Below, in pieces: positions 1 through 64,000 of a DNA stretch of 64,000 nucleotides. Position 1 is the first letter of the stretch; each line of letters begins with the position of its first letter. This stretch comes from an uncultured Acidobacteriota bacterium. Lineage in GTDB: Bacteria > Actinomycetota > Acidimicrobiia > Spongiisociales > ZC4RG35. The notes beneath the pieces are model-generated. The model was not told where the DNA came from. It was given only the letters and a program-made list of their open reading frames with translations, and ran no database searches. The stretch spans positions 214,575 to 278,574 of the forward strand of contig CAVRHE010000014.1 in the NCBI GenBank assembly GCA_963720925.1. Direction: 5' to 3'. The position numbers and the translations under genes are program-made.

Positions 1-2465
1 AGGAGGTCGTCGTCGCCGGCGAGACGAATCGCCTCCTCGACATGCTCCAGCGCCTCTTCGTGGTCCGGTGTTACTACCGCGAGGATGTTTCGTACCCGGG
101 ACATCTGAGCCGGGTCGTTCTCCTTCTCGGCGGCCTCCCTGGCTCTCTCGGCCATGGCCGCCGCCTTGGTCCCGTCCCCGGTTCGGTACCCGAGGAGCGC
201 CCAATCGGCGAGCACGGCTGCCGGGGCCGGATGGTTCGCGATTGAACGCTGGAAGTGCTCTTCGGCGTCGTCGAAACGGCCGAGCAAACGCTCGACCTCC
301 CCGGTCCGATGCTCGATGACACCGATCGATCCGGGGCCGGCGTGAGACGCGGCAATGGTCAACTCACGTCGGGCGCGGTCATATTCGCCGGCGGCCATGG
401 CGAGCTCGCCAAGGGCGAGGCGGGCTCCCTCGATGTCGGGGTCATCCAATGCAAGAGCCGTCTCGTAGAACTGGATCGCGGAGTCGTTGGCGAACACGGA
501 ACGCGCCAGATCGCCGGCCAGGTGGTACCACACTGTGGCTTCAGGGTCCCCTGCAGCCCGATACTGGCCGGCGACGGCGGCGGCGAGCCGGGCATCGGAT
601 CGGGCATATGGCCTCTCGGAAAGTGCCCGAGCGGCTCGGCGATGGAGCAGACGACGCCTGACCATCGAGGTCGTCTCGTAGGTGACTCGTTCGAGGGCAT
701 CGAGGGTGAAGCTGAGCCCGTCGGACTCGGGAATCTCTCGCAGCAGACCTGCGGCGACCAGTTCCTCGACCGCCTCCACCACCTCCTCTTCGCTTCGCCC
801 GCTCGTCTCCCGGAGGAGGTTTGCGTCACAGATGCCGTTGAGCGCGGCGGCGGCCGTGAGGATCTGCCGACTGAGGTCACCAATCTCCAGCAGCCGCGCC
901 TCCATGTATCGAGCCATGCCGGGGGTGGATGGAAGGCTGTCCCCGTCGGAGGTGAGTGCTTCGTTGACGAGCAGGGGGACACCCCCGGTCTTCTCCCGCA
1001 ATCGCCTCGCTGCGTTCTCGTCGCCTCCCAGGAGGGGGATCAGGTGCTGGACCGTGAGGGGCCGAATTGCGACCGATTGATCCGCCGCCGTCATCATCTC
1101 GGCCACTGCGGGGTGCAGCTCTTCCTCCGTCCTGGCTGCCACGACCATGACCATGGGCATCTCCGAGATGCGACGCGCCAAATACGAGAAGAGCGCAGCG
1201 GATGAAATGTCCATCCATTGCGCGTCGTCCAGGATGATCAAGATCGGTCGTTCCCGGGCCAGGATGGAAAGGACCGTGTGGATCCCCTCCAGCAGCCGCA
1301 GCTCGCCAAAGCGGTCAGGGGTCTCGTCCTTGGCAGGAGCGAATCCCGGCGCGAGCCTGCCAAGCTCGTTCATGGCCCATTCGGGGATCTCTGCCCGCAA
1401 CGCATCGACACGAGCGGTTGCACCGCCCAGAACCTGGGTGGCCACCCCATAAGGCAAGGACTGCTCGTTACGGAAAGCGCGGCCGATCAGGACATCGCGG
1501 TCCCCGTGCGCGAACGAGGCCACCTCTTCGAGAAGACGGGTCTTCCCCATCCAAGGGGCACCGGTCATCGCGACGACCACACCGCTTCGGGCCATGCTGC
1601 TCCGCAACGCCTCCTGGAGCTGCTCGAGCTCGGACTCACGATCGATGAGGTCGGGGTGGGTCTGACGTCGAGCCGGGATCTCTGCCTTGACCCTTCGCGG
1701 GGCACCCGGGGCAGGAGGGAGGTCTTCATCGAGGATGGCCTCGTAGAGCTCGGTCGTTTCCTCGAGTGGAGCCACGCCGAGCTCCTGATCGAGGACGGTC
1801 ACACAGTTGCGATACGCCTCGATCGCGCCGGGCCGGTCACCGGCCCAGGCGTGGAGAAGCATGAGGAATCGGTGCGCCGGTTCGTGCAACGCGTCGAGCT
1901 CGATCCATTGGGTGACCGCGTTGATGGCGGCGGGGTACTCGCCCGCGGCGGCCAAGGCGGTCCCCAACCGATGGAAGGCCTCGCCGATTCGGATCCTCGT
2001 CGACTCGGCGACGCTTCTCACCCAGTCATCGAATTCCGGTGAGGCCTTGACGGAGAAGCCTTCGAGGAAATCGCCCCGGTAGAGATCGGTGGCTCGCTGC
2101 AGATGAGGGATGCATCGGTCGCAGACATCGCGCCGGTCGTGGCCGTGCTCACTCGTCGCGTCCAGCTCGCGGCCAAGAGTGTCCAAATCCGAAATGACCT
2201 CGCCCACGAGGGTCACGAGATTTCGGTCGGCCTCGATGAGGTCGGTTCCGGTTGCCCCTCTAAGGGCTGACAGAGTCCGACGCAGAGTGGCCCGTGCCCG
2301 CTCCTGTGCTGCGTCGGCCCAGAACAGGCCGGCCAGGGTGTCTCGGCTGGCCGATTTCTCGACAACGAGGAAGGCGAGAAGAGCGATCGCCTTGCGGGTA
2401 TCGACCACGACCGGACGTCCGGAGATGGACACGTCGGGTTGGCCAAGAAGTTTGATATCGAGCAT
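1..2465 (-). CDS. SARP/AfsR-type regulator (DNA-binding + BTAD N-terminus, central AAA/NB-ARC ATPase, TPR-like C-terminus); the 3' end runs off the window
   Basis: The reverse frame is open from the window edge to ATG at 2465-2463. It is absent from the ORF track because no stop lies in the window. My translation begins MLDIKLLGQPDVSISGRPVVVDTRKAIALLAFLVVE...LYRGDFLEGF...WIELDALHEPAHRFLMLLHAWAGDRPGAIEAYRNCVTVLDQELGVAPLEET (BTAD-like). It continues with GAPWMGKT (Walker A-like) and ILDDAQWMD (Walker B-like), then TPR-like repeats. The + strand ORFs 255-1205 and 1218-2042 are its antisense shadows. Confidence 0.8.
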   Translation of the reverse strand, partial: MLDIKLLGQPDVSISGRPVVVDTRKAIALLAFLVVEKSASRDTLAGLFWADAAQERARATLRRTLSALRGATGTDLIEADRNLVTLVGEVISDLDTLGRELDATSEHGHDRRDVCDRCIPHLQRATDLYRGDFLEGFSVKASPEFDDWVRSVAESTRIRIGEAFHRLGTALAAAGEYPAAINAVTQWIELDALHEPAHRFLMLLHAWAGDRPGAIEAYRNCVTVLDQELGVAPLEETTELYEAILDEDLPPAPGAPRRVKAEIPARRQTHPDLIDRESELEQLQEALRSSMARSGVVVAMTGAPWMGKTRLLEEVASFAHGDRDVLIGRAFRNEQSLPYGVATQVLGGATARVDALRAEIPEWAMNELGRLAPGFAPAKDETPDRFGELRLLEGIHTVLSILARERPILIILDDAQWMDISSAALFSYLARRISEMPMVMVVAARTEEELHPAVAEMMTAADQSVAIRPLTVQHLIPLLGGDENAARRLREKTGGVPLLVNEALTSDGDSLPSTPGMARYMEARLLEIGDLSRQILTAAAALNGICDANLLRETSGRSEEEVVEAVEELVAAGLLREIPESDGLSFTLDALERVTYETTSMVRRRLLHRRAARALSERPYARSDARLAAAVAGQYRAAGDPEATVWYHLAGDLARSVFANDSAIQFYETALALDDPDIEGARLALGELAMAAGEYDRARRELTIAASHAGPGSIGVIEHRTGEVERLLGRFDDAEEHFQRSIANHPAPAAVLADWALLGYRTGDGTKAAAMAERAREAAEKENDPAQMSRVRNILAVVTPDHEEALEHVEEAIRLAGDDDL

Positions 2466-2571
2466 GGAGGAGAACCTGAGTGGTGCGGTGCCGAAACGCT
2501 AATTCCACCGTTACGGCTATGAGAAGTTCGTCTCGCCTCGGAACGGTAAGGCCTGTTCCGCATCGGAGGCG

Positions 2572-2599
2572 CGTTTCACTTACGTAACGCTTCACTACC
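2572..2599. promoter_or_regulatory. Imperfect direct repeat CG(T/C)TTCACT, two copies 16 nt apart, in the divergent SARP/array intergenic region
   Basis: cgtttcacttac (2572-2583) and cgcttcactacc (2588-2599) flank a TACGTA palindrome (2581-2586), about 15 nt upstream of ATG 2614. Any function is speculative. Confidence 0.2.
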
Positions 2600-2613
2600 A
2601 ATCTGTGCCCTGA

Positions 2614-3813
2614 TGAGGGAAGGTGAGGGAGCAACCGCTAACGCCGGCAACGCGGCCGTGCTCATTCTGGCGATCGTCAGCTCGTGGCATTGACTGGATT
2701 TGTAATGGGCGGGTTGGTGGGTTGGTGGGGGCCACTGGAGGCGGATTCGACACGCTGTCCTGAACCGGGGACGATGCTTTGTTCCTCGTGCTGGGTCTAT
2801 TGATCCTGTGGAAGGCCGCGGGCAACCGGATCGGTTGGATGTTCACCGCCATCGGGTTGATGTTCCTCGGTGCGGCGATCGCCGGCGGCATTGGCCGTTC
2901 GGGGATCGTCGCCTTTGCAGCGATTGGTGGTGCCCTCTGGCTCGGCTGGATCGTTCTGATGGGAACCCTGGTGTTGTGGTTCCCGACGGGCCAGGTCCCG
3001 AGCCGACGCTGGCTATGGCTGCAGTGGGTCGGCTTCGGTCTCCTGGCTGTGACCTTGTATCACCTACATCTTCACTGAGCAGGTCTGTGTCGATGGCTCG
3101 GATTCGGGTGGCTGTTTGGTCTGGGCCACCAACCCGATTGGCATCGGCGGGGTATCCCAACCCGGAATATGGGTGGTTGGCCGGGCCCATCTTCGCCTTC
3201 TACCCGATCTTCATGGGTGGAGCGGTCCTATCCCTGTTCATGCGGTACCGGAAAGCCGGGACCATCGAGCGACTCCAGTTGAAGTGGTTCCTGTTCGCCT
3301 GCGCCTCCTTCGTGCGGCCGCTTGGTACCGAGATCATCTTGGAGGCGTTGGAGTGGACAGCCGCCGTTCCTCGTCGACGCCTGGATCTCATTGTCCATCT
3401 TCGCCATCCCGATTGCCGCCACCCTGGCGATCCTCCGATACCGCCTCTATGACATTGATCGAATCATCTCGCGGACCGTTTCCTACGCCATAGTCATCGC
3501 CACCCTCGCCGCGGTCTACGCGCTGGGCCTGGCCGGGCTCACTTCCCTGCTCGACACCGAGTCCTCACTCGCCGTGGCCGCCGCCACGCTGGCCGTCGCC
3601 GCCTTGTTCAACCCATTGCGAAAACGCGTCCAGGGGTTCGTCGACCACCGCTTCAACCGCACCCGATACGACGCCGAGCGGGTGATGACCCAATTCACCG
3701 GGTCCCTCCGCGACGAGGTCGATCCAAACACCGTGCTCTCCGGCTGGGTGGGTGTCGTCTCCGAAACCATGAGACCGGTGGCTTCCGGCGTGTGGCTCAG
3801 GAGTGAGAGCTGA
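2614..3813 (+). pseudogene. Array paralog P1 of the polytopic membrane sensor-module family, disrupted by several frame changes
   Basis: Family motifs are spread over all three frames. Frame 1 (2779-3078) has LILWKAAGNRIGWMF. Frame 2 (~3060-3150) has VWATNPIGIGG. Frame 3 (~3155-3355) has FMRYRKAGTIERLQLKWFLFACASF. Frame 1 again (3322-3813) has ILRYRLYDIDRIISRTVSY...FNPLRKRVQGFVDHRFNRTRYDAERVM...GWVGVVSETMRPVASGVWLRSES. The N-terminus (ATG 2614, MREGEG...AVLILAIVSSWH) is also interrupted by stops. Confidence 0.6.
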
Positions 3814-3845
3814 GCACCCGCCAATCCCGTTTCACCGCCTGGCTG

Positions 3846-5006
3846 ATGTGGGTGTCGGGCTTGGCCATGATCGCCCTGGCTGCGGTTCTCAACGAGGTGA
3901 ACCCCCCACTGCCTGGCCAACCGCAGGAATCGACCGTCGAAGGGCTGATCTGGCTTTCGACCTGGATCGGCTTTGGCCTGGTCGGTGCCCTGGTCGTGTC
4001 GAGTCGTCCCGGGAATCGAATCGGGTGGCTGATGTGCGGGATCACGTTTGGCCTCGGCCTCGACATTTTCGCTGTCGAATACTCCCAATTCGCTCTCATC
4101 ACCCAACCGGGACGCTGGCCGTTCGGCGAGGCGGCGGCGTGGGTGGCGACATGGGGCTTTCTCCCAGTGGTGGCACTCGTAGTTGCTCTCGTCGTGATGT
4201 ATCCGTCAGGGACTCCGAGCCGACTTGGTCGCTGGGTCCTGCGGGGCTTTCTCTTCGTGATCTCGATCGAGGCGTTGGTGTATGCGCTTCGTCCCGGCCC
4301 CGTACAAGGGGGCGCTCCGCCAGACAACCCACTCGGCATTTCAGGCATTCGTCCCCTCCTGGACCCGGCTACCGAATGGCTGGGCACGCTTCTCGCGACG
4401 ATCGCCATCATCGCTGCCGTCGACGCGGTCCTGCGATTCCGCCGGTCCTCCGGTGTCGAGCGGCTCCAATTCCGCTGGTTCGTCTTCGCCATCGTGTCTT
4501 TCCCGATCATGTTCCTAGCCGGGAACTTCCTCGAATCGATAGTCGGAATCGAAACATTCGACCCTGTCGTGGTGATATTTGCCGTCTGGGGTAATGGCAC
4601 CGCGGTGGCCATCGGAGTCGCAATCACCCGCCACGGCCTCTACGAGATCGATCGTGTGATCTCCCGCACTGTGGGCTACGTCTTGGTCGTCGGCGTGGTG
4701 GCGGCCGCATACCTGGCGGCTGTGACCGGGCTGACCTCGATCCTGCCCGACCAGTCCCAGCTGGCGGTGGCCGGTTCCACACTCGCCGCCGCGGCGCTGT
4801 TCAATCCGGTGCGGAAGCGGGTGCAGGGCATGGTGGACCGGCGCTTCAATCGTTCCCGTTACGACGCCCAACGGGTCATGGACCGATTTGCCGGATCGCT
4901 GCGCGACCAGGTCGACAGTGGGGAGGTACTCGACGGCTGGGTGGGTGTGGTGGCCGAGACGATGCAGCCTGCGTCGGTGTCGGTCTGGGTCAGAGAGCCG
5001 GCGTGA
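3846..5006 (+). CDS. Array paralog P2: polytopic membrane protein with the conserved C-terminal RYRLYEIDR / FNRSRYDA / VWVRE module
   Basis: Intact 386-aa ORF with about 8-10 hydrophobic segments. Family motifs present: RPGNRIGWLM, RFRRSSGVERLQFRWFVF, TRHGLYEIDRVISRTVGY, FNPVRKRVQGMVDRRFNRSRYDAQRVMDRFAGSLRDQVD, GWVGVVAETMQPASVSVWVREPA. The TGA stop overlaps the GTG start of P3. Confidence 0.85.
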   Translation: MWVSGLAMIALAAVLNEVNPPLPGQPQESTVEGLIWLSTWIGFGLVGALVVSSRPGNRIGWLMCGITFGLGLDIFAVEYSQFALITQPGRWPFGEAAAWVATWGFLPVVALVVALVVMYPSGTPSRLGRWVLRGFLFVISIEALVYALRPGPVQGGAPPDNPLGISGIRPLLDPATEWLGTLLATIAIIAAVDAVLRFRRSSGVERLQFRWFVFAIVSFPIMFLAGNFLESIVGIETFDPVVVIFAVWGNGTAVAIGVAITRHGLYEIDRVISRTVGYVLVVGVVAAAYLAAVTGLTSILPDQSQLAVAGSTLAAAALFNPVRKRVQGMVDRRFNRSRYDAQRVMDRFAGSLRDQVDSGEVLDGWVGVVAETMQPASVSVWVREPA

Positions 5007-6130
5007 GAAAGGCTTGGCTCACGTTGGCCCTGATCGGGGCCACGGGCGGCATCCTCGCCGGGGCTCTGGGGCCCGCATTGGCGGAAGGAGACCGCCTATG
5101 GCCGATCGCTTGGATCCTCTGGGCGCCGGTTGGGTACTTGATACTGCTCAAGCGGCCCGGAAACGGGGTAGGCGCGGCGGCCCTCTTGACCGGTCTCATG
5201 TGGGGAGCCGGCTTCGTCATGCTCACCCTCAGTGTCATCGTTCCGAGCGAGTCGGCCGCCGCCTGGCTCGAACTGGGGGACAGCACTCTCGGCGGGCTGC
5301 CCTGGCTGGTGATGGTGTGGCTGTTGCTCGTCTTCCCTTCCGGGGCCTATGAGGGTAAGGCCGAGCGCGTCATCGGCTGGTTCGTCATCGGGTTCGCGAC
5401 CCTTGCCTCCGCCGCATTCGCGCTCGATCCTGCCCCAATGGAGGACTCGGGCTTGCCCAGCCCACTATCGGTCCCAGAGCTGGGGAATATCACCTCGGTG
5501 ATCACGAGTGATGGAGGGTTCGTCATGGTTGCCGCCTTCATCCTCGCGGCCGTCGTGATGGTGGTCTTCCGATGGCGGCGGAGCGCCGGCGTGGAACGAC
5601 TCCAGTACCGGTGGCTCTTCATGGGCGTGTTCTCGTTCTTCCTCATCATTGCCGCGGGCAGCCTCGGGCTCATCCCCGAGGACGGCTTGACCGAGTGGTT
5701 GTGGTTGCTGGCCGGAGGCGCCATCCCGACCGCCATCGGCATCGCGGTGCTCCGCTACCGCCTTTACGAGATCGACCGTCTGATCTCCCGGACGGTGACA
5801 TATCTATTGGTGGTTGGTGTGCTGGCGGCGGTGTTCTTTGGGGTCGTGACCGCGGCTAGTTCGCTCCTCGACACGGAAAGCGACCTGGCGATCGCCGCTT
5901 CCACCCTGGCCGTGGCTGCCATGTTCAACCCGGTGAGGAAGCGGGTGCAGACGTGGGTGGACCGGCGGTTCAATCGATCCCGCTACGACGCCCAACTTGT
6001 CGTGGACGAGTTCGCCGGGTCCCTCCGCGACCGGGTCGACAGCGACGAGGTGGTCGACGGATGGGTCGGGGTTGTCGCCGAGACCATGCAGCCCGCTGCG
6101 GCCGGTGTGTGGGTGCGGGAGTCACGATGA
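5003..6130 (+). CDS. Array paralog P3 of the membrane sensor-module family
   Basis: Intact 375-aa ORF with the same motif set (RPGNGVG, RWRRSAGVERLQYRWLF, LRYRLYEIDRLISRTVTY, FNPVRKRVQTWVDRRFNRSRYDAQLVV, GWVGVVAETMQPAAAGVWVRESR). GTGA overlap with P2 and ATGA overlap with P4. Confidence 0.85.
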   Translation: MRKAWLTLALIGATGGILAGALGPALAEGDRLWPIAWILWAPVGYLILLKRPGNGVGAAALLTGLMWGAGFVMLTLSVIVPSESAAAWLELGDSTLGGLPWLVMVWLLLVFPSGAYEGKAERVIGWFVIGFATLASAAFALDPAPMEDSGLPSPLSVPELGNITSVITSDGGFVMVAAFILAAVVMVVFRWRRSAGVERLQYRWLFMGVFSFFLIIAAGSLGLIPEDGLTEWLWLLAGGAIPTAIGIAVLRYRLYEIDRLISRTVTYLLVVGVLAAVFFGVVTAASSLLDTESDLAIAASTLAVAAMFNPVRKRVQTWVDRRFNRSRYDAQLVVDEFAGSLRDRVDSDEVVDGWVGVVAETMQPAAAGVWVRESR

Positions 6131-7168
6131 AGGCCAAACTCGTCGCGACCCTGCCTTGGGCGCTCTTGATCGTGGGCATCGTCGCCTGGGGGATGGCAAT
6201 TTGGTTCGATCGCGGCTCGGACGAAGTGACCGGGCCTCTCGACAAGCTATGGGCCCTGTCCTTCTTCGCCTTCCCGATCGTTGGCGTGTTCCTTGCCCGG
6301 CGGATCCCGGCGAATGCGGTGGGCTGGCTCTTCATAATCGGCCCGTTGCTGGTGGGAGCGGGAGTCGCCCTCCAGGAGATGTCCGAGGCCCTCGGCTTCC
6401 CGGGCTTGGTCTCCCCGTCCGAGTATGTCTTCGATGCGGGCTTGCTTGCCCTGTTCTCGTCATTGACCCTTTTCCCCGACGGGCGCTACCGACGGGCGTG
6501 GTGGGCGTGGGCTCATGCCGTCGCCATCCTGGTCCTGAGCATGGTGGCGGGCAGCTTCATTGCAGTGGTCCTGGTTCTGGGTCTCCTGCCACTCGTGTAT
6601 CGGTCGATCAAGGGCTCCTCGTTGGTTCGCCGTCAGATCGCCGGACCGCTCGTGGTCCTGATCCTCGGTGTGGTATCGCTGGTAGCCGTCAACGTTGTGT
6701 TCGGCGGCACGGCTCTCGCCCAAACCTCGATCACGGCGATAACGATGCTGATCACTATCGGTGTACCGGTGTCGATCGCCATTGCGATCACCCGGTACCG
6801 GCTCTACGAGATCGACCGGCTCGTTTCCCGGACCGTCAGCTATTTGTTGGTGGTCGTGTCTGTTGGGGGCGGTCTTCGTCGGTGTCGTGACATTGGCGGG
6901 CTCGCTGCTGCAGACTGATAGCGATCTGGCGATTGCCGCGTCAACTCTCGCGGTCGCAGCACTGTTCAACCCCGTTCGCAAGAGAATCCAGAACGGGGTC
7001 GACCGTCGATTCAATCGATCCCGCTACGACGCCCAGAAGGTGATGGACTACTTCTCCGGCTCGCTGCGGGACCAGGTGGACCCGGTCGGTGTCATCGAGG
7101 GCTGGGTGGGAGTTGTCTCCAACACCATGCAGCCCGCTTCCGCCGGAGTCTGGGTGAGGGAGCGATGA
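6127..7168 (+). pseudogene. Array paralog P4 of the membrane sensor-module family, with one frameshift near 6855-6862
   Basis: ATG 6127 (MKAKLVATLPWALLIVG...) reads in frame 1 to ...ITRYRLYEIDRLVSRTVSYLLVV. The conserved continuation LLGAVFVGVVTLAGSLLQTDSDLAIAASTLAVAALFNPVRKRIQNGVDRRFNRSRYDAQKVM...VWVRER is in frame 2 (ORF 6761-7168). The internal ERLQ.KW motif is degenerate (YRSIKGSSLVRRQIAG). Confidence 0.75.
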
Positions 7169-8316
7169 GAAAGATGTCACCACTCAGGGCAGTGATTGTC
7201 GTGTGGACCCTTCTGATGGTTGGCGCGGCAATCGCTTGGCTGACGTTCCCGGGTGTTGTCGACCCAATGATCGGGATCCTCTTCGCCTCGGTTTGCTCGG
7301 TAGTGGTAGGGGGGATACTCACCGTGAGAGTGCCGGGCAACCTGGTCGGTCCCCTCTCGCTGATCGCCGGCTCGGCATGGGTGCTCTACCTGTTCGGGAG
7401 GGGGTACGCGACGCTCTCTCTCGCATCGAGCGATCCCCTGCCGCTGGCATATTTCCTGGGCTGGCTCGGATCGTGGTCCGGCGCGTTGTTCCTCCTCGGG
7501 GTCTCGGCGCTGATCCTCTGTTTTCCCACCGGGAAGCCGGTCGGATGGTGGCGAGTGATCGCGCTTGGACCAATTGTGGGTGCGGTGTCGACCCTGATCG
7601 GGGCCGTCCTCCTCTGGGGGCTTCCACTGGAGACCCTCATCGAAGACGAACTAGTCAGCCAGACCCCGTGGTATCCCCTGGTCGACGCCGGTTTCGTCCT
7701 CGGATTCGTTTCCGTCCTCCCAGCGACGTTGTCGGTCGTGGCTCGATTTCGCAAAGCCGGGTTGGTCGAGCGGCAGCAGATCAAGTGGCTGCTGGCGGCA
7801 ACCAGCATCCTCGCTGTGGCCTACCTGGTCGGAGCGATCACGGACGATTCCAGCGAGGCGGCCTGGTGGGCCGTGTCCCTAGGTGTGGCGGCGATCCCGA
7901 TCTCGATCCTTTTTGCCGTTCTGCGCTACCGCCTCTACGACATCGATCGGATCCTTTCTCGAACCGTTTCCTACGTAATCGTGATCGGCTTGCTCGGGGC
8001 TGTTTATGCGTTGGGCTTGACCGCATTGACCTCGGTTCTCGATGCGGAATCACCATTGGCCGTGGCCGCTTCTACTCTTGCCGCTGCCGCCCTCTTCAAT
8101 CCTCTGCGAAGAAGGGTCCAGGCAGTGGTGGATAGACGATTCAACCGATCGCGCTACGACGCGGAACAGGTGATGGATCAATTCTCCGGCTCCTTGCGCC
8201 AGGACCTCGACCCGGACACGGTGGTCGAGGGCTGGATGGGAGTGGTGTCCGAGACGATGCACCCGACATCGATTTCGGTATGGGTTCGTAACGATTTCGG
8301 GACGGTCGAGAGATAG
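7165..8316 (+). CDS. Array paralog P5 of the membrane sensor-module family, immediately upstream of the phosphatase gene
   Basis: Intact 383-aa ORF with motifs RVPGNLVGPL, RFRKAGLVERQQIKWLL, LRYRLYDIDRILSRTVSY, FNPLRRRVQAVVDRRFNRSRYDAEQVM, GWMGVVSETMHPTSISVWVRNDFGTVER. ATGA overlap with P4. TAG stop at 8314-8316, only 10 nt before ATG 8327 of the next gene, which is in another frame. Confidence 0.85.
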   Translation: MRKMSPLRAVIVVWTLLMVGAAIAWLTFPGVVDPMIGILFASVCSVVVGGILTVRVPGNLVGPLSLIAGSAWVLYLFGRGYATLSLASSDPLPLAYFLGWLGSWSGALFLLGVSALILCFPTGKPVGWWRVIALGPIVGAVSTLIGAVLLWGLPLETLIEDELVSQTPWYPLVDAGFVLGFVSVLPATLSVVARFRKAGLVERQQIKWLLAATSILAVAYLVGAITDDSSEAAWWAVSLGVAAIPISILFAVLRYRLYDIDRILSRTVSYVIVIGLLGAVYALGLTALTSVLDAESPLAVAASTLAAAALFNPLRRRVQAVVDRRFNRSRYDAEQVMDQFSGSLRQDLDPDTVVEGWMGVVSETMHPTSISVWVRNDFGTVER

Positions 8317-8326
8317 AAATGGGGCC

Positions 8327-9916
8327 ATGGTTCAGCTGATGAGACGGCGCAGAGCCGACGAAGAAACGCCAGAGGGCGACGAAACCCCGATCCCGGAGTC
8401 GAAGACCCGGTTGATCGAAGCCATCCCGATCCCGATTGGGGATCCGTTGGAGACTCTTCTCCTTTCGTCGGGTGGGCCCGTTGTGTTGCGTGACCTCGAA
8501 CTGGAGTCGGAGACCGTGGACATCCTCCGGGAAGCCGGCGTCGAGCTCATCGTGCCGCTGATCGGCCAGGGCGAGCTCCTCGGTGCCCTCTACCTCGGCC
8601 CCCGGCTCTCCGATCAGCCCTATTCGACCGATGATCGGAGACTTCTCGGCAGCCTCGCCTCCCAGGTGGCGCCGGCGATGAAGGTTGCCCAACTCGTCCG
8701 CGAGCAGCAGGTCGAGGCGAAGGAGCGGGAACGCATCCATCAGGAGCTCCAGGTCGCGGCCCTCATCCAACAGACCCTCCTCCCGAAGGAGCTGCCTGCG
8801 ATCGCCGGCTGGCAGGTCGACGCCTTTTACCGGCCGGCACGGGCGGTTGGTGGCGACTTCTACGACTTCATCGCTCTCGACGATGGTCGGCTCGGCGTGG
8901 TCATCGGCGACGTAACCGACAAGGGCGTGCCTGCCGCATTGGTCATGGCGACCTGCAGATCCATGCTGCGCGCTGCAGCCCAACGTCACAGCTCTCCATC
9001 GGCGGTCCTGGCCGATGTCAACGATGGCCTGGTGCCGGAGATCCCACCGGCCATGTTCGTGACCTGTCTCTACGCCATCATCGATACCGATGCCGGGGAG
9101 GTGGTGTTCGCCAACGCCGGCCACAACCTTCCCTATGTGAGGCACGATGGCGGTGTCCTCGAGCTGAGGGCCACCGGCATGCCCCTCGGGCTGATGCCGG
9201 GGATGGGTTACGACGAGACCAGGTACGAGATGTCCGCGGGCGAGGTGATGGTCCTGACCAGTGACGGGATCACAGAGGCTCACAACGCCGAAGGTGAGAT
9301 GTACGGGTTTTCCCGTCTGATGGACCGAGTCGCCCGGAGGCCGATCAACGACGACGTCCTCAACGCCGTGGTCACCGAACTGGAGGCGTTTACCGGTGAG
9401 GGCGCCGAGCAGGAGGACGACATCACGCTCGTCGTCGTCAAGCGGACAGCTTCGGCTCAGGCCTCAGCAGAGACATTCGAGGAGCGACGCCAGATCATGG
9501 CCAAGTTCGCGATACCCAGCGAGGAAGGCAACGAGCGCATCGCCATCGCCAAGGTATCGGCCGCCGTCGAGGAGCTCGGTCTCGAGCCGGCACGGCTGGA
9601 GCGGCTGAAGACTGCCGTGGGCGAGACCGTGATGAACGCCATCGAGCACGGCAACGAGAATCGTGCCGAGCTCGACGTAGACGTCCAGGTTTGTGCCAAC
9701 GAGCAATCGGTCAGTGTTCTGGTCAGCGATCAGGGTGGCGACCGGTTGATCCCGGAGGCGACTGTGCCCGACCTCGAGGCCAAGCTCGCCGGAGAGCAAA
9801 CCCCTCGCGGCTGGGGCCTTTTCCTGATCGAGAAGATGGTCGACGAGGTGCGCTCGACCAGTGACGGTGCAACACACACGATTGAACTCGTGATGAACCG
9901 GAGAGGAGTTTCCTGA
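8327..9916 (+). CDS. Partner-switching enzyme: partial GAF-like N-terminus + PP2C/SpoIIE-type Ser phosphatase + C-terminal RsbW/SpoIIAB-like HATPase (Ser kinase) domain
   Basis: 529-aa ORF. The N-terminus is IPIPIGDPLETLLLSSGGPVVLRDLELESETVDILREAGVELIVPLIGQGELLGALYLGPRLSDQPYSTDDRRLLGSLASQVAPAMKVAQL (GAF C-terminal-half-like). PP2C motifs: AVGGDFYDF, GDVTDKGVPAAL, LTSDGITEA, EDDITLVVV. HATPase motifs: ETVMNAIEHGN (N box), SDQGGD (G1), RGWGLFLI (G2). Confidence 0.85.
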   Translation: MVQLMRRRRADEETPEGDETPIPESKTRLIEAIPIPIGDPLETLLLSSGGPVVLRDLELESETVDILREAGVELIVPLIGQGELLGALYLGPRLSDQPYSTDDRRLLGSLASQVAPAMKVAQLVREQQVEAKERERIHQELQVAALIQQTLLPKELPAIAGWQVDAFYRPARAVGGDFYDFIALDDGRLGVVIGDVTDKGVPAALVMATCRSMLRAAAQRHSSPSAVLADVNDGLVPEIPPAMFVTCLYAIIDTDAGEVVFANAGHNLPYVRHDGGVLELRATGMPLGLMPGMGYDETRYEMSAGEVMVLTSDGITEAHNAEGEMYGFSRLMDRVARRPINDDVLNAVVTELEAFTGEGAEQEDDITLVVVKRTASAQASAETFEERRQIMAKFAIPSEEGNERIAIAKVSAAVEELGLEPARLERLKTAVGETVMNAIEHGNENRAELDVDVQVCANEQSVSVLVSDQGGDRLIPEATVPDLEAKLAGEQTPRGWGLFLIEKMVDEVRSTSDGATHTIELVMNRRGVS

Positions 9917-10257
9917 TGGAGAGCGTGTTCGAGGCAACGGTGACCAGGACCGATGATGGATCCGTCGTGGTCATGAGCGGGACCGTGAACCGGGCAGCCA
10001 AGCAGGCACTGGAAGCCGCCTACGAGGAGGCGGTGGAACAGCCGGGCCGGGTTCTGATGGACTTCCAGTCCGTGGACTACATCAACTCCACTGGAATAGC
10101 GGTCATCGTGGGCGTACTGGCGATGGCCCGGGCGGAGGACCGTGAGGTGGGGGCCTTCGGTTTGACCGACCACTACCGGGAGGTGTTCAGCATCACCCGT
10201 CTGTCCGATTTCATGACCATTTACGACGATGAGACGGCTGCAGTCGCGGCCGGATGA
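9916..10257 (+). CDS. STAS-domain anti-sigma-factor antagonist-like protein (RsbV/SpoIIAA family), copy 1
   Basis: 113 aa. The start overlaps the phosphatase stop (TGATG). It has STAS hallmarks: VLMDFQSVDYINSTGIAVIVG, with a Ser at the position corresponding to the phosphorylatable Ser of SpoIIAA, and ...FGLTDHYREVFSITRLSDFMTIYDDE. Confidence 0.8.
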   Translation: MESVFEATVTRTDDGSVVVMSGTVNRAAKQALEAAYEEAVEQPGRVLMDFQSVDYINSTGIAVIVGVLAMARAEDREVGAFGLTDHYREVFSITRLSDFMTIYDDETAAVAAG

Positions 10258-10270
10258 GGAGAGGAGCATC

Positions 10271-10621
10271 ATGCCGACAGCCAATGTGACGATGAGCGTG
10301 CGGGAGGCCGCGCCCCGGGTACGGGTCATCGACATCGAAGGGGAGATCACTGGGTTTTCCGAGAAGGAGATCAACGCCGCTCATGAGGAAGCGGCCGAGG
10401 GCGGCGTCGACGCTGTCGTCCTCAATTTCGAGGGTCTCGAGTACATGAACAGTGGCGGGATCGGGCTCCTGGTCACCACCCTGATCAGGGCTCAGCGCAG
10501 TGGCCACCGTCTCATGGCCTACGGCCTGACTGACCACTACTGCCAGATCTTCTCGCTGACCCGTCTCGACGAGGCCATCGAGATCTTCGACGACGAGCCG
10601 GCGGCGCTCGCGGCCGTGTGA
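10271..10621 (+). CDS. STAS-domain anti-sigma-factor antagonist-like protein, copy 2
   Basis: ATG 10271 is preceded by GGAGGAGAGGAG. The sequence is MPTANVTMSVRE...VVLNFEGLEYMNSGGIGLLVTTLIRAQRSGHRLMAYGLTDHYCQIFSLTRLDEAIEIFDDE, paralogous to copy 1. Confidence 0.8.
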   Translation: MPTANVTMSVREAAPRVRVIDIEGEITGFSEKEINAAHEEAAEGGVDAVVLNFEGLEYMNSGGIGLLVTTLIRAQRSGHRLMAYGLTDHYCQIFSLTRLDEAIEIFDDEPAALAAV

Positions 10622-10640
10622 GACGATTCTTTGAACGGAA

Positions 10641-11852
10641 TTGAGCCCGACCGGCGCAATTGAGTTCACAGAGCAGTCCGGCCGGAGAGCGTTGGGCCGT
10701 TGGGTCCTGCTTGGGCTCCTCGTTGTGGCCGGGGTTGGGCTTTCCGTCGTTCAGCTGACACTGTCAGAGCGTCCCCTCGCGGACGCCTCCCTCGCCTCGG
10801 TCGGATTCCTGATCTACGCCGGAATCGGCGGTCTGATCGTCATACGTCGCAACGGTCATCCCACCGGCTGGCTGTTGATCTTGATCGGTTTGGCGGTGTT
10901 GTGGGCCGACGCGTTCGTTGGGCTTCCGGGAGTCTCCCCGCTGTTCGCCGCTTGGGTGTCGAGTTGGGGCTGGGGTCTGGTGTTCTGCTTGTTCGCGCTT
11001 CTGACGTTGACCTTTCCCTCGGGGCATCTGCCGGCGGGCAAAGGTCCGTGGTCCAGGGCAGGACGTGCCGCCGTATGGGTGCTTCCGATTCTCCTGGTGG
11101 CCACTGCCCTGACCGAGACGTTGAGCGGTGCCGAATCCTCGACCTCGACAGTCAACCCGATCGGGTTTCTCCCCGAGTGGCTCGGTTCTGTCGCTCTTCT
11201 TGGCATCGTGGCCATCCTGCTTGGCGGCGCGGTATCGCTCGTGATCAAGAGGCGCCGAGCAGTCGGCGCAGAGCGGGCCCAGTACACGTGGGTGGTATTT
11301 GCATTCGTGCTGTTGACCACCGCCGTAGTCCTCACGTTCCTCTTTGTCTTCATCTCGATCGGTATCGGCGCAGGTGATCCCGGCGATGACGCCTGGGGGC
11401 CGGCGTACGTGATGATGATCCTGTTTCCACTCTCTTTTGGCGTGGCAGTCCTCCGGTACCGGCTCTACGAGATCGACCGGATCGTGTCCCGGACGGTTTC
11501 TTATGCGCTGGTGGTCGGATTGCTGGCGGGAGCGTTCCTGAGTGTCGTCGCGTTGATGTCGTCTCTGCTGCCAACCGAGTCATCGGACCTGGCGGTGGCC
11601 AGCTCGACGCTGGTCGCGGCTGCCCTTTTCAACCCGCTGCGAAGAAAGGTCCAGGGTGGGGTGGACCGCCGGTTCAATCGCCAGCGCTATGACGCCCAGC
11701 GGGTCATGGACGGCTTCGCCTATTCCCTCCGGGACCGCGTCGACCCCGAAGAGGTGATGACCGGCTGGGTCGATGTAGTTTCGTCGACGATGCAGCCCGA
11801 CTCCATTGGCATGTGGGTGCGAGATGACGACGAAGCAGCCGGTGCTGTCTAG
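10641..11852 (+). CDS. Paralog P6 of the membrane sensor-module family, downstream of the STAS genes
   Basis: 403-aa ORF with a TTG start 19 nt after STAS-2; the exact start is uncertain. Motifs: RRNGHPTGWLL, KRRRAVGAERAQYTWVVF, LRYRLYEIDRIVSRTVSY, FNPLRRKVQGGVDRRFNRQRYDAQRVMDGFAYSLRDRVD, GWVDVVSSTMQPDSIGMWVRDDDEAAGAV. Confidence 0.8.
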   Translation: MSPTGAIEFTEQSGRRALGRWVLLGLLVVAGVGLSVVQLTLSERPLADASLASVGFLIYAGIGGLIVIRRNGHPTGWLLILIGLAVLWADAFVGLPGVSPLFAAWVSSWGWGLVFCLFALLTLTFPSGHLPAGKGPWSRAGRAAVWVLPILLVATALTETLSGAESSTSTVNPIGFLPEWLGSVALLGIVAILLGGAVSLVIKRRRAVGAERAQYTWVVFAFVLLTTAVVLTFLFVFISIGIGAGDPGDDAWGPAYVMMILFPLSFGVAVLRYRLYEIDRIVSRTVSYALVVGLLAGAFLSVVALMSSLLPTESSDLAVASSTLVAAALFNPLRRKVQGGVDRRFNRQRYDAQRVMDGFAYSLRDRVDPEEVMTGWVDVVSSTMQPDSIGMWVRDDDEAAGAV

Positions 11853-13244
11853 CCCTTGAGGGCGGCCCGTGCGGCGTAGTAGCCGCACATCCCGTGCACC
11901 CCTGCCCCGGGTGGGGTGGCCGATGAGCACAGGAAGAGACCCTCGCCGATGCGGTACGGGGCGGTCGCGCCGAGCTGGAAGACCTTTTTCACCCCGAATC
12001 CGCCACCGGCGATGTCGCCCCTGATGTAGTTGGGGTTGTGCGCCTCGAACTGGCCGGCGTTCATGGTGTGCCGCTCGAGGATCAGGTCCCTGAATCCGGG
12101 CGCGAAACGCTCAATCTGTGACTCGATCGCCTCAGTCATGTCGACATCCGAGCCCGATGGGACGTGGCAGTAACCCCAGGCGGTGTGTTTCCCTTCCGGC
12201 GCCCGGGTGGGGTCGAATCTCGACTGCTGCGCGACGAGGACCAAGGGGCGTTCCGGATGCTGCCCGGCGTGGACCTGGTCCTCGGCTTCGGCGACCTGCT
12301 CCCAGGTCCCGCCGACATGGACCGTCCCGGCCTGAGGGCTCCATTCGTCTGCCCATGGGATCGGGCCATCCAGGGCCCAGTCGACCTTGAACACCGCCGG
12401 GCCGACCTTCCACCCCGTCAGCCGGCGCCGGTCGCGAGGACTGACCCGGTTGCCGCCGATTCGAACTGCGGCCCGCGGCATCACGTCCAGCACGACCCCG
12501 CGGTTGGTGGGAAGCTCGTCGAGCGAGCCGATCATGCGTCCGGTCTCGATGCTGCCTCCGCCGTCGACGATGATCTTGGCCAAGGCCTCGGCGATGCGTT
12601 GTGATCCTCCTCGGACCATCGGCCAGCCATACGCATGCGCGGCGACTCCGAAGAGCAACGCCACCCCACCCGTGAGCGGAGAGCTGAACGGGGCGATGGC
12701 GTGGGCGGCCAGACCGGCGAGAACACCGCGTGCCTCCTCCGAGGAGAATCCCGAGGCGATGATCGAAGCCGGTAGGGCCCCCCGAGCTGGCAAGCTTGAC
12801 GAAGCTCCCCGGATTGTCGGGGACCAGCGTCATGGGCCCCAGGAAGTCCTCCATCACCGCATCTGCCGCCTCGACGAGTGGCCCGAAGATTCTGGTGTAG
12901 TGGCGGGCGTCAGGCCCAAAACGATCAGCAGTGGCCTGGACGTCCCTGAGAATGGCACCGGCGCGGCCACCGTCGAGCGGATGGGCGAGGGGGATGGTGG
13001 GATGGACCCACTCCACCTCGAGGCCGAGGTCACGGAAAAACGGCGAGGCGACACCCAGGGGATGGATCGCCGAGCAGATGTCGTGTGCGAACCCGGGAAG
13101 AGTGAGCTCTTCGGTCCGGGTCCCACCACCGATCTCGTCGGCCTGCTCCACGACGAGCACCCGTCGCCCGCGTCTGGAAAGCTCCGCCGCGGCAGAGAGG
13201 CCGTTGGGGCCGGAGCCGACCACAACTACGTCGTATTCGACCAT
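11849..13244 (-). pseudogene. FAD-dependent oxidoreductase of the phytoene-desaturase (CrtI-like) family, with one frameshift near 12778-12795
   Basis: The N-terminal piece is MVEYDVVVVGSGPNGLSAAAELSRRGRRVLVVEQADEIGGGTRT (Rossmann GxGxxG), readable to ...PGSFVKLA. The continuation (L)PARGALPASIIASGFSSEEARGVLAGLAAHAI...GLFLCSSATPPGAGVHGMCGYYAARAALKG is ORF 11849-12793. The frame change coincides with a C6 homopolymer (12778-12783). Confidence 0.75.
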
Positions 13245-13277
13245 GTGCCCCAGATTCTGCCCGAGAGGCGTTACGAC

Positions 13278-14054
13278 ATGGTCACCAGCGACTCGAAGCG
13301 GGTCGGATCCTCCCGTAACGATGGCGGAACGCCCCTCTGGTCAACTGGTGACATCGAAGAAAGGACCGAGTTGACCGAGCCGAGGGACACAGAGAATTGG
13401 GCACAGCCGGTGGACGTCTTCCACGTTGGGGAAGTCGCCGATGGTGCGCGCAAGGGCAACGTGGAGGGTCGCAAACCCACCGGGCCGCTGCAGGGCTTCG
13501 GACAGCTGTGGCAGAAGACGTATGAGGTGCGAATCCCCGGCCCGACGCCGGAAGAGGTCATTGCCACCTGGAAGTCGAAGTTCGGTGAGTTCTGGCCTTC
13601 CTACAACAAGTTCTATGCCCCCGCCGGCGGTATAGCCCCTGGTGAGGTAGCGGTGATCGGAGGCGGTAAAGGCCCGGCCAAGATCACAACCGGAGTCAGG
13701 GTGATCTACGCCGACGAACGCTCATGGTCGTACATGACTCCTGAGGGTCACCCATGGGCGGCCATCATCACGTTCAGCGCCCACGAGGGCGACGACGGGG
13801 CGACCGTAGCCAGGATTCATCTCCTGGTCCGGGCCAACGACCCCCTGTACGAGGTGAGCTTCAAGCTCTACACCTCGCGGATGGAGGACCAGATCTGGAA
13901 CCACACTTTGACCCAGGTCGCAGCGCACTTCGGTGTGGTGAGCCCGGTGGTCGAGTCCAGTGTGCAACTCGTGGACAAGAAGCGCCAGTGGAACCAGTTC
14001 TCCAATATCTACAAGAACTCCGCGCTGCGGACCATGCTCCGCCGGGATCGATAG
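13278..14054 (+). CDS. Conserved hypothetical protein (possibly DUF1990-like)
   Basis: This is the 3' third of the 555-aa ORF 12387-14054; the upstream part is antisense to the oxidoreductase gene. ATG 13278 follows GAGAGG. The sequence ...IYADERSWSYMTPEGHPWAAIITFSAHEGDDGATVARIHLLVRANDP resembles the DUF1990 core from memory only. Confidence 0.5.
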   Translation: MVTSDSKRVGSSRNDGGTPLWSTGDIEERTELTEPRDTENWAQPVDVFHVGEVADGARKGNVEGRKPTGPLQGFGQLWQKTYEVRIPGPTPEEVIATWKSKFGEFWPSYNKFYAPAGGIAPGEVAVIGGGKGPAKITTGVRVIYADERSWSYMTPEGHPWAAIITFSAHEGDDGATVARIHLLVRANDPLYEVSFKLYTSRMEDQIWNHTLTQVAAHFGVVSPVVESSVQLVDKKRQWNQFSNIYKNSALRTMLRRDR

Positions 14055-14061
14055 CACGCGA

Positions 14062-14089
14062 ATCGGGCCCCCGTCGCCGGGGGCCCGAT
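14062..14089. terminator. Strong GC hairpin between convergent genes (probable bidirectional terminator)
   Basis: ATCGGGCCCCC (14062-14072), a 6-nt loop GTCGCC, then GGGGGCCCGAT (14079-14089), giving a perfect 11-bp stem. It lies 8 nt after the stop at 14054. Confidence 0.6.
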
Positions 14090-14114
14090 CCATCATCCGC
14101 TGGGCGTTGGTTTC

Positions 14115-14654
14115 CTACAGGAGGACTGCTCTCTTGCGGATGTACAGGAACACGTAGCCGGTGAACATCAGGGTCAACCCGATCACTACCGCGAAGGCGG
14201 ACAGTGCATAGGAGACGATTCCCAGCCCGAGAGTGGTGGTCAGGGTCGTGGCGGGGATCCAGGATGCCCTGGCCTCGTTGGGCCCCATGACCTGCTCGCC
14301 GTTCTCGTCGAGGACGGCTGCGCCGCTCTCATCGACCATCGGGACTTCCCGGGGCATCTGGGAGTAGTAGAGGCCCTCGGTGTTGTCGAGCTGATGATGG
14401 GTGATGATGTCGGCCTGTGCCCACATCGTGAATGGCCCTCTGACAGGAGTCTCGGGGATCACAGCGTCATCGGGTGTGGTCACATCCTGCGCCACGGCCT
14501 GGTCCCAGGTGTACCAGGCGCCGAAGATACCGCCCGCCAACGAACCGAGCCCGACAGCCAGACTCAGGATGGCGGCGGTGAGAAGGACGAAAGTCTTGCG
14601 GGGAGAGCGGGCCTCATCCTTGGCGACCTGCCTCTCTCTTTCGATGGCAGTCAT
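14115..14654 (-). CDS. Hypothetical membrane protein (N- and C-terminal TM helices)
   Basis: 179-aa ORF with TM segments FVLLTAAILSLAVGLGSLAGGIFGAWY and LGLGIVSYALSAFAVVIGLTLMFTGYVFLYI. I did not recognise a family. Confidence 0.55.
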   Translation of the reverse strand: MTAIERERQVAKDEARSPRKTFVLLTAAILSLAVGLGSLAGGIFGAWYTWDQAVAQDVTTPDDAVIPETPVRGPFTMWAQADIITHHQLDNTEGLYYSQMPREVPMVDESGAAVLDENGEQVMGPNEARASWIPATTLTTTLGLGIVSYALSAFAVVIGLTLMFTGYVFLYIRKRAVLL

Positions 14655-14775
14655 TTGATGCCTCCTTTTGTGGGACCAACTGCCTTACGTGTTAATCCTC
14701 GGCGCTTGTGAAAGATTGCACGAGGGTCTTAGGTCCCGAAGACTCGGGAAGAAAAGTCCTGCTACAAACGCCCGC

Positions 14776-14868
14776 ATGCGACTCGCCGACCACGTGGTAG
14801 TAGTGACCGGTGCCTCCGGGATCGCCGCCTCCGGGATCGCCGCCGCAGGAGGGCTCAGGTGCCGGTGA
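14776..14868 (+). pseudogene. Remnant of a short-chain dehydrogenase N-terminus (about 30 codons) with an internal 15-bp tandem duplication
   Basis: ATG 14776 gives MRLADHVVVVTGASGIAASGIAAAGG..., the TGxxxGIG Rossmann start of SDRs. It ends after 30 aa inside the 3' end of the convergent crotonase gene. Confidence 0.4.
14812..14841. repeat. Perfect 15-bp tandem duplication GCCTCCGGGATCGCC x2
   Basis: Read directly: copy 1 at 14812-14826 and copy 2 at 14827-14841. It encodes ASGIA-ASGIA in the SDR remnant. Confidence 0.9.
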
Positions 14869-15664
14869 AGTCCGGCTTCCGCTTCTCCACGAAGGCGGAG
14901 ACCGCCTCGGTCAAGTCGTTTGAGATGAGAAAGGCAGCGTTCCATTGCGCCGCATTGTCCAGTGCCTGTTCCACGGTCCGCCCCTCGTTGCCGGCGAGAG
15001 CCTTCTTGATGCCCCGAATCACGAGCGGCGAGTTTTCGGCGATCTGCAGAGCGGTTTGCTTGGCCATCTCGAGCATGGCGTCCACCGAGGGGAGCACGTC
15101 GTTGACCAGGCCGATCGCGAGGGCCTGGCCTGCGTCGATGTCCTTTCCGGTGTAGGCGAGCTCGGCGGTATGACCCGGCCCGACAATGGCCGGCAGGCGT
15201 TGCAGGGTCCCGACGTCGGCGACCAGCCCCATTCGGGTTTCTCGAATCGAGAAGATCGCGTCCTCTGCGGCGACGCGGATGTCGCAGGCAGTGATCAGGT
15301 CCATGCCGGCGCCCAGGCAGTAACCGTGGACCGCGGCGATCGCTGGTTTGGGTGATTCGGCGAAACAACTCGCAGTCCGTTGCAGCTCCCTGACGGTGCG
15401 GTACAGATGCAGGCTGGACTCGGCCCGTGATCCGTCTCCTGGTTGCAGCGAGGCGAGCAACTCGATGTCGATGCCCACGGAGAAGGCGGAGCCACGGGCG
15501 GCCAGGATCACGACCCGAGCCGAATCGTCGGCGTCTATCTCGGCCATGGCCGCCGGGATGTCCGTCCACATGTCGGCCGACATCGCATTGCGCTTCTCTG
15601 GACGGTTCAGCCAGAGCGTGGCGACAGATCCGTCACGCTCGATCTCTATGTGCTGGTAACCCAC
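14855..15664 (-). CDS. Enoyl-CoA hydratase/isomerase (crotonase) family protein
   Basis: 269 aa: IEIERDGSVATLWLNRPEKRNAM...FSVGIDI...AAVHGYCLGAGMDLITACDIRVAAEDAIFSIRETRMGLVADVGTLQRLP. Confidence 0.9.
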   Translation of the reverse strand: MGYQHIEIERDGSVATLWLNRPEKRNAMSADMWTDIPAAMAEIDADDSARVVILAARGSAFSVGIDIELLASLQPGDGSRAESSLHLYRTVRELQRTASCFAESPKPAIAAVHGYCLGAGMDLITACDIRVAAEDAIFSIRETRMGLVADVGTLQRLPAIVGPGHTAELAYTGKDIDAGQALAIGLVNDVLPSVDAMLEMAKQTALQIAENSPLVIRGIKKALAGNEGRTVEQALDNAAQWNAAFLISNDLTEAVSAFVEKRKPDFTGT

Positions 15665-15673
15665 CCGGTCAGC

Positions 15674-16003
15674 CTATTTGGGAGGAAGTGAGCCGGCGAA
15701 GTCGAGGCCTGTCTCGATCCACCTCTGCAAGCCGCTGTCCTCGTCGATGGCCTCGGGGGCGACCAGGATCCAGCCTTTCATCGATCGACCCGTCATGTCG
15801 AACACCCGGACACCCGGCTCTGCCAGTGCCTCGTCCTGGTCGTCGGGGTCGATCCGGACCATCAGGTCGTCCTTGCTGACTCCGACAGCCATGTTGCCCG
15901 AGAGCATGAAGGCAATCCCCCCGAACATCTTCCGCTCACGGATCTCGGGGTTTTCGCTCAGCTTCTCCCGCACCCGGTCGGCCAGTGCCTCGTCATAGGC
16001 CAT
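15674..16003 (-). CDS. TfoX/Sxy N-terminal domain family protein
   Basis: 109 aa: MAYDEALADRVREKL...RKMFGGIAFMLSGNMAVGVSKDDLMVRI... Confidence 0.7.
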   Translation of the reverse strand: MAYDEALADRVREKLSENPEIRERKMFGGIAFMLSGNMAVGVSKDDLMVRIDPDDQDEALAEPGVRVFDMTGRSMKGWILVAPEAIDEDSGLQRWIETGLDFAGSLPPK

Positions 16004-16023
16004 GGGAGCTCGACTCTAGGCCC

Positions 16024-17235
16024 TCAGGCGTCGGCCGACCGCCAGGCTTCCCTGAGTTTCACCCGGCTCCCGAACCTGAGCAGGCCGCCGGCATAGATCC
16101 TGCCCGCCACCAGCACGAGACCCACGATCGTTGCGATGGTCAACACCACTGCCGCGATGTACTGCCAGGCCGGGATGGCGTCCAGAGCCGCCCTGACCGG
16201 GACGACGAACGGTGCCGTGAAAGGGATGAAGGTCCCGACCACTGCGACCGTGCCGTCGGGATCGCCCAGGGCAGCGATCGAGACGAAGAACCCGGCAACC
16301 GCGATCATCGACATGGGAAATGCCACGTTCTGGGCATCTTCCATCCGGCTCACCAGGGATCCCGCCGCCCCGTACATCACCGCAAAGAGCAGGAAGCCGA
16401 GGATGAACCAGAGGATCAGGTTGGCCACCGCACCGACATCGAGGCTCGGCAACTCGACGGCGCCGGTGAGATTGACCGCGAGGAATGCCACGAGGATGGT
16501 CCCGGCGAACTGGGCGATGCCGAGGGAGCCGATCCCGAGGATCTTCCCGGCGAGGATCTGCCATGGCTTGACGCTCGACAGGAGTACCTCGACGACACGG
16601 TTCGACTTCTCCTCGGTGACGCCGGCAAGCATCCAGTTCCCGTAGAGCAGAACGGCGAGATAGAGGAGGAGGAGCCCGGCGTAGGCCACCGCGCCTCGGG
16701 TGTCGTCGCCGGCCTCGGGACCGGTGAGGGTCGTCGTCTCCAATGGATCCGACGTCATCACCTCGATAACGTCCGCTGCGGTCTGGCCGCCCTCGGCCAC
16801 GATGGCCTCGAGCTCGACGGAGGCCGCCCCCTGTTGGAGGAGGCTGAGCAGGCTCGACTCGCCAAACCCCCCAACACTCTCGACGACCACCTCCGACCCG
16901 TCGATCAGGAGGGCGTCGACCTCGCCTTCATCCATGGCAGATTCCGCCGATTCACGATCTTCGAAATCCCGCAACTCGATCGATACCGAAGATTCGGCAT
17001 CTGGCTCGTCCGTCGCATTGCCGAGTTGCTCGGCGGCAGTCGCGATCGGCTCGTTGCCCTCACCCACGCTGCCCACCGTGAACTCATCTGTGCCCCCGCC
17101 GATCAGCCCCGGGACGATCACCAGGCCGGCCACGAGCAGGAAGGTCACCGTGGTGGTGATGAGGAACGATTTCGACCTCCCGTGCTCGCGGATCTCGCGC
17201 ATGGCTATCCGCCAGACGGTGCGAAACGAGCTCAT
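16024..17235 (-). CDS. ABC-2 type transporter permease (NatB-like)
   Basis: 403 aa with an N-terminal TM, a large extracytoplasmic loop and a C-terminal cluster of about 5 TM helices. 4-nt overlap with the upstream ATPase gene. Confidence 0.8.
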   Translation of the reverse strand: MSSFRTVWRIAMREIREHGRSKSFLITTTVTFLLVAGLVIVPGLIGGGTDEFTVGSVGEGNEPIATAAEQLGNATDEPDAESSVSIELRDFEDRESAESAMDEGEVDALLIDGSEVVVESVGGFGESSLLSLLQQGAASVELEAIVAEGGQTAADVIEVMTSDPLETTTLTGPEAGDDTRGAVAYAGLLLLYLAVLLYGNWMLAGVTEEKSNRVVEVLLSSVKPWQILAGKILGIGSLGIAQFAGTILVAFLAVNLTGAVELPSLDVGAVANLILWFILGFLLFAVMYGAAGSLVSRMEDAQNVAFPMSMIAVAGFFVSIAALGDPDGTVAVVGTFIPFTAPFVVPVRAALDAIPAWQYIAAVVLTIATIVGLVLVAGRIYAGGLLRFGSRVKLREAWRSADA

Positions 17236-18119
17236 CGCACCGCCTCGCGGAAGAGGTCGGAGAGTGAGGGTGTCGTGTACGCGAAGTGGCGCAGCCGTCC
17301 CATCTCCTGAGCCCTGGTGAGGAATGCCCGGACGTCGGTGGCTGAGTCGATGACTGCGGTATGGGTGTGATCGGATGACCGGATCTGACGCACGCCATCG
17401 AGGGTGTCGAACAGGTCCCCGACCTCACCGTCCAGTTCGATCTCGAGATGTCGGATTGGGGCCGCATCCTTCAGTTCGCGCACATCTCCCTCGACAACGA
17501 TCTGTCCGGCGTTGATGATCGCGACCTCCTCGCAGATGTCCTCCACCAGGTCGAGTTGATGTGAGGAGAAGACCACGGCCTTGCCTCGCTCCGCTTCTTC
17601 GCGGAGGATGTCGGCCATTGTCTCAGTGGCGATCGGATCGAGGCCACTGAACGGCTCATCCATGACCAACAACTCGGGGTCATGAACGAGTGCCGCTGCC
17701 AGTTGGACCCGCTGCTGATTGCCGTGCGACAGCACCTCGACTCGGTCCATTCTCCGCTCGGCCAGCCCGAGACGCTCCAGCCAGCGATCGGCTGATGCCG
17801 AGGCTTCCTTGGCCTCCATCCCTCGGAGGCGTCCGAGATAGGCCAGTTGCTCCTGGGCCCTCATCTTCGGGTAGAGGCCCCGCTGCTCGGGCATGTAGCC
17901 AAAGCGACGCTTTTGCTCGATCGTTATCGGCCGGCCGTCCCATGTCACCTCACCGGAGTCGGGGGTGACCAGGCCAAAGATCGTGCGCATGGCGGTGGTC
18001 TTGCCCGCCCCGTTGGGGCCGAGAAAGCCGAGCATTTTGCCCTTGCCGACCTGAAGGGAGCACCCGGAGAGGGCGATGACGTCGTCGTAGTGCTTGTGCA
18101 GGTCGTTGAGGGCGAGCAC
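17232..18119 (-). CDS. ABC transporter ATP-binding protein (NatA-like)
   Basis: GPNGAGKTT (Walker A), LSHGNQQRV (signature), LLVMDEPFSGLD (Walker B). I chose GTG 18119 (VLALNDLHKHY) because the longer ORF to 18332 overlaps the divergent regulator gene. The start is uncertain. Confidence 0.85.
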   Translation of the reverse strand: MLALNDLHKHYDDVIALSGCSLQVGKGKMLGFLGPNGAGKTTAMRTIFGLVTPDSGEVTWDGRPITIEQKRRFGYMPEQRGLYPKMRAQEQLAYLGRLRGMEAKEASASADRWLERLGLAERRMDRVEVLSHGNQQRVQLAAALVHDPELLVMDEPFSGLDPIATETMADILREEAERGKAVVFSSHQLDLVEDICEEVAIINAGQIVVEGDVRELKDAAPIRHLEIELDGEVGDLFDTLDGVRQIRSSDHTHTAVIDSATDVRAFLTRAQEMGRLRHFAYTTPSLSDLFREAVR

Positions 18120-18185
18120 CGGCGGCAGGATAGGGGTCGTCCCCCATAGGAGCCAGACGCCACCCCCGGTACCATCCTTCGACTC

Positions 18186-20763
18186 ATGCAGTTGTTGGAG
18201 CGCGACGACATCCTCCAGCGTTTGGAGAAGCTCCTCGCCGCCGCCAGGGGTGGCGACGGACGGGCAGTCTTGGTGCGCGGCGAGGCGGGCATCGGCAAGA
18301 CGTCGGCGGTCCGCGCCTTCACCGACTCCCATTTGGAGGATGCGTTGGTTCTGTGGGGTGGCTGTGACGACCTTCTCACTGCGCGGCCGCTGGGACCCAT
18401 CTGGGATATGGCCCTGGACGAGCCTGCGTTGGGGGAGGCGCTCCGAGGTCAGGACCGCTACGAAGCGTTCGCCCTCGTCCTCGAGCTCATGTCACGGTCG
18501 TTGCGGCCCACCGTGGTCGTCATCGAGGACATCCATTGGGCCGACGAGGCCACTCTCGATCTGATCAAATTCCTCGGGAGACGAATCGCCCGGAGCCATG
18601 GCCTGCTGATCCTCACCTACCGAGATGGGCAGGTGCCAGGAGACCGTCCTCTGCGTGTGGCTCTGGCCGACATCGCCGCTTCGGTGCTGGAACGGATCAC
18701 CCTGACCCCACTCTCCCCGGAAGCCGTGTCCGAGCTGGCCTCTGAGGCAGGAGGCATCACCGAGGGGTTGTGGGAGCTGACCGGGGGCAACCCGTTCTTC
18801 CTGACTGAGGTCCTGGGCGCCGAGCACGAGTCGGTTCCGGGCTCGGTGCGCGACGCCGTGATGGGGAGAGTCTCTCGACTTTCTCCGCCTGCGCGGGCAC
18901 TGGTCGATCTGGTTTCGGTGGTGCCGGGCCGGGCGGAGCTGGAGCTTGTGGACCGCGTCCTCGGGCCCTCGGAGGAGGCGGCCAGTGAGGCTGAGGCGGC
19001 TGGGGTGATCGTGCTCACCGAGGACACGCTCACGTTCCGTCACGAACTCGCTCGCCGCTCGGTCGAGACGGATCTTCCCCAGATCAGGAGGCGGGAGATA
19101 AACCTCGAGGTGCTTCGAGCAGTCGAGGACCTCGGCTACGACGTGTCACGGGCCGCTCACCATGCCCGGGTGGGTGGTGATATCGATGCTCTGGTGCGTC
19201 TGGCTCCCCTTGCGGCCCGCCGCGCCGCGGCCATGGGAGAGCCACAACGAGGCAGTCGCTCACCTGCGGGCACTCGAGCCTCACCTCGACCGGCTGGAGC
19301 CCGAGCTGTGCGCCGACCACTACGACCTCTGGGCCTTTGAGGAATACCTGGGTAGCGAGATCGCTTGGGCCGAGGAGATCATCGAGATCGGGATCGGCCT
19401 CCGGCGAAGATTGAACGATCCGGAGAAGCTGGGACACTCGTTGTTGGTTGGGAGCCGAATCGCTTGGGTGCGGAATCGTCGCTCGCTTGCCACCGAGATG
19501 GCCAACGAGGCGGCGTCGGTCCTGGAGTCGGTCGGTGGACTCCCTCTGGCGACCGCTTACTCAGCGATCTCACAGCTGGCGATGCTCGCCGGCGACGAGA
19601 AGCGCACGCTCTGGTACGGGGAGAAGGCCCTGGCAGTGGCCGGCGAGGAGCCCAGCCAGGCCCGGGCCCACGCCCTCAACAACATCGGGACGGCCAAGAC
19701 CATCCCGCGGTACCCGGAAGGCATCGAGGAGCTGGAGGAGAGCTACGCCATGTCGGCCGACATCCATTCCAGCCACGACCAGATCCGGGCCGCGGTGAAC
19801 ATCAGTTGGGGCGCGATCTACCACCGGGATCTCGCCACTGCCGAGTTGTGGGCGGGTCGGGCCCATGAGCTCTCGTTGGATCGGGAGATCGCTTCGTTCG
19901 ATGCGTATGTGACCGGGGAGTTGGCCCTGATAGACGAGATGAGGGGAAACTGGGCGGAAGCCGAAGCGAAGGTCTGCTTCGTGCTCGACACCCTGGCCGA
20001 GCTTGGCACGGCGAACATCGTTGCCAGCACCTTGCTCGGTCGACTTCAGGCCCGCCGAGGCGAGCCGGATGCCAAGACCCACCTGATGGATGGGTGGGAA
20101 CGTTCTCTTCAGGCCAACGAGGTCCAGCGAACCACACCGGCAGCGATTTCACTGGCCGAGTATGTCTGGATCGGGGGCAAGCTCGATGAGGCGATCTTCC
20201 CCCAGATGCGGGAGATCTTGGCCGATTGCATCGACCGCGACTCTCCCTGGATGGCGGGAGAGCTTGCATTCTGGCTCCGTTTGATCGGCGAGCTCGAGCA
20301 CATGCCTGATATCGCCCCTGAGCCATATCGCCTGGCTGGGGAAGGGGATTGGGAGGCCGCCGCCGCATTCTGGGAAGAGCGCGGCATCCCCTATGACCGG
20401 GCGTTGGCATTGAGTCACGGAGACACCGATGCCAGGATCGAGGCGCTGAGGATCTTCGATGATCTCGGTGCGATCCCGGTGGCCGCCCGGCTGCGCTCGG
20501 AGTTGGCTGAGGCGGGGGTGAACCGTGTCCCCAGGGGACCCACCAGGGCCACGCGGGACAATCCCTTCGGCCTGACCGCTCGCCAGCTGGAGGTGCTACG
20601 CCATCTGTCGGACGGCATGACCAATGCCGAGATCGCCGACCGGCTCTTCGTTTCGAACCGAACGGTCGATCACCACGTCTCGGCAATCCTCGGCAAGCTG
20701 GGCGCCAACAGCCGGTCCGACGCCGCGTCGATGGCACGTGAAGCCGGATTGCTCGATAGGTGA
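18186..20763 (+). pseudogene. Large ATPase/LuxR-family regulator (AAA ATPase + TPR-like repeats + C-terminal LuxR HTH), with one frameshift near 19240-19248
   Basis: ORF 18186-19340 has GEAGIGKTS (Walker A) and VVIEDIHWAD (Walker B), readable to ...LAARRAAAMG. The continuation (E)SHNEAVAHLRALEPHLDRL... is ORF 19162-20763, ending LTARQLEVLRHLSDGMTNAEIADRLFVSNRTVDHHVSAILGKLG (LuxR HTH). Confidence 0.8.
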
Positions 20764-20887
20764 CGGTTCTGCCGATATAGGCAGCCGCGCGCCCGAGATC
20801 TAGGTATCCCCCACCGATTCCATCAGCATGGCCTTGTCGTACCTTCGCAATGTGCCACTACTACAGGCATCGATGAAGGGAAACACG

Positions 20888-21055
20888 ATGGCTTACTTGC
20901 AAGACGACCATGTCAGTGCGGTGATGGCGGACCGTATCCGCGAGGCCGAGCATGCGAGGTTGGTTCGTGAGGTCCGGCGGGTGAACAAGGCCAACAAAGA
21001 ATCGAAGCCACAGCGGCGGCGTTTCCTCCGTCTCCGCGACCCGCTGAGGGCCTGA
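20888..21055 (+). CDS. Small hypothetical protein (55 aa, basic C-terminus)
   Basis: ATG 20888 is preceded by GAAGGGA. MAYLQDDHVSAVMADRIREAEHARLVREVRRVNKANKESKPQRRRFLRLRDPLRA. It lies in a locally lower-GC intergenic stretch. No family recognised. Confidence 0.35.
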   Translation: MAYLQDDHVSAVMADRIREAEHARLVREVRRVNKANKESKPQRRRFLRLRDPLRA

Positions 21056-21070
21056 TCTCGGCGGATCCAC

Positions 21071-22078
21071 TCAGTCGAGCAGGGTCGGCCGGAAGAGCCG
21101 GTCGTGGGTGTGAAGGGCGAAGCGATCGGTCATGCCGGCCACGTAATCCACCGCCCGGTCCAGTTCGCCGGCGTCGGGAACGGTCGCAGAATCGGGGACC
21201 TCGGCAGGATGCTCGGCGAAGTAGCCAACGAGGTCCTGGATCACCGTTATCGCCTTCTGCTTCTGCATCTCGCTTTCGGGCGTCAGATAGACCCGGGCGA
21301 ACATGAACTCCCGCAGCTCGCCCATCACCTCGAGCTGAGGAGCGCCCATCTGCACCTGGCCGACTTCTGAGCTGGCCTCGATGACCGAGGTGGCAAGCGA
21401 GCCGATCCATTCTCGTGCGGTGGCACCCAACGTGGTCAGGGCCCGGGTGGGGATCTGGTGGTACTCGATCACGTTGGCCCGCAGGGCATCTGCCACATCA
21501 TGGGTCAGGTAGGCGATCCGGTCAGCGAAGCGGCACAACATCCCTTCTGGAGTATGAGGGGGCGGGTCGACCCGCCACGAATGGGCCCGGATGCCGTCGA
21601 GCACCTCTGCGGTGAGGTTCTGTGGCTCGATGAGAGTGAGGGTCCGCACCCCGTGTTCCGAGTGGAGCCAGGTCCCTCCGATCATCGGGCTCAGCGCATC
21701 CTCGCCGGTGTGCCCGAAGGGCGAATGGCCGACGTCGTGGCCGAGGCAGATCGCCTCGGTGAGGTCCTCGTTGAGACCGAGGGCGCGGGCCATGGCCCGG
21801 CCCACCTGGTTCACCTGGATGGTGTGAGTCATCCGGGTGACGAAGTGGTCCCCGTCGGGATTGAGGAAGACCTGGGTCTTGTGCTTGAGCCGGCGGAAAG
21901 CCTTGGTGTGGACGATTCGGTCCCGATCTCGCTCGAATGCGGTCCGGAACTCGTCGGGCTCCTCGTCTTCGACCCGTCCCTTCGAGTCTGAAGCCTTGGT
22001 GGCCTCGGGGGCGAGTTGCTCGTGCTCGAGCCGTTCCCGGTCGACGCGGGTCTTTCTCAGCATGTCAGCTGCACTCAA
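21071..22078 (-). CDS. dgt: dGTP triphosphohydrolase-like HD-domain protein
   Basis: 335 aa: FERDRDRIVHTKAFRRLKHKTQVF...DHFVTRMTHTIQVNQVGRAMARAL...LGHDVGHSPFGHTGE. Confidence 0.85.
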   Translation of the reverse strand: MSAADMLRKTRVDRERLEHEQLAPEATKASDSKGRVEDEEPDEFRTAFERDRDRIVHTKAFRRLKHKTQVFLNPDGDHFVTRMTHTIQVNQVGRAMARALGLNEDLTEAICLGHDVGHSPFGHTGEDALSPMIGGTWLHSEHGVRTLTLIEPQNLTAEVLDGIRAHSWRVDPPPHTPEGMLCRFADRIAYLTHDVADALRANVIEYHQIPTRALTTLGATAREWIGSLATSVIEASSEVGQVQMGAPQLEVMGELREFMFARVYLTPESEMQKQKAITVIQDLVGYFAEHPAEVPDSATVPDAGELDRAVDYVAGMTDRFALHTHDRLFRPTLLD

Positions 22079-22155
22079 CCACCTCCCCAGTGGTCATGTG
22101 CACACCGCGCCACACGCACGGTCAAGCGGGTCGGCTCTCCGCCCAGAACTCTCAA

Positions 22156-23394
22156 TCAGCTCCGGTAGGCCTCCCGGCCGACACCCTGGACCGCGATGTC
22201 CTGAGCCGTTAGCACCTCGTTCTGCAACGCATACATGGCTGCGGCCGCCTGATCGATATAGCGGGTGAACGCGATCGACCCTTCCAGTATGGGTTTGAGG
22301 TCGGCCTTGTCCTGCACACGGGCCGGCGGGTATTCGTGCTCCACGATGAGTGGGGTATTGGCCACGTCGACCTCGAGAAGCTCACGCAGAGCCAACTGAT
22401 GGTCCAGCCAGTCGACCGATCGATTCTGCAGATAGGCCAGAGGGTCGTGCTTGGCAGTGCCAGGCAGCTCGTGCTCGGCGAGCACCGTTTGGATCAGCCA
22501 GGACTTGCCCCAGTCGGCAGGATTCGGTGAGATCTCGCCGTCGATCCAGTCTCCTCTCTGAACTGTTTGGCCCCCATATCCCCAGGCCGCCACGCCTCTG
22601 CTGTCGATCACCTGGCCCTTGACATGCAGCCCGCCGATCAAGAACCCGTAGCCCTCATCGGCCAGGAACTGAAACATGGAACGGGTGTCCTGACCCATCA
22701 GAATGGAATGAGACGGGTCGTAGTGAATCCGGAACTGGTCGCCGACGCCGTGCTTCTCGGCGATCTGATGCAGGGCGATCCACATGGCGGGGGTGTATCC
22801 GATGTTGTTGTGGTAGTTGTCGCTGGGCGTCCATCCGGGCATTGGGCACTGCTCCACCCGATAGGTCAGGCCGCGATCCTTGGCTGCTTTCAGGAGTGGA
22901 ACGAAGCTCTCCTCGAACTCGATCAGGTTCTGGTCCATCGACCTGGTCTGATCCCGGCCTACGAAGCCGGCCACTGCCGGCACGCCGAGCAGCACGGCGG
23001 CATCCATCACTTTCAGCATGAAGTCATGCTTGTCCCGCCGGATCGCCGGGTCGTCGTGGAGCAGGTTGTCGAAATAGGCGAGGTCAGCCAGCCACACACC
23101 TGAGCTGTCGATCGCAGCCTGCACCCGTCGCGCCCGGCTCTCGTCGAAAGGCTGGCGGAGGTCGAGGGTGTTGGCTACCGGATCGAGCATCGCCTCCGGC
23201 GGGATATCGGCCAGATCGGGATGCACCGCAGCCGACAACTCGATGCAATCGACGCCTAGTTCGGATGCGAAATCGAGCCATTCCTCGACCGCCAGGTCAG
23301 GATCCGGATCTCGCTTCTCCCTGGGTGTGAGCTCCTGAAGGGCGGCAGTCAGGACGCCCACAGGCATGAATACGGGCTCGAATGGTGCAGCCAT
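22156..23394 (-). CDS. Xylose-isomerase-like TIM-barrel protein (sugar phosphate isomerase/epimerase family), long form
   Basis: 412-aa intact ORF with the general AP-endonuclease-2/xylose-isomerase-like TIM pattern (..GVDCIELS.., ..RIHYDPSH.., ..IVEHEY..). The family call is by eye. Confidence 0.6.
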
Positions 23395-23419
23395 CGTCTC
23401 TTCCTCTCTCTCTGAGACT

Positions 23420-24606
23420 TCAGAGGTCTCCGATGTCGACTGGCGAGTGCTCCCGCGCCGAGATCAACGCGGCCGCCAGAACTTTCTGTGTCTCGAGTGC
23501 GTCGGCGAAGTCGGGCAGAGGCACCACCGACTCTCCCCCGCCGATCACACGCAGCATGTCGGCGGCCTGGTTGACAAATGTGTTCTCGTACCCGAGGCCA
23601 TGGCTCGGCGGCCACCAGGCATCGGCGTAGGGGTGCCCATCTCCGCCCCTGGTGACGTCGATGGTCGTCCAGCCCTGGGTCGACGGATCGCCACTCACGT
23701 CGTAGTACCCGAGCTCGTTCATTCGCTCGAAGTCGAATCGAAGAGCACCTCTCTCGCCGTGGATCTCGATTCGGTTGGCGTTGTGATATCCGGTGGCGAG
23801 CCGGGTCGCCTCGAAACTGGCCAGCCCGCCTCCTGATAGCCGGCCGATGAAGAGAACCGCGTCATCGACCGTGCTCTTGCCTTTTGCGCCCGAGGTGGTG
23901 GCGCCGGCGCCGGCGATCTCGCCTCCCACTGCATCCTTCGAGGACCGTTCGTTCCTCGATGAAGGTGTGCTCGATCGCCCCATCGACGGTGACGATCTCC
24001 TCGCCTGTGATGAACCGCACGGCATCGATGATGTGGGCATTGAGATCGCCGTGGGCACCGGAGCCGGCGACGTCGCCCTGAAATCGCCACAGCAGTGGAG
24101 TGTCGGGCCCACCCCAGCTCTGCAGATACGCCGCCCGGCTGTGATAGATCCGACCCAAGCGCGCCGTCCTTCACCAGCCGATGGGCAAGTGCGAGCGCTG
24201 GCACTCGGCGGTACATGTACCAGACGAACGCCTTCCCTTCGGCTTTGGCCGCGGCGCCCGCCATGGCCTTGGCGCCATCCAGATTGGCGGCGAGGGGCTT
24301 CTCGCAGGCGACGTGTTTGCCTGCCTCCAGGGCGGCGATCGCTTGTTCGGCGTGGACATCGTTGGGAGTGGCGACATCCACCAGATCGACCTCGGGATGG
24401 GTCGCTGCCTCGCGCCAATCGGTGGTCCAAGCCGACCACCCCCAGGCGTCCGCGAACCTCTCCAGGTCTTCTGCATTCCGGGCCGCGACGGTGTGCAGGT
24501 CGGCGGTTCCGGCATCAGGGAAATACTTGCCGACGCTCATCCAGGCGTTGGAATGGGCACGGCCCATGAACTTCGAGCCCAGGAGTGCGACATTGGTGAT
24601 TGTCAT
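23420..24606 (-). pseudogene. Gfo/Idh/MocA-family NAD(P)-dependent oxidoreductase, with two frameshifts (~24150-24156 and ~23935-23945)
   Basis: Piece 1 is MTITNVALLGSKFMGRAHSNAW...ACEKPLA...HRLVKDGALG. Piece 2, in another frame, is RIYHSRAAYLQSWGGPDTPLLWRFQGDVAGSGAHGDLNAHIIDAVRFITGEEI. Piece 3 is KDAVGGEIAG...FEATRLATGYHNANRIEIHGERGALRFDFERMNEL... Confidence 0.8.
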
Positions 24607-24633
24607 AGGCCCTTCTCTCCTCGAGACCGCGTC

Positions 24634-25344
24634 TCAGGCATCGACGCCCAAGTACAGCCGTTGCAGCGTGGGGTCGTTTCGAATCTCCTCGGCGCCGAAC
24701 TCTGCCTCGATCCGCCCCGAAACCATCGCCAGCTGGCGATCGGCCATGGCGGTTGCGGCATGGATGTTCTGTTCGACCGCGAGGACCGCCACACCCTCGG
24801 CCACCAGAGTGTGAACCGCGGCAATCAGCGTCTCTACAATGGTCGGGGCAAGTCCCTCGGATGGCTCGTCCATCAGGACCAGCTTGCTGTTCAGCATCAG
24901 CGCCCGACCCACGGCCAACATCTGTTGCTCTCCCCCGGACAGGTCACCTCCACGGTTTTGGCGGCGCTGGGCGAGGCGGGGAAACAGCTCGTACACGGCA
25001 TCCGCCGTCCACCGTTTGTCCTTGGTCCCATTGGCCAGCATCCGTAGATGCTCATCGACGGTGAGCGAGGGAAAGAGCCGACGACCCTGGGGCACGTAGG
25101 CGATCCCTGCTCGCGATATCTTCTCGGGTGGGAGAGCGGTCAGATCCAGGCCGTCGAAAACCACCGATCCGCGGGTTGGTCTGACCAGTCCCATGATCGC
25201 CTTGCACAGGGTCGTCTTCCCCATGCCGTTGCGCCCGATGATCGCCACCGACTCGGTTCCCATGGAGAAGGAGAGCCCGTCGAGGACCGTCGACTGGCCA
25301 TACCCGGCCTGGAGCATGTCGACCTGGAGCAGTGGGTCGGCCAT
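24634..25344 (-). CDS. livF: Branched-chain amino acid-type ABC transporter ATP-binding protein (LivF-like)
   Basis: 236 aa: GRNGMGKTT, LSGGEQQMLAVGRAL, LVLMDEPSEGLAP. Confidence 0.85.
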   Translation of the reverse strand: MADPLLQVDMLQAGYGQSTVLDGLSFSMGTESVAIIGRNGMGKTTLCKAIMGLVRPTRGSVVFDGLDLTALPPEKISRAGIAYVPQGRRLFPSLTVDEHLRMLANGTKDKRWTADAVYELFPRLAQRRQNRGGDLSGGEQQMLAVGRALMLNSKLVLMDEPSEGLAPTIVETLIAAVHTLVAEGVAVLAVEQNIHAATAMADRQLAMVSGRIEAEFGAEEIRNDPTLQRLYLGVDA

Positions 25345-26131
25345 CAGTCTTCGCCGGGTTCGCCGAGATAGATCTCATGGACGATCGGGTCGTGCCGGAT
25401 CTCCTCCGTGCGTGCCGGAGGCCACCATCTTCCCGTCGGACATGACCACGATTCGCTCTGCCGCCCGGAGGGCGACATCCATGTCATGCTCGATGAGGAC
25501 CAGTGTCAACTCTCGGGGGAGCCCGAGCAGGAGCTGGGTGAGATTCTCCCGCTCTCCCTGGGATAGGCCCGAGGCCGGCTCGTCGAGAAGGAGGATCGAC
25601 GGTTCGGTGACCAATGCCATCGCCACTTCCAATTGCCGGCGCTCACCGTGGGAGAGGTCGTCCACCGTGTCATCCTTGCGTTTGCCGAGCCACACCTTCG
25701 CTGCCGCTCGCTGCAGCCTTCTCGCGCAGTGACTCGTCCTCCTCGGACTTCCACAATGCCCTATGGCGCCCGCTCTTGCCGGTCTGGGCGAGATAGAGAT
25801 TGTCAGTGACGGTCAATCCTCCGAAGAGACGGGTCCTCTGATAGGTGCGGGCGACGCCCATGGCCGCTCGATGACGCGAGGCGAGCATCGTGCAATCCAC
25901 GCCTTCGATCTCGATGGTCCCCGAGGTAGGTCGCATGTCCCCGGCAACGAGATTGAAAAGGGTGGTCTTCCCCGCCCCGTTTGGGCCGAGAAGACCCAAG
26001 CGTTGGCCGTGGACGACATCGAGATCGATGCCGTCCACGGCCACCAGTCCTCCGAACGCCTTGGTCACCGACCGGAGACTCAGGGCATGGCCCTGAGGTG
26101 CTTCGATCGGGGACTCTGGATTCGGGTCCAC
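25344..26131 (-). pseudogene. livG: LivG-like ABC transporter ATP-binding protein, with two frameshifts (~25690-25705 and ~25412-25420)
   Basis: ORF 25670-26131 has GPNGAGKTTLFNL. ORF 25375-25695 has LSHGERRQLEVAMAL and ILLLDEPASGLS. The true C-terminus EEIRHDPIVHEIYLGEPGED* is in a third frame and ends with TGATG overlapping the livF start. Confidence 0.8.
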
Positions 26132-26144
26132 CCTGCTTCCTCAC

Positions 26145-27743
26145 CTACTCCTGCGGGACACCGTCGACAACCGGTATCGCGTTCCCGCTCCACGGCAGGT
26201 CGGCCGTCTCACATCCAGGGAAGTCCCTGGAGGGGCCTGGGGTGTCCGCGCTGAAAGTGCCACCGAAGGTCTGATCCACTTGCGGGATCAAGGCCACGGT
26301 CTGCTGCACCACTTCCTCGCCATCGAGGACCAGCTGGGAGAGGTACACGTCGACGATCCCGTGACGGTTCTCGTCCAGGCTGACCGGCCCATAGGGCAGC
26401 TCGAGAGTCATCCCTGCGAGCTCGGCGCGCAGCGCCTCATGGTTGTTCGACAGGTCTCCTTCGACGGCATTCAGCGCATTGACCAACGCAACACCGCCGC
26501 TGTAGTAGCCGTAGAAGAACCCGAAGGCAGCTGCCACCGATGGTGGTGCGGGCTCGTTGCCGCTCAGGGCACCCGCCAGGGTCTCCCAGGCCGCGTCGGC
26601 GCTGGCCAGGTACTCGTCGATCTCTGGCGAGCTCACGTCACCTGGAGGAGTGGCGAATCCACCCACATAGGCGCCGGCGATGCCCGGGCCCAATGTCGAG
26701 GCGAGCCCCGGGTTGAAGAACAGGTTGCCGGCATGTTGATCGCCGGTCAGCTCGCCCTTCGCGTTGACGAACGCTTCGAGGGCAGCCGTGGTCCCGGTGC
26801 CGCCGACAACCCAGAAGTAACCGTCGACCTCATCGGGGTCGGGCAGCTGCTGGATGAACGACGAGTAGTCCGTCGTCCCCAATGGCGGGTAGATCCGCGC
26901 CTCGGGCGCGATCGTTCCACCGACTGCACAGAAGTCGGCGATGAAGCCCGCAGACGATGTCCAGCCGAAGCTGTAGTCGTCGACGATGATGGCGGCTGTG
27001 TCCCATCCTGCCTGGTTGTGCAGGATGTCACCCAGACCCGCATTCCATTGGGCGCCATCGCCGTGGAACCGGAAGTAGTTGGGCGCCTGCACCTGCAAGG
27101 TCGTCTCTTGAGCGCCGGCGATGCCACTGAGAACCGTGATCTCCGGATGGTCTTTCGCATAGTTGGCGACAGCGATCGACTCGTCACCGGATAGTGGCCC
27201 GATCACGATCTCGGCGCCGTTCTCCTCGACGAGCGTCCGTATCTCCTGGATGATCCGGTCGGCCGTGTCATCACCACAACCGATCCCGACCAGCTCGATC
27301 TCGCGGCCACCGGCGACGGCGTTGGCGAACCCGTCGAGGGCGGTGGTCGTCGAATTGCTGGTAGCTCCAGCGTGGTTGATGAGTGCCAACGTCACCCCGG
27401 CCACGACATCTTCGTTGAAGCCGCCGAAGGCTCCCTCACACTCGGCGAGGATCCCGAGCTTGATCGACTCGCCGCTTGCCGCGGTCGTGTCGGTCGAAGC
27501 CTCGGTGGTCGCCGTGGTCTCCTCGGTGGCCTCGGTCGTGTCCGCGGCACCTGACGTGGTGCCGGTGGTGTCCGTGGTCTCGCCGGCACATGCCGCCACG
27601 GTCAACGCCAGAACGGCTAGTAAGGCCAGCCACCGAGCTGGCCTCGACCGTCCGGTCTCAGTTGCTCTCATTCGTTCCTCCTCATCGGCGAGCATTCGTC
27701 TCTCGCGCTCTTCCTTGTTGTCGTCCGCCGGCTCGGGCATCAC
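26145..27743 (-). CDS. ABC transporter substrate-binding lipoprotein (Leu/Ile/Val-binding-protein-like fold)
   Basis: Signal and lipobox LALLAVLALTVAACAGE, then a Thr/Glu/Ala-rich linker and a periplasmic-binding-protein-like body. The start could be 27743 (ATGA coupling to livM) or an internal Met (MRATETGRSRPARW...). Confidence 0.75.
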   Translation of the reverse strand: MMPEPADDNKEERERRMLADEEERMRATETGRSRPARWLALLAVLALTVAACAGETTDTTGTTSGAADTTEATEETTATTEASTDTTAASGESIKLGILAECEGAFGGFNEDVVAGVTLALINHAGATSNSTTTALDGFANAVAGGREIELVGIGCGDDTADRIIQEIRTLVEENGAEIVIGPLSGDESIAVANYAKDHPEITVLSGIAGAQETTLQVQAPNYFRFHGDGAQWNAGLGDILHNQAGWDTAAIIVDDYSFGWTSSAGFIADFCAVGGTIAPEARIYPPLGTTDYSSFIQQLPDPDEVDGYFWVVGGTGTTAALEAFVNAKGELTGDQHAGNLFFNPGLASTLGPGIAGAYVGGFATPPGDVSSPEIDEYLASADAAWETLAGALSGNEPAPPSVAAAFGFFYGYYSGGVALVNALNAVEGDLSNNHEALRAELAGMTLELPYGPVSLDENRHGIVDVYLSQLVLDGEEVVQQTVALIPQVDQTFGGTFSADTPGPSRDFPGCETADLPWSGNAIPVVDGVPQE

Positions 27744-28759
27744 CCGCTACCGACTCTGGCCATCGCGGGCACCGAGGCTTCCGCTTCTCGCTTCCCCCGA
27801 CGAAGCCGGTCGATGATGCCCATGATTCCCTCGGGCGAGAGAACCATGATCAACAGCACCAGGAGCCCGATCACTGTGTTGAACCGTGCCTCCGTGATGC
27901 CGATCTGGTCGACCAGCGGGACGTTTCGCAAATAGATGTTGGCCGAGACATAGACGGCCGCGCCGAGCCAGGCGCCTTCGAAATAGGAGATGCCCCCGAT
28001 AACCGCGATTATGAGGAGATCGAGCGTCGGCCCGATTGAGATCGAGGTCGGGTCGATCTGACCGTTCCACCAGATGTTGAGTATCCCGGCGCATCCTGCG
28101 ACGAACCCCGCGATGACAAATGCCAGGGTCCGATGCAGAGGGACGTTGAAGCCGAGTGACGCCATCCTGATCGGGTCGTCCCGGGTGCCCTGCAAGGCCA
28201 GGCCAAAAGGCGTTCGGGCGATTGCCTTGAAACCGAGATAGACCACCAACGAAAGGCCCAGGGCGACGTAGTAGAGGCGCCAGGGGTGCCCCTCGAACAG
28301 GGGCGGCGGCCTTATCCCGGTGATGCCTCCGAATCCCGACAAGGTGGTGACCTGCCCGAAGAAGTAGTACCCGATCACCGCGTAGGTCAGAGTCAACATC
28401 AGGAAGTAGATGCCACTCGTCCGGCTGGCCAGCGCTCCCAGCACCAAGGCGACGACCAGGCAGATCACAAGGGCAAAGATCACTCCCACCCAGGGATCCC
28501 AACCCAGTTTGAGCCCCTTCGACCCGGAGTCGCCCACCGCGTTACCCACCATGAACCCTGCCACCCCGAATATCAGGAACTGGCCCAGGGAGACCATCCC
28601 GCCATAACGGAACAGGAACACGATCGAGGCAGCGGCGATGGCGAGGATCAGGATCCTGGTCATGAGGAAAGACGTGACGAACTCGGATGACACCAGCGGG
28701 AGTGCCACCAATCCTGCGGCCACCGCGACGAGGGCGATCTTTGCTGGTGAAGCGCTCAC
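27740..28759 (-). CDS. livM: LivM-like ABC transporter permease
   Basis: GTG 28759 overlaps the livH stop (GTGA). Polytopic, with the motif ...ALQGTRDDPIRMASLGFNV... The longer ORF to 28969 overlaps livH. Confidence 0.8.
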   Translation of the reverse strand: MSASPAKIALVAVAAGLVALPLVSSEFVTSFLMTRILILAIAAASIVFLFRYGGMVSLGQFLIFGVAGFMVGNAVGDSGSKGLKLGWDPWVGVIFALVICLVVALVLGALASRTSGIYFLMLTLTYAVIGYYFFGQVTTLSGFGGITGIRPPPLFEGHPWRLYYVALGLSLVVYLGFKAIARTPFGLALQGTRDDPIRMASLGFNVPLHRTLAFVIAGFVAGCAGILNIWWNGQIDPTSISIGPTLDLLIIAVIGGISYFEGAWLGAAVYVSANIYLRNVPLVDQIGITEARFNTVIGLLVLLIMVLSPEGIMGIIDRLRRGKREAEASVPAMARVGSG

Positions 28760-29835
28760 GCCGGTCTCCCGAACAGACCGTATGGCCGAACTGCGAGAAC
28801 CACTGCCAGCAACACGAAGGTGAGGATGATGCTGTAGAAGGTGAACTCCGCGGGCAGGTAGGCCGGGGAGAACGAGACGACCAATCCGAAGAGGAGGGAC
28901 CCGGCCACCGCCCCTTTCAGCGAGCCCAAGCCGCCAACGATCACCACCACCAGCGAATTGAGGAGCCACTGCCCGTCCGCCCCAGGCGCGACACCGGCGA
29001 ATGAGGCGCCCATGACCCCACCCACGCCGGCCAGGAAAGCGCCGACGAAGAAGGTGATGGCAAAGACCCCAAGGATGTTTATCCCCAATGCCCGGACCAT
29101 GTCGCGGTCATCGACACCGGCACGGATGATCATTCCCATCCTCGTTCTGTCCAGCCAAAGCCAAAGTGCCACTCCGACCACGATGGCGACTCCGAGCATG
29201 AACAACCTCGAGGTGGCATAGCGCTCACCGGCGATCTCGAAGAAGTGGGTCACCGCTCCGGGCCAGATCATCCTGGTGGCCAGCCCGCCGAACCAAGCCA
29301 ACATCTGATCGGCGAGGATCACCGCCACGGCCAGCGTGATCAGGGCCTGGCGCAGCTCCTGGCCCTCGTTCCAACGCAACAGCACCTGCTGGACGATGAT
29401 GCCGATCACAGCCGCCACCAGTGCCCCCACCAACAGCGGCACGAACCAGGCAGCCATGCTCACGTCGGCAGGCTCGATGTTGCGCGTCTTACCCACCATG
29501 GTCTGCTGCACGGTGATGCCGAGGTAGGCGGCCATGAGGAAGAGCGACCCGTGGGCCATGTTCACGGTTCGCATCAGGCCGAAGATGAGCGTGAATCCAG
29601 AAGCCACCACGAAGAACAGCCCGGCCACGGTGATCGCGTCGAGCAGTGTGACGAGGAACTCCCCAGGTTCGGCGATGGCGGGGCCTGCCGATGTCCCACG
29701 GGCGAGGAACAGGACCCAGGCGAGGAGCAACAGAAGGGGCACAGCCGCCACGGCAATCAGGATGCGGCGCCTCAGCTCCGGCCGTCTCCGGGCGCCTCCC
29801 ATTGCCTCTGACCCGGCAGTTTTGGCCAGACTCAT
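28756..29835 (-). CDS. livH: LivH-like ABC transporter permease
   Basis: 359 aa, polytopic: ...VNMAHGSLFMLAAY..., ...IRAGVDDRDMVRALGINI... Confidence 0.8.
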   Translation of the reverse strand: MSLAKTAGSEAMGGARRRPELRRRILIAVAAVPLLLLLAWVLFLARGTSAGPAIAEPGEFLVTLLDAITVAGLFFVVASGFTLIFGLMRTVNMAHGSLFLMAAYLGITVQQTMVGKTRNIEPADVSMAAWFVPLLVGALVAAVIGIIVQQVLLRWNEGQELRQALITLAVAVILADQMLAWFGGLATRMIWPGAVTHFFEIAGERYATSRLFMLGVAIVVGVALWLWLDRTRMGMIIRAGVDDRDMVRALGINILGVFAITFFVGAFLAGVGGVMGASFAGVAPGADGQWLLNSLVVVIVGGLGSLKGAVAGSLLFGLVVSFSPAYLPAEFTFYSIILTFVLLAVVLAVRPYGLFGRPA

Positions 29836-29954
29836 CTATTCACCGGCGACGAAAGTACCACGGCTCGCCAGGGCGCGTGTGTACAAACGTGTATACAATT
29901 TCTGCCGCCTGCGAGCGGCGCCCAGACCCGCTCCTGAGTCGAGGAGGAGGACCG

Positions 29955-30845
29955 ATGCACCTGTCCATGCACAACTGGATGCGAGCCGAGCCAATCGAGG
30001 TGACCATCACCCGGCTAGCCAAATTCGGCTACTCGAGCATCGAGATCAGCGGGGAGCCGGACCTCTACGACACCAAGCATGTCAAGGGGCTCCTGGACGA
30101 CGCCGGCCTCGAATGCTGGGGTGCCGTGACACTGATGCTCGGGGATCGCAACCTGGTGGCGAAGGACGAGGCACAGCGGGCGGCCTCGGTCAAGTACGTC
30201 AAGGACTGCATCACGATGGTCAAGGAGCTGCAGGGCCAGGAGATCACCATCGTGCCCGCCACGGTGGGCAAGATCATCCCCGACGGTTCCCCCGAGGAGG
30301 AGTGGAAGTGGGCCGTGGACGGCATGGCCGAGATCATGGCTCATGCCCTCGTCGAGGGTGTTCGTCCGTGTATCGAGCCACTGAACCGGTTCGAGACGTA
30401 CTTCATCAACCGCGGGGAGCAGGCACTGGCGCTGGCCGAGGCCACGGGCCCCGACTGTGGGGTTTGCATGGACGCCTTCCACATCAACATCGAGGAAGCG
30501 GACTGGCGCCAAGCCATCCTCGATGTCGGCGACCGTCTCACCGATTTCCACGTCGCCGAGAACAATCGGATGCCCCCGGGCATGGGTGACTACGACTGGG
30601 CCGAGGTCGTTGCCCTCCTTCGGCAGGTCGGCTACGACGGGGCGTTGACCATGGAATTCGTGGCTCCGATCGATCGCACCCCGGCCAATCACTATCCCAA
30701 CGCGATCGACAACAACCCGGCCGGAATCTCTCCCGAGCAGCTCAAGTTCATCCAGGACCACGGCAGCTCGACCCTCAGTGAGGAGTTCTACGACTGGATG
30801 GTCGAACAGGCCAGTGCCCACGTGCTGCCACTGATCCAAGACTGA
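29955..30845 (+). CDS. Xylose-isomerase-like TIM-barrel protein (sugar phosphate isomerase/epimerase family)
   Basis: ATG 29955 is preceded by GGAGGAGGA. 296 aa: ...FGYSSIEISGEP..., CIEPLNRFETYFIN, FHVAENNRMPPGMGDYDW. Confidence 0.75.
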   Translation: MHLSMHNWMRAEPIEVTITRLAKFGYSSIEISGEPDLYDTKHVKGLLDDAGLECWGAVTLMLGDRNLVAKDEAQRAASVKYVKDCITMVKELQGQEITIVPATVGKIIPDGSPEEEWKWAVDGMAEIMAHALVEGVRPCIEPLNRFETYFINRGEQALALAEATGPDCGVCMDAFHINIEEADWRQAILDVGDRLTDFHVAENNRMPPGMGDYDWAEVVALLRQVGYDGALTMEFVAPIDRTPANHYPNAIDNNPAGISPEQLKFIQDHGSSTLSEEFYDWMVEQASAHVLPLIQD

Positions 30846-30847
30846 GA

Positions 30848-32107
30848 GTGGCGCCAAACGTCGTCGTCGTCGGCACCCTGGACACCAAAGGCCCCGAGGT
30901 GGCGTACATCCGCGATCGTCTCATCGAGCAGGGTTGTGCCACGACGGTGATAGACGTCGGGATCCTGGGCGAGCCACTCGGCATCGTTCCCGACATAGAC
31001 CACGGCCAGGTGGCGGCGTACGCAGGGACCACGATCGAGGAGGTCCGCCAGGCCGGGACCCGGGGACGAGCGGTCGCCACGATGCGCAGTGCCGTCCAGT
31101 CATTGATGACGGAGCTGCACGATCGCGGAATGGTGGATGCCGCAATCGGGCTGGGCGGCGCGGAGGGCGCGGTGATGGGCGCCGCTGCTCTGATGGTGCT
31201 CCCGATCGGCGTGCCAAAAGTGCTGTTGAGCCCAATCGCGTCCGGTCGTCACGAGTTCGGGCCTCTGGTGGGCACTTCGGACATGATGGTGGTGCACACC
31301 GTGGTCGACATCATGGGTCTGAACCCGGTGGCGACCACGGTGTTCGACAACGTGGCCACGGCGGTGGCCGCCATGGCCGCCAATCCGCGCCGACTCCAAC
31401 CAGGTGGTCCTGAAAGTCGTTTCGTCGGCGTGACGATGCTCGGCAACACCACCAAGGCGGTGATGGCTCTGCGCGATCGCCTGGCCGAGCACGGCTACCA
31501 GGCCGTCGTATTCCACTCCAATGGTGTCGGCGGGCCTGCCATGGAGGAGCTGGCGGAGGCAGGGCAGTTCATCGGCGTCATCGACTTCACCACCAACGAG
31601 GTCACCGATCCGATGGTCGGAGGCATCCACGACGGAGGACCGCGCCGACTGGAGAGGGTCGGCGAGGCAGGTCTGCCACAGATCGTGGTCCCGGGATGCA
31701 TCGATTTCAGTGTGTTCGCCAGTGGGCAGGTTCCTCCGGATCTGGCCGACCGACCAACCTACGACCACAACCCCGAGTACACCCTGGTCCGGACTCCGGA
31801 GAGCCAAATGGAACAAATCGGGCATCTCTTCGCGGAGCGCCTCAATCGGGCGACCGGCCCAATTGCCGTCGCCATCCCCACCGCGGGTCTTTCCATTCCC
31901 AATGTGCCGGGTGGGGAGTTCTGGGACCCGGACGCCGACGAGGCCTTCGTCAAGTGCCTCCGGAACGACCTCCGGCCCGACATCGCGATTCACGACTTCG
32001 ATCATCACGTCAACGACCCCCGCTTTGGGGAGATCGTCGCCGACCTGTTCGTCGCCCTGTTAGAGCAGGCTGGCCCATCGACACCACAACTGGAGAGAGC
32101 GAAATGA
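30848..32107 (+). CDS. UPF0261 / Tm-1-like N-terminal ATP-binding domain family protein, copy 1
   Basis: 419 aa: VVVVGTLDTKGPEVAYIRDRL... Clear paralog of 36031-37254 ([20 protein letters not shown]...). It starts 2 nt after the upstream stop. Confidence 0.7.
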   Translation: MAPNVVVVGTLDTKGPEVAYIRDRLIEQGCATTVIDVGILGEPLGIVPDIDHGQVAAYAGTTIEEVRQAGTRGRAVATMRSAVQSLMTELHDRGMVDAAIGLGGAEGAVMGAAALMVLPIGVPKVLLSPIASGRHEFGPLVGTSDMMVVHTVVDIMGLNPVATTVFDNVATAVAAMAANPRRLQPGGPESRFVGVTMLGNTTKAVMALRDRLAEHGYQAVVFHSNGVGGPAMEELAEAGQFIGVIDFTTNEVTDPMVGGIHDGGPRRLERVGEAGLPQIVVPGCIDFSVFASGQVPPDLADRPTYDHNPEYTLVRTPESQMEQIGHLFAERLNRATGPIAVAIPTAGLSIPNVPGGEFWDPDADEAFVKCLRNDLRPDIAIHDFDHHVNDPRFGEIVADLFVALLEQAGPSTPQLERAK

Positions 32108-33012
32108 CCACAGACTCATTGCTGGATATCACCGAAGCCGAACGGGCATTTCGAGAACAGTTCGTCTCATGGAACCTGGCTGAGCTTTCCTATGTGGACA
32201 TCCGTGCCTATCTCGAAGAGAAGGACATGGTGCTGGTGCCGATGGCGAGCACCGAACAGCACGGACCACATCTCCCGCTCTACTGCGACACCATCACCGC
32301 CATCGAGATATCAGCCCGGGTGTCCCGTCTGATCGGAGTACTGCACACTCCGCCGATCTGGACGGGCTATTCACCGCAACACATGCACCGTCCCGGTGAG
32401 GGTCGTGGCACCATCACTGTCCGCTCGACGACGTTGCTCGCCCTGATGGAAGACGTGGCACGAAGCCTCATCCACCACGGGTTCAACCGGATCGTCTTCG
32501 TGAACGGTCATGGGTCGAACATCAAGGTGGTCGACCCGGTCCTCCGCAAACTGCGCTACGAGACCGGCGCCCTCATCGGATTGGTCAAGCCCTACATGGA
32601 GCGCTACGTCGGCGTGGTCGAGGGGATCTTCGAGAACCCGCCCGAGGAGACCCCCGGATGGCACTCGAGTGAATGGGAAACCTCCCAGTGCCTGGCGTGG
32701 AACGAAGACCTGGTTCGAATGGACAGGGCCGAGCACACCCCAACTTCGGTCCCCGACTTCCTCCCCGACTCCTTCAGGAAATTCGACGGTGCCCCCGACG
32801 TGGAGTTCGAGGGCTACACCTATTTCAATTTTCCAATGGATCATCACGAGTTCACCGAGACCGGGGTCATCGGCAACCCGTTGCGTGCCACCAAGGAAAA
32901 GGGCGAGGAGTCGTTCAGGAGGTACTCCGAGCACGTGGCTCGAGGTGTGCTCGAGCTCATGCAGGTACCGGTCAAGGTCGAGAACCGTGAGTTCGTCGAC
33001 CGGGTCATGTGA
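32104..33012 (+). CDS. Creatininase-family amidohydrolase
   Basis: ATGA overlap with the upstream gene. 302 aa: ...LVPMASTEQHGPHLPLYCD..., ...VFVNGHGSN..., ...HSSEWETS... Confidence 0.75.
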   Translation: MTTDSLLDITEAERAFREQFVSWNLAELSYVDIRAYLEEKDMVLVPMASTEQHGPHLPLYCDTITAIEISARVSRLIGVLHTPPIWTGYSPQHMHRPGEGRGTITVRSTTLLALMEDVARSLIHHGFNRIVFVNGHGSNIKVVDPVLRKLRYETGALIGLVKPYMERYVGVVEGIFENPPEETPGWHSSEWETSQCLAWNEDLVRMDRAEHTPTSVPDFLPDSFRKFDGAPDVEFEGYTYFNFPMDHHEFTETGVIGNPLRATKEKGEESFRRYSEHVARGVLELMQVPVKVENREFVDRVM

Positions 33013-33708
33013 TGGGAGAAGCCGAGTCGACCACCGTCACCGACCGGGCCTACACCCAGCTGCGCGAGCTCCTCACCAGCGACAGCGTGAGCCCTGGAGA
33101 CCACCTCAGGGAGGTGGCGCTGGCGGAATGGCTCGGAATCAGTCGAACACCGGTGCGGGCGGCTTTGCAGACGGTTGGAGCTGGACCAGCTGGTGCGTCG
33201 AAATCACAACAGCGGGTACTCGGTCGCCGGGCTCACCCCGACCGATGTGCGGGAGGTGTGTGACGTGCTCCGCCTCGTCGATGCCGCGGTGTTCATTCGA
33301 GCAGCGGAGAATCTGACCGAGGAACAGGGTGGGGCACTCCGCGAGTGTGTCGACATGATGGAGCAGGCTGCGGTCGAAAAGGATCTCGACCGATGGTCGG
33401 AAGGCGACGGTGTCTTCCACGAGATCCTGCAGAACGCTTCCGATCACGCCCTGCTCTCGGACATCGCAGCCAAGCAGCGGCGGCGGCTCCACCGGTTCTG
33501 GACGTCGGAGCCTGGCCGTCTCGAGCGACTGGCTTTATGCGCCGAGGAACACGCCTCGATCGCCGGCTCGGTCGCCGCCTCGGACCATGAGGCGACACGC
33601 CGACTCGTCCACGACCACATCGATCACATGGAGGCCAGCCTGATTCGCCAGCTCGACGTGGCGCGTCCGTTCATCTCGACGAACAGCTCTGCCCTCGACC
33701 ATGTCTGA
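33009..33708 (+). pseudogene. GntR-family (FadR-like) transcriptional regulator, with one frameshift near 33168-33172
   Basis: The N-terminal wHTH is ...DRAYTQLRELLTSDSVSPGDHLREVALAEWLGISRTPVRAALQ. The continuation RLELDQLVRRNHNSGYSVAGLT... and the all-helical C-terminal domain are ORF 33175-33708. Confidence 0.75.
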
Positions 33709-35152
33709 CTCCCGGTCCGGATATCGACTGAGGATGCTCCAACACGAGTTGTCAGACGTCGTTGGCGCCAAACACACCTCGACTGACGCGGGTGAGCTCA
33801 CCGAGCAGGCGGCGGACTGGTCCTGGATGTCTCAGCTCTACCGGCTCCACGGGATGCAGCTTCCTGTTGCCGACGTGATGGTTCGGCCCGGGACCGCCCA
33901 GGAGGTCGCGGGCGTGGTGCGCATAGCCAGCGACCATCGGGTCCCGGTGGTGCCGCGGGGCGGTGGGTCCGGCACGCAGGGCGGGACCTTCGCCCTGTAT
34001 GGCGGGATCTCCGTCGACCTGACCCGCATGGACCGGATCATCGAGATCGACGAGACGAGCCTGGTGATCACCGCCGAGGCAGGCGTCACCGGGCCACAGC
34101 TGGAGCAGGCTGTATCCCCTCTCGGGCTCGCCGTCGCCCACGAGCCCGGGTCCTTCCACTTCGGAGCCACCGTGGGCGGCTGGCTGGCGGCTCGCGGGTC
34201 CGGGGTCAGGTCTACGAAGTACGGCAAGGCCGAGGATCTGGTCCTTCAGGCCGAGGTCGCACTCCCTCCAGGGCGGTTGGTCTCGACGCTTCCTGTCCCG
34301 AGCCATGCCGCCGGACCGGGCCTCCTCCCCCTTCTCGTCGGCTCGGAAGGCACGATGGGTGTTCTGACCTCCGCCACGCTTCGCATGGACCCGATTCCGG
34401 AGAAGCAGGCCTTTCTCACCTTCGAGTTCGAGACGGTTTTCGACGGGCTCGAAGCCGGGCGTCAGATCATGACCCGACGCTGGCGTCCGGCGGTCATGCG
34501 CCTGTACGACGAAGCCGATCGGGACAAGCTCAACGACATCCTGGGGCTCCAGCTCACCGGCGCCCTGCTCGTCGTCATCTGCGACGGGGACCGGCGCCTC
34601 GTCGATCTCGAAGCTGAGGCTGTCACCGAGATATGCAGCGAGGCCGGAGGGGCGTCTCTCGGGCCCGAAGGGGCGAGAACCTGGTGGGATGGCAAGTACG
34701 AGCCGTACGCACAGGGGAAGGCGCCGACACCTCCAACGATCTTCGGTACCACCGACACGGTCTGCACCTTCGATGACATGCCCGACCTCTACCGGGCGAA
34801 GCGAAAGAACATCGAGGAAGGCTTCGCCGAGTACGGCGCCAAGTACACGGCTCATTTCTCGCATTGGTTCCCTTGGGGGGTCATGGTCTATGACCGGTTC
34901 TACGTCCACCAGCCCCCGGATGACCCGTTGGAAGCGCTTGCTCTCCACGATCGTCTGTGGGACTCGGCGGTGCGGACTTCGCTTGCTCAGGGCGGAGTGA
35001 TCAACGAGCACCATGGTGTAGGCGTGAAGCTCGGCCGTTTCATGCGGGAGCAGTACGGCGAGGCGTGGCCATATCTGCAGGCGATCAAGGAGGCCGTCGA
35101 CCCCGACGGGATCCTCAATCCCGGCAAGCTCGGCTTCGGTCCGCCGCGATGA
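33701..35152 (+). CDS. FAD-linked oxidase (FAD_binding_4 / GlcD-like family)
   Basis: 483 aa: ...VVPRGGGSGTQGG..., ...LVGSEGTMGVLTSATLRM..., ...INEHHGVGVKL..., DPDGILNPGKL. 8-nt overlap with the GntR gene. Confidence 0.85.
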   Translation: MSDSRSGYRLRMLQHELSDVVGAKHTSTDAGELTEQAADWSWMSQLYRLHGMQLPVADVMVRPGTAQEVAGVVRIASDHRVPVVPRGGGSGTQGGTFALYGGISVDLTRMDRIIEIDETSLVITAEAGVTGPQLEQAVSPLGLAVAHEPGSFHFGATVGGWLAARGSGVRSTKYGKAEDLVLQAEVALPPGRLVSTLPVPSHAAGPGLLPLLVGSEGTMGVLTSATLRMDPIPEKQAFLTFEFETVFDGLEAGRQIMTRRWRPAVMRLYDEADRDKLNDILGLQLTGALLVVICDGDRRLVDLEAEAVTEICSEAGGASLGPEGARTWWDGKYEPYAQGKAPTPPTIFGTTDTVCTFDDMPDLYRAKRKNIEEGFAEYGAKYTAHFSHWFPWGVMVYDRFYVHQPPDDPLEALALHDRLWDSAVRTSLAQGGVINEHHGVGVKLGRFMREQYGEAWPYLQAIKEAVDPDGILNPGKLGFGPPR

Positions 35153-35175
35153 GCCCGGGCCTGGCTCACCAGTCC

Positions 35176-35940
35176 TCAGCCGGCGAGCCAGCCGCCATCG
35201 ACGTTGAGGATCGTCCCCGTCATATAGGACGAAGCGTCGGAGGCCAGGAAGACGACTGCGCCACCGAGATCAGCGGGCGAGCCCACCCTCCCCATGGGGA
35301 TGCGGGAATGAATCCAGGCGCTTCGCTCCGGGTCCTGGAATACGCCCTCGGTCAACTGGGTGCGAAAATATCCCGGGCTCACCGCGTTCACCCGAATCCC
35401 GGCAGAGGCCCACTCGACAGCCAGGGTCCTCACCACGCCGGCGATGCCTGCCTTCGAAGCGGCATAGGGTGCCGCCCTGGCGATCCCGATGTTCGTCGTC
35501 AGAGACCCGACGAAGATATGGGATCCGATCGAACCGGCTTCTATCTGCCGATTCCCCACCTCGCGGGACAAGAAAAACGGGGCAGTGAGGTTGACCGTCA
35601 AGATCCGATCCCAGTCGTCGAGCTCCACGTCCACCGCTCCTGCCCGGCGCTGCTGACCCGCCGAGTGGACAACGATTTCGATGGGGCCGACCTCGGACCA
35701 GATATCGGCCACCCACGCTGCGATACCAGCGACCTCGGAGAGATCGAAGGCCTTGGTCACCACGTCGTACGAGGCAGCGGCAAGCTCATCCGAGGCTCGG
35801 TCCAGGTCCTCGATGGTGCGGCTGACGAGCACGACTCTTGCTCCGGCGTGGCCCAAGGCCTCGGCCATCGCCCTGCCGAGGCCGCGGCTGGCCCCGGTGA
35901 CCAAAGCGGTCCGGCCGTCGAGGCGGAACCCGTCCGTCAT
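35176..35940 (-). CDS. Short-chain dehydrogenase/reductase (gluconate-5-dehydrogenase-like)
   Basis: 254 aa: ALVTGASRGLGRAMAEAL, HSAG, YAASKAGIAGVVRTLAVEW, VNAVSPGY. Confidence 0.9.
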   Translation of the reverse strand: MTDGFRLDGRTALVTGASRGLGRAMAEALGHAGARVVLVSRTIEDLDRASDELAAASYDVVTKAFDLSEVAGIAAWVADIWSEVGPIEIVVHSAGQQRRAGAVDVELDDWDRILTVNLTAPFFLSREVGNRQIEAGSIGSHIFVGSLTTNIGIARAAPYAASKAGIAGVVRTLAVEWASAGIRVNAVSPGYFRTQLTEGVFQDPERSAWIHSRIPMGRVGSPADLGGAVVFLASDASSYMTGTILNVDGGWLAG

Positions 35941-36030
35941 CGCCAGAAAACCCCCGTCGAGAACATCACTCCACCCTAACCCTCACCGTTCGCCCGCCCC
36001 GGCGGGTCAAATACCTCGAGAGGAGAACCT

Positions 36031-37254
36031 GTGCCTGACTTACCAATCGTGCTTCTTCTGGGCACCCTCGACACCAAGGGCATCGAGTATTCGTACCTGC
36101 GAGACCGGTTGTCGGCCGACGATGTCGAGGTGTTGGTCGTCGACGTAGGGGTCCACGAGCCCGCAGGTATCACTCCGGACGTAACCCGGCAACAGGTGGC
36201 AGCAGCCATCGGAGCCGACGCCGATGAGCTCGCCGCGGCGGCAGACCGAGGCCAGGCAGTGGCCACCATGACGGAGGCTGCCGCCGTGTTCGTGGCTCAG
36301 CTCCACGGGGAGGGCCGGTTCGACGGCATCCTGGCGGCAGGTGGATCCGGGGGCACCGCGATCGCAACCAATGCCATGCGGGCGTTGCCCGTGGGTGTCC
36401 CGAAGTTGATGCTCTCGACCATGGCGTCGGGCGACACATCGCCGTATGTGGGCAGCACAGACATCACGATGATGGCGTCGGTGACCGATATCGCCGGGGT
36501 CAACTCGATCTCGGCTCTGATACTGGCGAACTCCGCCGCGGCGATGGCGGGCATGGTGAAAAAGGCTCCTGTCTCCCTCGACGATCAGCGCCCTCTGATC
36601 GCAGCCACGATGTTCGGCGTCACCACTCCGGCAGTCACGGCAGCGCGCCAGGACCTGGAGCGCCGCGGATATGAGGTGCTCGTCTTCCACTGCACCGGTA
36701 CCGGCGGAAAGGCCATGGAGAGCCTGGTCGATGCCGGATTCTTCGACGGGGTTCTCGATCTGACGACGACGGAGCTGTGTGACGAGTTGGTAGGCGGTGT
36801 CCTCAGTGCCGGCCCAGACCGGTTGGGAGCAGCTGCACGGACCGGAGTCCCCCAGGTGGTCTCATTGGGCGCCCTCGACATGGTGAACTTCGGGGCCCCC
36901 GAAACGGTGCCGGAGAAGTTCGAGGGTCGGACCATGTACCAGCACAACCCCTCGGTCACTCTGATGCGAACCACGGCCGAAGAAACGGCCCAGCTCGGTC
37001 GTCAGATCGCGGAGAAGCTCTCGGCTGCCTCGGGGCCCACGGCACTGTTCATGCCGATCGGAGGGGTCTCGATGATCGCTGTCGAAGGTCAGCCCTTTCA
37101 CGATGCGGCTGCTGACGAAGCACTGTTCTCCGCAATTCGTGAGAACCTCGCAGACTCGGTGGAGCTGGTCGAAATGGAATGCGACATCAACGACCCCGCA
37201 TTCGCGGCGGCGATGGCGCAGAAGCTGGACGACTACATGAAAGGGACAGGATGA
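36031..37254 (+). CDS. UPF0261 / Tm-1-like N-terminal ATP-binding domain family protein, copy 2
   Basis: 407 aa, paralog of 30848-32107. ATGA-coupled to the following TIM-barrel gene, the pairing seen as a fusion in plant Tm-1. Confidence 0.7.
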
Positions 37255-38072
37255 CTGGGGATCAAGCTCGGGCGAGGTTGCGGGCCACCCTCGAGGGAGG
37301 GGGTCCGATCATCGGGGCGGGTGCCGGGACCGGCCTCTCGGCGAAGTGCGCCGAGGCCGGTGGGGCCGACCTGATCATCATCTACAACTCGGGTCGTTAT
37401 CGAATGGCGGGTCGGGGATCGCTGGCAGGGCTGCTCCCCTATGGCGACGCCAATGCGATCGTGATGGAGATGGGTAACGAGGTCCTGCCCGTCGTCGACA
37501 AAACGCCGGTGCTGGCGGGAGTGTGCGGGACCGATCCATTTCGCATGATGCCCAACTTCCTCCGCCAGGTCGTGGACGCTGGATTCGCCGGGGTGCAGAA
37601 CTTCCCCACGGTGGGCCTCATCGATGGGACGTTCCGTGCCAACCTCGAGGAGACCGGCATGAGTTACGGGCTGGAGGTGGACATGATCAAGGAGGCCTCC
37701 GGTCTGGGACTCCTCACCTCGCCCTACGTGTTCAATCCCGACGATGCCGTCGCCATGACCAAGGCCGGGGCCGACGTGCTCGTCCCCCACATGGGTCTCA
37801 CCACGTCTGGGACCATCGGGGCGCAGACAGCCAAGACGCTGGACGATTGCGTCGTCGAGATCCAGGCCATGCATGACGCCGCGGTCGGCGTCAACGAGGA
37901 AATCGTCGTGCTCTGCCACGGAGGGCCCTTGGCCGAGCCCGACGACGCCCAATATGTCCTCGACCGCACCGAGGGGATCGTGGGCTTCTTCGGCGCCTCA
38001 TCGATGGAGCGTCTGCCAACCGAGGTGGCCATGACCGAGAACATGAGGCGCTTCAAGTCCCTGACCGTCTAA
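37251..38072 (+). CDS. PEP-hydrolase-like TIM-barrel protein (TIM-br_sig_trns / Tm-1 C-terminal domain family)
   Basis: 273 aa: [49 protein letters not shown]...[16 protein letters not shown]. Confidence 0.7.
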
Positions 38073-38086
38073 AGCAAGGAACGCAT

Positions 38087-38503
38087 ATGTCTGCCAAGTT
38101 CGTCGATCCAGCTTCCCTACCGACGTGGACCTTCGACTGGGGAATCATCAAGCCCCTCATCGCCACCGACAACACCGATGCCGGCCATTGCAGTCTCATG
38201 CACGTCATCCTGTTCCCAGGAAAGGGCCACGATCGGCACAACCACCCGGAGTCGGACGAGATCCTGTACATCCTCTCAGGGAGGGGGGACCAGATGATCG
38301 ACGACGGGGAGCCCGCTCCGGTGGTGCCCGGGGATGCGGTCTGGATACCTAAAGGTGTGTGGCATTCGACCCTGAACACCAGCTACGAGCCGATGGTGAT
38401 CCTCGCCGTGTATGCCCCGGCAGGCGCCGAGGACGTGCTCAAGACCTTGCCGGACTTCATCGCCGTCCCGGCCGGGTCGAATCCAAGTGTGGCCAGGAAC
38501 TGA
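38087..38503 (+). CDS. Cupin-domain protein
   Basis: 138 aa: GKGHDRHNHPESDEILYILSGRG...PGDAVWIPKGVWHS (cupin motifs 1 and 2). Confidence 0.8.
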   Translation: MSAKFVDPASLPTWTFDWGIIKPLIATDNTDAGHCSLMHVILFPGKGHDRHNHPESDEILYILSGRGDQMIDDGEPAPVVPGDAVWIPKGVWHSTLNTSYEPMVILAVYAPAGAEDVLKTLPDFIAVPAGSNPSVARN

Positions 38504-38510
38504 CCGGCGG

Positions 38511-40117
38511 TCAGACCACCTGTACCCAGGTGAGCACTTCGGGCATCCGGCGGCGCAGCAGACGGCTGGAGACGAACAGGGAGATCCCGTAGAGGACCAG
38601 ACCCCCAGGCGATGGCAGCGATCACTGCCACCCACGGAGCGAGGACCTGGCCGAAATCGACCGTCAACACGACGACCGCGGCCGGGGGAACCAGCAAGAG
38701 CCCGATGGCGAAGAAGGACACCGTCTGGCTGACGATTGCCAGGCAACCCTTGCTCGGTCGATTGGGCGAAGACGTCGGTCCCCTCTCGGGGGAGGCGAAG
38801 CGGTGTGAGGACGGAGACCACATTGCCTACCGCGAGCTGACAACCGATGGCAGCGACCGTCAAGGGAACGACCAGCCAGACCCATGTCCACTGGCCGGTG
38901 AAGATGGCAAGTCCGAGTGTGAGCACCGTCGTCTCCACGACCAAAGCACCTGCGACCGCCAGATTCTTCCCGAGAAGGATCTGATGTGGCTTCGGCGGCA
39001 GGACGAACAGATAGCTGGCGGCGTTGCGCTCCCACCCGAACAGATTGAGGGCGATCGGAAGACCGACGAAGAGGACGAGGATCGGGGCGACCAATGGGGC
39101 CCAGGCACGATCTCTGAGGTCGAAGAAGCCATTGGCATTCATGACCGCACCGCCCACGGCGAGGCCGACGAAAATGACAGTCCCCGTCCAGACCAGCCGC
39201 TGCCGGGGATCCCTCACGTAGAACCGCAGCTCCTTGCGGGCCATGGTGGGCACCACCCCCCACGGACCGATCGTCATGCCACCACGACGAGCACGAGCTG
39301 CCGGTTTGCTCTGCTGAACGGGGGTCGACAGGAGCCATCCGAGCAGGCGGCGCCAGGTGACGGCGAGGACGATGAGACCGACTGATGCGGCGGCCAGGGC
39401 GAGGAGGCCCGCGCCGGCACGCCCGCCGGAGGCATCGACGATTGCCTTCTGGGCTGCTACCGGTGGGAGCAGAGGCCACCATCTCGTGATCGGAGTTGAA
39501 GTCACCGCCCCCGCCAGACCCTGCTCGGCCACCGCGTCGCTCACGATCCGGTAGGCGAAGAAGGAGCCGGCGGCAAGACCGAGGATCAGGAACGTGGCGA
39601 TGTCGCGCCCGCGTCGGGTGCGGAGCACGCCAGAGACCGCAGCCGAGAACAATTGGCCGCCCACGGCGAGCAGCCCGAGGAAGACGATGGAGGCAGGGAT
39701 CGCCATCCACCAAGCGCCTCCCAAGGCGACGGCATTGGACACGAGCAAGGCGACGGGCACGACGGTTGATGGTGCGACGAGGCTGGAAGCGGCGAGCCCG
39801 GTGACCATCTGATTCGGCGTGAGTGGAAGGGTGGCCAACTGCTGTGGGTCGAGGTTCTCATCGAGCGGGAAGATGATGACCGGGAGGGTCACCCAGACCA
39901 GAAAGCCAATGAGTGCGGTCCATCCAAGGTACTCGGCGAGAGCGGACGGATCGGATTGCCTGAGCAGGACGATGTTCTCATAGTGGGATTGGGCCAACCA
40001 GAGCCCGAGCCAACCGAGGAGGATGGTGGCGACGGGAAGCCCGATCCGCCTCTGTCGATCGTGGCGGAATCCGTTCCAGGTGAGGCGAGCCTTGAGCTCT
40101 ACGAGCCGGAGTACCAC
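38511..40117 (-). pseudogene. ABC-2 type exporter permease (large, about 12 TM), with two frameshifts (~38745-38752 and ~38585-38592)
   Basis: GTG 40117 (VVLRLVELKARLTWNGF...) is readable to ...PREGTDVFAQSTEQG. Then comes CLAIVSQTVSFFAIGLLLVPPAAVVVLTVDFGQVLAPWVAVIAAIAWG in a second frame. The last piece, LVLYGISLFVSSRLLRRRMPEVLTWVQVV*, is in a third frame, after a G5 run. Confidence 0.7.
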
Positions 40118-40905
40118 GACGAGTCCGGAGTCCGCCCGCCCACGGCGGCGATGAAGGCATCTTCGACGTTGTCCACACCCATCCTGCGGCACAGCCCTTC
40201 GGGTGTCTCTTCGATCGTGAGCCTGCCCGCCACCATGATGCCGATCCTGGTGCACAGCTTCTCGACCAGGTGCATCTCATGCGAGGAGAAGACGATGGTG
40301 GTGCCTCCGTTTGCGGCCTGCTGGAGGAGACGACGGATCAGCCGGGCCGAGACCGCGTCAACGCCTTCGAAGGGCTCGTCGAGAAACAGCACCGGAGGTC
40401 GATGGATGATCGCTGCGCCCAGGGCGATCTTCTTCCGCATCCCCCGCGAGTAGTCGCCAACGAGCTTCGACCCGGCGTCGACGAGGTCGAGGAGGTCGAG
40501 GAGCTCGTTGCGACGCTTCGCTGCCTCCTCCCGGTCGAGTCCGTGCATGGCGGCGGTGAAGTCGAGCAGCTCGGCGCCAGTCAGTCGCTCATACAGGTTG
40601 AACTCCTCGGGCAGTACCCCGATCCGAGCCTTGACTTCGGTCGGGCTTTTCCAGGTGTCGAATTGGCCTATCCCGACGCTGCCCTCGTTCGGCCTCAGGA
40701 GCCCGACGATGGTCTTGATAGTCGTCGTCTTTCCCGCGCCGTTTTGGCCGAGGAGACCGTAGAACTCGCCCGGTTCGATCGACAGGTCGACATGGTCGAC
40801 GGCCACGGTCTTTCCGAATCGCCGGACGAGCCCCGTGGCCCAGACCGCGGGCGGTGAAGCGCCGACGGCGTCGGTAGTGGTGTCGTCTATCAGGGGCTGG
40901 GTCAC
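40099..40905 (-). CDS. ABC transporter ATP-binding protein
   Basis: 268 aa: GQNGAGKTT, YSRGMRKKIALGAA, VLFLDEPFEGVD. Confidence 0.9.
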   Translation of the reverse strand: MTQPLIDDTTTDAVGASPPAVWATGLVRRFGKTVAVDHVDLSIEPGEFYGLLGQNGAGKTTTIKTIVGLLRPNEGSVGIGQFDTWKSPTEVKARIGVLPEEFNLYERLTGAELLDFTAAMHGLDREEAAKRRNELLDLLDLVDAGSKLVGDYSRGMRKKIALGAAIIHRPPVLFLDEPFEGVDAVSARLIRRLLQQAANGGTTIVFSSHEMHLVEKLCTRIGIMVAGRLTIEETPEGLCRRMGVDNVEDAFIAAVGGRTPDSSWYSGS

Positions 40906-40978
40906 GTGGGCAAGTATCGACCGATGGATGGGGTAACCGAAGTGGAAGTGGGTGGCGCGACCAGGCCTCCGACCGGTA

Positions 40979-41431
40979 TCAAAGGACGCCGCCGCGCTCT
41001 CGGGCTGCCGATTCGACCAGCTGTCGAAGGGCTGGACCGTCGAGCTGTGCGACGTCGGTGATCCTGAGACTCCTCATGCTCAGCCTCCCCGACGCCTGTC
41101 TGCCCGTGCCTTCAGGCAACAATCCCTCAGGGTCGGGAAGATCCCCGCCCCGGTAGAAGCCGAGCGTGACGTGCTTGGTGAAGGGCATGCAGTAGGCGAA
41201 CTGCTCGCTGAGCTTCCGCGGGCCCACACCCCATCCGACCGAGCCCTGAGTCGGCCAAGCCACCTCGATCGTGGCCGGGAAGACGTCGTAGACGAGGTCC
41301 CGTGTGGCAAACGCCAGCCTCTTGACCGTTGATGGGGACGACTCGATCACGAGCCGAAACGCATGGTCGTGCGATCGTCCCTTCTCGTTGACGATCCCGG
41401 CACTCTCTGCCACGGCGCCATTCTGACGCAC
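40979..41431 (-). CDS. DUF1801 (YdhG-like) domain protein
   Basis: 150 aa: ...FTKHVTLGFYRGGDLPDPEGLL...MRSLRITDVAQLDGPALRQLVESA. The family call is from memory. Confidence 0.55.
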   Translation of the reverse strand: MRQNGAVAESAGIVNEKGRSHDHAFRLVIESSPSTVKRLAFATRDLVYDVFPATIEVAWPTQGSVGWGVGPRKLSEQFAYCMPFTKHVTLGFYRGGDLPDPEGLLPEGTGRQASGRLSMRSLRITDVAQLDGPALRQLVESAARERGGVL

Positions 41432-41471
41432 CCGCTCCTGGCGGTATACCGAGACCCTGCCAGCAGGTACC

Positions 41472-43190
41472 GTGGCAGCGGTGGAGTACCAGGCTCTCTA
41501 TCGCAAGTACCGGCCCCAGACATTCGACGACGTCATCGGTCAGGGCCATGTCACCACCACCCTGGCGCGGGAGGTGGCCGACGAGCGTGTGGCTCATGCC
41601 TATCTGTTCACCGGACCCCGCGGCACCGGCAAGACCACTACGGCGCGGATCCTGGCCAAGGCGCTCAACTGTGTGAACCGGGGGGCTGACGGCTCGCCTT
41701 GCAACATTTGTCCCAGCTGTGTCGCGATCACCGAGGGCACCTCCCTCGACGTCCTGGAGCTCGACGCTGCTTCCCACAACTCTGTCGATGACATCCGTGA
41801 CATCAAGGTGAGTGTCACCACGGTGGCGTCATCGGCGACGTCGAAGAGGGTGTTCGTCCTCGACGAGGCCCACATGCTTTCCAAGGCCGCGGGCAATGCC
41901 TTACTCAAGACGCTCGAGGAGCCACCCGACCACGTGCATTTCGTCCTGGCCACTACCGAGCCGTACAAGCTGCTCGACACGATCCGATCCCGAAGCCAGC
42001 GGTTCGACTTTCACCCCGTGCCGATCGAGGAGCTGGCCGGCCATCTCAGCCTGATCGCCGACCGAGAGCGGTACAAGACCGACCCCGCCGCCCTGATCGC
42101 CATATCGCGCCATGCCGGAGGGTCGGTGCGCGACTCCCTGTCGTTGCTGGAGCAGGTAGCCGCTCTCGGTGCGGGCTCGGTGGATGTCGCCGGGGTGAGA
42201 AGAGCCCTGGGTCTGGCCGATTCCGAGGCCTTTATGCGCCTCGTCGAGGCAGTGGCCGACCAGGATGCCAAGACTGCGCTCGAGCTGGTAGCCGAGCTCG
42301 CCGCCGATGGAGTGGACCTGAGAAGGTTTGTCGCCGAGTCGGTTGCCTTCTTTCGCGGGGCTTTCCTCGCTCACTACGCGCCCAATCTGGCCGAGATCTC
42401 CGACGAGCCGGCCGATGTGTATGAGTCGTGGCGCAAGGCTGCCCAGCTCGTCTCGGCCGCCGACGTGCTGCGGGCCGTCGACCTCCTCGGAGACGCCCTG
42501 GTCAGGCTGCGTGAAGGGCGCGAGGAGAGGCTGATGACGGAGTTGGCCCTGATCAAGCTCACCCGGCCGGAGACATCCAGCGACACCGAGGCATTGCTAT
42601 CGAGGGTGGAGCGGATCGAGCGGCGCCTCGGCAAGCCCGATCCGGTTCCTGCCGGCGTTGTCTCCAGCACACCCGAGCCCTCCAGATCGGCCCCTTCCGC
42701 GCCTGCGGCGGTGGAGCCTCCAGCCGTGTCAGCACCCGTACCGGTTGAGAGCGGCAACGGCGAGGCGGAGGTTGTGCCCGAGCCGGCAACGGATGCCCCG
42801 GCCATCGACGTCTCCTTCGAGCAACTGCAGAAGGTGTGGCCAGGTCTGTTCGGGTCTTTCCGCGACGTGCTCGGCGCTAGACGTTGGGCATTCTTCAGGG
42901 AGGCTGTGCCGGCAGCCGTCGAGGGCAATGTCATCGTCCTCGAAGTGCCCCACGGGTTTCATCTCCAGTCCCTGCAAGAGGACGATGCGGTCGCGGCAAT
43001 CGTGGCTACCCGGGCCGGCGACCTTCTCGGTGGCCCGGTACGGGTGAGGTTCGGACTCAGGGAGCCATCCGCCGACGGCACCGGGGATCAGACCATCGAT
43101 ATGACCCAACTCGAGGAGCGGCCCGAGGCTTCGAGTGACCCAACATCGCTTCTCGCCACCGAGCTCGGCGCCGAAGTAGTCGACGAATAG
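41472..43190 (+). CDS. dnaX: DNA polymerase III subunit gamma/tau
   Basis: 572 aa: YRKYRPQTFDDVIGQGHV...AHAYLFTGPRGTGKTTTARILAKALNC...CNICPSCVAI...VFVLDEAHMLS...SRSQRF. Confidence 0.95.
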   Translation: MAAVEYQALYRKYRPQTFDDVIGQGHVTTTLAREVADERVAHAYLFTGPRGTGKTTTARILAKALNCVNRGADGSPCNICPSCVAITEGTSLDVLELDAASHNSVDDIRDIKVSVTTVASSATSKRVFVLDEAHMLSKAAGNALLKTLEEPPDHVHFVLATTEPYKLLDTIRSRSQRFDFHPVPIEELAGHLSLIADRERYKTDPAALIAISRHAGGSVRDSLSLLEQVAALGAGSVDVAGVRRALGLADSEAFMRLVEAVADQDAKTALELVAELAADGVDLRRFVAESVAFFRGAFLAHYAPNLAEISDEPADVYESWRKAAQLVSAADVLRAVDLLGDALVRLREGREERLMTELALIKLTRPETSSDTEALLSRVERIERRLGKPDPVPAGVVSSTPEPSRSAPSAPAAVEPPAVSAPVPVESGNGEAEVVPEPATDAPAIDVSFEQLQKVWPGLFGSFRDVLGARRWAFFREAVPAAVEGNVIVLEVPHGFHLQSLQEDDAVAAIVATRAGDLLGGPVRVRFGLREPSADGTGDQTIDMTQLEERPEASSDPTSLLATELGAEVVDE

Positions 43191-43209
43191 CCCACTACCG
43201 TTGGCCGCT

Positions 43210-43532
43210 ATGAACCGTCAACCCGACATGCGTCAGATCATGGCGCAGGCACAAAAGATGCAGGAGCAGCTCGCCGCAGCCCAGGAAGAGCTGGCCGGGA
43301 GGACCTTCGAGGGCTCGGCCGGTGGTGGGATGGTGGTAGCCAAGGTCACCGGAGCCCAAGAATTGGTCGACTTGACCATCTCGTCGGAGGTGGTAGATCC
43401 GGACGATGTCGAGATGCTTCAGGACCTGGTGCTGGCCGCGGTCCGCCAGGCCCTCGAAGCCGCCTCCAATGCAGCTTCCGAGGAACTGGGAGGGCTCACC
43501 GGGGCCTTGGCCTCGGCGGCCTGCTCGGTTGA
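43210..43532 (+). pseudogene. ybaB: YbaB/EbfC nucleoid-associated protein, with a frameshift in a G run at ~43501-43504
   Basis: [66 protein letters not shown]...EELGGLTG. The typical C-terminus GLGLGGLLG*, with TGATG coupling to recR, is in the +1 frame. The as-written frame runs on through recR. Confidence 0.8.
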
Positions 43533-44125
43533 TGTTCGAAGGCCCGGTCCAGCGTCTCATCGACGAGATGTCCCGTCTGCCCGGCATAGGGCAGAAGACG
43601 GCCCAACGCCTCGCCTTTCATCTGCTCAGCGTCGAGGAGGCCGATGCCAGGCGCCTGGCTACCGCGATCAACGACATGAGAGACCAGGTGACCCTCTGCG
43701 AGCGTTGCTTCAACGTCGCCGCCGGCGAGCAATGCGTGATTTGCCGCGACACTCGACGCGACAACTCGCTGGTCTGTGTCGTAGAACGTCCCCAGGACAT
43801 CATCGTCGTCGAGCGGACGCAGGAGTTCCGGGGCCTGTATCACGTGCTCGGGGGCTCGCTGTCGCCGATCAACGGCGTCGGGCCGGGGCAGCTCCGCATC
43901 GGCGAGTTGCGGGATCGCCTCGATCGCGAGGCGATCGAGGAGCTGATCGTCGCTACCAACCCCACCGTCGAAGGTGATGCCACTGCCATGTATCTCGCTC
44001 GCGAGCTGAAGCCGCTCGGGGTGAAAGTCACTCGGCTCGCATCCGGGCTCCCGGTCGGTGGCGACCTCGACTACGCCGACGAGCTCACATTGGGTCGGGC
44101 CCTGGCCGGCCGGATGGAGTTGTGA
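43532..44125 (+). CDS. recR: Recombination protein RecR
   Basis: [32 protein letters not shown], Zn finger [16 protein letters not shown], Toprim [14 protein letters not shown]...GLYHVLGG. Confidence 0.95.
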
Positions 44126-44174
44126 GCGCTCGGAGTCCGGTCGTAGTGCGGGAGCGGACGCCGCAGACCGATTC

Positions 44175-44511
44175 ATGCGTCGCTGGCTGCGCGTCGGTGA
44201 TGTGGTCGACAAGAACGCCATCCTCGGCGCACGGCGTTCGACGACCGCCGCCATCGTGGTCTCCGGGATCCGTTGCATCATCACCTATCTGCTCATCCCG
44301 GTCCTGGCCCCGGTGATAGGCATCTCCGATGCGGCGAGCGCGCCGGTCACCATCGCCCTCTCAGTGCTCGCCATCGTCATGGGGATCACCGGTGTCCGGC
44401 GTTTCTGGATGGCTGACCACCGCAGCCCGATGGGCCTACACGATCTTCATCGTGGTGATCGTGGCCTTGCTCGCCGTCGGGATCGTTCTCGACTTCGCCT
44501 CGATGATCTGA
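44175..44511 (+). pseudogene. Small hypothetical membrane protein, with an apparent frameshift near 44421-44431
   Basis: MRRWLRVGDVVDKNAILGARRSTTAAIVVSGIRCIITYLLIPVLAPVIG...ITGVRRFWMADHR, then RWAYTIFIVVIVALLAVGIVLDFASMI* in another frame (ORF 44329-44511). Confidence 0.45.
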
Positions 44512-44519
44512 GCGAACCC

Positions 44520-45514
44520 CTAGTCGAGGGTTCGGGCCGAGATCTCCCGCAGCCGGGCGATGTTGTGGGTGGCCTCCATGTACCGGATCGAGCCGGTCTT
44601 GGACCGCATGATCACCGAATGGGTGACCACATGGTCCTCGCGTCTGAACTCGACAGCGCGCAGGTATTCGCCACCGGTCACGCCGGTTGCCGAGAAGAAG
44701 ACATTGTCAGAAGAGACCAGTTGATTGGTGCCCATCACCTCGTCGAGATCGAGGCCCTCCTCCGCAGCCAGACGTCGTCTCGTCGTCGTTCCTCGGCCAC
44801 AGCTTGCACTGGATCTCGGCCCCCATACATTTCAGAGCAGCAGCGGCGATGACCGCCTCGGGTGAGCCCCCGATCCCGAGCAGGATGTCAGCGGCAGTGT
44901 CGTCCTGGGCAGTGGCGATGGCCCCGGCCACGTCACCGTCCCTGATGAGCGAGATCCGCGCTCCCGCCTGCCTCACCCCGTCGATGTAGTGCTTGTTGCG
45001 TTCCCGGTCGAGAATCAGGACCCGGAGATCGTTGACCTCCTTCCGCTTCGCCTTGGCCACCTGACGCAGGTTGTGCTCGACCGGAGCTTCCAGCTCGACC
45101 ACCCCGGCCGCTTCGGGACCCACGGCGATCTTGTCCATGTAGACCAGCGATCCCGGGGCATACATGCTGCCCGCGACCCTCGGCGATTGCGATCACGGCG
45201 ATGGCTCCGGGCATTCCCGAGGCGGTGAGGGTGGTCCCGTCGACCGGGTCGACGGCCACGTCGACCACCAGGCCATCGCCTGTTCCCACTCGCTCGCCGT
45301 TGAAGAGCATCGGCGCCGAGTCCTTCTCCCCCTCACCGATCACCACGAGCCCGTCGATATCGAGGGTGGAGAGGTGGAGTCGCATCCCGTCGACCGCGGC
45401 CTGGTCGGCGGCTTCCTTGTTTCCCCGCCCCAGCCATCGTGCCGCTCCCATGGCTGCGGTCTCGGTGACTCTCACCAGGTCGAGGCCCAGGTTCCGTTCC
45501 ACGGGCTCAGGCAT
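44520..45514 (-). pseudogene. glpX: Class II fructose-1,6-bisphosphatase GlpX, with two frameshifts (~45166-45180 and ~44778)
   Basis: Three pieces. Piece 1: [42 protein letters not shown]...[25 protein letters not shown]. Piece 2: [19 protein letters not shown]...[11 protein letters not shown]...LLGIGGSPEAVIAAAALKCMGAEIQCKLWPRNDDE. Piece 3: (RRLAAEEGLDLDEV)MGTNQLVSSDNVFFSATGVTGGEYL... Confidence 0.9.
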
Positions 45515-46695
45515 CAACCCACCTTGACGATGATGGCATCGCCCTGGCCTCCGCCTCCGCACAGGGTGGCCGCCCCGATTCCCCCGCCACGGGTCTGGAG
45601 GGCATTGATCAAACTGACCACGAGTCTGGCCCCGGTCGCGCCCAGCGGATGGCCGAGAGCGACAGCGCCGCCATTGACGTTGACCTTGTCGTCGGGGATG
45701 TCGAGCATCCGAGCCGACCAATATGCGACTGCGGCGAACGCCTCATTGATCTCCACGATGTCGAGGTCGCCGACGTCCAGGCCCGCCCGCTTCAGCGCAA
45801 CCAGGAGGGCCTCAGCGGGCCGTTCGTGGAGGGTCGCGTCGCCGCCACCTATCTGACCGTAGGCGAGGATCTCGGCGAGGATCGGCGCACCCGATGCTTC
45901 CGCGGCGTCGCGGTCTGCCACGACCACGGCGGCCGCCCCGTCGGAGATCTGAGACGCGTTGCCGGCGGTGATCGTTCCGGCGGCAGCAAAGGCAGGGCGC
46001 AGCGCGGACAACGACTCCTGTGTCGATCCTGCCCTGATCCCCTCATCGCGGTCGACGATCGTGGGCTCACCCTTGGCTTGGGGGACCGGCACGGGCACGA
46101 TCTCTCCGGCCATGGTGCCGGTACGAGTGGCTTCCTCCGCACGCTGATGGCTTCGGGCGGCCCAAGCGTCCTGCTCCTCCCTGCCGATGCCGAGACGCTG
46201 GTTCTTTCGATCCGAAGACTCGCCCATGGTGCATTGGTCGAATACGCAGAACAGGCCATCGTGTTGCATGACGTCGATCATCTCGGCGTTGCCGATCCGG
46301 ACCCCCCACCTCAGATCGCGGACCACGTGAGGAGCGTTGGACATGCTCTCCATGCCACCGGCTACCACGAACTTGGAATCCCCGGCCCTGATCCCCCGCT
46401 CGGCGAGTCCGATGGCCGCCATCCCGGAGAGGCAGACCTTGTTGATGGTGACCGACGGGACAGTCATGGGGAGGCCACCGCGCACGGCAGCCTGACGGGC
46501 CGTTATCTGCCCTTCGCCCGCCTGGAGCACGTGCCCGAACAACACCTCGTCCACCGCCCCCGGTTCGACTCCGCCGCGCGCCAGGGCGCCGGCGATTGCC
46601 ACACCCCCGAGCTCGACTGCGTGGAGGGGAGCGAGAGAGCCGCCATACTTCCCGATCGGGGTCCGAGCGGAGCCGGTGATGACTGGGTTGCTCAC
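45514..46695 (-). CDS. Acetyl-CoA C-acetyltransferase (thiolase II)
   Basis: 393 aa: ...[12 protein letters not shown]... (active-site Cys), ...[20 protein letters not shown]..., ...[13 protein letters not shown]. Confidence 0.95.
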
Positions 46696-46757
46696 GGAAG
46701 GGAGATGCTACCGGCCACGGGCGTCTGCCCTCTCTGGCAAATCAGTGCTTTAGCCTC

Positions 46758-47171
46758 ATGCCGGTGAAGCTGCTCAATCTCGACCACGTTGCGATAGCCG
46801 TGCATGATCTGGATGCTTCGCTCGACGGATACCGGAGTCGTTATCGGGTCGAGCCGCTGTATCGGGAGGTGGTGGAGGCCCAAGGGGTCGAGGAGGCGAT
46901 GATCCCTGTGGGGGGCTCGTTCATCCAGTTGCTGCAACCTCTGGCCACCGACTCACCGGTTGGCCGCTTCCTGGAGGGCAGAGGCGAGGGCTTGCACCAC
47001 GTCGCCTTCGCGGTTGCATCCATCGACGTCGCCCTGGAGCATTTGCGTGAGGAGGGGGCGAGACTCGTCGACGATGCCGCTCGCCCCGGTGGACGGGGGA
47101 CCCGCATCGCCTTCGTCCATCCCGCCGACCTCACTGGTACCTTGATCGAACTCGTGGAGTTGCCCGCATGA
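46758..47171 (+). CDS. mce: Methylmalonyl-CoA epimerase (VOC/glyoxalase fold)
   Basis: 137 aa: LDHVAIAVHDLDASL...IQLLQPL...SPVGRFLEGRGEGLHHVAFAV...IAFVHPADLTGTLIELVE. Confidence 0.85.
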   Translation: MPVKLLNLDHVAIAVHDLDASLDGYRSRYRVEPLYREVVEAQGVEEAMIPVGGSFIQLLQPLATDSPVGRFLEGRGEGLHHVAFAVASIDVALEHLREEGARLVDDAARPGGRGTRIAFVHPADLTGTLIELVELPA

Positions 47172-47368
47172 TCAGAGACATCGAGATCCGGGGAGGCGCC
47201 GGCGAGTTCGAGGCAGCGTTGATCGCCGTCGTCCTAGACCGCATCAACGAAGAGGAGGGGGCTGCCAGCCAGGCGCCAAAGGATGGATCACGGCCCGTTC
47301 CGGTCTGGATGCTGGCCGAACGACCCGAGGAGCCGAACATGCCCCGGGACATCCTCCGCCCCCGTTGA
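47168..47368 (+). CDS. Small protein resembling the acyl-CoA carboxylase epsilon subunit
   Basis: 66 aa, ATGA-coupled to mce. IEIRGGAGEFEAALIAVVLDRI resembles the ACC-epsilon N-terminal pattern (..vrG.pt.eElAAl.avl..) from memory. Confidence 0.4.
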   Translation: MIRDIEIRGGAGEFEAALIAVVLDRINEEEGAASQAPKDGSRPVPVWMLAERPEEPNMPRDILRPR

Positions 47369-47375
47369 ATCTGGG

Positions 47376-48890
47376 TCAGGTCCGCCGCATCAGATCACGG
47401 AGCTCAGGCGCTCGGAGCAAATAGGAGACCCCGAGAAAGACAGCGATAGTGGTGAGCCCACCCACGGCGGCGGCGGCGATGGCCTCCCACAGATCGAGGT
47501 TCTCGCCGCCAAACATCGAGGACACGATTGGATATGCGACCACGGCAGCGACAGCGGCGGCGATCAGGCCACGGAGAATCGACGGGACGAGGGAACGCAC
47601 CGGCGACCACCCCGAGTCGAGACCCCAGGCGACGAGCAACGCCAGTGCATAGGCGGTCATGACCAGGGTGGAGGCCAGGGCGAACCCCTCGATGCCCATC
47701 GCCGAATAGAGACCGAGCCACACCGGGATTGCAATGAGAGTCCCGACAGTGCCGATGAGCACCACCCGCCACATCATCCGCTTCGCATAGAAATGGCGGG
47801 AGAGGATCTGGTGGAGGCCCCAGGCGGGAATGGAGAATGCGTAGAGGACGAGGAGGCGGGCCACGAGGCTGCCATCCGCCGCGGTGAATTCGCCGTGCTC
47901 ATAGAGAACGCTGACGAGGGGGCGAGCGAGTACGACCAGCGCTGCCATGGCGGCCGCGGCGACAAAGACTGTGTTGCGCGCCGCCCGACCGGTGGTTCGG
48001 GTCAGCTCCTCCTCATTCCCTCCCGCTGCCAGTCGGGCGAGGAAGGGGAAAGCGGCCACTCCCGCAGCCTGCGCGATCACGCCCACCGGCACCATGTTGA
48101 GCTGGCGAGCGAAGCTGAGGGCGGCGGTGGCGCCGACGTCGATCTGGCCGAACAGCCTCACGAACTGCTCGTCGAGAACGGCCACCGACTGGCCCAACAT
48201 CAGTGGCAGGGCCAGGATCAGGTACTCCTTGACCGATGACCTGCCACGGGGGACGCGGGTGAGCCATGTGCCGGTGGACCGGGCGCCGAACCACTGAAGT
48301 CCGAAGTTGCCCACCGCTGAGCCGATGACCGCGCCCCAGAGAAACGCCTCCGGCCCGGCCTCGCCGATCGCGGCACCGATGAGCCCGCCGGCGATGATCC
48401 CCAGGTTGTAGATGATCGGGGCCAACGCGGGGAACAGAAATCGACGATGCGTGTACTGGACAGCCATGAGCAAGGCACCCATCACGAGGAATACCTGGGC
48501 GGGGAGAACCAGCCGGGTCAGAGAAACCAATCGCTCGGGTTCTGGAACCCGGGGGAAGACGAGAGAGACGATTGGCTCTGCGGCCAGCCACATGGCGACC
48601 GTGAGACCGAGGATCGCCCATCCCACGAAACGGAACACGGAGGTGAAGGCCCGGCTGGCTCCGTCAGGGTCGTCCTGTTCCAGATGCCGGCTGAGGATCG
48701 GGATGAGCGTGATGGTGAGATACGCCCCGGCGAGAAGATAGTTGAGGAAATCGGGGATCAGAAAGGCCTGGCGGTAGAGGTCGCCGTCGGTGTTGACACC
48801 GATCAGCGTGGCGAGGAGCGCCTCACGACCCAGGCCGAGCAGACGGGAGATGAGGATGCTCGCCGAGATCAGAGCGGCGGCCGCACCCAT
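47376..48890 (-). CDS. murJ: Lipid II flippase MurJ (MviN family)
   Basis: 504 aa, polytopic: ...SRLLGLGREALLATLIGVNTDGDLYRQAFLIPDFLNYLLAGAYLTITLIP... Confidence 0.85.
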   Translation of the reverse strand: MGAAAALISASILISRLLGLGREALLATLIGVNTDGDLYRQAFLIPDFLNYLLAGAYLTITLIPILSRHLEQDDPDGASRAFTSVFRFVGWAILGLTVAMWLAAEPIVSLVFPRVPEPERLVSLTRLVLPAQVFLVMGALLMAVQYTHRRFLFPALAPIIYNLGIIAGGLIGAAIGEAGPEAFLWGAVIGSAVGNFGLQWFGARSTGTWLTRVPRGRSSVKEYLILALPLMLGQSVAVLDEQFVRLFGQIDVGATAALSFARQLNMVPVGVIAQAAGVAAFPFLARLAAGGNEEELTRTTGRAARNTVFVAAAAMAALVVLARPLVSVLYEHGEFTAADGSLVARLLVLYAFSIPAWGLHQILSRHFYAKRMMWRVVLIGTVGTLIAIPVWLGLYSAMGIEGFALASTLVMTAYALALLVAWGLDSGWSPVRSLVPSILRGLIAAAVAAVVAYPIVSSMFGGENLDLWEAIAAAAVGGLTTIAVFLGVSYLLRAPELRDLMRRT

Positions 48891-48904
48891 CTTGAGCGGC
48901 CGGC

Positions 48905-49744
48905 TCAGGAGGCGGCCTCCCGTAGTTGATCGACGACGTGGTCGGGGACCACCAGATCCCCGTACCCTGTGCCGAGCTCGAGACCCGGCTTGTACGATCC
49001 GTGGTAGTCGCTCCCTCCCGACACGATCAATCCGAAACGCCGTGCCAGGTCGGCATAACCCTCACGCTCGTGGCGGTGATAGGCGCCATACGTCGCCTCG
49101 AAACCGACCAATCCCGCCGAGCGGAGCCGGACCAGCACGTCGGCCATCTCGTGCGAGCGATTGATCCCAAGGGTGTGAGGGTGGGCCAGAACCGGCACGC
49201 CGCCCGACTCGCGAGCGAGACCGATCGCCTCTTCGGGGGAGAGTCTTGGTCTCGCGGCGTATGCGGGCCGGCCCGTCCCCAACCAGAGGTCGAAGGCCTC
49301 GGCGACCGACTCGACATAACCCTTCCGCATCATCACCGCGGCGATATGCGGTCTTCCCACCGAGCCACCTCCGGATTGCTCGATCACCTCCTCCAGAGTC
49401 ACGGGCATTCCCAGATCGGTCAATGCTTCGACGATGGCGGCGTTACGCCCCACACGCCCATTCTGAAGCCCTCCCAGCCGGTCCTGGAGTGGCCCCGGCC
49501 CCGGTTCCAACCAGAGGACCAACAGATGCATCCCGCCGAGATAATCGAGTGAGATCTCGGTCCCGGAGATGAGGTCGATCCCGCTTCTGCTGGCCGAATC
49601 GCGCGCCTCCTCGATACCTTCGAGAGTGTCGTGGTCGGTGAGGGCCACCACGCTCAGGCCAATAGCGACCGCCATGTCGACGAGCGCGGACGGCGACTCC
49701 GACCCGTCGGAGGCCGTGGAATGGGTGTGGAGGTCGACGGCCAT
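48905..49744 (-). CDS. PHP-domain metal-dependent phosphoesterase (TrpH/YciV-like)
   Basis: 279 aa: VDLHTHSTASDGS...ALTDHDT...ISGTEIS...AHP... Confidence 0.85.
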   Translation of the reverse strand: MAVDLHTHSTASDGSESPSALVDMAVAIGLSVVALTDHDTLEGIEEARDSASRSGIDLISGTEISLDYLGGMHLLVLWLEPGPGPLQDRLGGLQNGRVGRNAAIVEALTDLGMPVTLEEVIEQSGGGSVGRPHIAAVMMRKGYVESVAEAFDLWLGTGRPAYAARPRLSPEEAIGLARESGGVPVLAHPHTLGINRSHEMADVLVRLRSAGLVGFEATYGAYHRHEREGYADLARRFGLIVSGGSDYHGSYKPGLELGTGYGDLVVPDHVVDQLREAAS

Positions 49745-49779
49745 TGATTCTCAGGCAGGGATGATGGCCCGCCGGGCCG

Positions 49780-50568
49780 TCAAGGTCCGGTTACATCGAC
49801 CGTGGCTCGCTCGATGTATACGGTTTCCAACGGGAGGCTCTGTTCGGTTGATCCCGGCCGGACGGCTTTCTCGACTGCGGCGATCGCCTCGAGGGTGTCC
49901 TGTCCCGATACCACCTCGCCGAGGAAGTTGAACTGTGGATTGAGGGCCGAGGCGGCCTCCCCGGTGAGAATGAAGAATTGACTCCCCGTGGTTCCGCTGC
50001 CGACGTTGTCCATCATCACCATGCCCGGGGCCAGCACGAGATCGTCGGAGGGAAACTCGTCGGCTATCCGGTAACCAGGGCCACCGCTTCCGTTTGCCTC
50101 GGGGTCTCCTGAGAAGACCCGGAAATCCTCGACGATGCGGTGAAACACCTGCCCGTCGAAGAACCCCTCACGAACCAGGAACACAAAGGAGTTGGCCGTC
50201 GCCGGGGAGGCCGCTGGGTCGAGCTGGATTTCGATGTCACCACATGAGGTTTCCAGAGTGACCATCACCGTGGACTCAGGGGTGACGTCGGTCTGTGGCT
50301 CCGGAGCGGAGTAGGAGAGAACCGGCTCTGGATCGGGCTGTTCGGCCCCGCAGGCCGTTGGTTGGTTGCGAAACCCCTCATAGCCACCGGGGAGCTCGCC
50401 CTCGTCGCTGCCGAAGTAGGCGCCGGCGACGACTATTCCGACCACCACCACACCGAACACCAGCGCCGTCCCCAGCCGGCGTCCCAGCTCCTTACGGGCC
50501 TCCTGCTTCTTCTCGGCCTCTCTCTTGGCGGCGCGTTGCTCCTTCTGACGCCTGCGTCTATCGGTCAT
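49780..50568 (-). CDS. Membrane-anchored cyclophilin-type peptidyl-prolyl isomerase
   Basis: 262 aa with a basic N-terminus and a TM ([21 protein letters not shown]), then the cyclophilin core ...[20 protein letters not shown]...GSQFFI... Confidence 0.85.
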
Positions 50569-50652
50569 GGCGGAGCGACTCTAGGCACGAGCCCTGTGCA
50601 ATCCCGAGGCCGGTGTTCGTGTTTGTCGGGGAAACGTTCCAAACTGTTGAGC

Positions 50653-51885
50653 ATGTCCTTGGTGGTCCAGAAATTCGGCGGAACCTCGTTGGCGGACGCA
50701 GTCCGGATCAGGGCTGTCGCAGACCGCGTGGAGTCGACGCGCCGAGAGGGTCACGATGTCGTTGTTGTCGTCTCCGCCATGGGCGAGACCACCGACCAGC
50801 TGGTGGCCCTGGCCGCCGAGGTGAGCGAGGACCCCTCGCCCCGGGAGATGGACATGCTGTTGAGTGCCGGGGAGCGGATATCTATGGCGTTGCTCTCCAT
50901 AAGCCTCAATTCACGAGGCATTCCTGCGGTCAGCTACACCGGGTCACAGGCAGGCATCCTCACTGATTCCTCCCACGGATCGGCCAAGATCCTCGATATC
51001 CGAGGAACCAGGGTCCGAGACAGCCTGGCCCAGGGACGGGTGGTGATCGTGGCCGGATTCCAGGGGGTGGATCCCGAGTCGAAGGAGATAACCACCCTGG
51101 GGCGGGGCGGGTCCGACGCCACCGCCGTCGCCCTGGCAGCGGCCCTGGGCGCGGACAGCGTCGAGATCTACACCGATGTCGATGGGGTGTTCACCGCGGA
51201 TCCGCGGATGGTGCCCGATGCCATGAAACTCGACGAGATCCCCTTCGATGAGATGCTCGAGCTCTCCGCCGGCGGTGCCGGCGTCCTCATGTCGCGGGCG
51301 GTCGAGTTCGGGCGCAACTTCGAAATTCCGATTCACGTCAGATCCTCGTTCCACGACGGAGAGGGGACTTGGGTGCGCGAGTCCCCGATGGAGCAGGCCA
51401 TCGTGAGCGGCATCGCCCACGACAGATCCGAGGCGAAAGTGACGGTGAACCGGGTGCCCGACCGTCCCGGTGTCGCCGCGGCCTTGTTCGGGTCAATGGC
51501 AACGGCAGGCGTCAACGTCGACATGATCGTGCAGAACGTCTCCCACGACGGCAGCACAGACATCAGCTTCACCGTGCCACGCGCCAACCTGGTCGACGCA
51601 GAGCGCATTGCCAAGCAGGTGGCGGGTGAGATCGACGCCGAGTCGGTGGATGTGGATGCCGACATCGCCAAGGTCTCGCTGGTCGGAGCCGGGATGAAAT
51701 CCCATCCCGGTGTCGCCGCCAAAGTGTTCGAAACCCTGGCTTCTGCTGGCATCAACATCGAGATGATCTCCACCTCGACCATCCGGATCTCGTGTGTGGT
51801 CAGGGCCGATGAGGTCGAGGAAGCGGTACGGGCGCTTCACACCGCCTTCGACCCTCCGGCCACCTATGAGGAGGTGGGGGCGTGA
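50653..51885 (+). CDS. lysC: Aspartate kinase
   Basis: ATG 50653: [26 protein letters not shown]...[12 protein letters not shown]...[16 protein letters not shown]..., with C-terminal ACT domains. The longer ORF from 50362 overlaps the divergent PPIase gene. Confidence 0.95.
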
Positions 51886-52892
51886 GCGATCGGGTTGTGG
51901 CGGTGGTGGGTGCGACGGGTGCGGTGGGCCGCACGATGAGGGCGATACTCGAGTCGAGGGACTTCGCGTTGGGGTCTTTGCGTCTCATGGCGTCGGAGCG
52001 CTCCGCCGGCTCCGTAGTCGACACCGGATGGGGTGAGGTCGAGATCGAGGAACTCGATTTGGCCGATCCGACCGGAATCGACATCGCCCTTTTCTCTGCC
52101 GGTGGTGATCGCTCCAGGGCTCACGCTGGGCGATTTGCCGATGCCGGCGCGGTCGTGATCGACAACTCCTCCGCCTTCCGGATGGACCCGAGTGTTCCTC
52201 TGATCGTCGCCGGGGTGAACGACGCCGCGGTCGGGGCTCATCTCGGGATCATCGCCAACCCCAATTGCACCACCATGACGTTGATGATGGCGGCGGGCCC
52301 TCTGCATCGGGCCGCCGGCCTTCGCAGCATGGTGGCCACGTCATACCAATCGGTTTCAGGGTCGGGCCAGCAGGGTGTGGTGGAGTTGGTGGAACAGACC
52401 GATCTCCTTCGTCCCGACCTCGACGCCTTGATGACCGGCGGGTGGGAAGATCCGAAACCGTCGCTCTACGCCAGGCCGATCGGCTTCAACGTCCTGCCGC
52501 TGGCCGGGTCGCTCACCGAGCAGGGGTACACCGATGAAGAGTGGAAGCTGGTCAACGAGTCGAGGAAGATCCTCGACATTCCCGGCCTCCATGTAGAGCC
52601 GACCTGTGTCCGGGTGCCGGTGTTGGTGGGTCACGGTGTGGTTGCCTCACTTCGCTTCGAACGCCCGATGGAGCCGGAGGAGGCAATCGAGATCCTCGAG
52701 GCGGCGCCAGGAGTACGAGTCTGGGCGGACACGGTGCCTACCCCTCTGGATTCAGCCGGGATCGACGACGTGCTGGTGGGCCGGATCCGCCCCACAGTGG
52801 GTCACCCAGGTGGCATCAACCTCTGGGTAGTGGGCGACAACCTGCGCAAGGGCGCCGCTCTGAACGCGGTCCAGATCGCCGAGTTGCTCTAG
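51882..52892 (+). CDS. asd: Aspartate-semialdehyde dehydrogenase
   Basis: GTGA overlap with lys[15 protein letters not shown]...[14 protein letters not shown]...SYQSVSGSG... Confidence 0.95.
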
Positions 52893-53215
52893 CCGGGGGT
52901 CGGTCTGTCGGTCGGCTCCTCGTCCCGGAGCAAGGCGGACATGCGGCGTCGCAGCAGTGGTGGGGCATTGCGTAACCCCAGGTCGAGAGCAAATCGTGCA
53001 TCGTCGGTCACGTCGAGGATGATCTCCTCGCCCTCGGCACGGACGTGGAACCCGTCGGGCAAGGCGGAGATCCGTATCTCGTCGCGCGCCCAGTCGCCGA
53101 CCTCGATCTGCCCCGCCATCATGGTGAGGCGATCGTCGCTGAGGTCGATCAGAACACTGATCGGTGCTTCGTCGGTTCCGTCCAATCGGAGCCGAGCGTC
53201 ATACGCGGTCATCAT
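52889..53215 (-). CDS. Hypothetical protein
   Basis: ORF 52889-53311. I favour Met33/34 (MMTAYDARLRLDGTDEAP...) after a GGGGAGG motif, but the spacing is very short, so the start is uncertain. No family recognised. Confidence 0.35.
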   Translation of the reverse strand: MMTAYDARLRLDGTDEAPISVLIDLSDDRLTMMAGQIEVGDWARDEIRISALPDGFHVRAEGEEIILDVTDDARFALDLGLRNAPPLLRRRMSALLRDEEPTDRPTPG

Positions 53216-53337
53216 CCTCCCCTGAGCTGTCTTCGCCAGCGAGATAAGCGTATCCCGGGATTGCCGGGAGGAAAGAGGTTCTTTTCGGTAACGGAATGGG
53301 CTTGGTTCCATGCCTCGCCTACCATTCGCGGCTCAAT

Positions 53338-53411
53338 CGGGACGTGGCGCAGCTTGGTAGCGCGCAGCGTTCGGGACGCTGAGGTCGTGGGTTCGAATCC
53401 CGCCGTCCCGA
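53338..53411 (+). tRNA. tRNA-Pro (anticodon CGG)
   Basis: Folded by hand into a cloverleaf. Acceptor CGGGACG/CGTCCCG, D arm GCGC-AGCTTGGTA-GCGC, anticodon arm CAGCG-TTCGGGA-CGCTG (anticodon CGG), variable AGGTC, T arm GTGGG-TTCGAAT-CCCGC, discriminator A. CCA is not encoded. Confidence 0.9.
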
Positions 53412-53715
53412 CTCAGAAACTCCAGTTCAGGGCCATCGGCAAGCGGGTGGCCCTGATTCGCGCCCGAGGACTTCATCGCAGACGGAGTGGCCGGAGATGT
53501 CGGACCATGGTCAGCCGAGCTTTCGCCGGCACCGCATTGGGCGACGAATAGCTTGACAGTCATGTGTGTGTGCTGCAGGCGTAGCGGATGACGAGCGCGC
53601 AACCAACTGGATGCTCGGGCGCCCACACCTCCGCGTGGCAATGCCCGACGGGCATTGACGGAGATCGTCCGCGACGTCTCGGTCGGGAGGGATCGCCAGC
53701 CTCGTCTCCGGGATC

Positions 53716-54432
53716 GTGATCCTGGGCTTCGGCGGGCGGTTGGTCATGTTCCTCAGTCGTGTCCTCCACCCCGAGGCGATCGGGCGCTTCACCGAGAACG
53801 GCAACGAAGTGGGGTTTTTCACGATCGACGGGACTTTGGGCTTGTTGATATTCGGTGGCATCTTCGGCGGGCTGGCCGCGGCACCGGTGTGGGTGGCGAT
53901 GAAACCGTGGATCCCACAGCGGTGGGCGATGGTCGGAGTCGGGGCGGTAGCCATCGGCGGGTTCCAACTGGTCACGTCCGACAACCCGGATTTCGAGATC
54001 CTCGAAGGACCGGCAGTCGATCTCGCGATGCTGCTGGCTCTGATTTTCGTTTTCGGGGTGGGTGTCTATCTGTTCGATCGATTCCTCGATCGTCGACTGC
54101 CGCGAGGAGACCGAACGGGCCAGATCGTCGTCTACGGCGCCATCACAGCGGTCGGTCTGTTGATGGTTCCGCTCGGCCTGGTGTTTCAGTTCTTGCAGAG
54201 CTTCGCCGACCACACCCACTCACCTGTCTGGACTGCCGTCTTCGTGTGTGCCACGGCACTGGTAACGCTCTGGTGGTGGGTAGGTCGGGCCAGGGGTCTG
54301 ACCGAGCCAACCCCGATTCAGCGTCGGCTCGGCACGGGATTTGCCGCAGCCGCAGCATTGGTCGGCCTTCTCCATCTGACACTCGAGATCACCGGATTCT
54401 TTAGGCATCTGACGTCGAGCGGTAACACGTAA
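53716..54432 (+). CDS. Hypothetical polytopic membrane protein
   Basis: 238 aa with about 6 TM helices. The reading frame is open and hydrophobic from 53659 (GGIASLVSGIVILGFGG) without a start codon. The N-terminus may therefore lie in another frame (TTG 53655, MTEIVRDVS...), which would be one more frameshift. Confidence 0.5.
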   Translation: MILGFGGRLVMFLSRVLHPEAIGRFTENGNEVGFFTIDGTLGLLIFGGIFGGLAAAPVWVAMKPWIPQRWAMVGVGAVAIGGFQLVTSDNPDFEILEGPAVDLAMLLALIFVFGVGVYLFDRFLDRRLPRGDRTGQIVVYGAITAVGLLMVPLGLVFQFLQSFADHTHSPVWTAVFVCATALVTLWWWVGRARGLTEPTPIQRRLGTGFAAAAALVGLLHLTLEITGFFRHLTSSGNT

Positions 54433-55028
54433 TCGAGGACACCGTTCAACGGTCTCGGGACCCGATCGAGGTCGAGAGACTCGACCAACAAGCGGGCGTA
54501 ATTCGCTTTCCGCCCGGATCGTGTCCCCATGAATCGCCAGAGAACCTGTTCGACAGCCCGGTCTCGGTGGAAGGGTTGTCGCTGCAGGATGCGAAAGGAC
54601 CCGAGTTCGCCCTGTTCCTCGATGATCTCGATGACGGCTTCGGCGCCAAGGGCACGGATCAGCTCCTCCTCCAGGTCGGAGACGCAGACGAAGAACCCGT
54701 GTGACTCCATGTCGTCGCCCGTGAGATGGACGCCCATGCCGGCCCGCTCCAACCCGCGTCGGAAGTCGCCTTCCTCCGCGGCGTCACAGAGACCGGCGAG
54801 GCGGTAGTCGTGTCCGTGGGGACCGAGCAGGTCCAGGAAATGACCGATTGTCGTCGCTCCTCCCATGGGGACGATGGTGACTCCCTCCACTCCCAGATCT
54901 CGGCCACGGCGCCTGGCCAAGGTTTCCAGCGCGGCCTGGTCGCTGGCCCCTTCCACGAGCACGACGGTGCTCGGCTCGATGCCGCCGGCCAGAGCCCGTC
55001 TCACCGCAAGCAGCTCTGGGGAGTCCAT
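54318..55028 (-). CDS. Stand-alone TOPRIM (OLD-nuclease-like) domain protein
   Basis: TVVLVEGASDQAALETLARRRGRDLGVEGVTIVPMGGATTIGHF...RLAGLCDAAEEGDF...FVCVSDLEEELI. The last ~38 codons overlap the convergent membrane gene by 115 nt, so the true 3' end is probably nearer 54430. Confidence 0.55.
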   Translation of the reverse strand: MDSPELLAVRRALAGGIEPSTVVLVEGASDQAALETLARRRGRDLGVEGVTIVPMGGATTIGHFLDLLGPHGHDYRLAGLCDAAEEGDFRRGLERAGMGVHLTGDDMESHGFFVCVSDLEEELIRALGAEAVIEIIEEQGELGSFRILQRQPFHRDRAVEQVLWRFMGTRSGRKANYARLLVESLDLDRVPRPLNGVLDYVLPLDVRCLKNPVISSVRWRRPTNAAAAANPVPSRR

Positions 55029-55120
55029 GCCCTCTAGGTTGGCACTCGGTCGTTCTCGCCCCGCCCATTATTTGAGCCCTTCGTGCCTGGTGATATTGGA
55101 GGACGGCTGGTGGCGTTGTG

Positions 55121-55483
55121 TCAAACGGGCGAGGTGGCCCCCAGGGCGACGCGCAGTTGGTGGGCGGAGAAGGGTTTGACGACCCAGGCGTCAGCACCGG
55201 CACGCTTGGCCAGGAATCCGTCGACCTCCCGATCGAGGAGGATCACCAGGCGGGGCAGGTCTTCGCCTTCGAGCGAAGCCTTGATCTCGCGGACCACGGC
55301 CATGCCACCCATGTTCTTCACCTGCAGGTCGACGATCACCACGTCCGGGTCTGTCTCGCCGACCTTGGCACCGGATTGGGTGGGGTCATCGAGGGCCTCG
55401 ACCTCCCAGTCGCCAAGGGGCAGGGAGGCGAGGACGTCATTGACCACCCATCCCGTGTCGGCGATGACCAGTGCCATTGGCAT
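55121..55483 (-). CDS. Single-domain response regulator (CheY-like receiver)
   Basis: 120 aa: ALVIADTG..., VVIVDLQVKNMGGMAVVREIK (phospho-acceptor Asp context), ...DAWVVKPFSAHQL. Confidence 0.75.
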   Translation of the reverse strand: MPMALVIADTGWVVNDVLASLPLGDWEVEALDDPTQSGAKVGETDPDVVIVDLQVKNMGGMAVVREIKASLEGEDLPRLVILLDREVDGFLAKRAGADAWVVKPFSAHQLRVALGATSPV

Positions 55484-55551
55484 CCACGGACGTTAGTGGT
55501 TGGGGTCACAGCCGAATCCTTGCCCTCTGGCGACTCCTAACCTCACGAAAC

Positions 55552-56763
55552 GTGCGTCCCGCCCTGTTGCTCACCGTTCTGCTTCTGGTCGTCGCCGCCT
55601 GTTCGGGCGAGGGCGGGGCCGAGGCTGGTATCGAGGTCATCGACGTCAGTGGCCCGCTCGACGCTTCAGCCCTCGATTTCATGCGCACCTCGATCGAGGA
55701 GGCTGCGGCCGACGGTCAGGTCCTGGCCGTCCTCCAGGTCGATTCTCCAGCCGTGCTGGATGCTGGATCTCTAGCCGCCCTGGAACAGGTTCTGGATAGC
55801 CCGCCCTTGCCGGTGGCGGCCTGGATTGGCCCGGCCCCGGCGCTGGCCAACGGAGGAATCGGGCAGATCATCCTCGATCTCGAGCACGCCGCAATCTCCA
55901 CGGGCTCCGAGATGAATCTCACGCCGGTCGTGCCCGGCGAAGTGACCAATGTTGGTCAACCGATTACAGCCGAGGAGTCAGGGCTCGAGCTCCAGCCCAC
56001 GATCCGCCAGTACCTACAGGATCTGGATGGGGTCACCTTCGCCACCGCCGGCGGCCCTGTCACCGTGGAGACCTTGGTGCCCTTCGACAATGGGGTCACT
56101 CTCCGGGAGGTCACGTTTCGCCAGCCCGGGCTGGCCACCCGCTTCTGGCGTCTCGCCGCCACCCCCGAGGCAGCGTTCTTCTTCCTGGTCGTCGGTCTCA
56201 CCATCGCCTCGTTCGAGTTTTTCGCCATCGGTCCCGGAGTCGCCGCTGGTGTTGCCGCAATATCCTTGCTCCTCGCCGGCTGGGGAATCGTCACGCTCCC
56301 GGTGAGGTGGTGGGCCTTGGCGCTTGCCCTGCTCGGCTGGGCTTTGCTCACCGCTGCCTACCAGAAGGGTGGAGTCTTCGCCCTCACCATCGCCGGCGCG
56401 GTGATGCTCCAGCTTTCCGGGACCTTCTTCGTCTTCGGCTCAGGTCAGATCGACCCCCGCTGGTATCTGGTTCTTCCTTCGGTTCTGGCAGCTCTCTTCT
56501 TCTTCCTGCTCGCGATGCCCACCGTGCAACGAGCGCGGTTCTCGACGAGGACGATTGGGCGCGACGGTCTGATCGGGGAGAGGGGTGTTGCAATGGACGT
56601 TTTCGACCCTGATGGGGTGGTCGAAGTCAGGGGCGCACGGTGGCGGGCGACCGCTCACCGGGAGGCCGGGCTGACCGCCGGGTCCGAGATCCTCGTCTCC
56701 GGCGTCGACGGGATGTTCCTCGAGGTCGAGCCCGCCGGGGGCACCGCGAAAACAGAAATTTGA
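55552..56763 (+). CDS. NfeD-family membrane protein (ClpP-like N-domain, TM core, C-terminal OB-fold)
   Basis: GTG 55552 gives VRPALLLTVLLLVVAACSGE (lipobox-like), then a ClpP/SppA-like domain, 4-5 TM helices and the NfeD C-terminus GERGVAMDVFDPDGVVEVRGARWRATA...GSEILVSGVDGMFLEVEP. Confidence 0.7.
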   Translation: MRPALLLTVLLLVVAACSGEGGAEAGIEVIDVSGPLDASALDFMRTSIEEAAADGQVLAVLQVDSPAVLDAGSLAALEQVLDSPPLPVAAWIGPAPALANGGIGQIILDLEHAAISTGSEMNLTPVVPGEVTNVGQPITAEESGLELQPTIRQYLQDLDGVTFATAGGPVTVETLVPFDNGVTLREVTFRQPGLATRFWRLAATPEAAFFFLVVGLTIASFEFFAIGPGVAAGVAAISLLLAGWGIVTLPVRWWALALALLGWALLTAAYQKGGVFALTIAGAVMLQLSGTFFVFGSGQIDPRWYLVLPSVLAALFFFLLAMPTVQRARFSTRTIGRDGLIGERGVAMDVFDPDGVVEVRGARWRATAHREAGLTAGSEILVSGVDGMFLEVEPAGGTAKTEI

Positions 56764-56852
56764 AATTGCCATTTTCTCCCTTGCCGCCGGGCAACGCCGT
56801 GAGTAGGTTTCCGCCGGTTGTCGCTAGACAGGGAGGAGTCCGTTTGTCGGGC

Positions 56853-57092
56853 ATGGACGATTGGCAGCTCGACGCCCTCTGTAGAGGGAGTCATGCCTTT
56901 CTCTTCTTTCCGCCTTCGACGTTCGAGCGCAAAGACGAGCGGGAGCGCAGAGAGATGAAGGCCAAGGCGATCTGCGGGGTGTGTCCCGTGCGGGTTCCCT
57001 GCACTACACACGCCCTCCAGATCCGGGAACCATTCGGTATCTGGGGAGGTCTCACCGAAGTCGAGAGAAGGAGCGTGCCGCTGGTCAGTTGA
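56853..57092 (+). CDS. WhiB-family (Wbl) Fe-S transcription factor
   Basis: MDDWQLDALCRG...AKAICGVCPVRVPC...FGIWGGLTEVERR has four Cys in the Wbl pattern plus the G[IV]WGG turn. An alternative in-frame TTG start at 56844 lies 5 nt after GGAGGAG. Confidence 0.85.
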   Translation: MDDWQLDALCRGSHAFLFFPPSTFERKDERERREMKAKAICGVCPVRVPCTTHALQIREPFGIWGGLTEVERRSVPLVS

Positions 57093-57115
57093 TCGTCGGC
57101 GCTCGGAGTCAGGGC

Positions 57116-58871
57116 TCACCGAAGGTGGCGCACATCGCCCCGCCGGATGGTGAGCCCTTCTCTATCTGCCCACTCGAGGATGGGAACCACAAATTTTCGT
57201 GACAGACCGGAGTGGTCACGGAACTCGGCCACTGTGAACTGCCCGGTCATGTCGCCCAACAAGCGTTTGATCTCGTCTATCTGCTCGGGCAGGTAGACGA
57301 GGTCGTCGGTGACACGGACCAGCATGCCGTCCCTGACCAGGAGATGGGTCAGTTCACGTCCCAGACCGAGCTCGTCGGGGTGAGGCACCGCCAGGCTCCC
57401 TCCGAGCAGGGCCCTGGCTCTCTCCCACCTCTGCTGGGAATCCGGGTCCAGGCTCGGTTGATGACGTCGGGCCGAGACGTCGGGGCCATCGCGCTCGATT
57501 TCATCGCTCTCGCTCACTAGCCGCCCGGCCAGCTCTCGGGAGATGCCGAGATTGGTGGCGAGTGTGGCCAAGGGAATTCCCGGCCGGAGCGGATGCTGGT
57601 CGTGATGCGTGGACACCATCGCCTCCGCCTGAGAGCGGAAATCGTCGAACTGCTCGCGGGTCAACGCGGTGGTGCCAACCAGGACCGAACCAACGGGACG
57701 ACCGCCACCGCTGTGAGCGGCGAGACGCGCCAGATCGTCCATGCCGCGTAGCCCCAGAAGAGCGGTGGCGACGTCGTCTTTCCCACCAAAAGGGTCGATC
57801 CGCGGAGCGGTCCGCATCGCCCGGGCCGGGGGACCGGGCGCGGGGTCGACGACGACGCCTCCGGCCACCACCTGTCGACGACCGGATTCGCGCAGGATGA
57901 AACGATCACCGGTTCTGACGGGAAGGGCGGCGGGGACCTCGATGAGGGAATAGCCTCCCTCGACCCGCTTGATCGTTGCGGCATGGGCGCCGCTGCCGAG
58001 ATGGACCTGATATGCGCCTTTGCTGGTCAGATCTTGGACGTATCGCGCTGCCGTCACTTTCGCGACGAACCGTGCCGACAGATCCCACTGTCCCGGTAGA
58101 CCCAGCATGGTCCCCCGCGGCGTGTCCGATCGATCCAACCCGGTCAGGTTCAGGGCGAGTCTTCGACCCGGGTCGGCTACGTCGATCTCCTTTTCGTGGC
58201 TCTGCATCCCCCGAATCCGGGTTCGCTTGTGGCCCGGCAACAATTCGAGGTCGTCCCCGACCCTCATCGGCCCCTCCGTCAGCGTGCCGGTGACCACTGT
58301 GCCCGCCCCTCGCACCGAAAAGGCACGGTCCACCCAAAGACGCGGCCTGCTGCCCCCGTGTTGGACTCCGACCAGCTGCACCACCAGCTCCTCTCGCAGG
58401 CGGTCCATGCCTTCGCCGGTCCGGGCCGAGACCGGGAGGATCGGCGCGTCCTGAAGTGTCGTGCCCGTCAGCTTCTGCTGGATCTCCTCTTTCGGCATCG
58501 CCGACTCTCTCTGGGCTGACCGCGTCGATCTTGGTCAGGGCGACGACACCGGAATCGATGCCGAGGAGGTCGAGCACCGCCAGATGCTCCTCGGATTGGG
58601 GCATCCAGCCCTCGTCGGCGGAGACGACGAACAGGGCGACGTCGATCGCCTCGATCCCGGCCAGCATGTTCTTGAGGAACCGCTCATGACCGGGCACATC
58701 GACGAAAGAGACCTCACCGACTGGCTCCATCGTGGTCCAGGCGAACCCCAGATCGATGGTCAGCCCGCGTTCCTTCTCCTCGACCCATCGATCGGGGTCA
58801 TGGCCGGTGAGTGCCTGGACCAGGGTCGACTTGCCGTGATCGACGTGTCCTGCGGTCCCGATCAGCGGCAA
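57116..58871 (-). pseudogene. selB: Selenocysteine-specific elongation factor SelB, with one frameshift near 58488-58496
   Basis: The GTPase piece is [28 protein letters not shown] (ORF 57906-58871). It continues as (A)[33 protein letters not shown]... with winged-helix C-terminal domains (ORF 57116-58498). The shift lies at an A/T run. Confidence 0.85.
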
Positions 58872-60209
58872 CCCGCCACCATGTCTGCGATCACGTCGTC
58901 GTCTTCCACTGCCACGGCCCTCAGATCGAGGATCAGGTCTTTGTCCGTCCTCCGCGTCAGGACCGGGTGCGTGGAGTCGAGTAGGCGGCCATGGAGATGG
59001 TCCTCATCCTCGAGGACGATCTGCGGTGTCGGGATGCCAACTCCAGGCAGGCTTCCGGCTCCAGTGACAGATTCTCCGGGTCGGGCCGCTCCTCCAACCC
59101 GGGAGGCGAGGTCGTCGACCCTGGCCGCCAGTTCCGTCTCAGTCAGCGTCAGCATGTGCCAGATCGGGACTTGATGTGCTTCCCCGCCGGCGTATGCCTC
59201 GAGGGTCGCAGTCAGGGCAGCTTCGGTCATTGCGTCGATCCTCAGGGCTCGGGCCAACGGGTTCTGCCGGAGCCCGTCCACTTGGTCGGCCGAGCCGACG
59301 ATGATGCCCGCCTGCGGCCCACCGACCAGCTTGTCGCCGCTGAAAGTGACCAGGTCTGCTCCTGCCTCGATCGACTGACGGGCCCCGGGTTCTGCGGACA
59401 GCCAGGAGGGCGTCCCGTTGGTGAGCCACGGAGTCTCGGCATCCAAGAGGCCGGAACCAAGGTCGTGGATCAGGGGGATCCCCCGATCACGAGCCAACGC
59501 GGCCAGGTCCCCGATTGGTACTTCGGTGACGAATCCATCGATCCGGTAGTTGGAGGGATGCACCTTCAACACGGCGCCACAATCATGGATCTGGAGCGCG
59601 GTCAGAGTAGTCATCGAGTCGGGTGCGGTTGGTGGTCCCGACTTCGACCAATCGGGCACCGCCCGCCTCCATCACCAGGGGTAGCCGGAAGGACCCGCCG
59701 ATCTCGATCAGCTCGCCTCTGGCCACGGGAACTGCGCGGCCCGAAGCGGTGGCAGCGAGGGCGAGCAGCACCGCGGCCGCATTGTTGTTGACCACGAAGG
59801 CGTCCTCGCCACCGGTGAGGGCTCGGAGCAGGGCTCGGAGATACGCCCCACGACCACCACGGTCACCCGTGGTCAGATCCAGCTCGAGATTGGTGTATGA
59901 GACAGCTGCCTGCAGCGCCGCTTCGGCGGCACGCGGGGAGAGAGGCGCTCTGCCGAGGTTGGTATGGAGGAGGACCCCGGTGGCGTTGATCACTTTGTGG
60001 GTTGCCGACCGCTGCAAACCGGCAACGAGGTCGGCAGCGATGCGATTCACATCGGGTTCACCGCCACGGGCGATCTCGCTGCGGGCCAGATCGAGCGCCG
60101 ACCGGGCGCAATCGACCACCAATGGCCGGGGGATACCGGTCTCCCCGAGCCCATCGGCCAACTGGTCGACCGGCGGGAGGTCACGGTACGGACTGTCGCT
60201 CGAAGGCAC
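58862..60209 (-). pseudogene. selA: L-seryl-tRNA(Sec) selenium transferase SelA, with one frameshift near 59598-59612
   Basis: The N-terminal piece (in the frame of ORF 59583-60986, from about GTG 60209) is ...VINATGVLLHTNLGRAPL...VVNNNAAAVLLAL...GELIEIGGSFRLP...VGTTNRTRLDDY. The C-terminal piece is ...VLKVHPSNYRIDGF...TFSGDKLVGGPQAGIIVG (PLP Lys motif). The start is uncertain (GTG 60209 or TTG 60218). Confidence 0.85.
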
Positions 60210-60254
60210 CAGGGCCAAGTCTGCCAGGTCGATCCGTGTCCGTAGGATGCCGGG

Positions 60255-60947
60255 ATGGAGGCGCTCCCGGTAGAAGCCCGCCCGGCGGCCACGGTCATGC
60301 TGATCAGGGATTCCGGGAACGGGATCGAGGTGCTGATGGTGCGCCGTCGGCCACGTGGGTTCTTCGGTGGGCTCACGGTCTTTCCTGGGGGGGCGGTCGA
60401 CCCGGTGGACGACTCTGATCTCGCCGGCGAAGTCGTGCCGGGTGAACACCCCGACCAGACGTTCCGCACCGCGGCCCTTCGTGAGCTTGCGGAAGAGACC
60501 GGGCTCGCGTTGACCCTCGATGGAGTGGTGTCCGCGCCGGAAGGGCGTGGGGAGCGTCTGCTGTCGGCCATGCGAGGCATCCCGATCCAGCTGGACGCGT
60601 CTGCTCTCACTCTCGTCTCCAGGTGGGTCACCCCGGAGGACGCCCCGACCCGGTTCGACACTCGCTTCTACCTGGCAGACGCTGAAGACACGCCCGACAT
60701 CCGCCTCGACGGCGATGAGCTTGTCGAGCATACGTGGATCGGGCCCGGGGAAGCCCTTGCGATCCACGCTGACGGCGGGTCGGAGATGTTCCTTCCCACT
60801 ATCGCCCATCTCCGTTGGCTGGATCGAAGAACGACGGTCTCCGACGCCCTTTCTGCCGCTCAGGGCGCCGATGGCCGTTCCCTGGTCGCGCCCCGGCGCA
60901 TGGAGGATGGCAGCTTCGTGCCTATCCACCTCCCTGCCGACGCGTGA
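60255..60947 (+). CDS. NUDIX hydrolase
   Basis: 230 aa: ...FPGGAVDPVD...TAALRELAEETGL (Nudix box GX5EX7REUXEEXGU-like). Confidence 0.8.
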   Translation: MEALPVEARPAATVMLIRDSGNGIEVLMVRRRPRGFFGGLTVFPGGAVDPVDDSDLAGEVVPGEHPDQTFRTAALRELAEETGLALTLDGVVSAPEGRGERLLSAMRGIPIQLDASALTLVSRWVTPEDAPTRFDTRFYLADAEDTPDIRLDGDELVEHTWIGPGEALAIHADGGSEMFLPTIAHLRWLDRRTTVSDALSAAQGADGRSLVAPRRMEDGSFVPIHLPADA

Positions 60948-61720
60948 TGCGAATACAGCGCATCCTCGCCAACAACCCGGGTCCATTCACCGGGCCCGGG
61001 ACCAACACATGGCTCGTCGATGACAGCGGCGAATACATCGTGATCGATCCCGGGCCGGTGGACGACCTCCACCGGGACCGGATCGTGGACCATGCGGAAC
61101 AACTGACACCGATCGGAGTCTTGGTCACCCACACGCACATCGACCATGCCCCGCTGGCCAACGCTCTGGCTCGGGAGTTGGGAGTTCCCGCCTACGGCCA
61201 CGCGCCAGGCCCCGATTTCGAACCCGACCTCCGCCTCGGTGAAGGGTCCGTGCTCGATATCGGCCAGACCCGGCTCGTGGTGGTTCACACTCCGGGCCAT
61301 TCCGACGACCATCTCTGTTTTCGATTGGCCGACGTTCTGTTCACCGGGGATCACATAATGGGGGGATCCTCGGTGATGGTGGAAGACATGGGTAGCTATT
61401 TGGCGTCTCTGGAGAAACTCCATGGGACCGGCCTGAGCAGACTCAATCCCGGTCATGGTGAGGAGATGGACCATCCCGATCAAGTGATCGACTGGTATCT
61501 GGAGCATCGCCGACAGCGACATGAGGAGATCCTCGACGCCATCCGCGGCGGCGCCGGCTCCGTCGATGAGATCGTCGAGGTGGTGTATCGGGAGGTCGAT
61601 CGGGCCTTGTACCCGCTCGCCGCCCGCTCCGTGGATGCCCACCTGGTGTTGCTGTTTGAGGAAGGGCGGATAGCCTCTTCCGGGCACGAACTCGTCGCAC
61701 TGCCCACCAACCCCACGTGA
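60947..61720 (+). CDS. MBL-fold metallo-hydrolase
   Basis: ATG 60947 overlaps the NUDIX stop (TGATG). ...VLVTHTHIDHA (HxHxDH), ...HTPGHSDDH..., ...GDHIM... Confidence 0.85.
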   Translation: MRIQRILANNPGPFTGPGTNTWLVDDSGEYIVIDPGPVDDLHRDRIVDHAEQLTPIGVLVTHTHIDHAPLANALARELGVPAYGHAPGPDFEPDLRLGEGSVLDIGQTRLVVVHTPGHSDDHLCFRLADVLFTGDHIMGGSSVMVEDMGSYLASLEKLHGTGLSRLNPGHGEEMDHPDQVIDWYLEHRRQRHEEILDAIRGGAGSVDEIVEVVYREVDRALYPLAARSVDAHLVLLFEEGRIASSGHELVALPTNPT

Positions 61721-62866
61721 CACGATTCGCCCGGACCCTGCTGGCTCTGCTCGTCATGGCTTTGGCACTGCCTGCCATTGCCCAAGTAACCGACGAGGAG
61801 ATCGACCGCGCCCGTGGCGAGGTCAACGAGATAATGGCGGAGGCACAGGCTCTGGGTGACGAGGTCCAAGACGCTTGGGCCCACCAATTCGCTCTCGACC
61901 GCGAGATCACCGACCTCACCGCCTCGATCGACTTGGCGAGGGTGAAAATCGTCGAGACAGAGAAGAAGCTCGAAGAGGTAGCAGTCGAGATGTACATGGG
62001 ATCGTCTACCGCCGCGTCGATGCAGGTCCTGTTCTCGGCGAGCGACGAGAGCTACGGGGCCGGCGTCGAGTACCTGAGAAACGTCACCGGCAACGATGCC
62101 GATGTGATCAACCAGCTGCGGTCGTTCCGGGAGGAGCTCGACCGACAGACCGGTCGTCTCGAGGAGGCTTCCGCCGAGCAGGAGGTTCTCACGGCCGAAC
62201 TGGAGGAGAAGGCAGGCGATCTCCAGGGACAATTGGTCGAGGCTCAGGCGGTGTATGACGGTCTGGTCACGCAACAGGCCGCTGAGGAGGCGGCCCGTCG
62301 CGCGGCCGAGGAGGCTGCCCGTCGCGCTGGCGGAGGAGGCAGCCCGCAACGCCACGACGACGACAAACCCAGGCTCACCTGACGCCACCGAGGGCGAACC
62401 GGCGGCGCCGACGGAAACAACGACGCCACCCGAGGAGACGCCGGATGTCTCACCACCTCCACCGGCGTCCAGTGGCGGGGCATGTCCGGTGGCTGGAGCC
62501 GTCTCGTTCTCCGATTCGTGGGGCGACGCCCGATCGGGGGGCCGTTCCCACCAGGGCGTCGACATGATCGCAGCAAGGAACACGCCCATCGTCGCGATCT
62601 ACTCGGGGACGATCGAAAGACTCACCGATGGCAGTCTGAGTGGTCTCGCCATCTGGCTCCGCTCCGACGGTGGCGACACCTTCTTCTACGCCCACCTGGA
62701 GAGCTTCGCGGTCAGCGAAGGACAGTCGGTGTCCGAAGGCGAGGTGATCGGATACAACGGGTCATCGGGCAACGCTCCCGAGTTCCTGCCTCATCTCCAT
62801 TTCGAGTATCACCCGGGCGGCGGGGGAGCGGTGAACCCGTATCCCCTGGTGAGGGGTCTGTGCTGA
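61717..62866 (+). pseudogene. Secreted M23-family peptidase with an N-terminal coiled coil, frameshifted inside a 24-nt repeat near 62326-62331
   Basis: GTG 61717 gives a signal peptide (TRFARTLLALLVMALALPAIAQV), then a coiled coil and AAEEAARR repeats. The catalytic part is in the next frame: SHQGVDMIA (HxxxD), ...GNAPEFLPHLHFEYH (HxH). Confidence 0.8.
62278..62350. repeat. Three imperfect tandem 24-nt units encoding (A)AEEAARR inside the M23 peptidase gene
   Basis: Unit 1 is gccgctgaggaggcggcccgtcgc and unit 2 is gcggccgaggaggctgcccgtcgc. Unit 3 is gct-g-gcggaggaggcagcccgcaac, which carries one extra nucleotide at the unit 2/3 boundary. Confidence 0.8.
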
Positions 62867-62884
62867 TCTGCCACTGAGCGCCGA

Positions 62885-62908
62885 AAGAGGACCCTTTCGG
62901 GTCCTCTT
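62885..62908. terminator. Hairpin terminator candidate after the M23 peptidase gene
   Basis: AAGAGGACCC (62885-62894), loop TTTC, GGGTCCTCTT (62899-62908), a perfect 10-bp stem 19 nt after the stop. There is no T tract. Confidence 0.55.
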
Positions 62909-63108
62909 CCGATTCGGGCCTCCCTGCCCCTGTCCCCCACGCACCGAGGCACGTTCTTCAGGCATCTTCGGTCACGGAGAGTGGTGGCGAAAGGACAGTT
63001 CGGATTCGCACACAATGTGACTAGTCCTCGTGAGACATTGGCGACCCTGGTCGTCGCGGAAGATCGTTACTCGTTACTCTCTCGGGCACCTGACAGCGGA
63101 GACGACAG

Positions 63109-63900
63109 ATGACCACCGAGCCGCCCATCCCGCCCGATTCCGGAGGGCAGATCGAGCCGATCCCCCCAACTCCTCCAAGCGACCCCGCGGTTCCGCCCGC
63201 ACCGCCCCCTCCGCCCCCACCCGCAGTGCCGGGCGGCACCCCGTTCCGGGTCGGCGACGCCTTCAACTATGGATGGAAGAAGTTCCAGGAGTATTTGGGC
63301 CCGATCCTGATCGCGATGGTGATCTTCTTCGTCATCGCTGCCGTGGTGAACGGCATCGGGCTCGCTCTCGGCGGCGGAATGGAGCAGTTCACCGACCCAG
63401 AGGACATCGGCATCGGCATGTTCTTCGGGGTCGGCTACCTGTTCTTCTCCCTCCTCGGCGCCTTGGTGAGCCTTCTCATCCAGGCCGCGGTAGTCCGTGG
63501 GGCCCTGGAGATCACCAAGGGAGAGAGGGTCGATCTCAGCACCTTCCTGTCGACAGAGCACCTCGGTCAGGTCGTCCTCGCCGCGATCCTGCTGGCGATC
63601 GGGACCGCCATCGGTCTGATCCTGTGCATCATCCCCGGGCTGATCTTGATCTTCTACTCCATGTTCACCTATCAGTTCATCCTGGACAGGGGGCTCCCCG
63701 CCTTCGATGCGATCAAGGCCAGCTTTGCCCTGGTGAATCAGCATCTCGGCTCGGTGGTCGGGCTCTTCTTCGCCTCGATCCTGGCCCTCTTCGTCGGCGC
63801 CCTCCTCTGTGGGATCGGCCTCATCGTCGCCATCCCGGTGACGATCATCGCCACCGCCTATGCCTACCGGATCTTGAGCGGTCAGACGGTGGTCCCCTGA
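63109..63900 (+). CDS. Hypothetical membrane protein with a proline-rich N-terminus
   Basis: 263 aa: MTTEPPIPPDSGG...PPAPPPPPPPAVPGG, followed by about 5 TM helices. It resembles DUF975-type integral membrane proteins, from memory only. Confidence 0.55.
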   Translation: MTTEPPIPPDSGGQIEPIPPTPPSDPAVPPAPPPPPPPAVPGGTPFRVGDAFNYGWKKFQEYLGPILIAMVIFFVIAAVVNGIGLALGGGMEQFTDPEDIGIGMFFGVGYLFFSLLGALVSLLIQAAVVRGALEITKGERVDLSTFLSTEHLGQVVLAAILLAIGTAIGLILCIIPGLILIFYSMFTYQFILDRGLPAFDAIKASFALVNQHLGSVVGLFFASILALFVGALLCGIGLIVAIPVTIIATAYAYRILSGQTVVP

Positions 63901-63938
63901 TTGATGAACCCCACGGATTCGGAGCGGCTGACGACCGG

Positions 63939-64000
63939 CGTCAGGCCGGCAATTCCTCCAACTCGGTGAGGATCTTGGCGATGCGCCCGGTGCAGGTCTC
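63939..64000 (-). CDS. 3' end of an unidentified reverse-strand gene (partial)
   Basis: The reverse frame reads ...ETCTGRIAKILTELEELPA* with the stop at 63941-63939. It is too short to identify. Confidence 0.25.

Follow-up and report, generated by a model that had tools for sequence, protein, structure and literature searches.

Positions 2614-11852 of the window, by which we mean the whole 64-kb stretch of DNA analyzed, carry six paralogous genes for membrane proteins with about 10 transmembrane (TM) segments (P1-P6), one enzyme gene and two STAS genes, all on the + strand. The array begins with the decayed copy P1 (about 2614-3813), followed by P2 (3846-5006; 386 aa, about 10 TM), P3 (5003-6130; 375 aa), the interrupted P4 (6127-7168) and P5 (7165-8316; 383 aa), which lies directly upstream of the gene for a soluble bifunctional enzyme of 529 aa (8327-9916). 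STAS1, of the anti-sigma-antagonist type (9916-10257), and STAS2 (10229 or 10271 to 10621) come next, and P6 (10641-11852; 403 aa) is found downstream of them. The junctions from P2 through P6 measure, in gene order, -4, -4, -4, +10, -1, -29 (or +13) and +19 nt, which agrees with the initial annotation in that no gap exceeds 20 nt between 3846 and 11852, and supports the packing of these genes as a predicted operon. On the - strand, the array is flanked by a divergent BTAD-AAA_16-TPR regulator gene (1..2495), which runs off the window start, and by an FAD-dependent oxidoreductase gene (11849..13244; Pfam NAD_binding_8/DAO/Amino_oxidase), which is frameshifted near 12800 (two tblastn HSPs in different frames). 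The regulator orthologue of locus L001 (923 aa) aligns as a single tblastn HSP, aa 5-832 to window positions 2483-3, with 85.5% identity, and a divergent gene of this type is likewise a neighbor in L001, L004, L007, L012 and the Kribbella locus L093. No sigma factor or other evident output target is located within the operon, and RsbR, RsbS and RsbT are not present here.

Pfam matches bear out the previously proposed PP2C/RsbW-like enzyme and two STAS proteins. The enzyme starts with a basic helix (MVQLMRRRR) and an acidic linker, its first ~28 residues being charged, and continues with an incomplete GAF domain (about 8411-8677), a long linker helix (about 8627-8779), a PP2C/SpoIIE phosphatase domain (8879-9445; SpoIIE, E 2.8e-52) and an RsbW-like kinase domain (9524-9889; HATPase_c_2, E 1e-18). 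The best PDB match of its model in Foldseek is 3KE6, the RsbU and RsbW domains of Rv1364c (E 4e-17). Both STAS proteins (Pfam STAS, E 1.4e-10 and 3.6e-12) retain a conserved serine, phosphorylatable in STAS1, within the motifs DYINSTG and EYMNSGG, respectively. STAS1 aligns to TM1442 (1SBO) via the D-S-x-G motif and to the STAS protein 4HYL, while STAS2 aligns to TM1442 and Bacillus subtilis RsbV. The true start of STAS2 is likely M15 at 10271, as in L001, where the orthologue begins with MPTANVT. By these features, both STAS proteins and the two catalytic domains of the enzyme look functional.

The paralogy of P1-P6 is confirmed and lies far beyond chance: a tblastn search of the 64-kb window with the C-terminal 133 aa of P5 yields six copies and no more, each of them in this region (E 1e-39 to 1e-86). 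The window copies are 40-54% identical to one another, and the identity is distributed as first described, with a divergent N-terminus and a strongly conserved C-terminus: 24-30% over the N-terminal ~235 aa, 59-69% from the RYRLY motif to TM10 and 59-81% in the tail, which the predicted topology places in the cytoplasm. The motifs quoted initially are present in the paralogs, and the copies here indeed have no output domain. P3 has over 6000 database homologues, mostly stand-alone proteins of about 370 aa, and no Pfam or NCBIfam family or functional annotation was found for these proteins. P6 has positional orthologues in L001, L012, L013 and L016; such positional orthology indicates that the paralogs are kept over long periods.

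Only P2, P3, P5 and P6 are intact in the window. Alignment to an intact 399-aa orthologue (L001:6501-7700) reveals about a dozen indels in P1, whose gene is scattered across several reading frames. The family HMM matches it solely at positions 233-371, and its last 163 codons (3322-3813) still form one open frame with TM9-TM10 and the tail module. The P1 region shows 37 gaps in 2.1 kb versus 7 in 5.8 kb for the rest of the locus, and P1 is therefore a real pseudogene. The initial annotation was thus correct about the decay of P1, but missed an interruption of P4: by frame analysis and relative to an intact 347-aa orthologue (L001:11125-12168; a single 1-nt gap), P4 carries a 1-nt insertion near 6857. 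The P4 frameshift could be a sequencing error, given the frameshift in the oxidoreductase gene and the fragmented copies in several close relatives, which are metagenome bins labelled MFD.

The boundary between the membrane proteins and the enzyme runs through a GAF domain, just past its helix 1 and strand 1. All membrane proteins terminate 2-9 residues beyond GAF strand 1 (8 residues in P5), with the helix-1/strand-1 tail SLRDxVD...GWVGVVxETMQPxxxxVWVR at 4896-4994 in P2, 6020-6118 in P3, 7061-7159 in P4 (in its second frame), 8191-8289 in P5 and 11724-11822 in P6. The N-terminus of the enzyme, by contrast, matches only the remainder of the Pfam profiles (GAF 43-132 of 133, GAF_2 63-135, GAF_3 43-127), and its helix 1 and strand 1 are absent. 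The cut does not result from a misplaced start: P5 ends with TAG, the ATG of the enzyme follows 10 nt downstream in a different frame, and no upstream in-frame start is possible for the enzyme ORF. Judged by their sequences, P1-P6 are not a free-standing family but the N-terminal product of gene fission, and, other than in the initial reading, they are not bare sensor modules, since the copies carry the start of the GAF domain and the enzyme carries its remainder. Conservation among the paralogs is highest in this tail, which is expected if all of them must fit one partner.

Single-chain relatives display the undivided arrangement. Of the 150 top-ranking enzyme representatives, 87 are single chains in which a membrane domain of the half family is joined to a full GAF domain and PP2C, in some of them also to the kinase. 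The family HMM match in these proteins ends at position 365-371 of 372, a few residues ahead of the enzyme-homologous part; in P0156 the family match covers 26-395 and the enzyme match begins at 405. The Pfam GAF profile is matched over its full length (P0156, residues 371-491 to 3-133; P0177, 391-525 to 1-133; P0125, 461-586 to 1-130), and its first ~25 positions fall within the half-homologous part. One member of the P0156 cluster carries the name 'GAF domain-containing SpoIIE family protein phosphatase [Actinomycetota]'. Half and enzyme are also colinear with a Deinococcus GAF-HisKA_3 histidine kinase, to which P5 residues 39-377 align at 66-418 (E 4e-29) and the N-terminal part of the enzyme from 435 onward (E 4e-7). 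These fusions and the Deinococcus kinase bear out the initial statement that the RYRLYDIDR-type module is the membrane part of sensor kinases and phosphatases, and the 87 fusions to GAF-PP2C speak against an ordinary stand-alone family unrelated to signaling.

Joining the two parts artificially extends the match to the domain. A chimera of the P5 tail and the enzyme matches Pfam GAF at 3-132 with 38.3 bits, against 35.6 for the enzyme alone and 34.8 when the tail is shuffled, and GAF_3 at 2-127 with 31.6 bits, against 26.5 and 27.6, a small gain of 3-5 bits. P6 and the enzyme N-terminus together match TIGR02916 (PrsK) as one stretch over profile positions 4-472 (E 1e-8), compared with E 0.005 and 0.004 when searched separately. 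In AlphaFold2 models, the P5-enzyme chimera forms a GAF fold (pLDDT 86 for the full chimera; pLDDT 87 and pTM 0.82 for a mini chimera). P5 supplies the mini chimera with a helix and one long strand, E52-58 by DSSP (pLDDT 92-94), with a single isolated bridge residue beside it; as deduced from the DSSP string, this strand can only pair with enzyme-derived strands, because P5 contributes no other long strand. Nearly all of the 30 Foldseek matches at E <= 0.001 are GAF domains or GAF-containing sensor modules, and the matches to these span 176-217 alignment columns for a query of 206 residues. The chimera was modelled as a single chain with an alignment of fused homologues, so the model mainly reproduces the fused fold and speaks for the compatibility of the two parts rather than for their assembly in trans.

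The split layout is not peculiar to this window. Members of both Actinomycetota and Chloroflexota, cultured Kribbella among them, share the order BTAD regulator, 1-10 halves, enzyme, STAS, STAS. In K. orskensis it reads BTAD / 403 / 389 / 396 / 401 / enzyme / STAS / STAS, and the stop and start codons of adjacent genes overlap. In a survey of split-type enzyme loci of at least 18 kb, 37 of 42 hold 1-10 halves. The remaining five well-flanked loci have no half within 10 kb of the enzyme (e.g. L038, L050 and L064, also L007); either their partners are encoded elsewhere or the GAF remnant works alone. A few copies of the halves are located apart from the enzyme, e.g. L001:19273-20451. The number of halves varies from 5 to 10 between close relatives. 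The N-terminal basic helix is conserved in split enzymes (39 of 43 loci, by eye) and absent from fused forms. The FAD oxidoreductase adjoins both split and fused systems (L004, L007, L009, L012), and since the fused L009 and the split loci share STAS and FAD-oxidoreductase neighbors, we regard the two as versions of one system. The initial annotation knew of no described arrangement of this kind; in the literature searched we likewise found no published description of such an enzyme with multiple membrane sensor halves, but the arrangement itself spans two phyla.

We put the chances at slightly better than even that the locus encodes a partner-switching sensor phosphatase/kinase split by gene fission, in which alternative membrane halves complete the GAF domain of the enzyme in trans and thereby set STAS phosphorylation. 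The uncut counterpart, which is common in both Actinomycetota and Chloroflexota, is one chain consisting of a sensor with ~10 TM segments, a cytoplasmic helical linker, GAF, a linker helix, PP2C and in some cases the RsbW-like kinase. In the split form, a membrane half would donate its helix and strand to the incomplete GAF domain in a manner of donor-strand complementation, and the split-specific basic helix may assist as a tether. In the rebuilt membrane-bound sensor, the state of the TM domain could pass through GAF and the linker helix to PP2C, probably by control of linker and phosphatase dimerization, as proposed for RsbU-type phosphatases (for the framework of GAF, coiled-coil linker and PPM dimer control, see PMC12143880). 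How far the two STAS proteins are phosphorylated would then depend on the relative activities of the fused kinase and phosphatase, and these STAS proteins would carry the output to a downstream target. The divergent TM regions and common tail of the halves suggest that several signals feed one enzyme, alternatively or competitively; the multiplexed input envisaged initially would fit here.

It is possible, if rather unlikely, that halves and enzyme share a pathway, for which their conserved operon and synteny argue, without completing a GAF domain. They could associate through another contact, such as docking of the basic helix on conserved cytoplasmic loops of the halves, through membrane recruitment alone or as hetero-oligomeric sensors, which were also envisaged initially, with the GAF remnant folding or dimerizing by itself. 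The conserved basic helix could be the real docking element, and the small Pfam gain of the chimera and the loci without nearby halves are compatible with this. Such docking, however, leaves unexplained why every half stops so shortly past GAF strand 1, why conservation peaks in the tail and why the enzyme lacks exactly the elements that its fused homologues have; moreover, a remnant that retains just a long hairpin and a few helices would hardly fold into a stable domain. We give still less credence to the halves being sequestering or decoy partners, which would hold the enzyme inactive at the membrane, or compete with one another, until a signal sets it free, much as RsbR/RsbS hold RsbT. This reading draws on the same docking evidence as GAF completion with productive signaling, the data do not fix the sign of the regulation, and many copies varying from 5 to 10 suit a titration scheme; yet the same elements are permanently joined in the one-chain relatives, where binding itself cannot be the off state, and no positive evidence of release was found. 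Strongest constraint on a tail that matters only for GAF makes it very improbable that the halves are stand-alone membrane proteins of unrelated function (e.g. transport or membrane homeostasis), adjacent to the enzyme by virtue of fission and tandem duplication. The lack of family annotation and the copies apart from the enzyme would agree with this, but the tight, often overlapping junctions of halves and enzyme have been preserved in both phyla and the paralogs are long retained with positional orthology. Finally, despite frameshifts in P1, P4 and the oxidoreductase and fragmented copies in some related metagenome assemblies, artefact is effectively refuted: the array occurs in dozens of independent assemblies including isolates, which excludes an assembly artefact (split plus arrays in >60, among them Kribbella isolates with intact genes), copies merely 40-54% identical make repeat collapse or expansion impossible, and programmed frameshifting or read-through is contradicted by the TAG of P5, the out-of-frame ATG and the lack of any way to join P6 or the upstream copies to the enzyme.

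The closest relatives of the GAF-completing system proposed here are the one-chain GAF-SpoIIE phosphatases (P0156 / HEX8929012.1, P0126, P0125), homologous over their full length to half plus enzyme in the same order. They share RYRLY(D/E)ID, FxPLRxRxQxxxDRRFYRxxYDA, GAF, the linker helix, PP2C and, variably, HATPase_c_2, as well as STAS and FAD oxidoreductase neighbors; the window system differs by the cut after GAF strand 1, six tandem sensor genes (1-10 elsewhere) and the gained basic helix. Mycobacterium tuberculosis Rv1364c (PAS-RsbU-RsbW-RsbV; 3KE6) and Streptomyces OsaC-type multidomain regulators likewise hold PP2C and an RsbW-like kinase on one polypeptide that acts on STAS partners, but in Rv1364c the sensor is a soluble, complete PAS domain and STAS is part of the chain, and there is no membrane sensor, split domain or sensor array. 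PrsK (TIGR02916), Deinococcus peraridilitoris WP_015231682.1 and HisKA_7TM (PF16927) show the same type of membrane sensor followed by GAF, in a single chain with histidine kinase output; the window proteins score 15-34 bits against PrsK-type family cut-offs of 300, and none matches PF16927 in Pfam. The RsbR paralogs of the Bacillus stressosome (RsbRA-RD and YtvA, acting on RsbT and RsbU) are an analogue for multiplexed input: multiple sensors, variable in their sensing parts, dock through a conserved C-terminal part and together feed one partner-switching phosphatase. They are soluble, dock via complete STAS domains in the large RsbR/RsbS complex and act through the separate kinase RsbT, whereas the sensors here are membrane proteins whose docking part would be a fragment of the enzyme's own GAF domain. 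In chaperone-usher pili, donor-strand complementation completes an incomplete beta-sheet fold with a strand of another polypeptide; these proteins are unrelated and serve fiber assembly rather than signaling, and the mechanistic analogy concerns only the inferred docking step.

The split GAF domain thus offers a concrete docking mechanism, absent from the initial reading of the array. The locus appears to encode a membrane signaling enzyme that is normally one chain but is divided here between one soluble catalytic protein and six alternative membrane sensor halves, which suggests that a chain cut through a folded domain may let many sensors plug into one enzyme by completing its GAF domain.

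Queried by tblastn with the C-terminal 133 aa of P5, the 64-kb window returned exactly six copies (E 1e-39 to 1e-86), all of them in one forward-strand array, as the initial annotation had proposed. The array runs from P1 (about 2614-3813, a pseudogene) through the sensor halves P2 (3846-5006), P3 (5003-6130), P4 (6127-7168, frameshifted) and P5 (7165-8316), which adjoins a 529-aa enzyme (8327-9916), to STAS1 (9916-10257), STAS2 (10229/10271-10621, with alternative starts) and the last sensor half, P6 (10641-11852), 3' of the STAS genes. The junctions from P2 through P6 measure -4, -4, -4, +10, -1, -29 (or +13) and +19 nt. A promoter and terminator scan of 1800-12600 gave no signal exceeding shuffled expectation, so it is only the gene spacing that argues for co-transcription. 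The described contrast between a divergent N-terminus and a conserved C-terminus holds for the intact paralogues: the ~235 N-terminal aa are 24-30% identical, the segment from RYRLY to TM10 59-69% and the cytoplasmic tail 59-81%. Hydropathy and positive-inside analysis predict about ten TM helices with both termini cytoplasmic, place the RPGNxxGW, RFRRxGxERxQ and LRYRLYEIDRxISR motifs on the cytoplasmic face, and leave a cytoplasmic tail of 64-70 aa. AT skew is -0.2 to -0.33 exactly across the sensor-half genes (2500-8000 and 10500-12000) and about 0 or positive across the enzyme and STAS genes; the negative values may reflect T-rich codons of hydrophobic residues.

The assignment of the remaining three genes to a PP2C/RsbW-like enzyme and two STAS proteins is borne out by Pfam. 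The PP2C domain of the enzyme matches SpoIIE (PF07228, E 2.8e-52, profile positions 1-191 of 192), and its model resembles the phosphatase domains of Rv1364c, RssB, SiaA and SpoIIE in Foldseek. The kinase domain matches HATPase_c_2 (PF13581, E 1e-18) and, below threshold, the SpoIIAB and RsbW models of NCBIfam; the motifs NAIEHGN, DQGGD and GWGLFLI are present in the sequence, and the model matches RsbW in 6M37 (Foldseek). Both small proteins are STAS domains in Pfam, and in their D/N-S-x-G motif the serine falls at the same alignment position as in TM1442 and RsbV. The window contains three components of a partner-switching module: a PP2C phosphatase, an RsbW/SpoIIAB-like GHKL kinase and STAS proteins with a phosphorylatable serine. 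As to a target switched by the kinase or a STAS protein, be it a sigma factor or another effector, no sigma-factor gene is found in the operon or in the conserved flanks of the array; these flanks hold a BTAD-AAA_16-TPR regulator gene and one for an FAD oxidoreductase, both candidate partners of the unphosphorylated STAS proteins.

The membrane proteins themselves belong to no family that we could recognize: Pfam returned none for any paralogue, NCBIfam and PADLOC gave no significant match either, and only a weak resemblance to PrsK was seen, which led to the idea of a split GAF domain. In the enzyme, the Pfam GAF match (PF01590) is limited to profile positions 43-132 of 133. The protein opens with a charged stretch of ~28 residues, and an earlier start of its open reading frame is impossible. 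The tail of a half alone yields no Pfam GAF match. Searched exhaustively with the enzyme, a set of 1.84 billion representatives yielded many longer proteins, and an HMM of the half family (length 372, built from homologues of the paralogues) matches 87 of the 150 best enzyme representatives, N-terminal to the enzyme-like part. In these fused forms the half-family match ends at HMM position 365-371 of 372, a few residues short of the start of enzyme homology: in P0156, a fused database representative, it covers 26-395, and the enzyme match begins at 405. Across the junction the alignment of the fused forms reads ...T.QP....SLWL, a short loop, and then I.I...DPL...L.L.SPA...GV.L.VPL.SQGEL.G.L.LG.R.S.Q.Y..DDR.LL.; P5 of the window ends with the former stretch, and the enzyme begins with the latter. 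Pfam GAF is full-length in the fused forms (P0156 371-491 to profile 3-133; P0177 391-525 to 1-133; P0125 461-586 to 1-130), and as these matches span the whole profile, its first ~25 positions fall within the half-homologous part.

Membrane domain, GAF and PP2C succeed one another in these one-chain polytopic GAF-SpoIIE phosphatases just as their homologues do in the window, colinear over the junction. The window proteins are not a single polypeptide, having separate stops and starts. No single window polypeptide contains a complete GAF fold; the full-profile match appears only in a chimera of half and enzyme (3-132) and in the natural fused forms. When plasmids were searched with the tail module (tblastn), the sole match was a Deinococcus histidine kinase: P5 39-377 aligns to its residues 66-418 (E 4e-29) and enzyme 74-134 to 435-494 (E 4e-7). 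This kinase shares the colinearity of half and enzyme and has a different output. In every window half, only 2-9 residues separate strand 1 from the C-terminus. By these alignments, the paralogues are one half of a split protein. They had been described as sensor modules without an output domain; the output is indeed absent, but the modules are not bare, as their tails carry GAF helix 1 and strand 1.

When the P5 tail is joined to the enzyme N-terminus, the Pfam GAF match lengthens to profile positions 3-132 and that of GAF_3 to 2-127; the score gain is small and vanishes with a shuffled tail. With P6 joined to the enzyme N-terminus, the PrsK model is matched in one stretch (profile 4-472, E 1e-8), the parts alone giving 0.005 and 0.004. 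An AlphaFold2 model of the P5-enzyme chimera, based on an alignment of 59 fused homologues, has a mean pLDDT of 86, and in Foldseek it matches best, among PDB entries, the RsbU+RsbW portion of Rv1364c. A mini chimera (P5 318-383 and enzyme 1-140) reaches pLDDT 87 and pTM 0.82: helix 33-48 and strand 52-58, both from P5, score 92-94, the junction 61-90 54-66 and the remainder 96-97. Strand pairing was deduced from the DSSP assignment and Foldseek. The P5 part contains one strand, with one isolated bridge residue beside it; because a DSSP strand needs bridge partners and P5 offers no other strand, this one must pair with enzyme-derived strands in the model. The mini chimera has 30 Foldseek matches at E <= 0.001, which cover nearly the whole query and are almost exclusively GAF domains or GAF-containing sensor modules, including Lcd1, KdpD, DosS, PDE2/5/6 and phytochromes. 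The predicted chimera adopts a GAF fold, and since the alignment was taken from fused proteins, the models speak only for the compatibility of the pieces with one GAF and are not proof of assembly in trans.

For PrsK (TIGR02916), P6 scores 15.5 bits and the chimera 34 bits against a cut-off of 300, and the HisKA domain is absent. Several database homologues have precomputed matches to HisKA_7TM (PF16927), the one with a strength mark being weak, and none of the window paralogues matches this family at E <= 0.1. The proposed multiplexing by sensor paralogues resembles that of a stressosome; however, stressosome sensors have a C-terminal STAS domain, which the halves lack, and the window has no RsbR, no separate RsbT-like kinase and no RsbS beyond the two STAS proteins. 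A stressosome was therefore rejected, and so, after the PADLOC scan, was a defence system.

P3 has more than 6000 database homologues or clusters; of the best 120, almost every one stands alone, at ~370 aa, and the few of these that bear a source name are annotated as 'hypothetical protein' and come from Acidimicrobiia MAGs. Scanning one genome per species with the enzyme alignment gave 80 loci, 42 of them at least 18 kb long. Stand-alone halves recur beside the enzyme, 1-10 of them lying within 10 kb of a split-type enzyme in 37 of these 42. None of the 80 loci is fused, which, together with the separate stop and start of half and enzyme, excludes their translational fusion by frameshift or read-through. 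Clades with split loci include Acidimicrobiia, Thermoleophilia, Solirubrobacterales, Nocardioidaceae, Kribbella, Chloroflexia, Anaerolineales and Ktedonobacterales. In Kribbella orskensis, a BTAD-AAA_16-TPR gene on the minus strand is followed by genes for products of 403, 389, 396 and 401 aa, the enzyme (544 aa) and two STAS proteins, with overlapping stops and starts. Split enzymes with no half nearby also occur (L007, L038, L050 and others). An assembly artefact or collapsed repeat, a concern raised in the initial annotation, is ruled out by the 40-54% identity between copies and the recurrence of the array in many assemblies. With within-genome identity so low and positional orthology among close relatives, the copies are old and maintained.

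Close relatives retain this locus but differ in copy number. The window has 5+1 copies relative to the enzyme, L001 6+2 (six upstream, one downstream and one further downstream), L012 6-7 upstream and one downstream, L016 and L022 8+2 (eight upstream, two downstream), and L004 fewer; missing from the window are one to three of the internal copies and the one lying far downstream. That further sensor-half gene lies about 4 kb 3' of P6 in relatives (L001:19273-20451; L013 and L016, 16.3-17.5 kb), and the segment is absent at window ~14056. Gene calls of 805 aa (L011:7587-10004) and 629 aa (L004:11591-13480) inside the array of some relatives might each represent a head-to-tail fusion of two halves, or else copies with frameshifts that were called wrongly. 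P1 had been described as decayed. Its decay is evident, with about a dozen indels relative to the intact orthologue and a gap density far above that of the rest of the locus, and it is a real pseudogene; P4 is broken as well, by one inserted base near 6857. The adjacent oxidoreductase gene is also frameshifted once and related metagenome bins labelled MFD hold fragmented half copies, so that the single frameshifts of P4 and the oxidoreductase may be sequencing errors. The last 163 codons of P1 (3322-3813) form one open frame with a TTG start, encoding TM9-TM10 and the GAF helix/strand tail alone; if expressed, this remnant would be a minimal donor or competitor.

The BTAD-AAA_16-TPR (SARP/STAND-like) regulator (window 1-2495, minus strand) is intact and runs off the window start. 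It is a conserved divergent neighbour of split arrays from Acidimicrobiia to Kribbella and in L007, a metagenomic contig with a Chloroflexota-like enzyme; it may belong to the output or control of the system. A weak second match to this regulator (25% identity, E 2e-9) at window 18192-18845 suggests another STAND-type regulator gene. Beyond the BTAD gene in L001 (1173-3052, minus strand), L004 and L012 lie a NarL-type response regulator and a ~410-aa membrane protein; the latter has no Pfam match on record, displays a HisKA_3-like LHDSVLQTL and ATP-lid motifs, and is probably an unannotated histidine kinase. The FAD-dependent oxidoreductase (NAD_binding_8/DAO/amine-oxidase-like; 11849-13244, minus strand, frameshift near 12800) is a conserved companion of the system: it lies 3' of the STAS genes in both fused-type L009 and split-type L007, STAS and oxidoreductase neighbours being common to fused and split loci. 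By eye, a short motif of basic, amphipathic character opens 39 of 43 split enzymes (MVQLMRRRR, MTALTRSFRRRLLRRR, MATLLQSMKRIWPxRK and similar; pattern M-x2-4-[LI]-x2-3-[FLM]-RRR), followed by a variable linker; it is located at window 8327-8400 (enzyme residues 1-25) and in loci L016-L092. In fused forms the corresponding position is taken by a short loop, without the motif. The motif might anchor the enzyme at the membrane or on a half and possibly arose after fission.

Bacterial PP2C and partner-switching pathways govern stress responses and development, and the routing of membrane signals into them is poorly understood. We consider it slightly more likely than not that the halves complete the enzyme GAF in trans. 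A half would contribute the first helix and first strand of the GAF, and the domain so rebuilt, together with a ~50-residue linker helix (chimera 484-534) would link the state of the TM domain to PP2C, probably via linker-mediated dimerisation. This mode of control has been demonstrated in RsbU and suggested for GAF-PPM proteins (PMC12143880). The RsbW-like kinase and the phosphatase, residing on one enzyme, would set the phosphorylation of both STAS proteins, which keep the target serine, and divergent TM regions with a common tail would pass several signals through one enzyme. More tentatively, and at somewhat under an even chance, the split GAF may work as a plug and socket: up to ten alternative membrane receptors per genome donate the first helix and strand, one soluble phosphatase/kinase carries the rest, and receptor choice and signal integration proceed by strand complementation, in a combinatorial system undescribed in bacterial signalling and widespread in Actinomycetota and Chloroflexota. 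The partner-switching components PP2C, RsbW and STAS, polytopic-membrane GAF sensors and multiplexed sensor paralogues (the stressosome) are known already; new here are a cut made within a domain, the multiplication of the donor half into arrays and the implied complementation. The arrangement had been thought undescribed, and our literature search turned up neither an account of the array nor a naturally split GAF, a negative that does not prove their absence from the literature.

If the halves complete the GAF in trans, this would be a natural intermolecular domain complementation used in signalling, and a simple wiring of many sensors to one output without duplication of the enzyme. The split-GAF reading would give a role to a very large set of 'hypothetical' membrane proteins, given the clusters that match P3 alone. 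The system shows that gene fission through a domain can persist for long periods; cultured Kribbella allows direct testing, and the split suggests a design for modular synthetic receptors.

Follow-up and report, generated by a model that had tools for sequence, protein, structure and literature searches.

A membrane-protein array lies beside a gene for a PPM/SpoIIE phosphatase whose N-terminal GAF domain is incomplete. The best overall explanation, to which we give an even chance, is that this is an operon of sensors whose terminal helix and strand complete the GAF domain of the phosphatase in trans. More tentatively, and short of an even chance, we put forward the wider view in which the GAF domain is assembled between two proteins and 1 to 13 interchangeable sensor inserts (six here) feed a single partner-switching module. 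Comparison of related sequences shows that the locus itself is a genuine, evolutionarily conserved signalling operon and not a sequencing artefact.

Organization of the locus

The window, i.e. the whole stretch of 64,000 nt that was analysed, contains six copies of a C-terminal protein module and no further ones. They are carried by P1 to P6, which are paralogous multi-pass membrane proteins. The relevant features are the following.

3..2483, minus strand: BTAD-AAA_16-TPR regulator (Pfam), divergent, cut by the window edge
2779..3813, plus strand: P1, array membrane protein with the module at its end; two frame changes here
3846..5006, plus strand: P2, array membrane protein, 386 aa, ending in ...VWVREPA
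5003..6130, plus strand: P3, array membrane protein, 375 aa, ending in ...VWVRESR; overlaps P2 by 4 bp
6127..7168, plus strand: P4, array membrane protein, ending in ...VWVRER; one frame change near 6858
7165..8316, plus strand: P5, array membrane protein, 383 aa, last before the phosphatase, ending in ...SISVWVRNDFGTVER
8212..8289, plus strand: P5 residues 350-375, helix 350-365 and strand 370-375, proposed GAF alpha1 and beta1 (AlphaFold2 chimera, Foldseek alignment lengths)
8287..8304, plus strand: direct-repeat box CGTAACG-ATTT-CGGGACG, encoding the P5 tail R-N-D-F-G-T
8327..9916, plus strand: phosphatase-kinase fusion, 529 aa (Pfam)
8405..8680, plus strand: partial GAF domain without alpha1 and beta1, phosphatase aa 27-118 (Pfam, PDB sequence matches)
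8627..8779, plus strand: predicted long helix, phosphatase aa 101-151, last GAF helix running into the PPM linker (AlphaFold2)
9916..10257, plus strand: STAS protein 1, RsbV-like, anti-anti-sigma type (Pfam STAS, 41.4 bits)
10271..10621, plus strand: STAS protein 2 (Pfam STAS, 46.4 bits); start taken from an orthologue
10641..11852, plus strand: P6, array membrane protein, 403 aa, 3' of the STAS genes, ending in ...MWVRDDDEAAGAV
13314..13331, plus strand: second box copy CGTAACG-ATGG-CGGAACG; a DUF1990-like gene with a TTG start follows after 39 nt

P4 is linked to both P3 and P5 by ATGA overlaps. Frame disruptions were found in P1, P4 and a FAD oxidoreductase gene. The tblastn pieces of P1 lie in frame 1 at 2809-3060 and 3355-3801, with the middle out of frame, and the counterparts of P1 and P4 in the related locus L001 are unbroken (399 and 347 aa, respectively). 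For STAS protein 2, the listed ORF begins at 10229 and the orthologue-based start at 10271 was used. STAS protein 1 is kept in L001, L002 and L073, and a gene of the BTAD-AAA_16-TPR type also adjoins the arrays in L001, L002 and the Rubrobacteraceae loci L071 and L072. Among the genes called next to those of the phosphatase and the STAS proteins, none was noted as coding for a sigma factor. A promoter scan of positions 2400-12000 found no sigma-70-type promoter consensus, and an Rfam scan of 8100-8500 gave no match.

The phosphatase carries an N-terminally incomplete GAF domain

The phosphatase consists, in this order, of a disordered N-terminal tail, an N-terminally incomplete GAF domain, a coiled-coil linker, a SpoIIE/PPM domain and an HATPase_c_2 domain. 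In Pfam searches, SpoIIE (PF07228) was matched over its whole profile length by aa 185-373, with 177.9 bits against a cut-off of 25, and the RsbW-like HATPase_c_2 domain by aa 400-521 with 68 bits. Residues 27-118 aligned to positions 44-132/133 of the GAF profile; coverage of GAF_3 was 44-127/129 and that of GAF_2 was 64-135/136. This partial coverage indicates that about 43 N-terminal GAF profile positions are missing from the phosphatase. Among solved structures, query residues 46-126 matched residues 64-147 of 149 of the DosT GAF domain. No full-length match to PF01590, PF13185 or PF13492 was found within this one polypeptide.

A sequence-only reading of the window had proposed that the phosphatase N-terminus is the remainder of a GAF domain without its first part, and the restriction of the matches to the last two thirds of the Pfam GAF models bears this out. 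The stretch that it quoted as the opening of the ORF has the correct letters and starts at residue 33, not at the ORF start; residues 1-32 are MVQLMRRRRADEETPEGDETPIPESKTRLIEA. A conserved segment, TRLIEAIPIP, precedes the GAF remainder. Coiled-coil linkers are known to relay the input of N-terminal sensor domains, among them GAF, to PPM phosphatases (PMC12143880).

A conserved module ends the array proteins

The module, which is short and cytoplasmic, has the consensus FNPxRxRVQxxVDRRFNRxRYDA...GWVGVVxETMQPxxxxVWVR, i.e. a conserved membrane-adjacent helix followed by one helix and one strand. As previously noticed, all six array proteins end just past ...VWVR, in fact 2-9 residues after it, the residues past VWVR/VWLR being SES (P1), EPA (P2), ESR (P3), ER (P4), NDFGTVER (P5) and DDDEAAGAV (P6). 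Across 70 related loci, 245 of 246 complete module instances end no more than 17 residues past the module. For 50%-identity clusters, the protein end lies at most 15 residues past it in 141 of the best 150 representatives; in a third set, it lies at most 23 residues past it throughout (101/101). This module-at-end pattern is far beyond chance.

The module family is uncharacterised. Clustering at 50% identity divides it into 11,514 clusters, and Actinomycetota of soil metagenomes carry it in abundance. The module stands at or near the C-terminus, or closes each repeat unit of tandem double proteins, in nearly every member that was checked. P1-P4 and P6 are not the truncated copies that the one-gene reading of P5 and the phosphatase had made of them, but ordinary representatives of this very large family of proteins that end in the module. 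The array proteins matched no characterised family and, at E<=1, no Pfam GAF model. The module alone had no Pfam match, and a profile of 70 module sequences returned nothing meaningful from PDB sequences.

Several of these properties favor a reading that we hold to be possible, if doubtful, in which the arrays and the phosphatase cooperate without fold completion. The module would then be a self-contained output or oligomerisation element, the shortened GAF domain would be degenerate and either self-sufficient or completed in a homodimer, and coupling would occur via the RRFNRSRYDA helix or other surfaces, or indirectly. Consistent with this, the module ends proteins across this very large family, including loci without a phosphatase within the DNA seen (L070, L071, L033, L069), and on account of these members it may have a more general role. 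Furthermore, the strongest conservation in the module is in the membrane-adjacent helix, not in the helix-strand pair; in tandem doubles, the module is followed by a second membrane domain, not by GAF; no sequence profile links the module to GAF; and TRLIEAIPIP of the phosphatase could fill the missing strand position within the same chain.

A natural fusion and a structural model link the module to the GAF fold

A natural fusion speaks against cooperation without fold completion. In L046 (4860-6728), one reading frame encodes a membrane domain, the module, the GAF remainder and SpoIIE, and an independent fragment, P0271, has the same junction (76% identity). Compared with the P5 module plus the phosphatase, L046 has a single gap that comprises only the P5 tail and phosphatase residues 1-37, and TRLIEAIPIP has no counterpart in it. 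The module is directly joined to the GAF remainder without a spacer, exactly at the expected GAF N-terminus, and the fusion serves as a Rosetta-stone argument for coupling of module and phosphatase. In the fusion, matches to the GAF models begin only past the module, at profile positions 54-57, and its use as a query of PDB sequences returned no meaningful match to the module part.

This architecture is rare. With the L046 junction as query, we found four close relatives only, three of which are fragments; the other matches were stand-alone module proteins with 39-63% coverage. A tblastn search of 72,556 plasmids with an in-silico fusion gave no match. The statement of the sequence-only reading that the two segments are contiguous in single polypeptides therefore holds for one rare fused clade (L046, P0271) and fails for the close phosphatase homologues, as none of the 240 listed is fused. 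In-silico fusions of module and phosphatase extended the alignment to GAF profile positions 5-7 with a gain of only 2-3 bits, which is too weak to carry the argument.

We also modelled with AlphaFold2 a chimera in which P5 was joined to phosphatase residues 1-160, as an artificial single chain with an unpaired alignment. MAFFT misaligned the mixed module-only and phosphatase-only rows, and window-only bridging rows fixed the alignment. The chimera reached a mean pLDDT of 82. Its P5 part gave a helix (H350-365) and a strand (E370-375), with block-mean pLDDT of 72-86 over the stretch, while the phosphatase part contributed only three strands, too few in the model for a GAF sheet, and a continuous helix H484-534 (phosphatase aa 101-151). 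Prediction of the phosphatase alone, run without an alignment, was uninformative (mean pLDDT 35).

A Foldseek search of the PDB with the chimera returned almost exclusively GAF domains (TM 0.60-0.69, target-normalised), including those of Lcd1, PDE6, KdpD, DosS and PtsP. The alignments spanned 164-203 columns and the stand-alone GAF targets 142-173 residues; being longer than their targets, the alignments must span a disordered insert of about 35 residues and include the P5 part. Complete GAF domains are accordingly the best matches of the predicted P5-phosphatase fusion, apparently with the P5 helix and strand in place, and this, like the shortage of strands in the phosphatase part, also speaks against the absence of fold completion. 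The GAF three-dimensional fold is found in the composite only, as predicted for an artificial single chain. The proposed origin of the first GAF helix and strand in the module draws support from the position of the L046 junction and from the chimera, and none from sequence profiles, which see no GAF there. Altogether, these observations suggest that the GAF fold may be assembled between two separate proteins.

The gene order and a direct-repeat box are conserved

About 45 of the 70 loci hold a phosphatase gene, and its strand is also that of the arrays, which comprise 1-13 module genes and in most of these loci lie immediately upstream of it. The array genes overlap by 4 bp. A distant Rubrobacteraceae locus retains the gene order (arrays, GAF'-SpoIIE, HATPase_c_2, two STAS genes), and the kinase is a separate gene in L073.

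In 28 loci, the direct-repeat box that here lies at the end of P5 is kept before the phosphatase ATG, in some of them as non-coding DNA. The conserved P5 tail is the translation of this conserved box. A -10-like TAGAAA lies between the module and the phosphatase ATG. In L071, the box precedes the first array gene. The second box copy of the window is kept at the same place in relatives. An OmpR-type DNA-binding domain, sought for a SARP reading of the box, was not detected at the N-terminus of the BTAD regulator.

It is improbable that the co-location has no meaning for GAF, with the role of the array proteins unrelated and the helix-strand resemblance coincidental. The lack of matches of the array proteins to characterised families and the existence of orphan module copies would fit such a coincidence. 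It is opposed by same-strand synteny with 4-bp overlaps across two actinobacterial classes, by the natural fusion of the module to a phosphatase, and by the cis-element shared between the phosphatase gene and, in L071, the first array gene.

P5 and the phosphatase are separate genes

The stop codon of P5 is at 8314-8316, and the phosphatase, in the +1 frame, begins with the ATG at 8327. P5 orthologues in 27 Acidimicrobiia loci keep this stop and a short gap, which is 8-13 nt long in 23 of the 27, and orthologues with an identical tail and stop were found in 23 loci. Rubrobacteraceae have the split as well, with a distance of about 100 nt between the genes. The best 120 phosphatase homologues (71-94% identity) are all 499-558 aa long, mostly about 529, and share the start MVQLMRRRR in many independent assemblies. 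In Rubrobacteraceae, too, the phosphatase keeps its start and length.

That P5 and the phosphatase are really one gene, broken here by an indel, is extremely improbable: the frame disruptions elsewhere in the window, a phosphatase frame open for 153 nt upstream of its ATG and a database entry (P0253) that is a frameshifted read-through of exactly this junction speak for it, but the recurrent stop, gap and start, the uniform length of the homologues, the Rubrobacteraceae split and the conserved box and -10-like element between module and ATG refute it. Of the two possibilities raised by the sequence-only reading, the genuine split is the one borne out at the level of gene structure. Programmed frameshifting to a fused product was also considered; it was dropped because no slippery site is evident and the DNA box accounts for the nucleotide conservation.

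Proposed mechanism and significance

In the preferred reading, completion of the GAF domain in trans, the membrane array proteins would act as sensors. The terminal helix and strand of an array protein would dock onto the incomplete GAF domain of the phosphatase and complete the fold between the two chains. Docking would order the GAF domain and the coiled-coil linker and thereby set phosphatase activity, a control step that has a precedent in N-terminal sensor domains governing RsbU-type phosphatases. Phosphatase and kinase would in turn set the phosphorylation state of both STAS proteins. With six alternative donors that share the docking piece but have diverged in their membrane domains, one phosphatase may be the target of several converging or competing inputs.

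This locus connects a very large membrane family that has no assigned function with a defined biochemical output, namely whether STAS proteins are phosphorylated. If completion between chains is true, it would be a new, previously undescribed way to wire many sensors to one effector. It would also show that a signalling domain can be divided within its fold in nature, and more than 11,000 protein clusters, at present without an assigned function, would gain one. Should complementation be wrong, this conserved operon would still be a new input branch of partner-switching in Acidimicrobiia and Rubrobacteria.

Comparison with known systems

Read together, P5 and the phosphatase have the order of LytS/YpdA (5TMR-LYT-GAF-kinase) and PrsK, namely membrane sensor, GAF, coiled-coil and catalytic output. 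This order is found exactly in the rare fusion L046, whereas in the window the break between the two chains falls within the GAF domain. The membrane domains of the window matched neither 5TMR-LYT (PF07694) nor HisKA_7TM (PF16927); among 50 array-family members, one matches the former and two the latter. PrsK (TIGR02916) gave weak matches to P6 (positions 4-350) and to the phosphatase (positions 405-473), with scores of 15.5 and 15.7 bits against a cut-off of 300 that place neither in that family. Proteins in which a PPM domain is fused to a 5TMR membrane domain have been described (PMC11109136).

The completion proposed here shares its idea with other folds, with no homology implied. Two-chain fold completion is known from donor-strand complementation in chaperone-usher pili, from split PH domains and from split inteins; here, a strand and a helix would come from another polypeptide. 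To our knowledge, no arrangement of this type has been described, either for GAF domains or for the coupling of bacterial sensors to effectors, and a non-exhaustive search of the full-text literature found none.

In the stressosome of Bacillus subtilis, paralogous RsbR sensors with diverged inputs and a conserved output converge on one RsbU-type phosphatase. The likeness lies in the many paralogous sensors with a conserved output part and in the single phosphatase. RsbR proteins are soluble, form a large complex with RsbS and act through release of RsbT, whereas the sensors here are membrane proteins and the locus encodes no RsbS/RsbT-like intermediary.

A further parallel is the RsbU/RsbP-RsbV-RsbW partner-switching system of the general stress response type. 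As in RsbU-type proteins, a PPM/SpoIIE phosphatase bears an N-terminal regulatory domain on a long linker, helical in the predicted model, and the operon holds an RsbW-like HATPase_c_2 kinase and RsbV-like STAS substrates. In a model partner-switching system, a separate partner protein that binds the N-terminal domain activates the phosphatase (PMC12143880). The present locus differs in that the kinase is fused to the phosphatase and two STAS genes are present. Furthermore, the proposed activator is no soluble RsbT-like kinase: any of the six membrane proteins could act through its C-terminus, which would complete a fold rather than bind a finished domain.

Organization of the array locus and domain content of its products

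The six paralogous multi-pass membrane proteins of the array (P1 to P6) are encoded together with a SpoIIE/PP2C-RsbW-like kinase fusion, hereafter the phosphatase, and two STAS proteins.

Genes of the array locus
2779-3813, + strand: P1, array protein, two frame changes
3846-5006, + strand: P2, array protein
5003-6130, + strand: P3, array protein
6127-7168, + strand: P4, array protein, one frame change near 6858
7165-8316, + strand: P5, array protein
8327-9916, + strand: phosphatase, 529 aa
9916-10257, + strand: first STAS protein
10271-10621, + strand: second STAS protein
10641-11852, + strand: P6, array protein

The P2/P3, P3/P4 and P4/P5 pairs overlap by 4 bp. For the second STAS gene, 10271 is the most likely start by comparison with a 116-aa orthologue; the ORF as listed opens with an earlier ATG, at 10229. 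Frame disruptions affect P1 (two), P4 (one, outside homopolymer runs) and an FAD-dependent oxidoreductase gene (11849-13244, - strand). P1 and P4 are intact in the related locus L001, as is the oxidoreductase (464 aa) in the related locus L002, and the disruptions are either sequencing errors or recent pseudogenes. The P5-phosphatase junction is untouched by them.

Searches of all six frames with regular expressions and HMMs revealed exactly six copies of the conserved C-terminal module and one partial-GAF gene in the 64-kb window. As the sequence-only reading had claimed, the array proteins all terminate just after the final helix and strand of the module, with a stop codon 2-9 residues past VWVR/VWLR in 6/6. 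The modules share 63-70% identity with that of P2 (the first) over the last ~100 residues; mutual identity of the full-length proteins is only about 34-40%. No Pfam or NCBIfam family matched the array proteins. The phosphatase matches SpoIIE (177.9 bits) and HATPase_c_2 (68 bits), and its N-terminus was rightly described as the remainder of a GAF domain devoid of its first part: residues 27-118 match Pfam profile positions 44-132 of 133, from ~44 to the end only, and solved GAF structures likewise align without their N-terminal part. The PrsK model weakly matched P6 (positions 4-350) and the phosphatase (positions 405-473) in an order compatible with a single ancestral architecture, with scores far below the cut-off.

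The array proteins belong to a large family

A search of 1.84 billion representatives with a profile built from the six modules retrieved 11,514 representative clusters (E≤0.001). At most 15 residues follow the module in 141 of the 150 best cluster representatives, and at most 23 in 101/101 Rubrobacter/Chloroflexi-type relatives. Longer members are not module-GAF proteins but tandem doubles, such as the database proteins P0131, P0134, P0143 and P0243 (917-961 aa), in which membrane domain, module, linker, membrane domain and module form one chain; neighbouring array genes can thus fuse head to tail, and the module can sit mid-chain with no GAF behind it. Because modules of this family end either proteins or tandem-repeat units in nearly all members checked, sequence comparison identifies P1-P6 as complete members of a large, unnamed family, and the proposal that P1-P4 and P6 are truncated copies does not hold. 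The HisKA_7TM or 5TMR-LYT models pick up a few relatives and none of the array proteins of the window. Relatives differ widely in array copy number, with between 1 and 13 copies in the DNA seen (L066 has 13 module matches within 16 kb, L025 and L026 have 8 each), a spread compatible with rapid gain and loss of paralogues.

The array-phosphatase split is genuine and old

The top 120 phosphatase homologues, from Acidimicrobiia assemblies (ENA, JGI, NCBI and Logan), share 71-94% identity with it and are 499-558 aa long, mostly ~529; none approaches 900 aa. In the closest relative (94%, 2.7-Mb contig), six intact array genes (347-400 aa) with 4-bp overlaps are followed by a 10-nt gap, the phosphatase gene, two STAS genes and another array gene, and the junction is identical in form in a relative at 73% identity. 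Across 70 loci of species-representative genomes, 245/246 complete modules end at most 17 residues from the C-terminus, and 23/27 pairs have 8-13 nt between the last array gene and the phosphatase gene. A distant Rubrobacteraceae locus carries at least nine array genes, then ~100 nt, a 391-aa GAF'-SpoIIE gene (GAF' being the GAF without its N-terminal part), a separate HATPase_c_2 gene and two STAS genes. Its GAF'-SpoIIE protein has a disordered N-terminal tail and an equally shortened GAF, and the 120 best homologues of this protein are 354-412 aa long. The one junction-bridging database entry, P0253, is a frameshifted read-through. The conserved homologue lengths, gaps and stops across loci rule out that P5 and the phosphatase are one gene broken by an indel, the first of two readings offered earlier; the second, a genuine split, is supported at the gene level by conservation in both Acidimicrobiia and Rubrobacteraceae. 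This comparison shows that the split is genuine and old, and that the arrays are tightly linked to the partner-switching set.

A direct-repeat box precedes the phosphatase gene

The DNA behind the conserved P5 tail, RNDFGT(V/L/M)E(R/G), is an 18-nt direct repeat, CGTAACG-ATTT-CGGGACG (8287-8304), followed by GATAGAAA, the TAG of which is the P5 stop; the phosphatase ATG lies 22 nt past the repeat. In loci whose last array gene terminates 42-96 nt further upstream, the box is still present before the phosphatase gene and is therefore non-coding. A second copy, CGTAACG-ATGG-CGGAACG (13314-13331), lies 39 nt upstream of a DUF1990-like gene and is kept there in relatives. Boxes of either location were found at L001:9961 and 15139, L002:9960 and 13764, L073:10752 and L071:3136. 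The consensus is CGTAACG-N4-CGG(G/A)ACG, with an 11-nt offset between its two heptamers; in Rubrobacteraceae, CGTAACG-N5-CGTAACG stands ahead of the phosphatase gene and of the first array gene. The box is probably an operator or promoter element, and since it is conserved even where non-coding, the P5 tail is most likely a by-product of this cis-regulatory element. The phosphatase gene probably has its own promoter, a further sign of two separate genes.

A large BTAD-AAA_16/NB-ARC-TPR regulator is encoded close to the arrays, on the other strand, in both Acidimicrobiia and Rubrobacteraceae (window 3-2483, - strand; L001:287-3058; L002:2462-5200; L071:1-1073). The L071 regulator additionally has a GerE domain; the Acidimicrobiia regulator showed no winged-helix domain at its N-terminus. 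That it binds the box is only a guess. The DUF1990-like gene (13371-14054; weak Pfam match, 20 bits), of which the listed 555-aa ORF (12387-14054) is an over-extension, and the oxidoreductase gene, of FAD/NAD-binding amine-oxidase type, are found alongside the arrays and the partner-switching genes in both classes (counterpart region L073:13385-15281), and may belong to the same regulon as the arrays.

Rare natural fusions and a predicted chimera join the module to the GAF remainder

Homologues that bridge the junction without interruption do exist, but they are rare. In locus L046, from an MFD MAG in which a split pair (L010) is present as well, frame 4860-6728 encodes a module match (54.8 bits) followed directly by phosphatase profile positions 45-374 (371 bits), reading ...AFQPLRKRVQRGVDRRFYRERYDARQVIDDFAGEAARLVDPTTLEAELVSTVERALRPKSVQLHTGPFSKATRKALASGAAIDL...VLVPLVAGGSLTGVLDLG... 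and onward into SpoIIE. A frame change interrupts the N-terminal membrane region of the gene (4409-5560 vs 4860-6728) and leaves its module-GAF-SpoIIE junction intact. P0271, an independent JGI fragment with 76% identity, has the same junction, VVHQALSPKSVTLHSGPFTDATTAALASG. Aligned with the P5 module and the phosphatase, the fusion shows a single gap, confined to the P5 tail plus residues 1-37 of the phosphatase. A search with the L046 junction region found four relatives; other matches cover one half of the query only.

An AlphaFold2 model of a chimera of window sequences, P5 (383 aa) fused to residues 1-160 of the phosphatase, was built on a 101-row alignment of verified register and reached mean pLDDT 82 and pTM 0.59. 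In the model, the module is predicted to form helices 297-326, 328-344 and 350-365 and strand 370-375. The P5 tail and phosphatase residues 1-3 form a second, low-confidence strand, which should not be over-read given that the tail is likely a by-product of the box; no order is predicted for residues 4-28. From the phosphatase come two short helices, three strands and one helix of 51 residues that extends into the linker. Foldseek matched the chimera almost exclusively to GAF domains in the PDB (target-normalised TM 0.60-0.69), with alignments of 164-203 columns against stand-alone GAF targets of 142-173 residues. Such lengths can arise only if the query carries a 20-40-column insertion, and the disordered stretch between the P5 strand and the GAF remainder is the only one available; we infer that the alignments take in the P5 helix and strand.

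Proposed completion of a GAF fold between two chains

In the proposed arrangement, a membrane protein would supply its terminal helix and strand to the phosphatase GAF and so complete the fold between two chains. With the fold complete, the GAF and the linker helix would become ordered and thereby control the PPM domain; six donors that differ in their membrane parts and share a conserved docking piece would feed several signals into one enzyme. Fold completion with the resulting control of the phosphatase is plausible, a reading that could equally prove right or wrong. The main alternative is that the arrays and the phosphatase are functionally coupled without fold completion and the shortened GAF is self-sufficient. 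This somewhat less likely reading draws on the breadth of the module family, which extends well beyond its observed association with the phosphatase, on sequence profiles that detect no GAF in the module (Pfam GAF models start after it in the L046 fusion, at profile positions 54-57), and on a conserved segment of the phosphatase itself, TRLIEAIPIP, which has no counterpart in the fusion. The junctions of L046 and P0271 and the Foldseek matches of the chimera support the view that the module supplies the first helix and strand of the GAF fold. The linker-based control of the PPM domain that fold completion would bring resembles the action of RsbT on RsbU, where ordering of a linker helix was shown to control the PPM domain, a mechanism suggested to apply generally to PAS, receiver and GAF input domains (PMC12143880).
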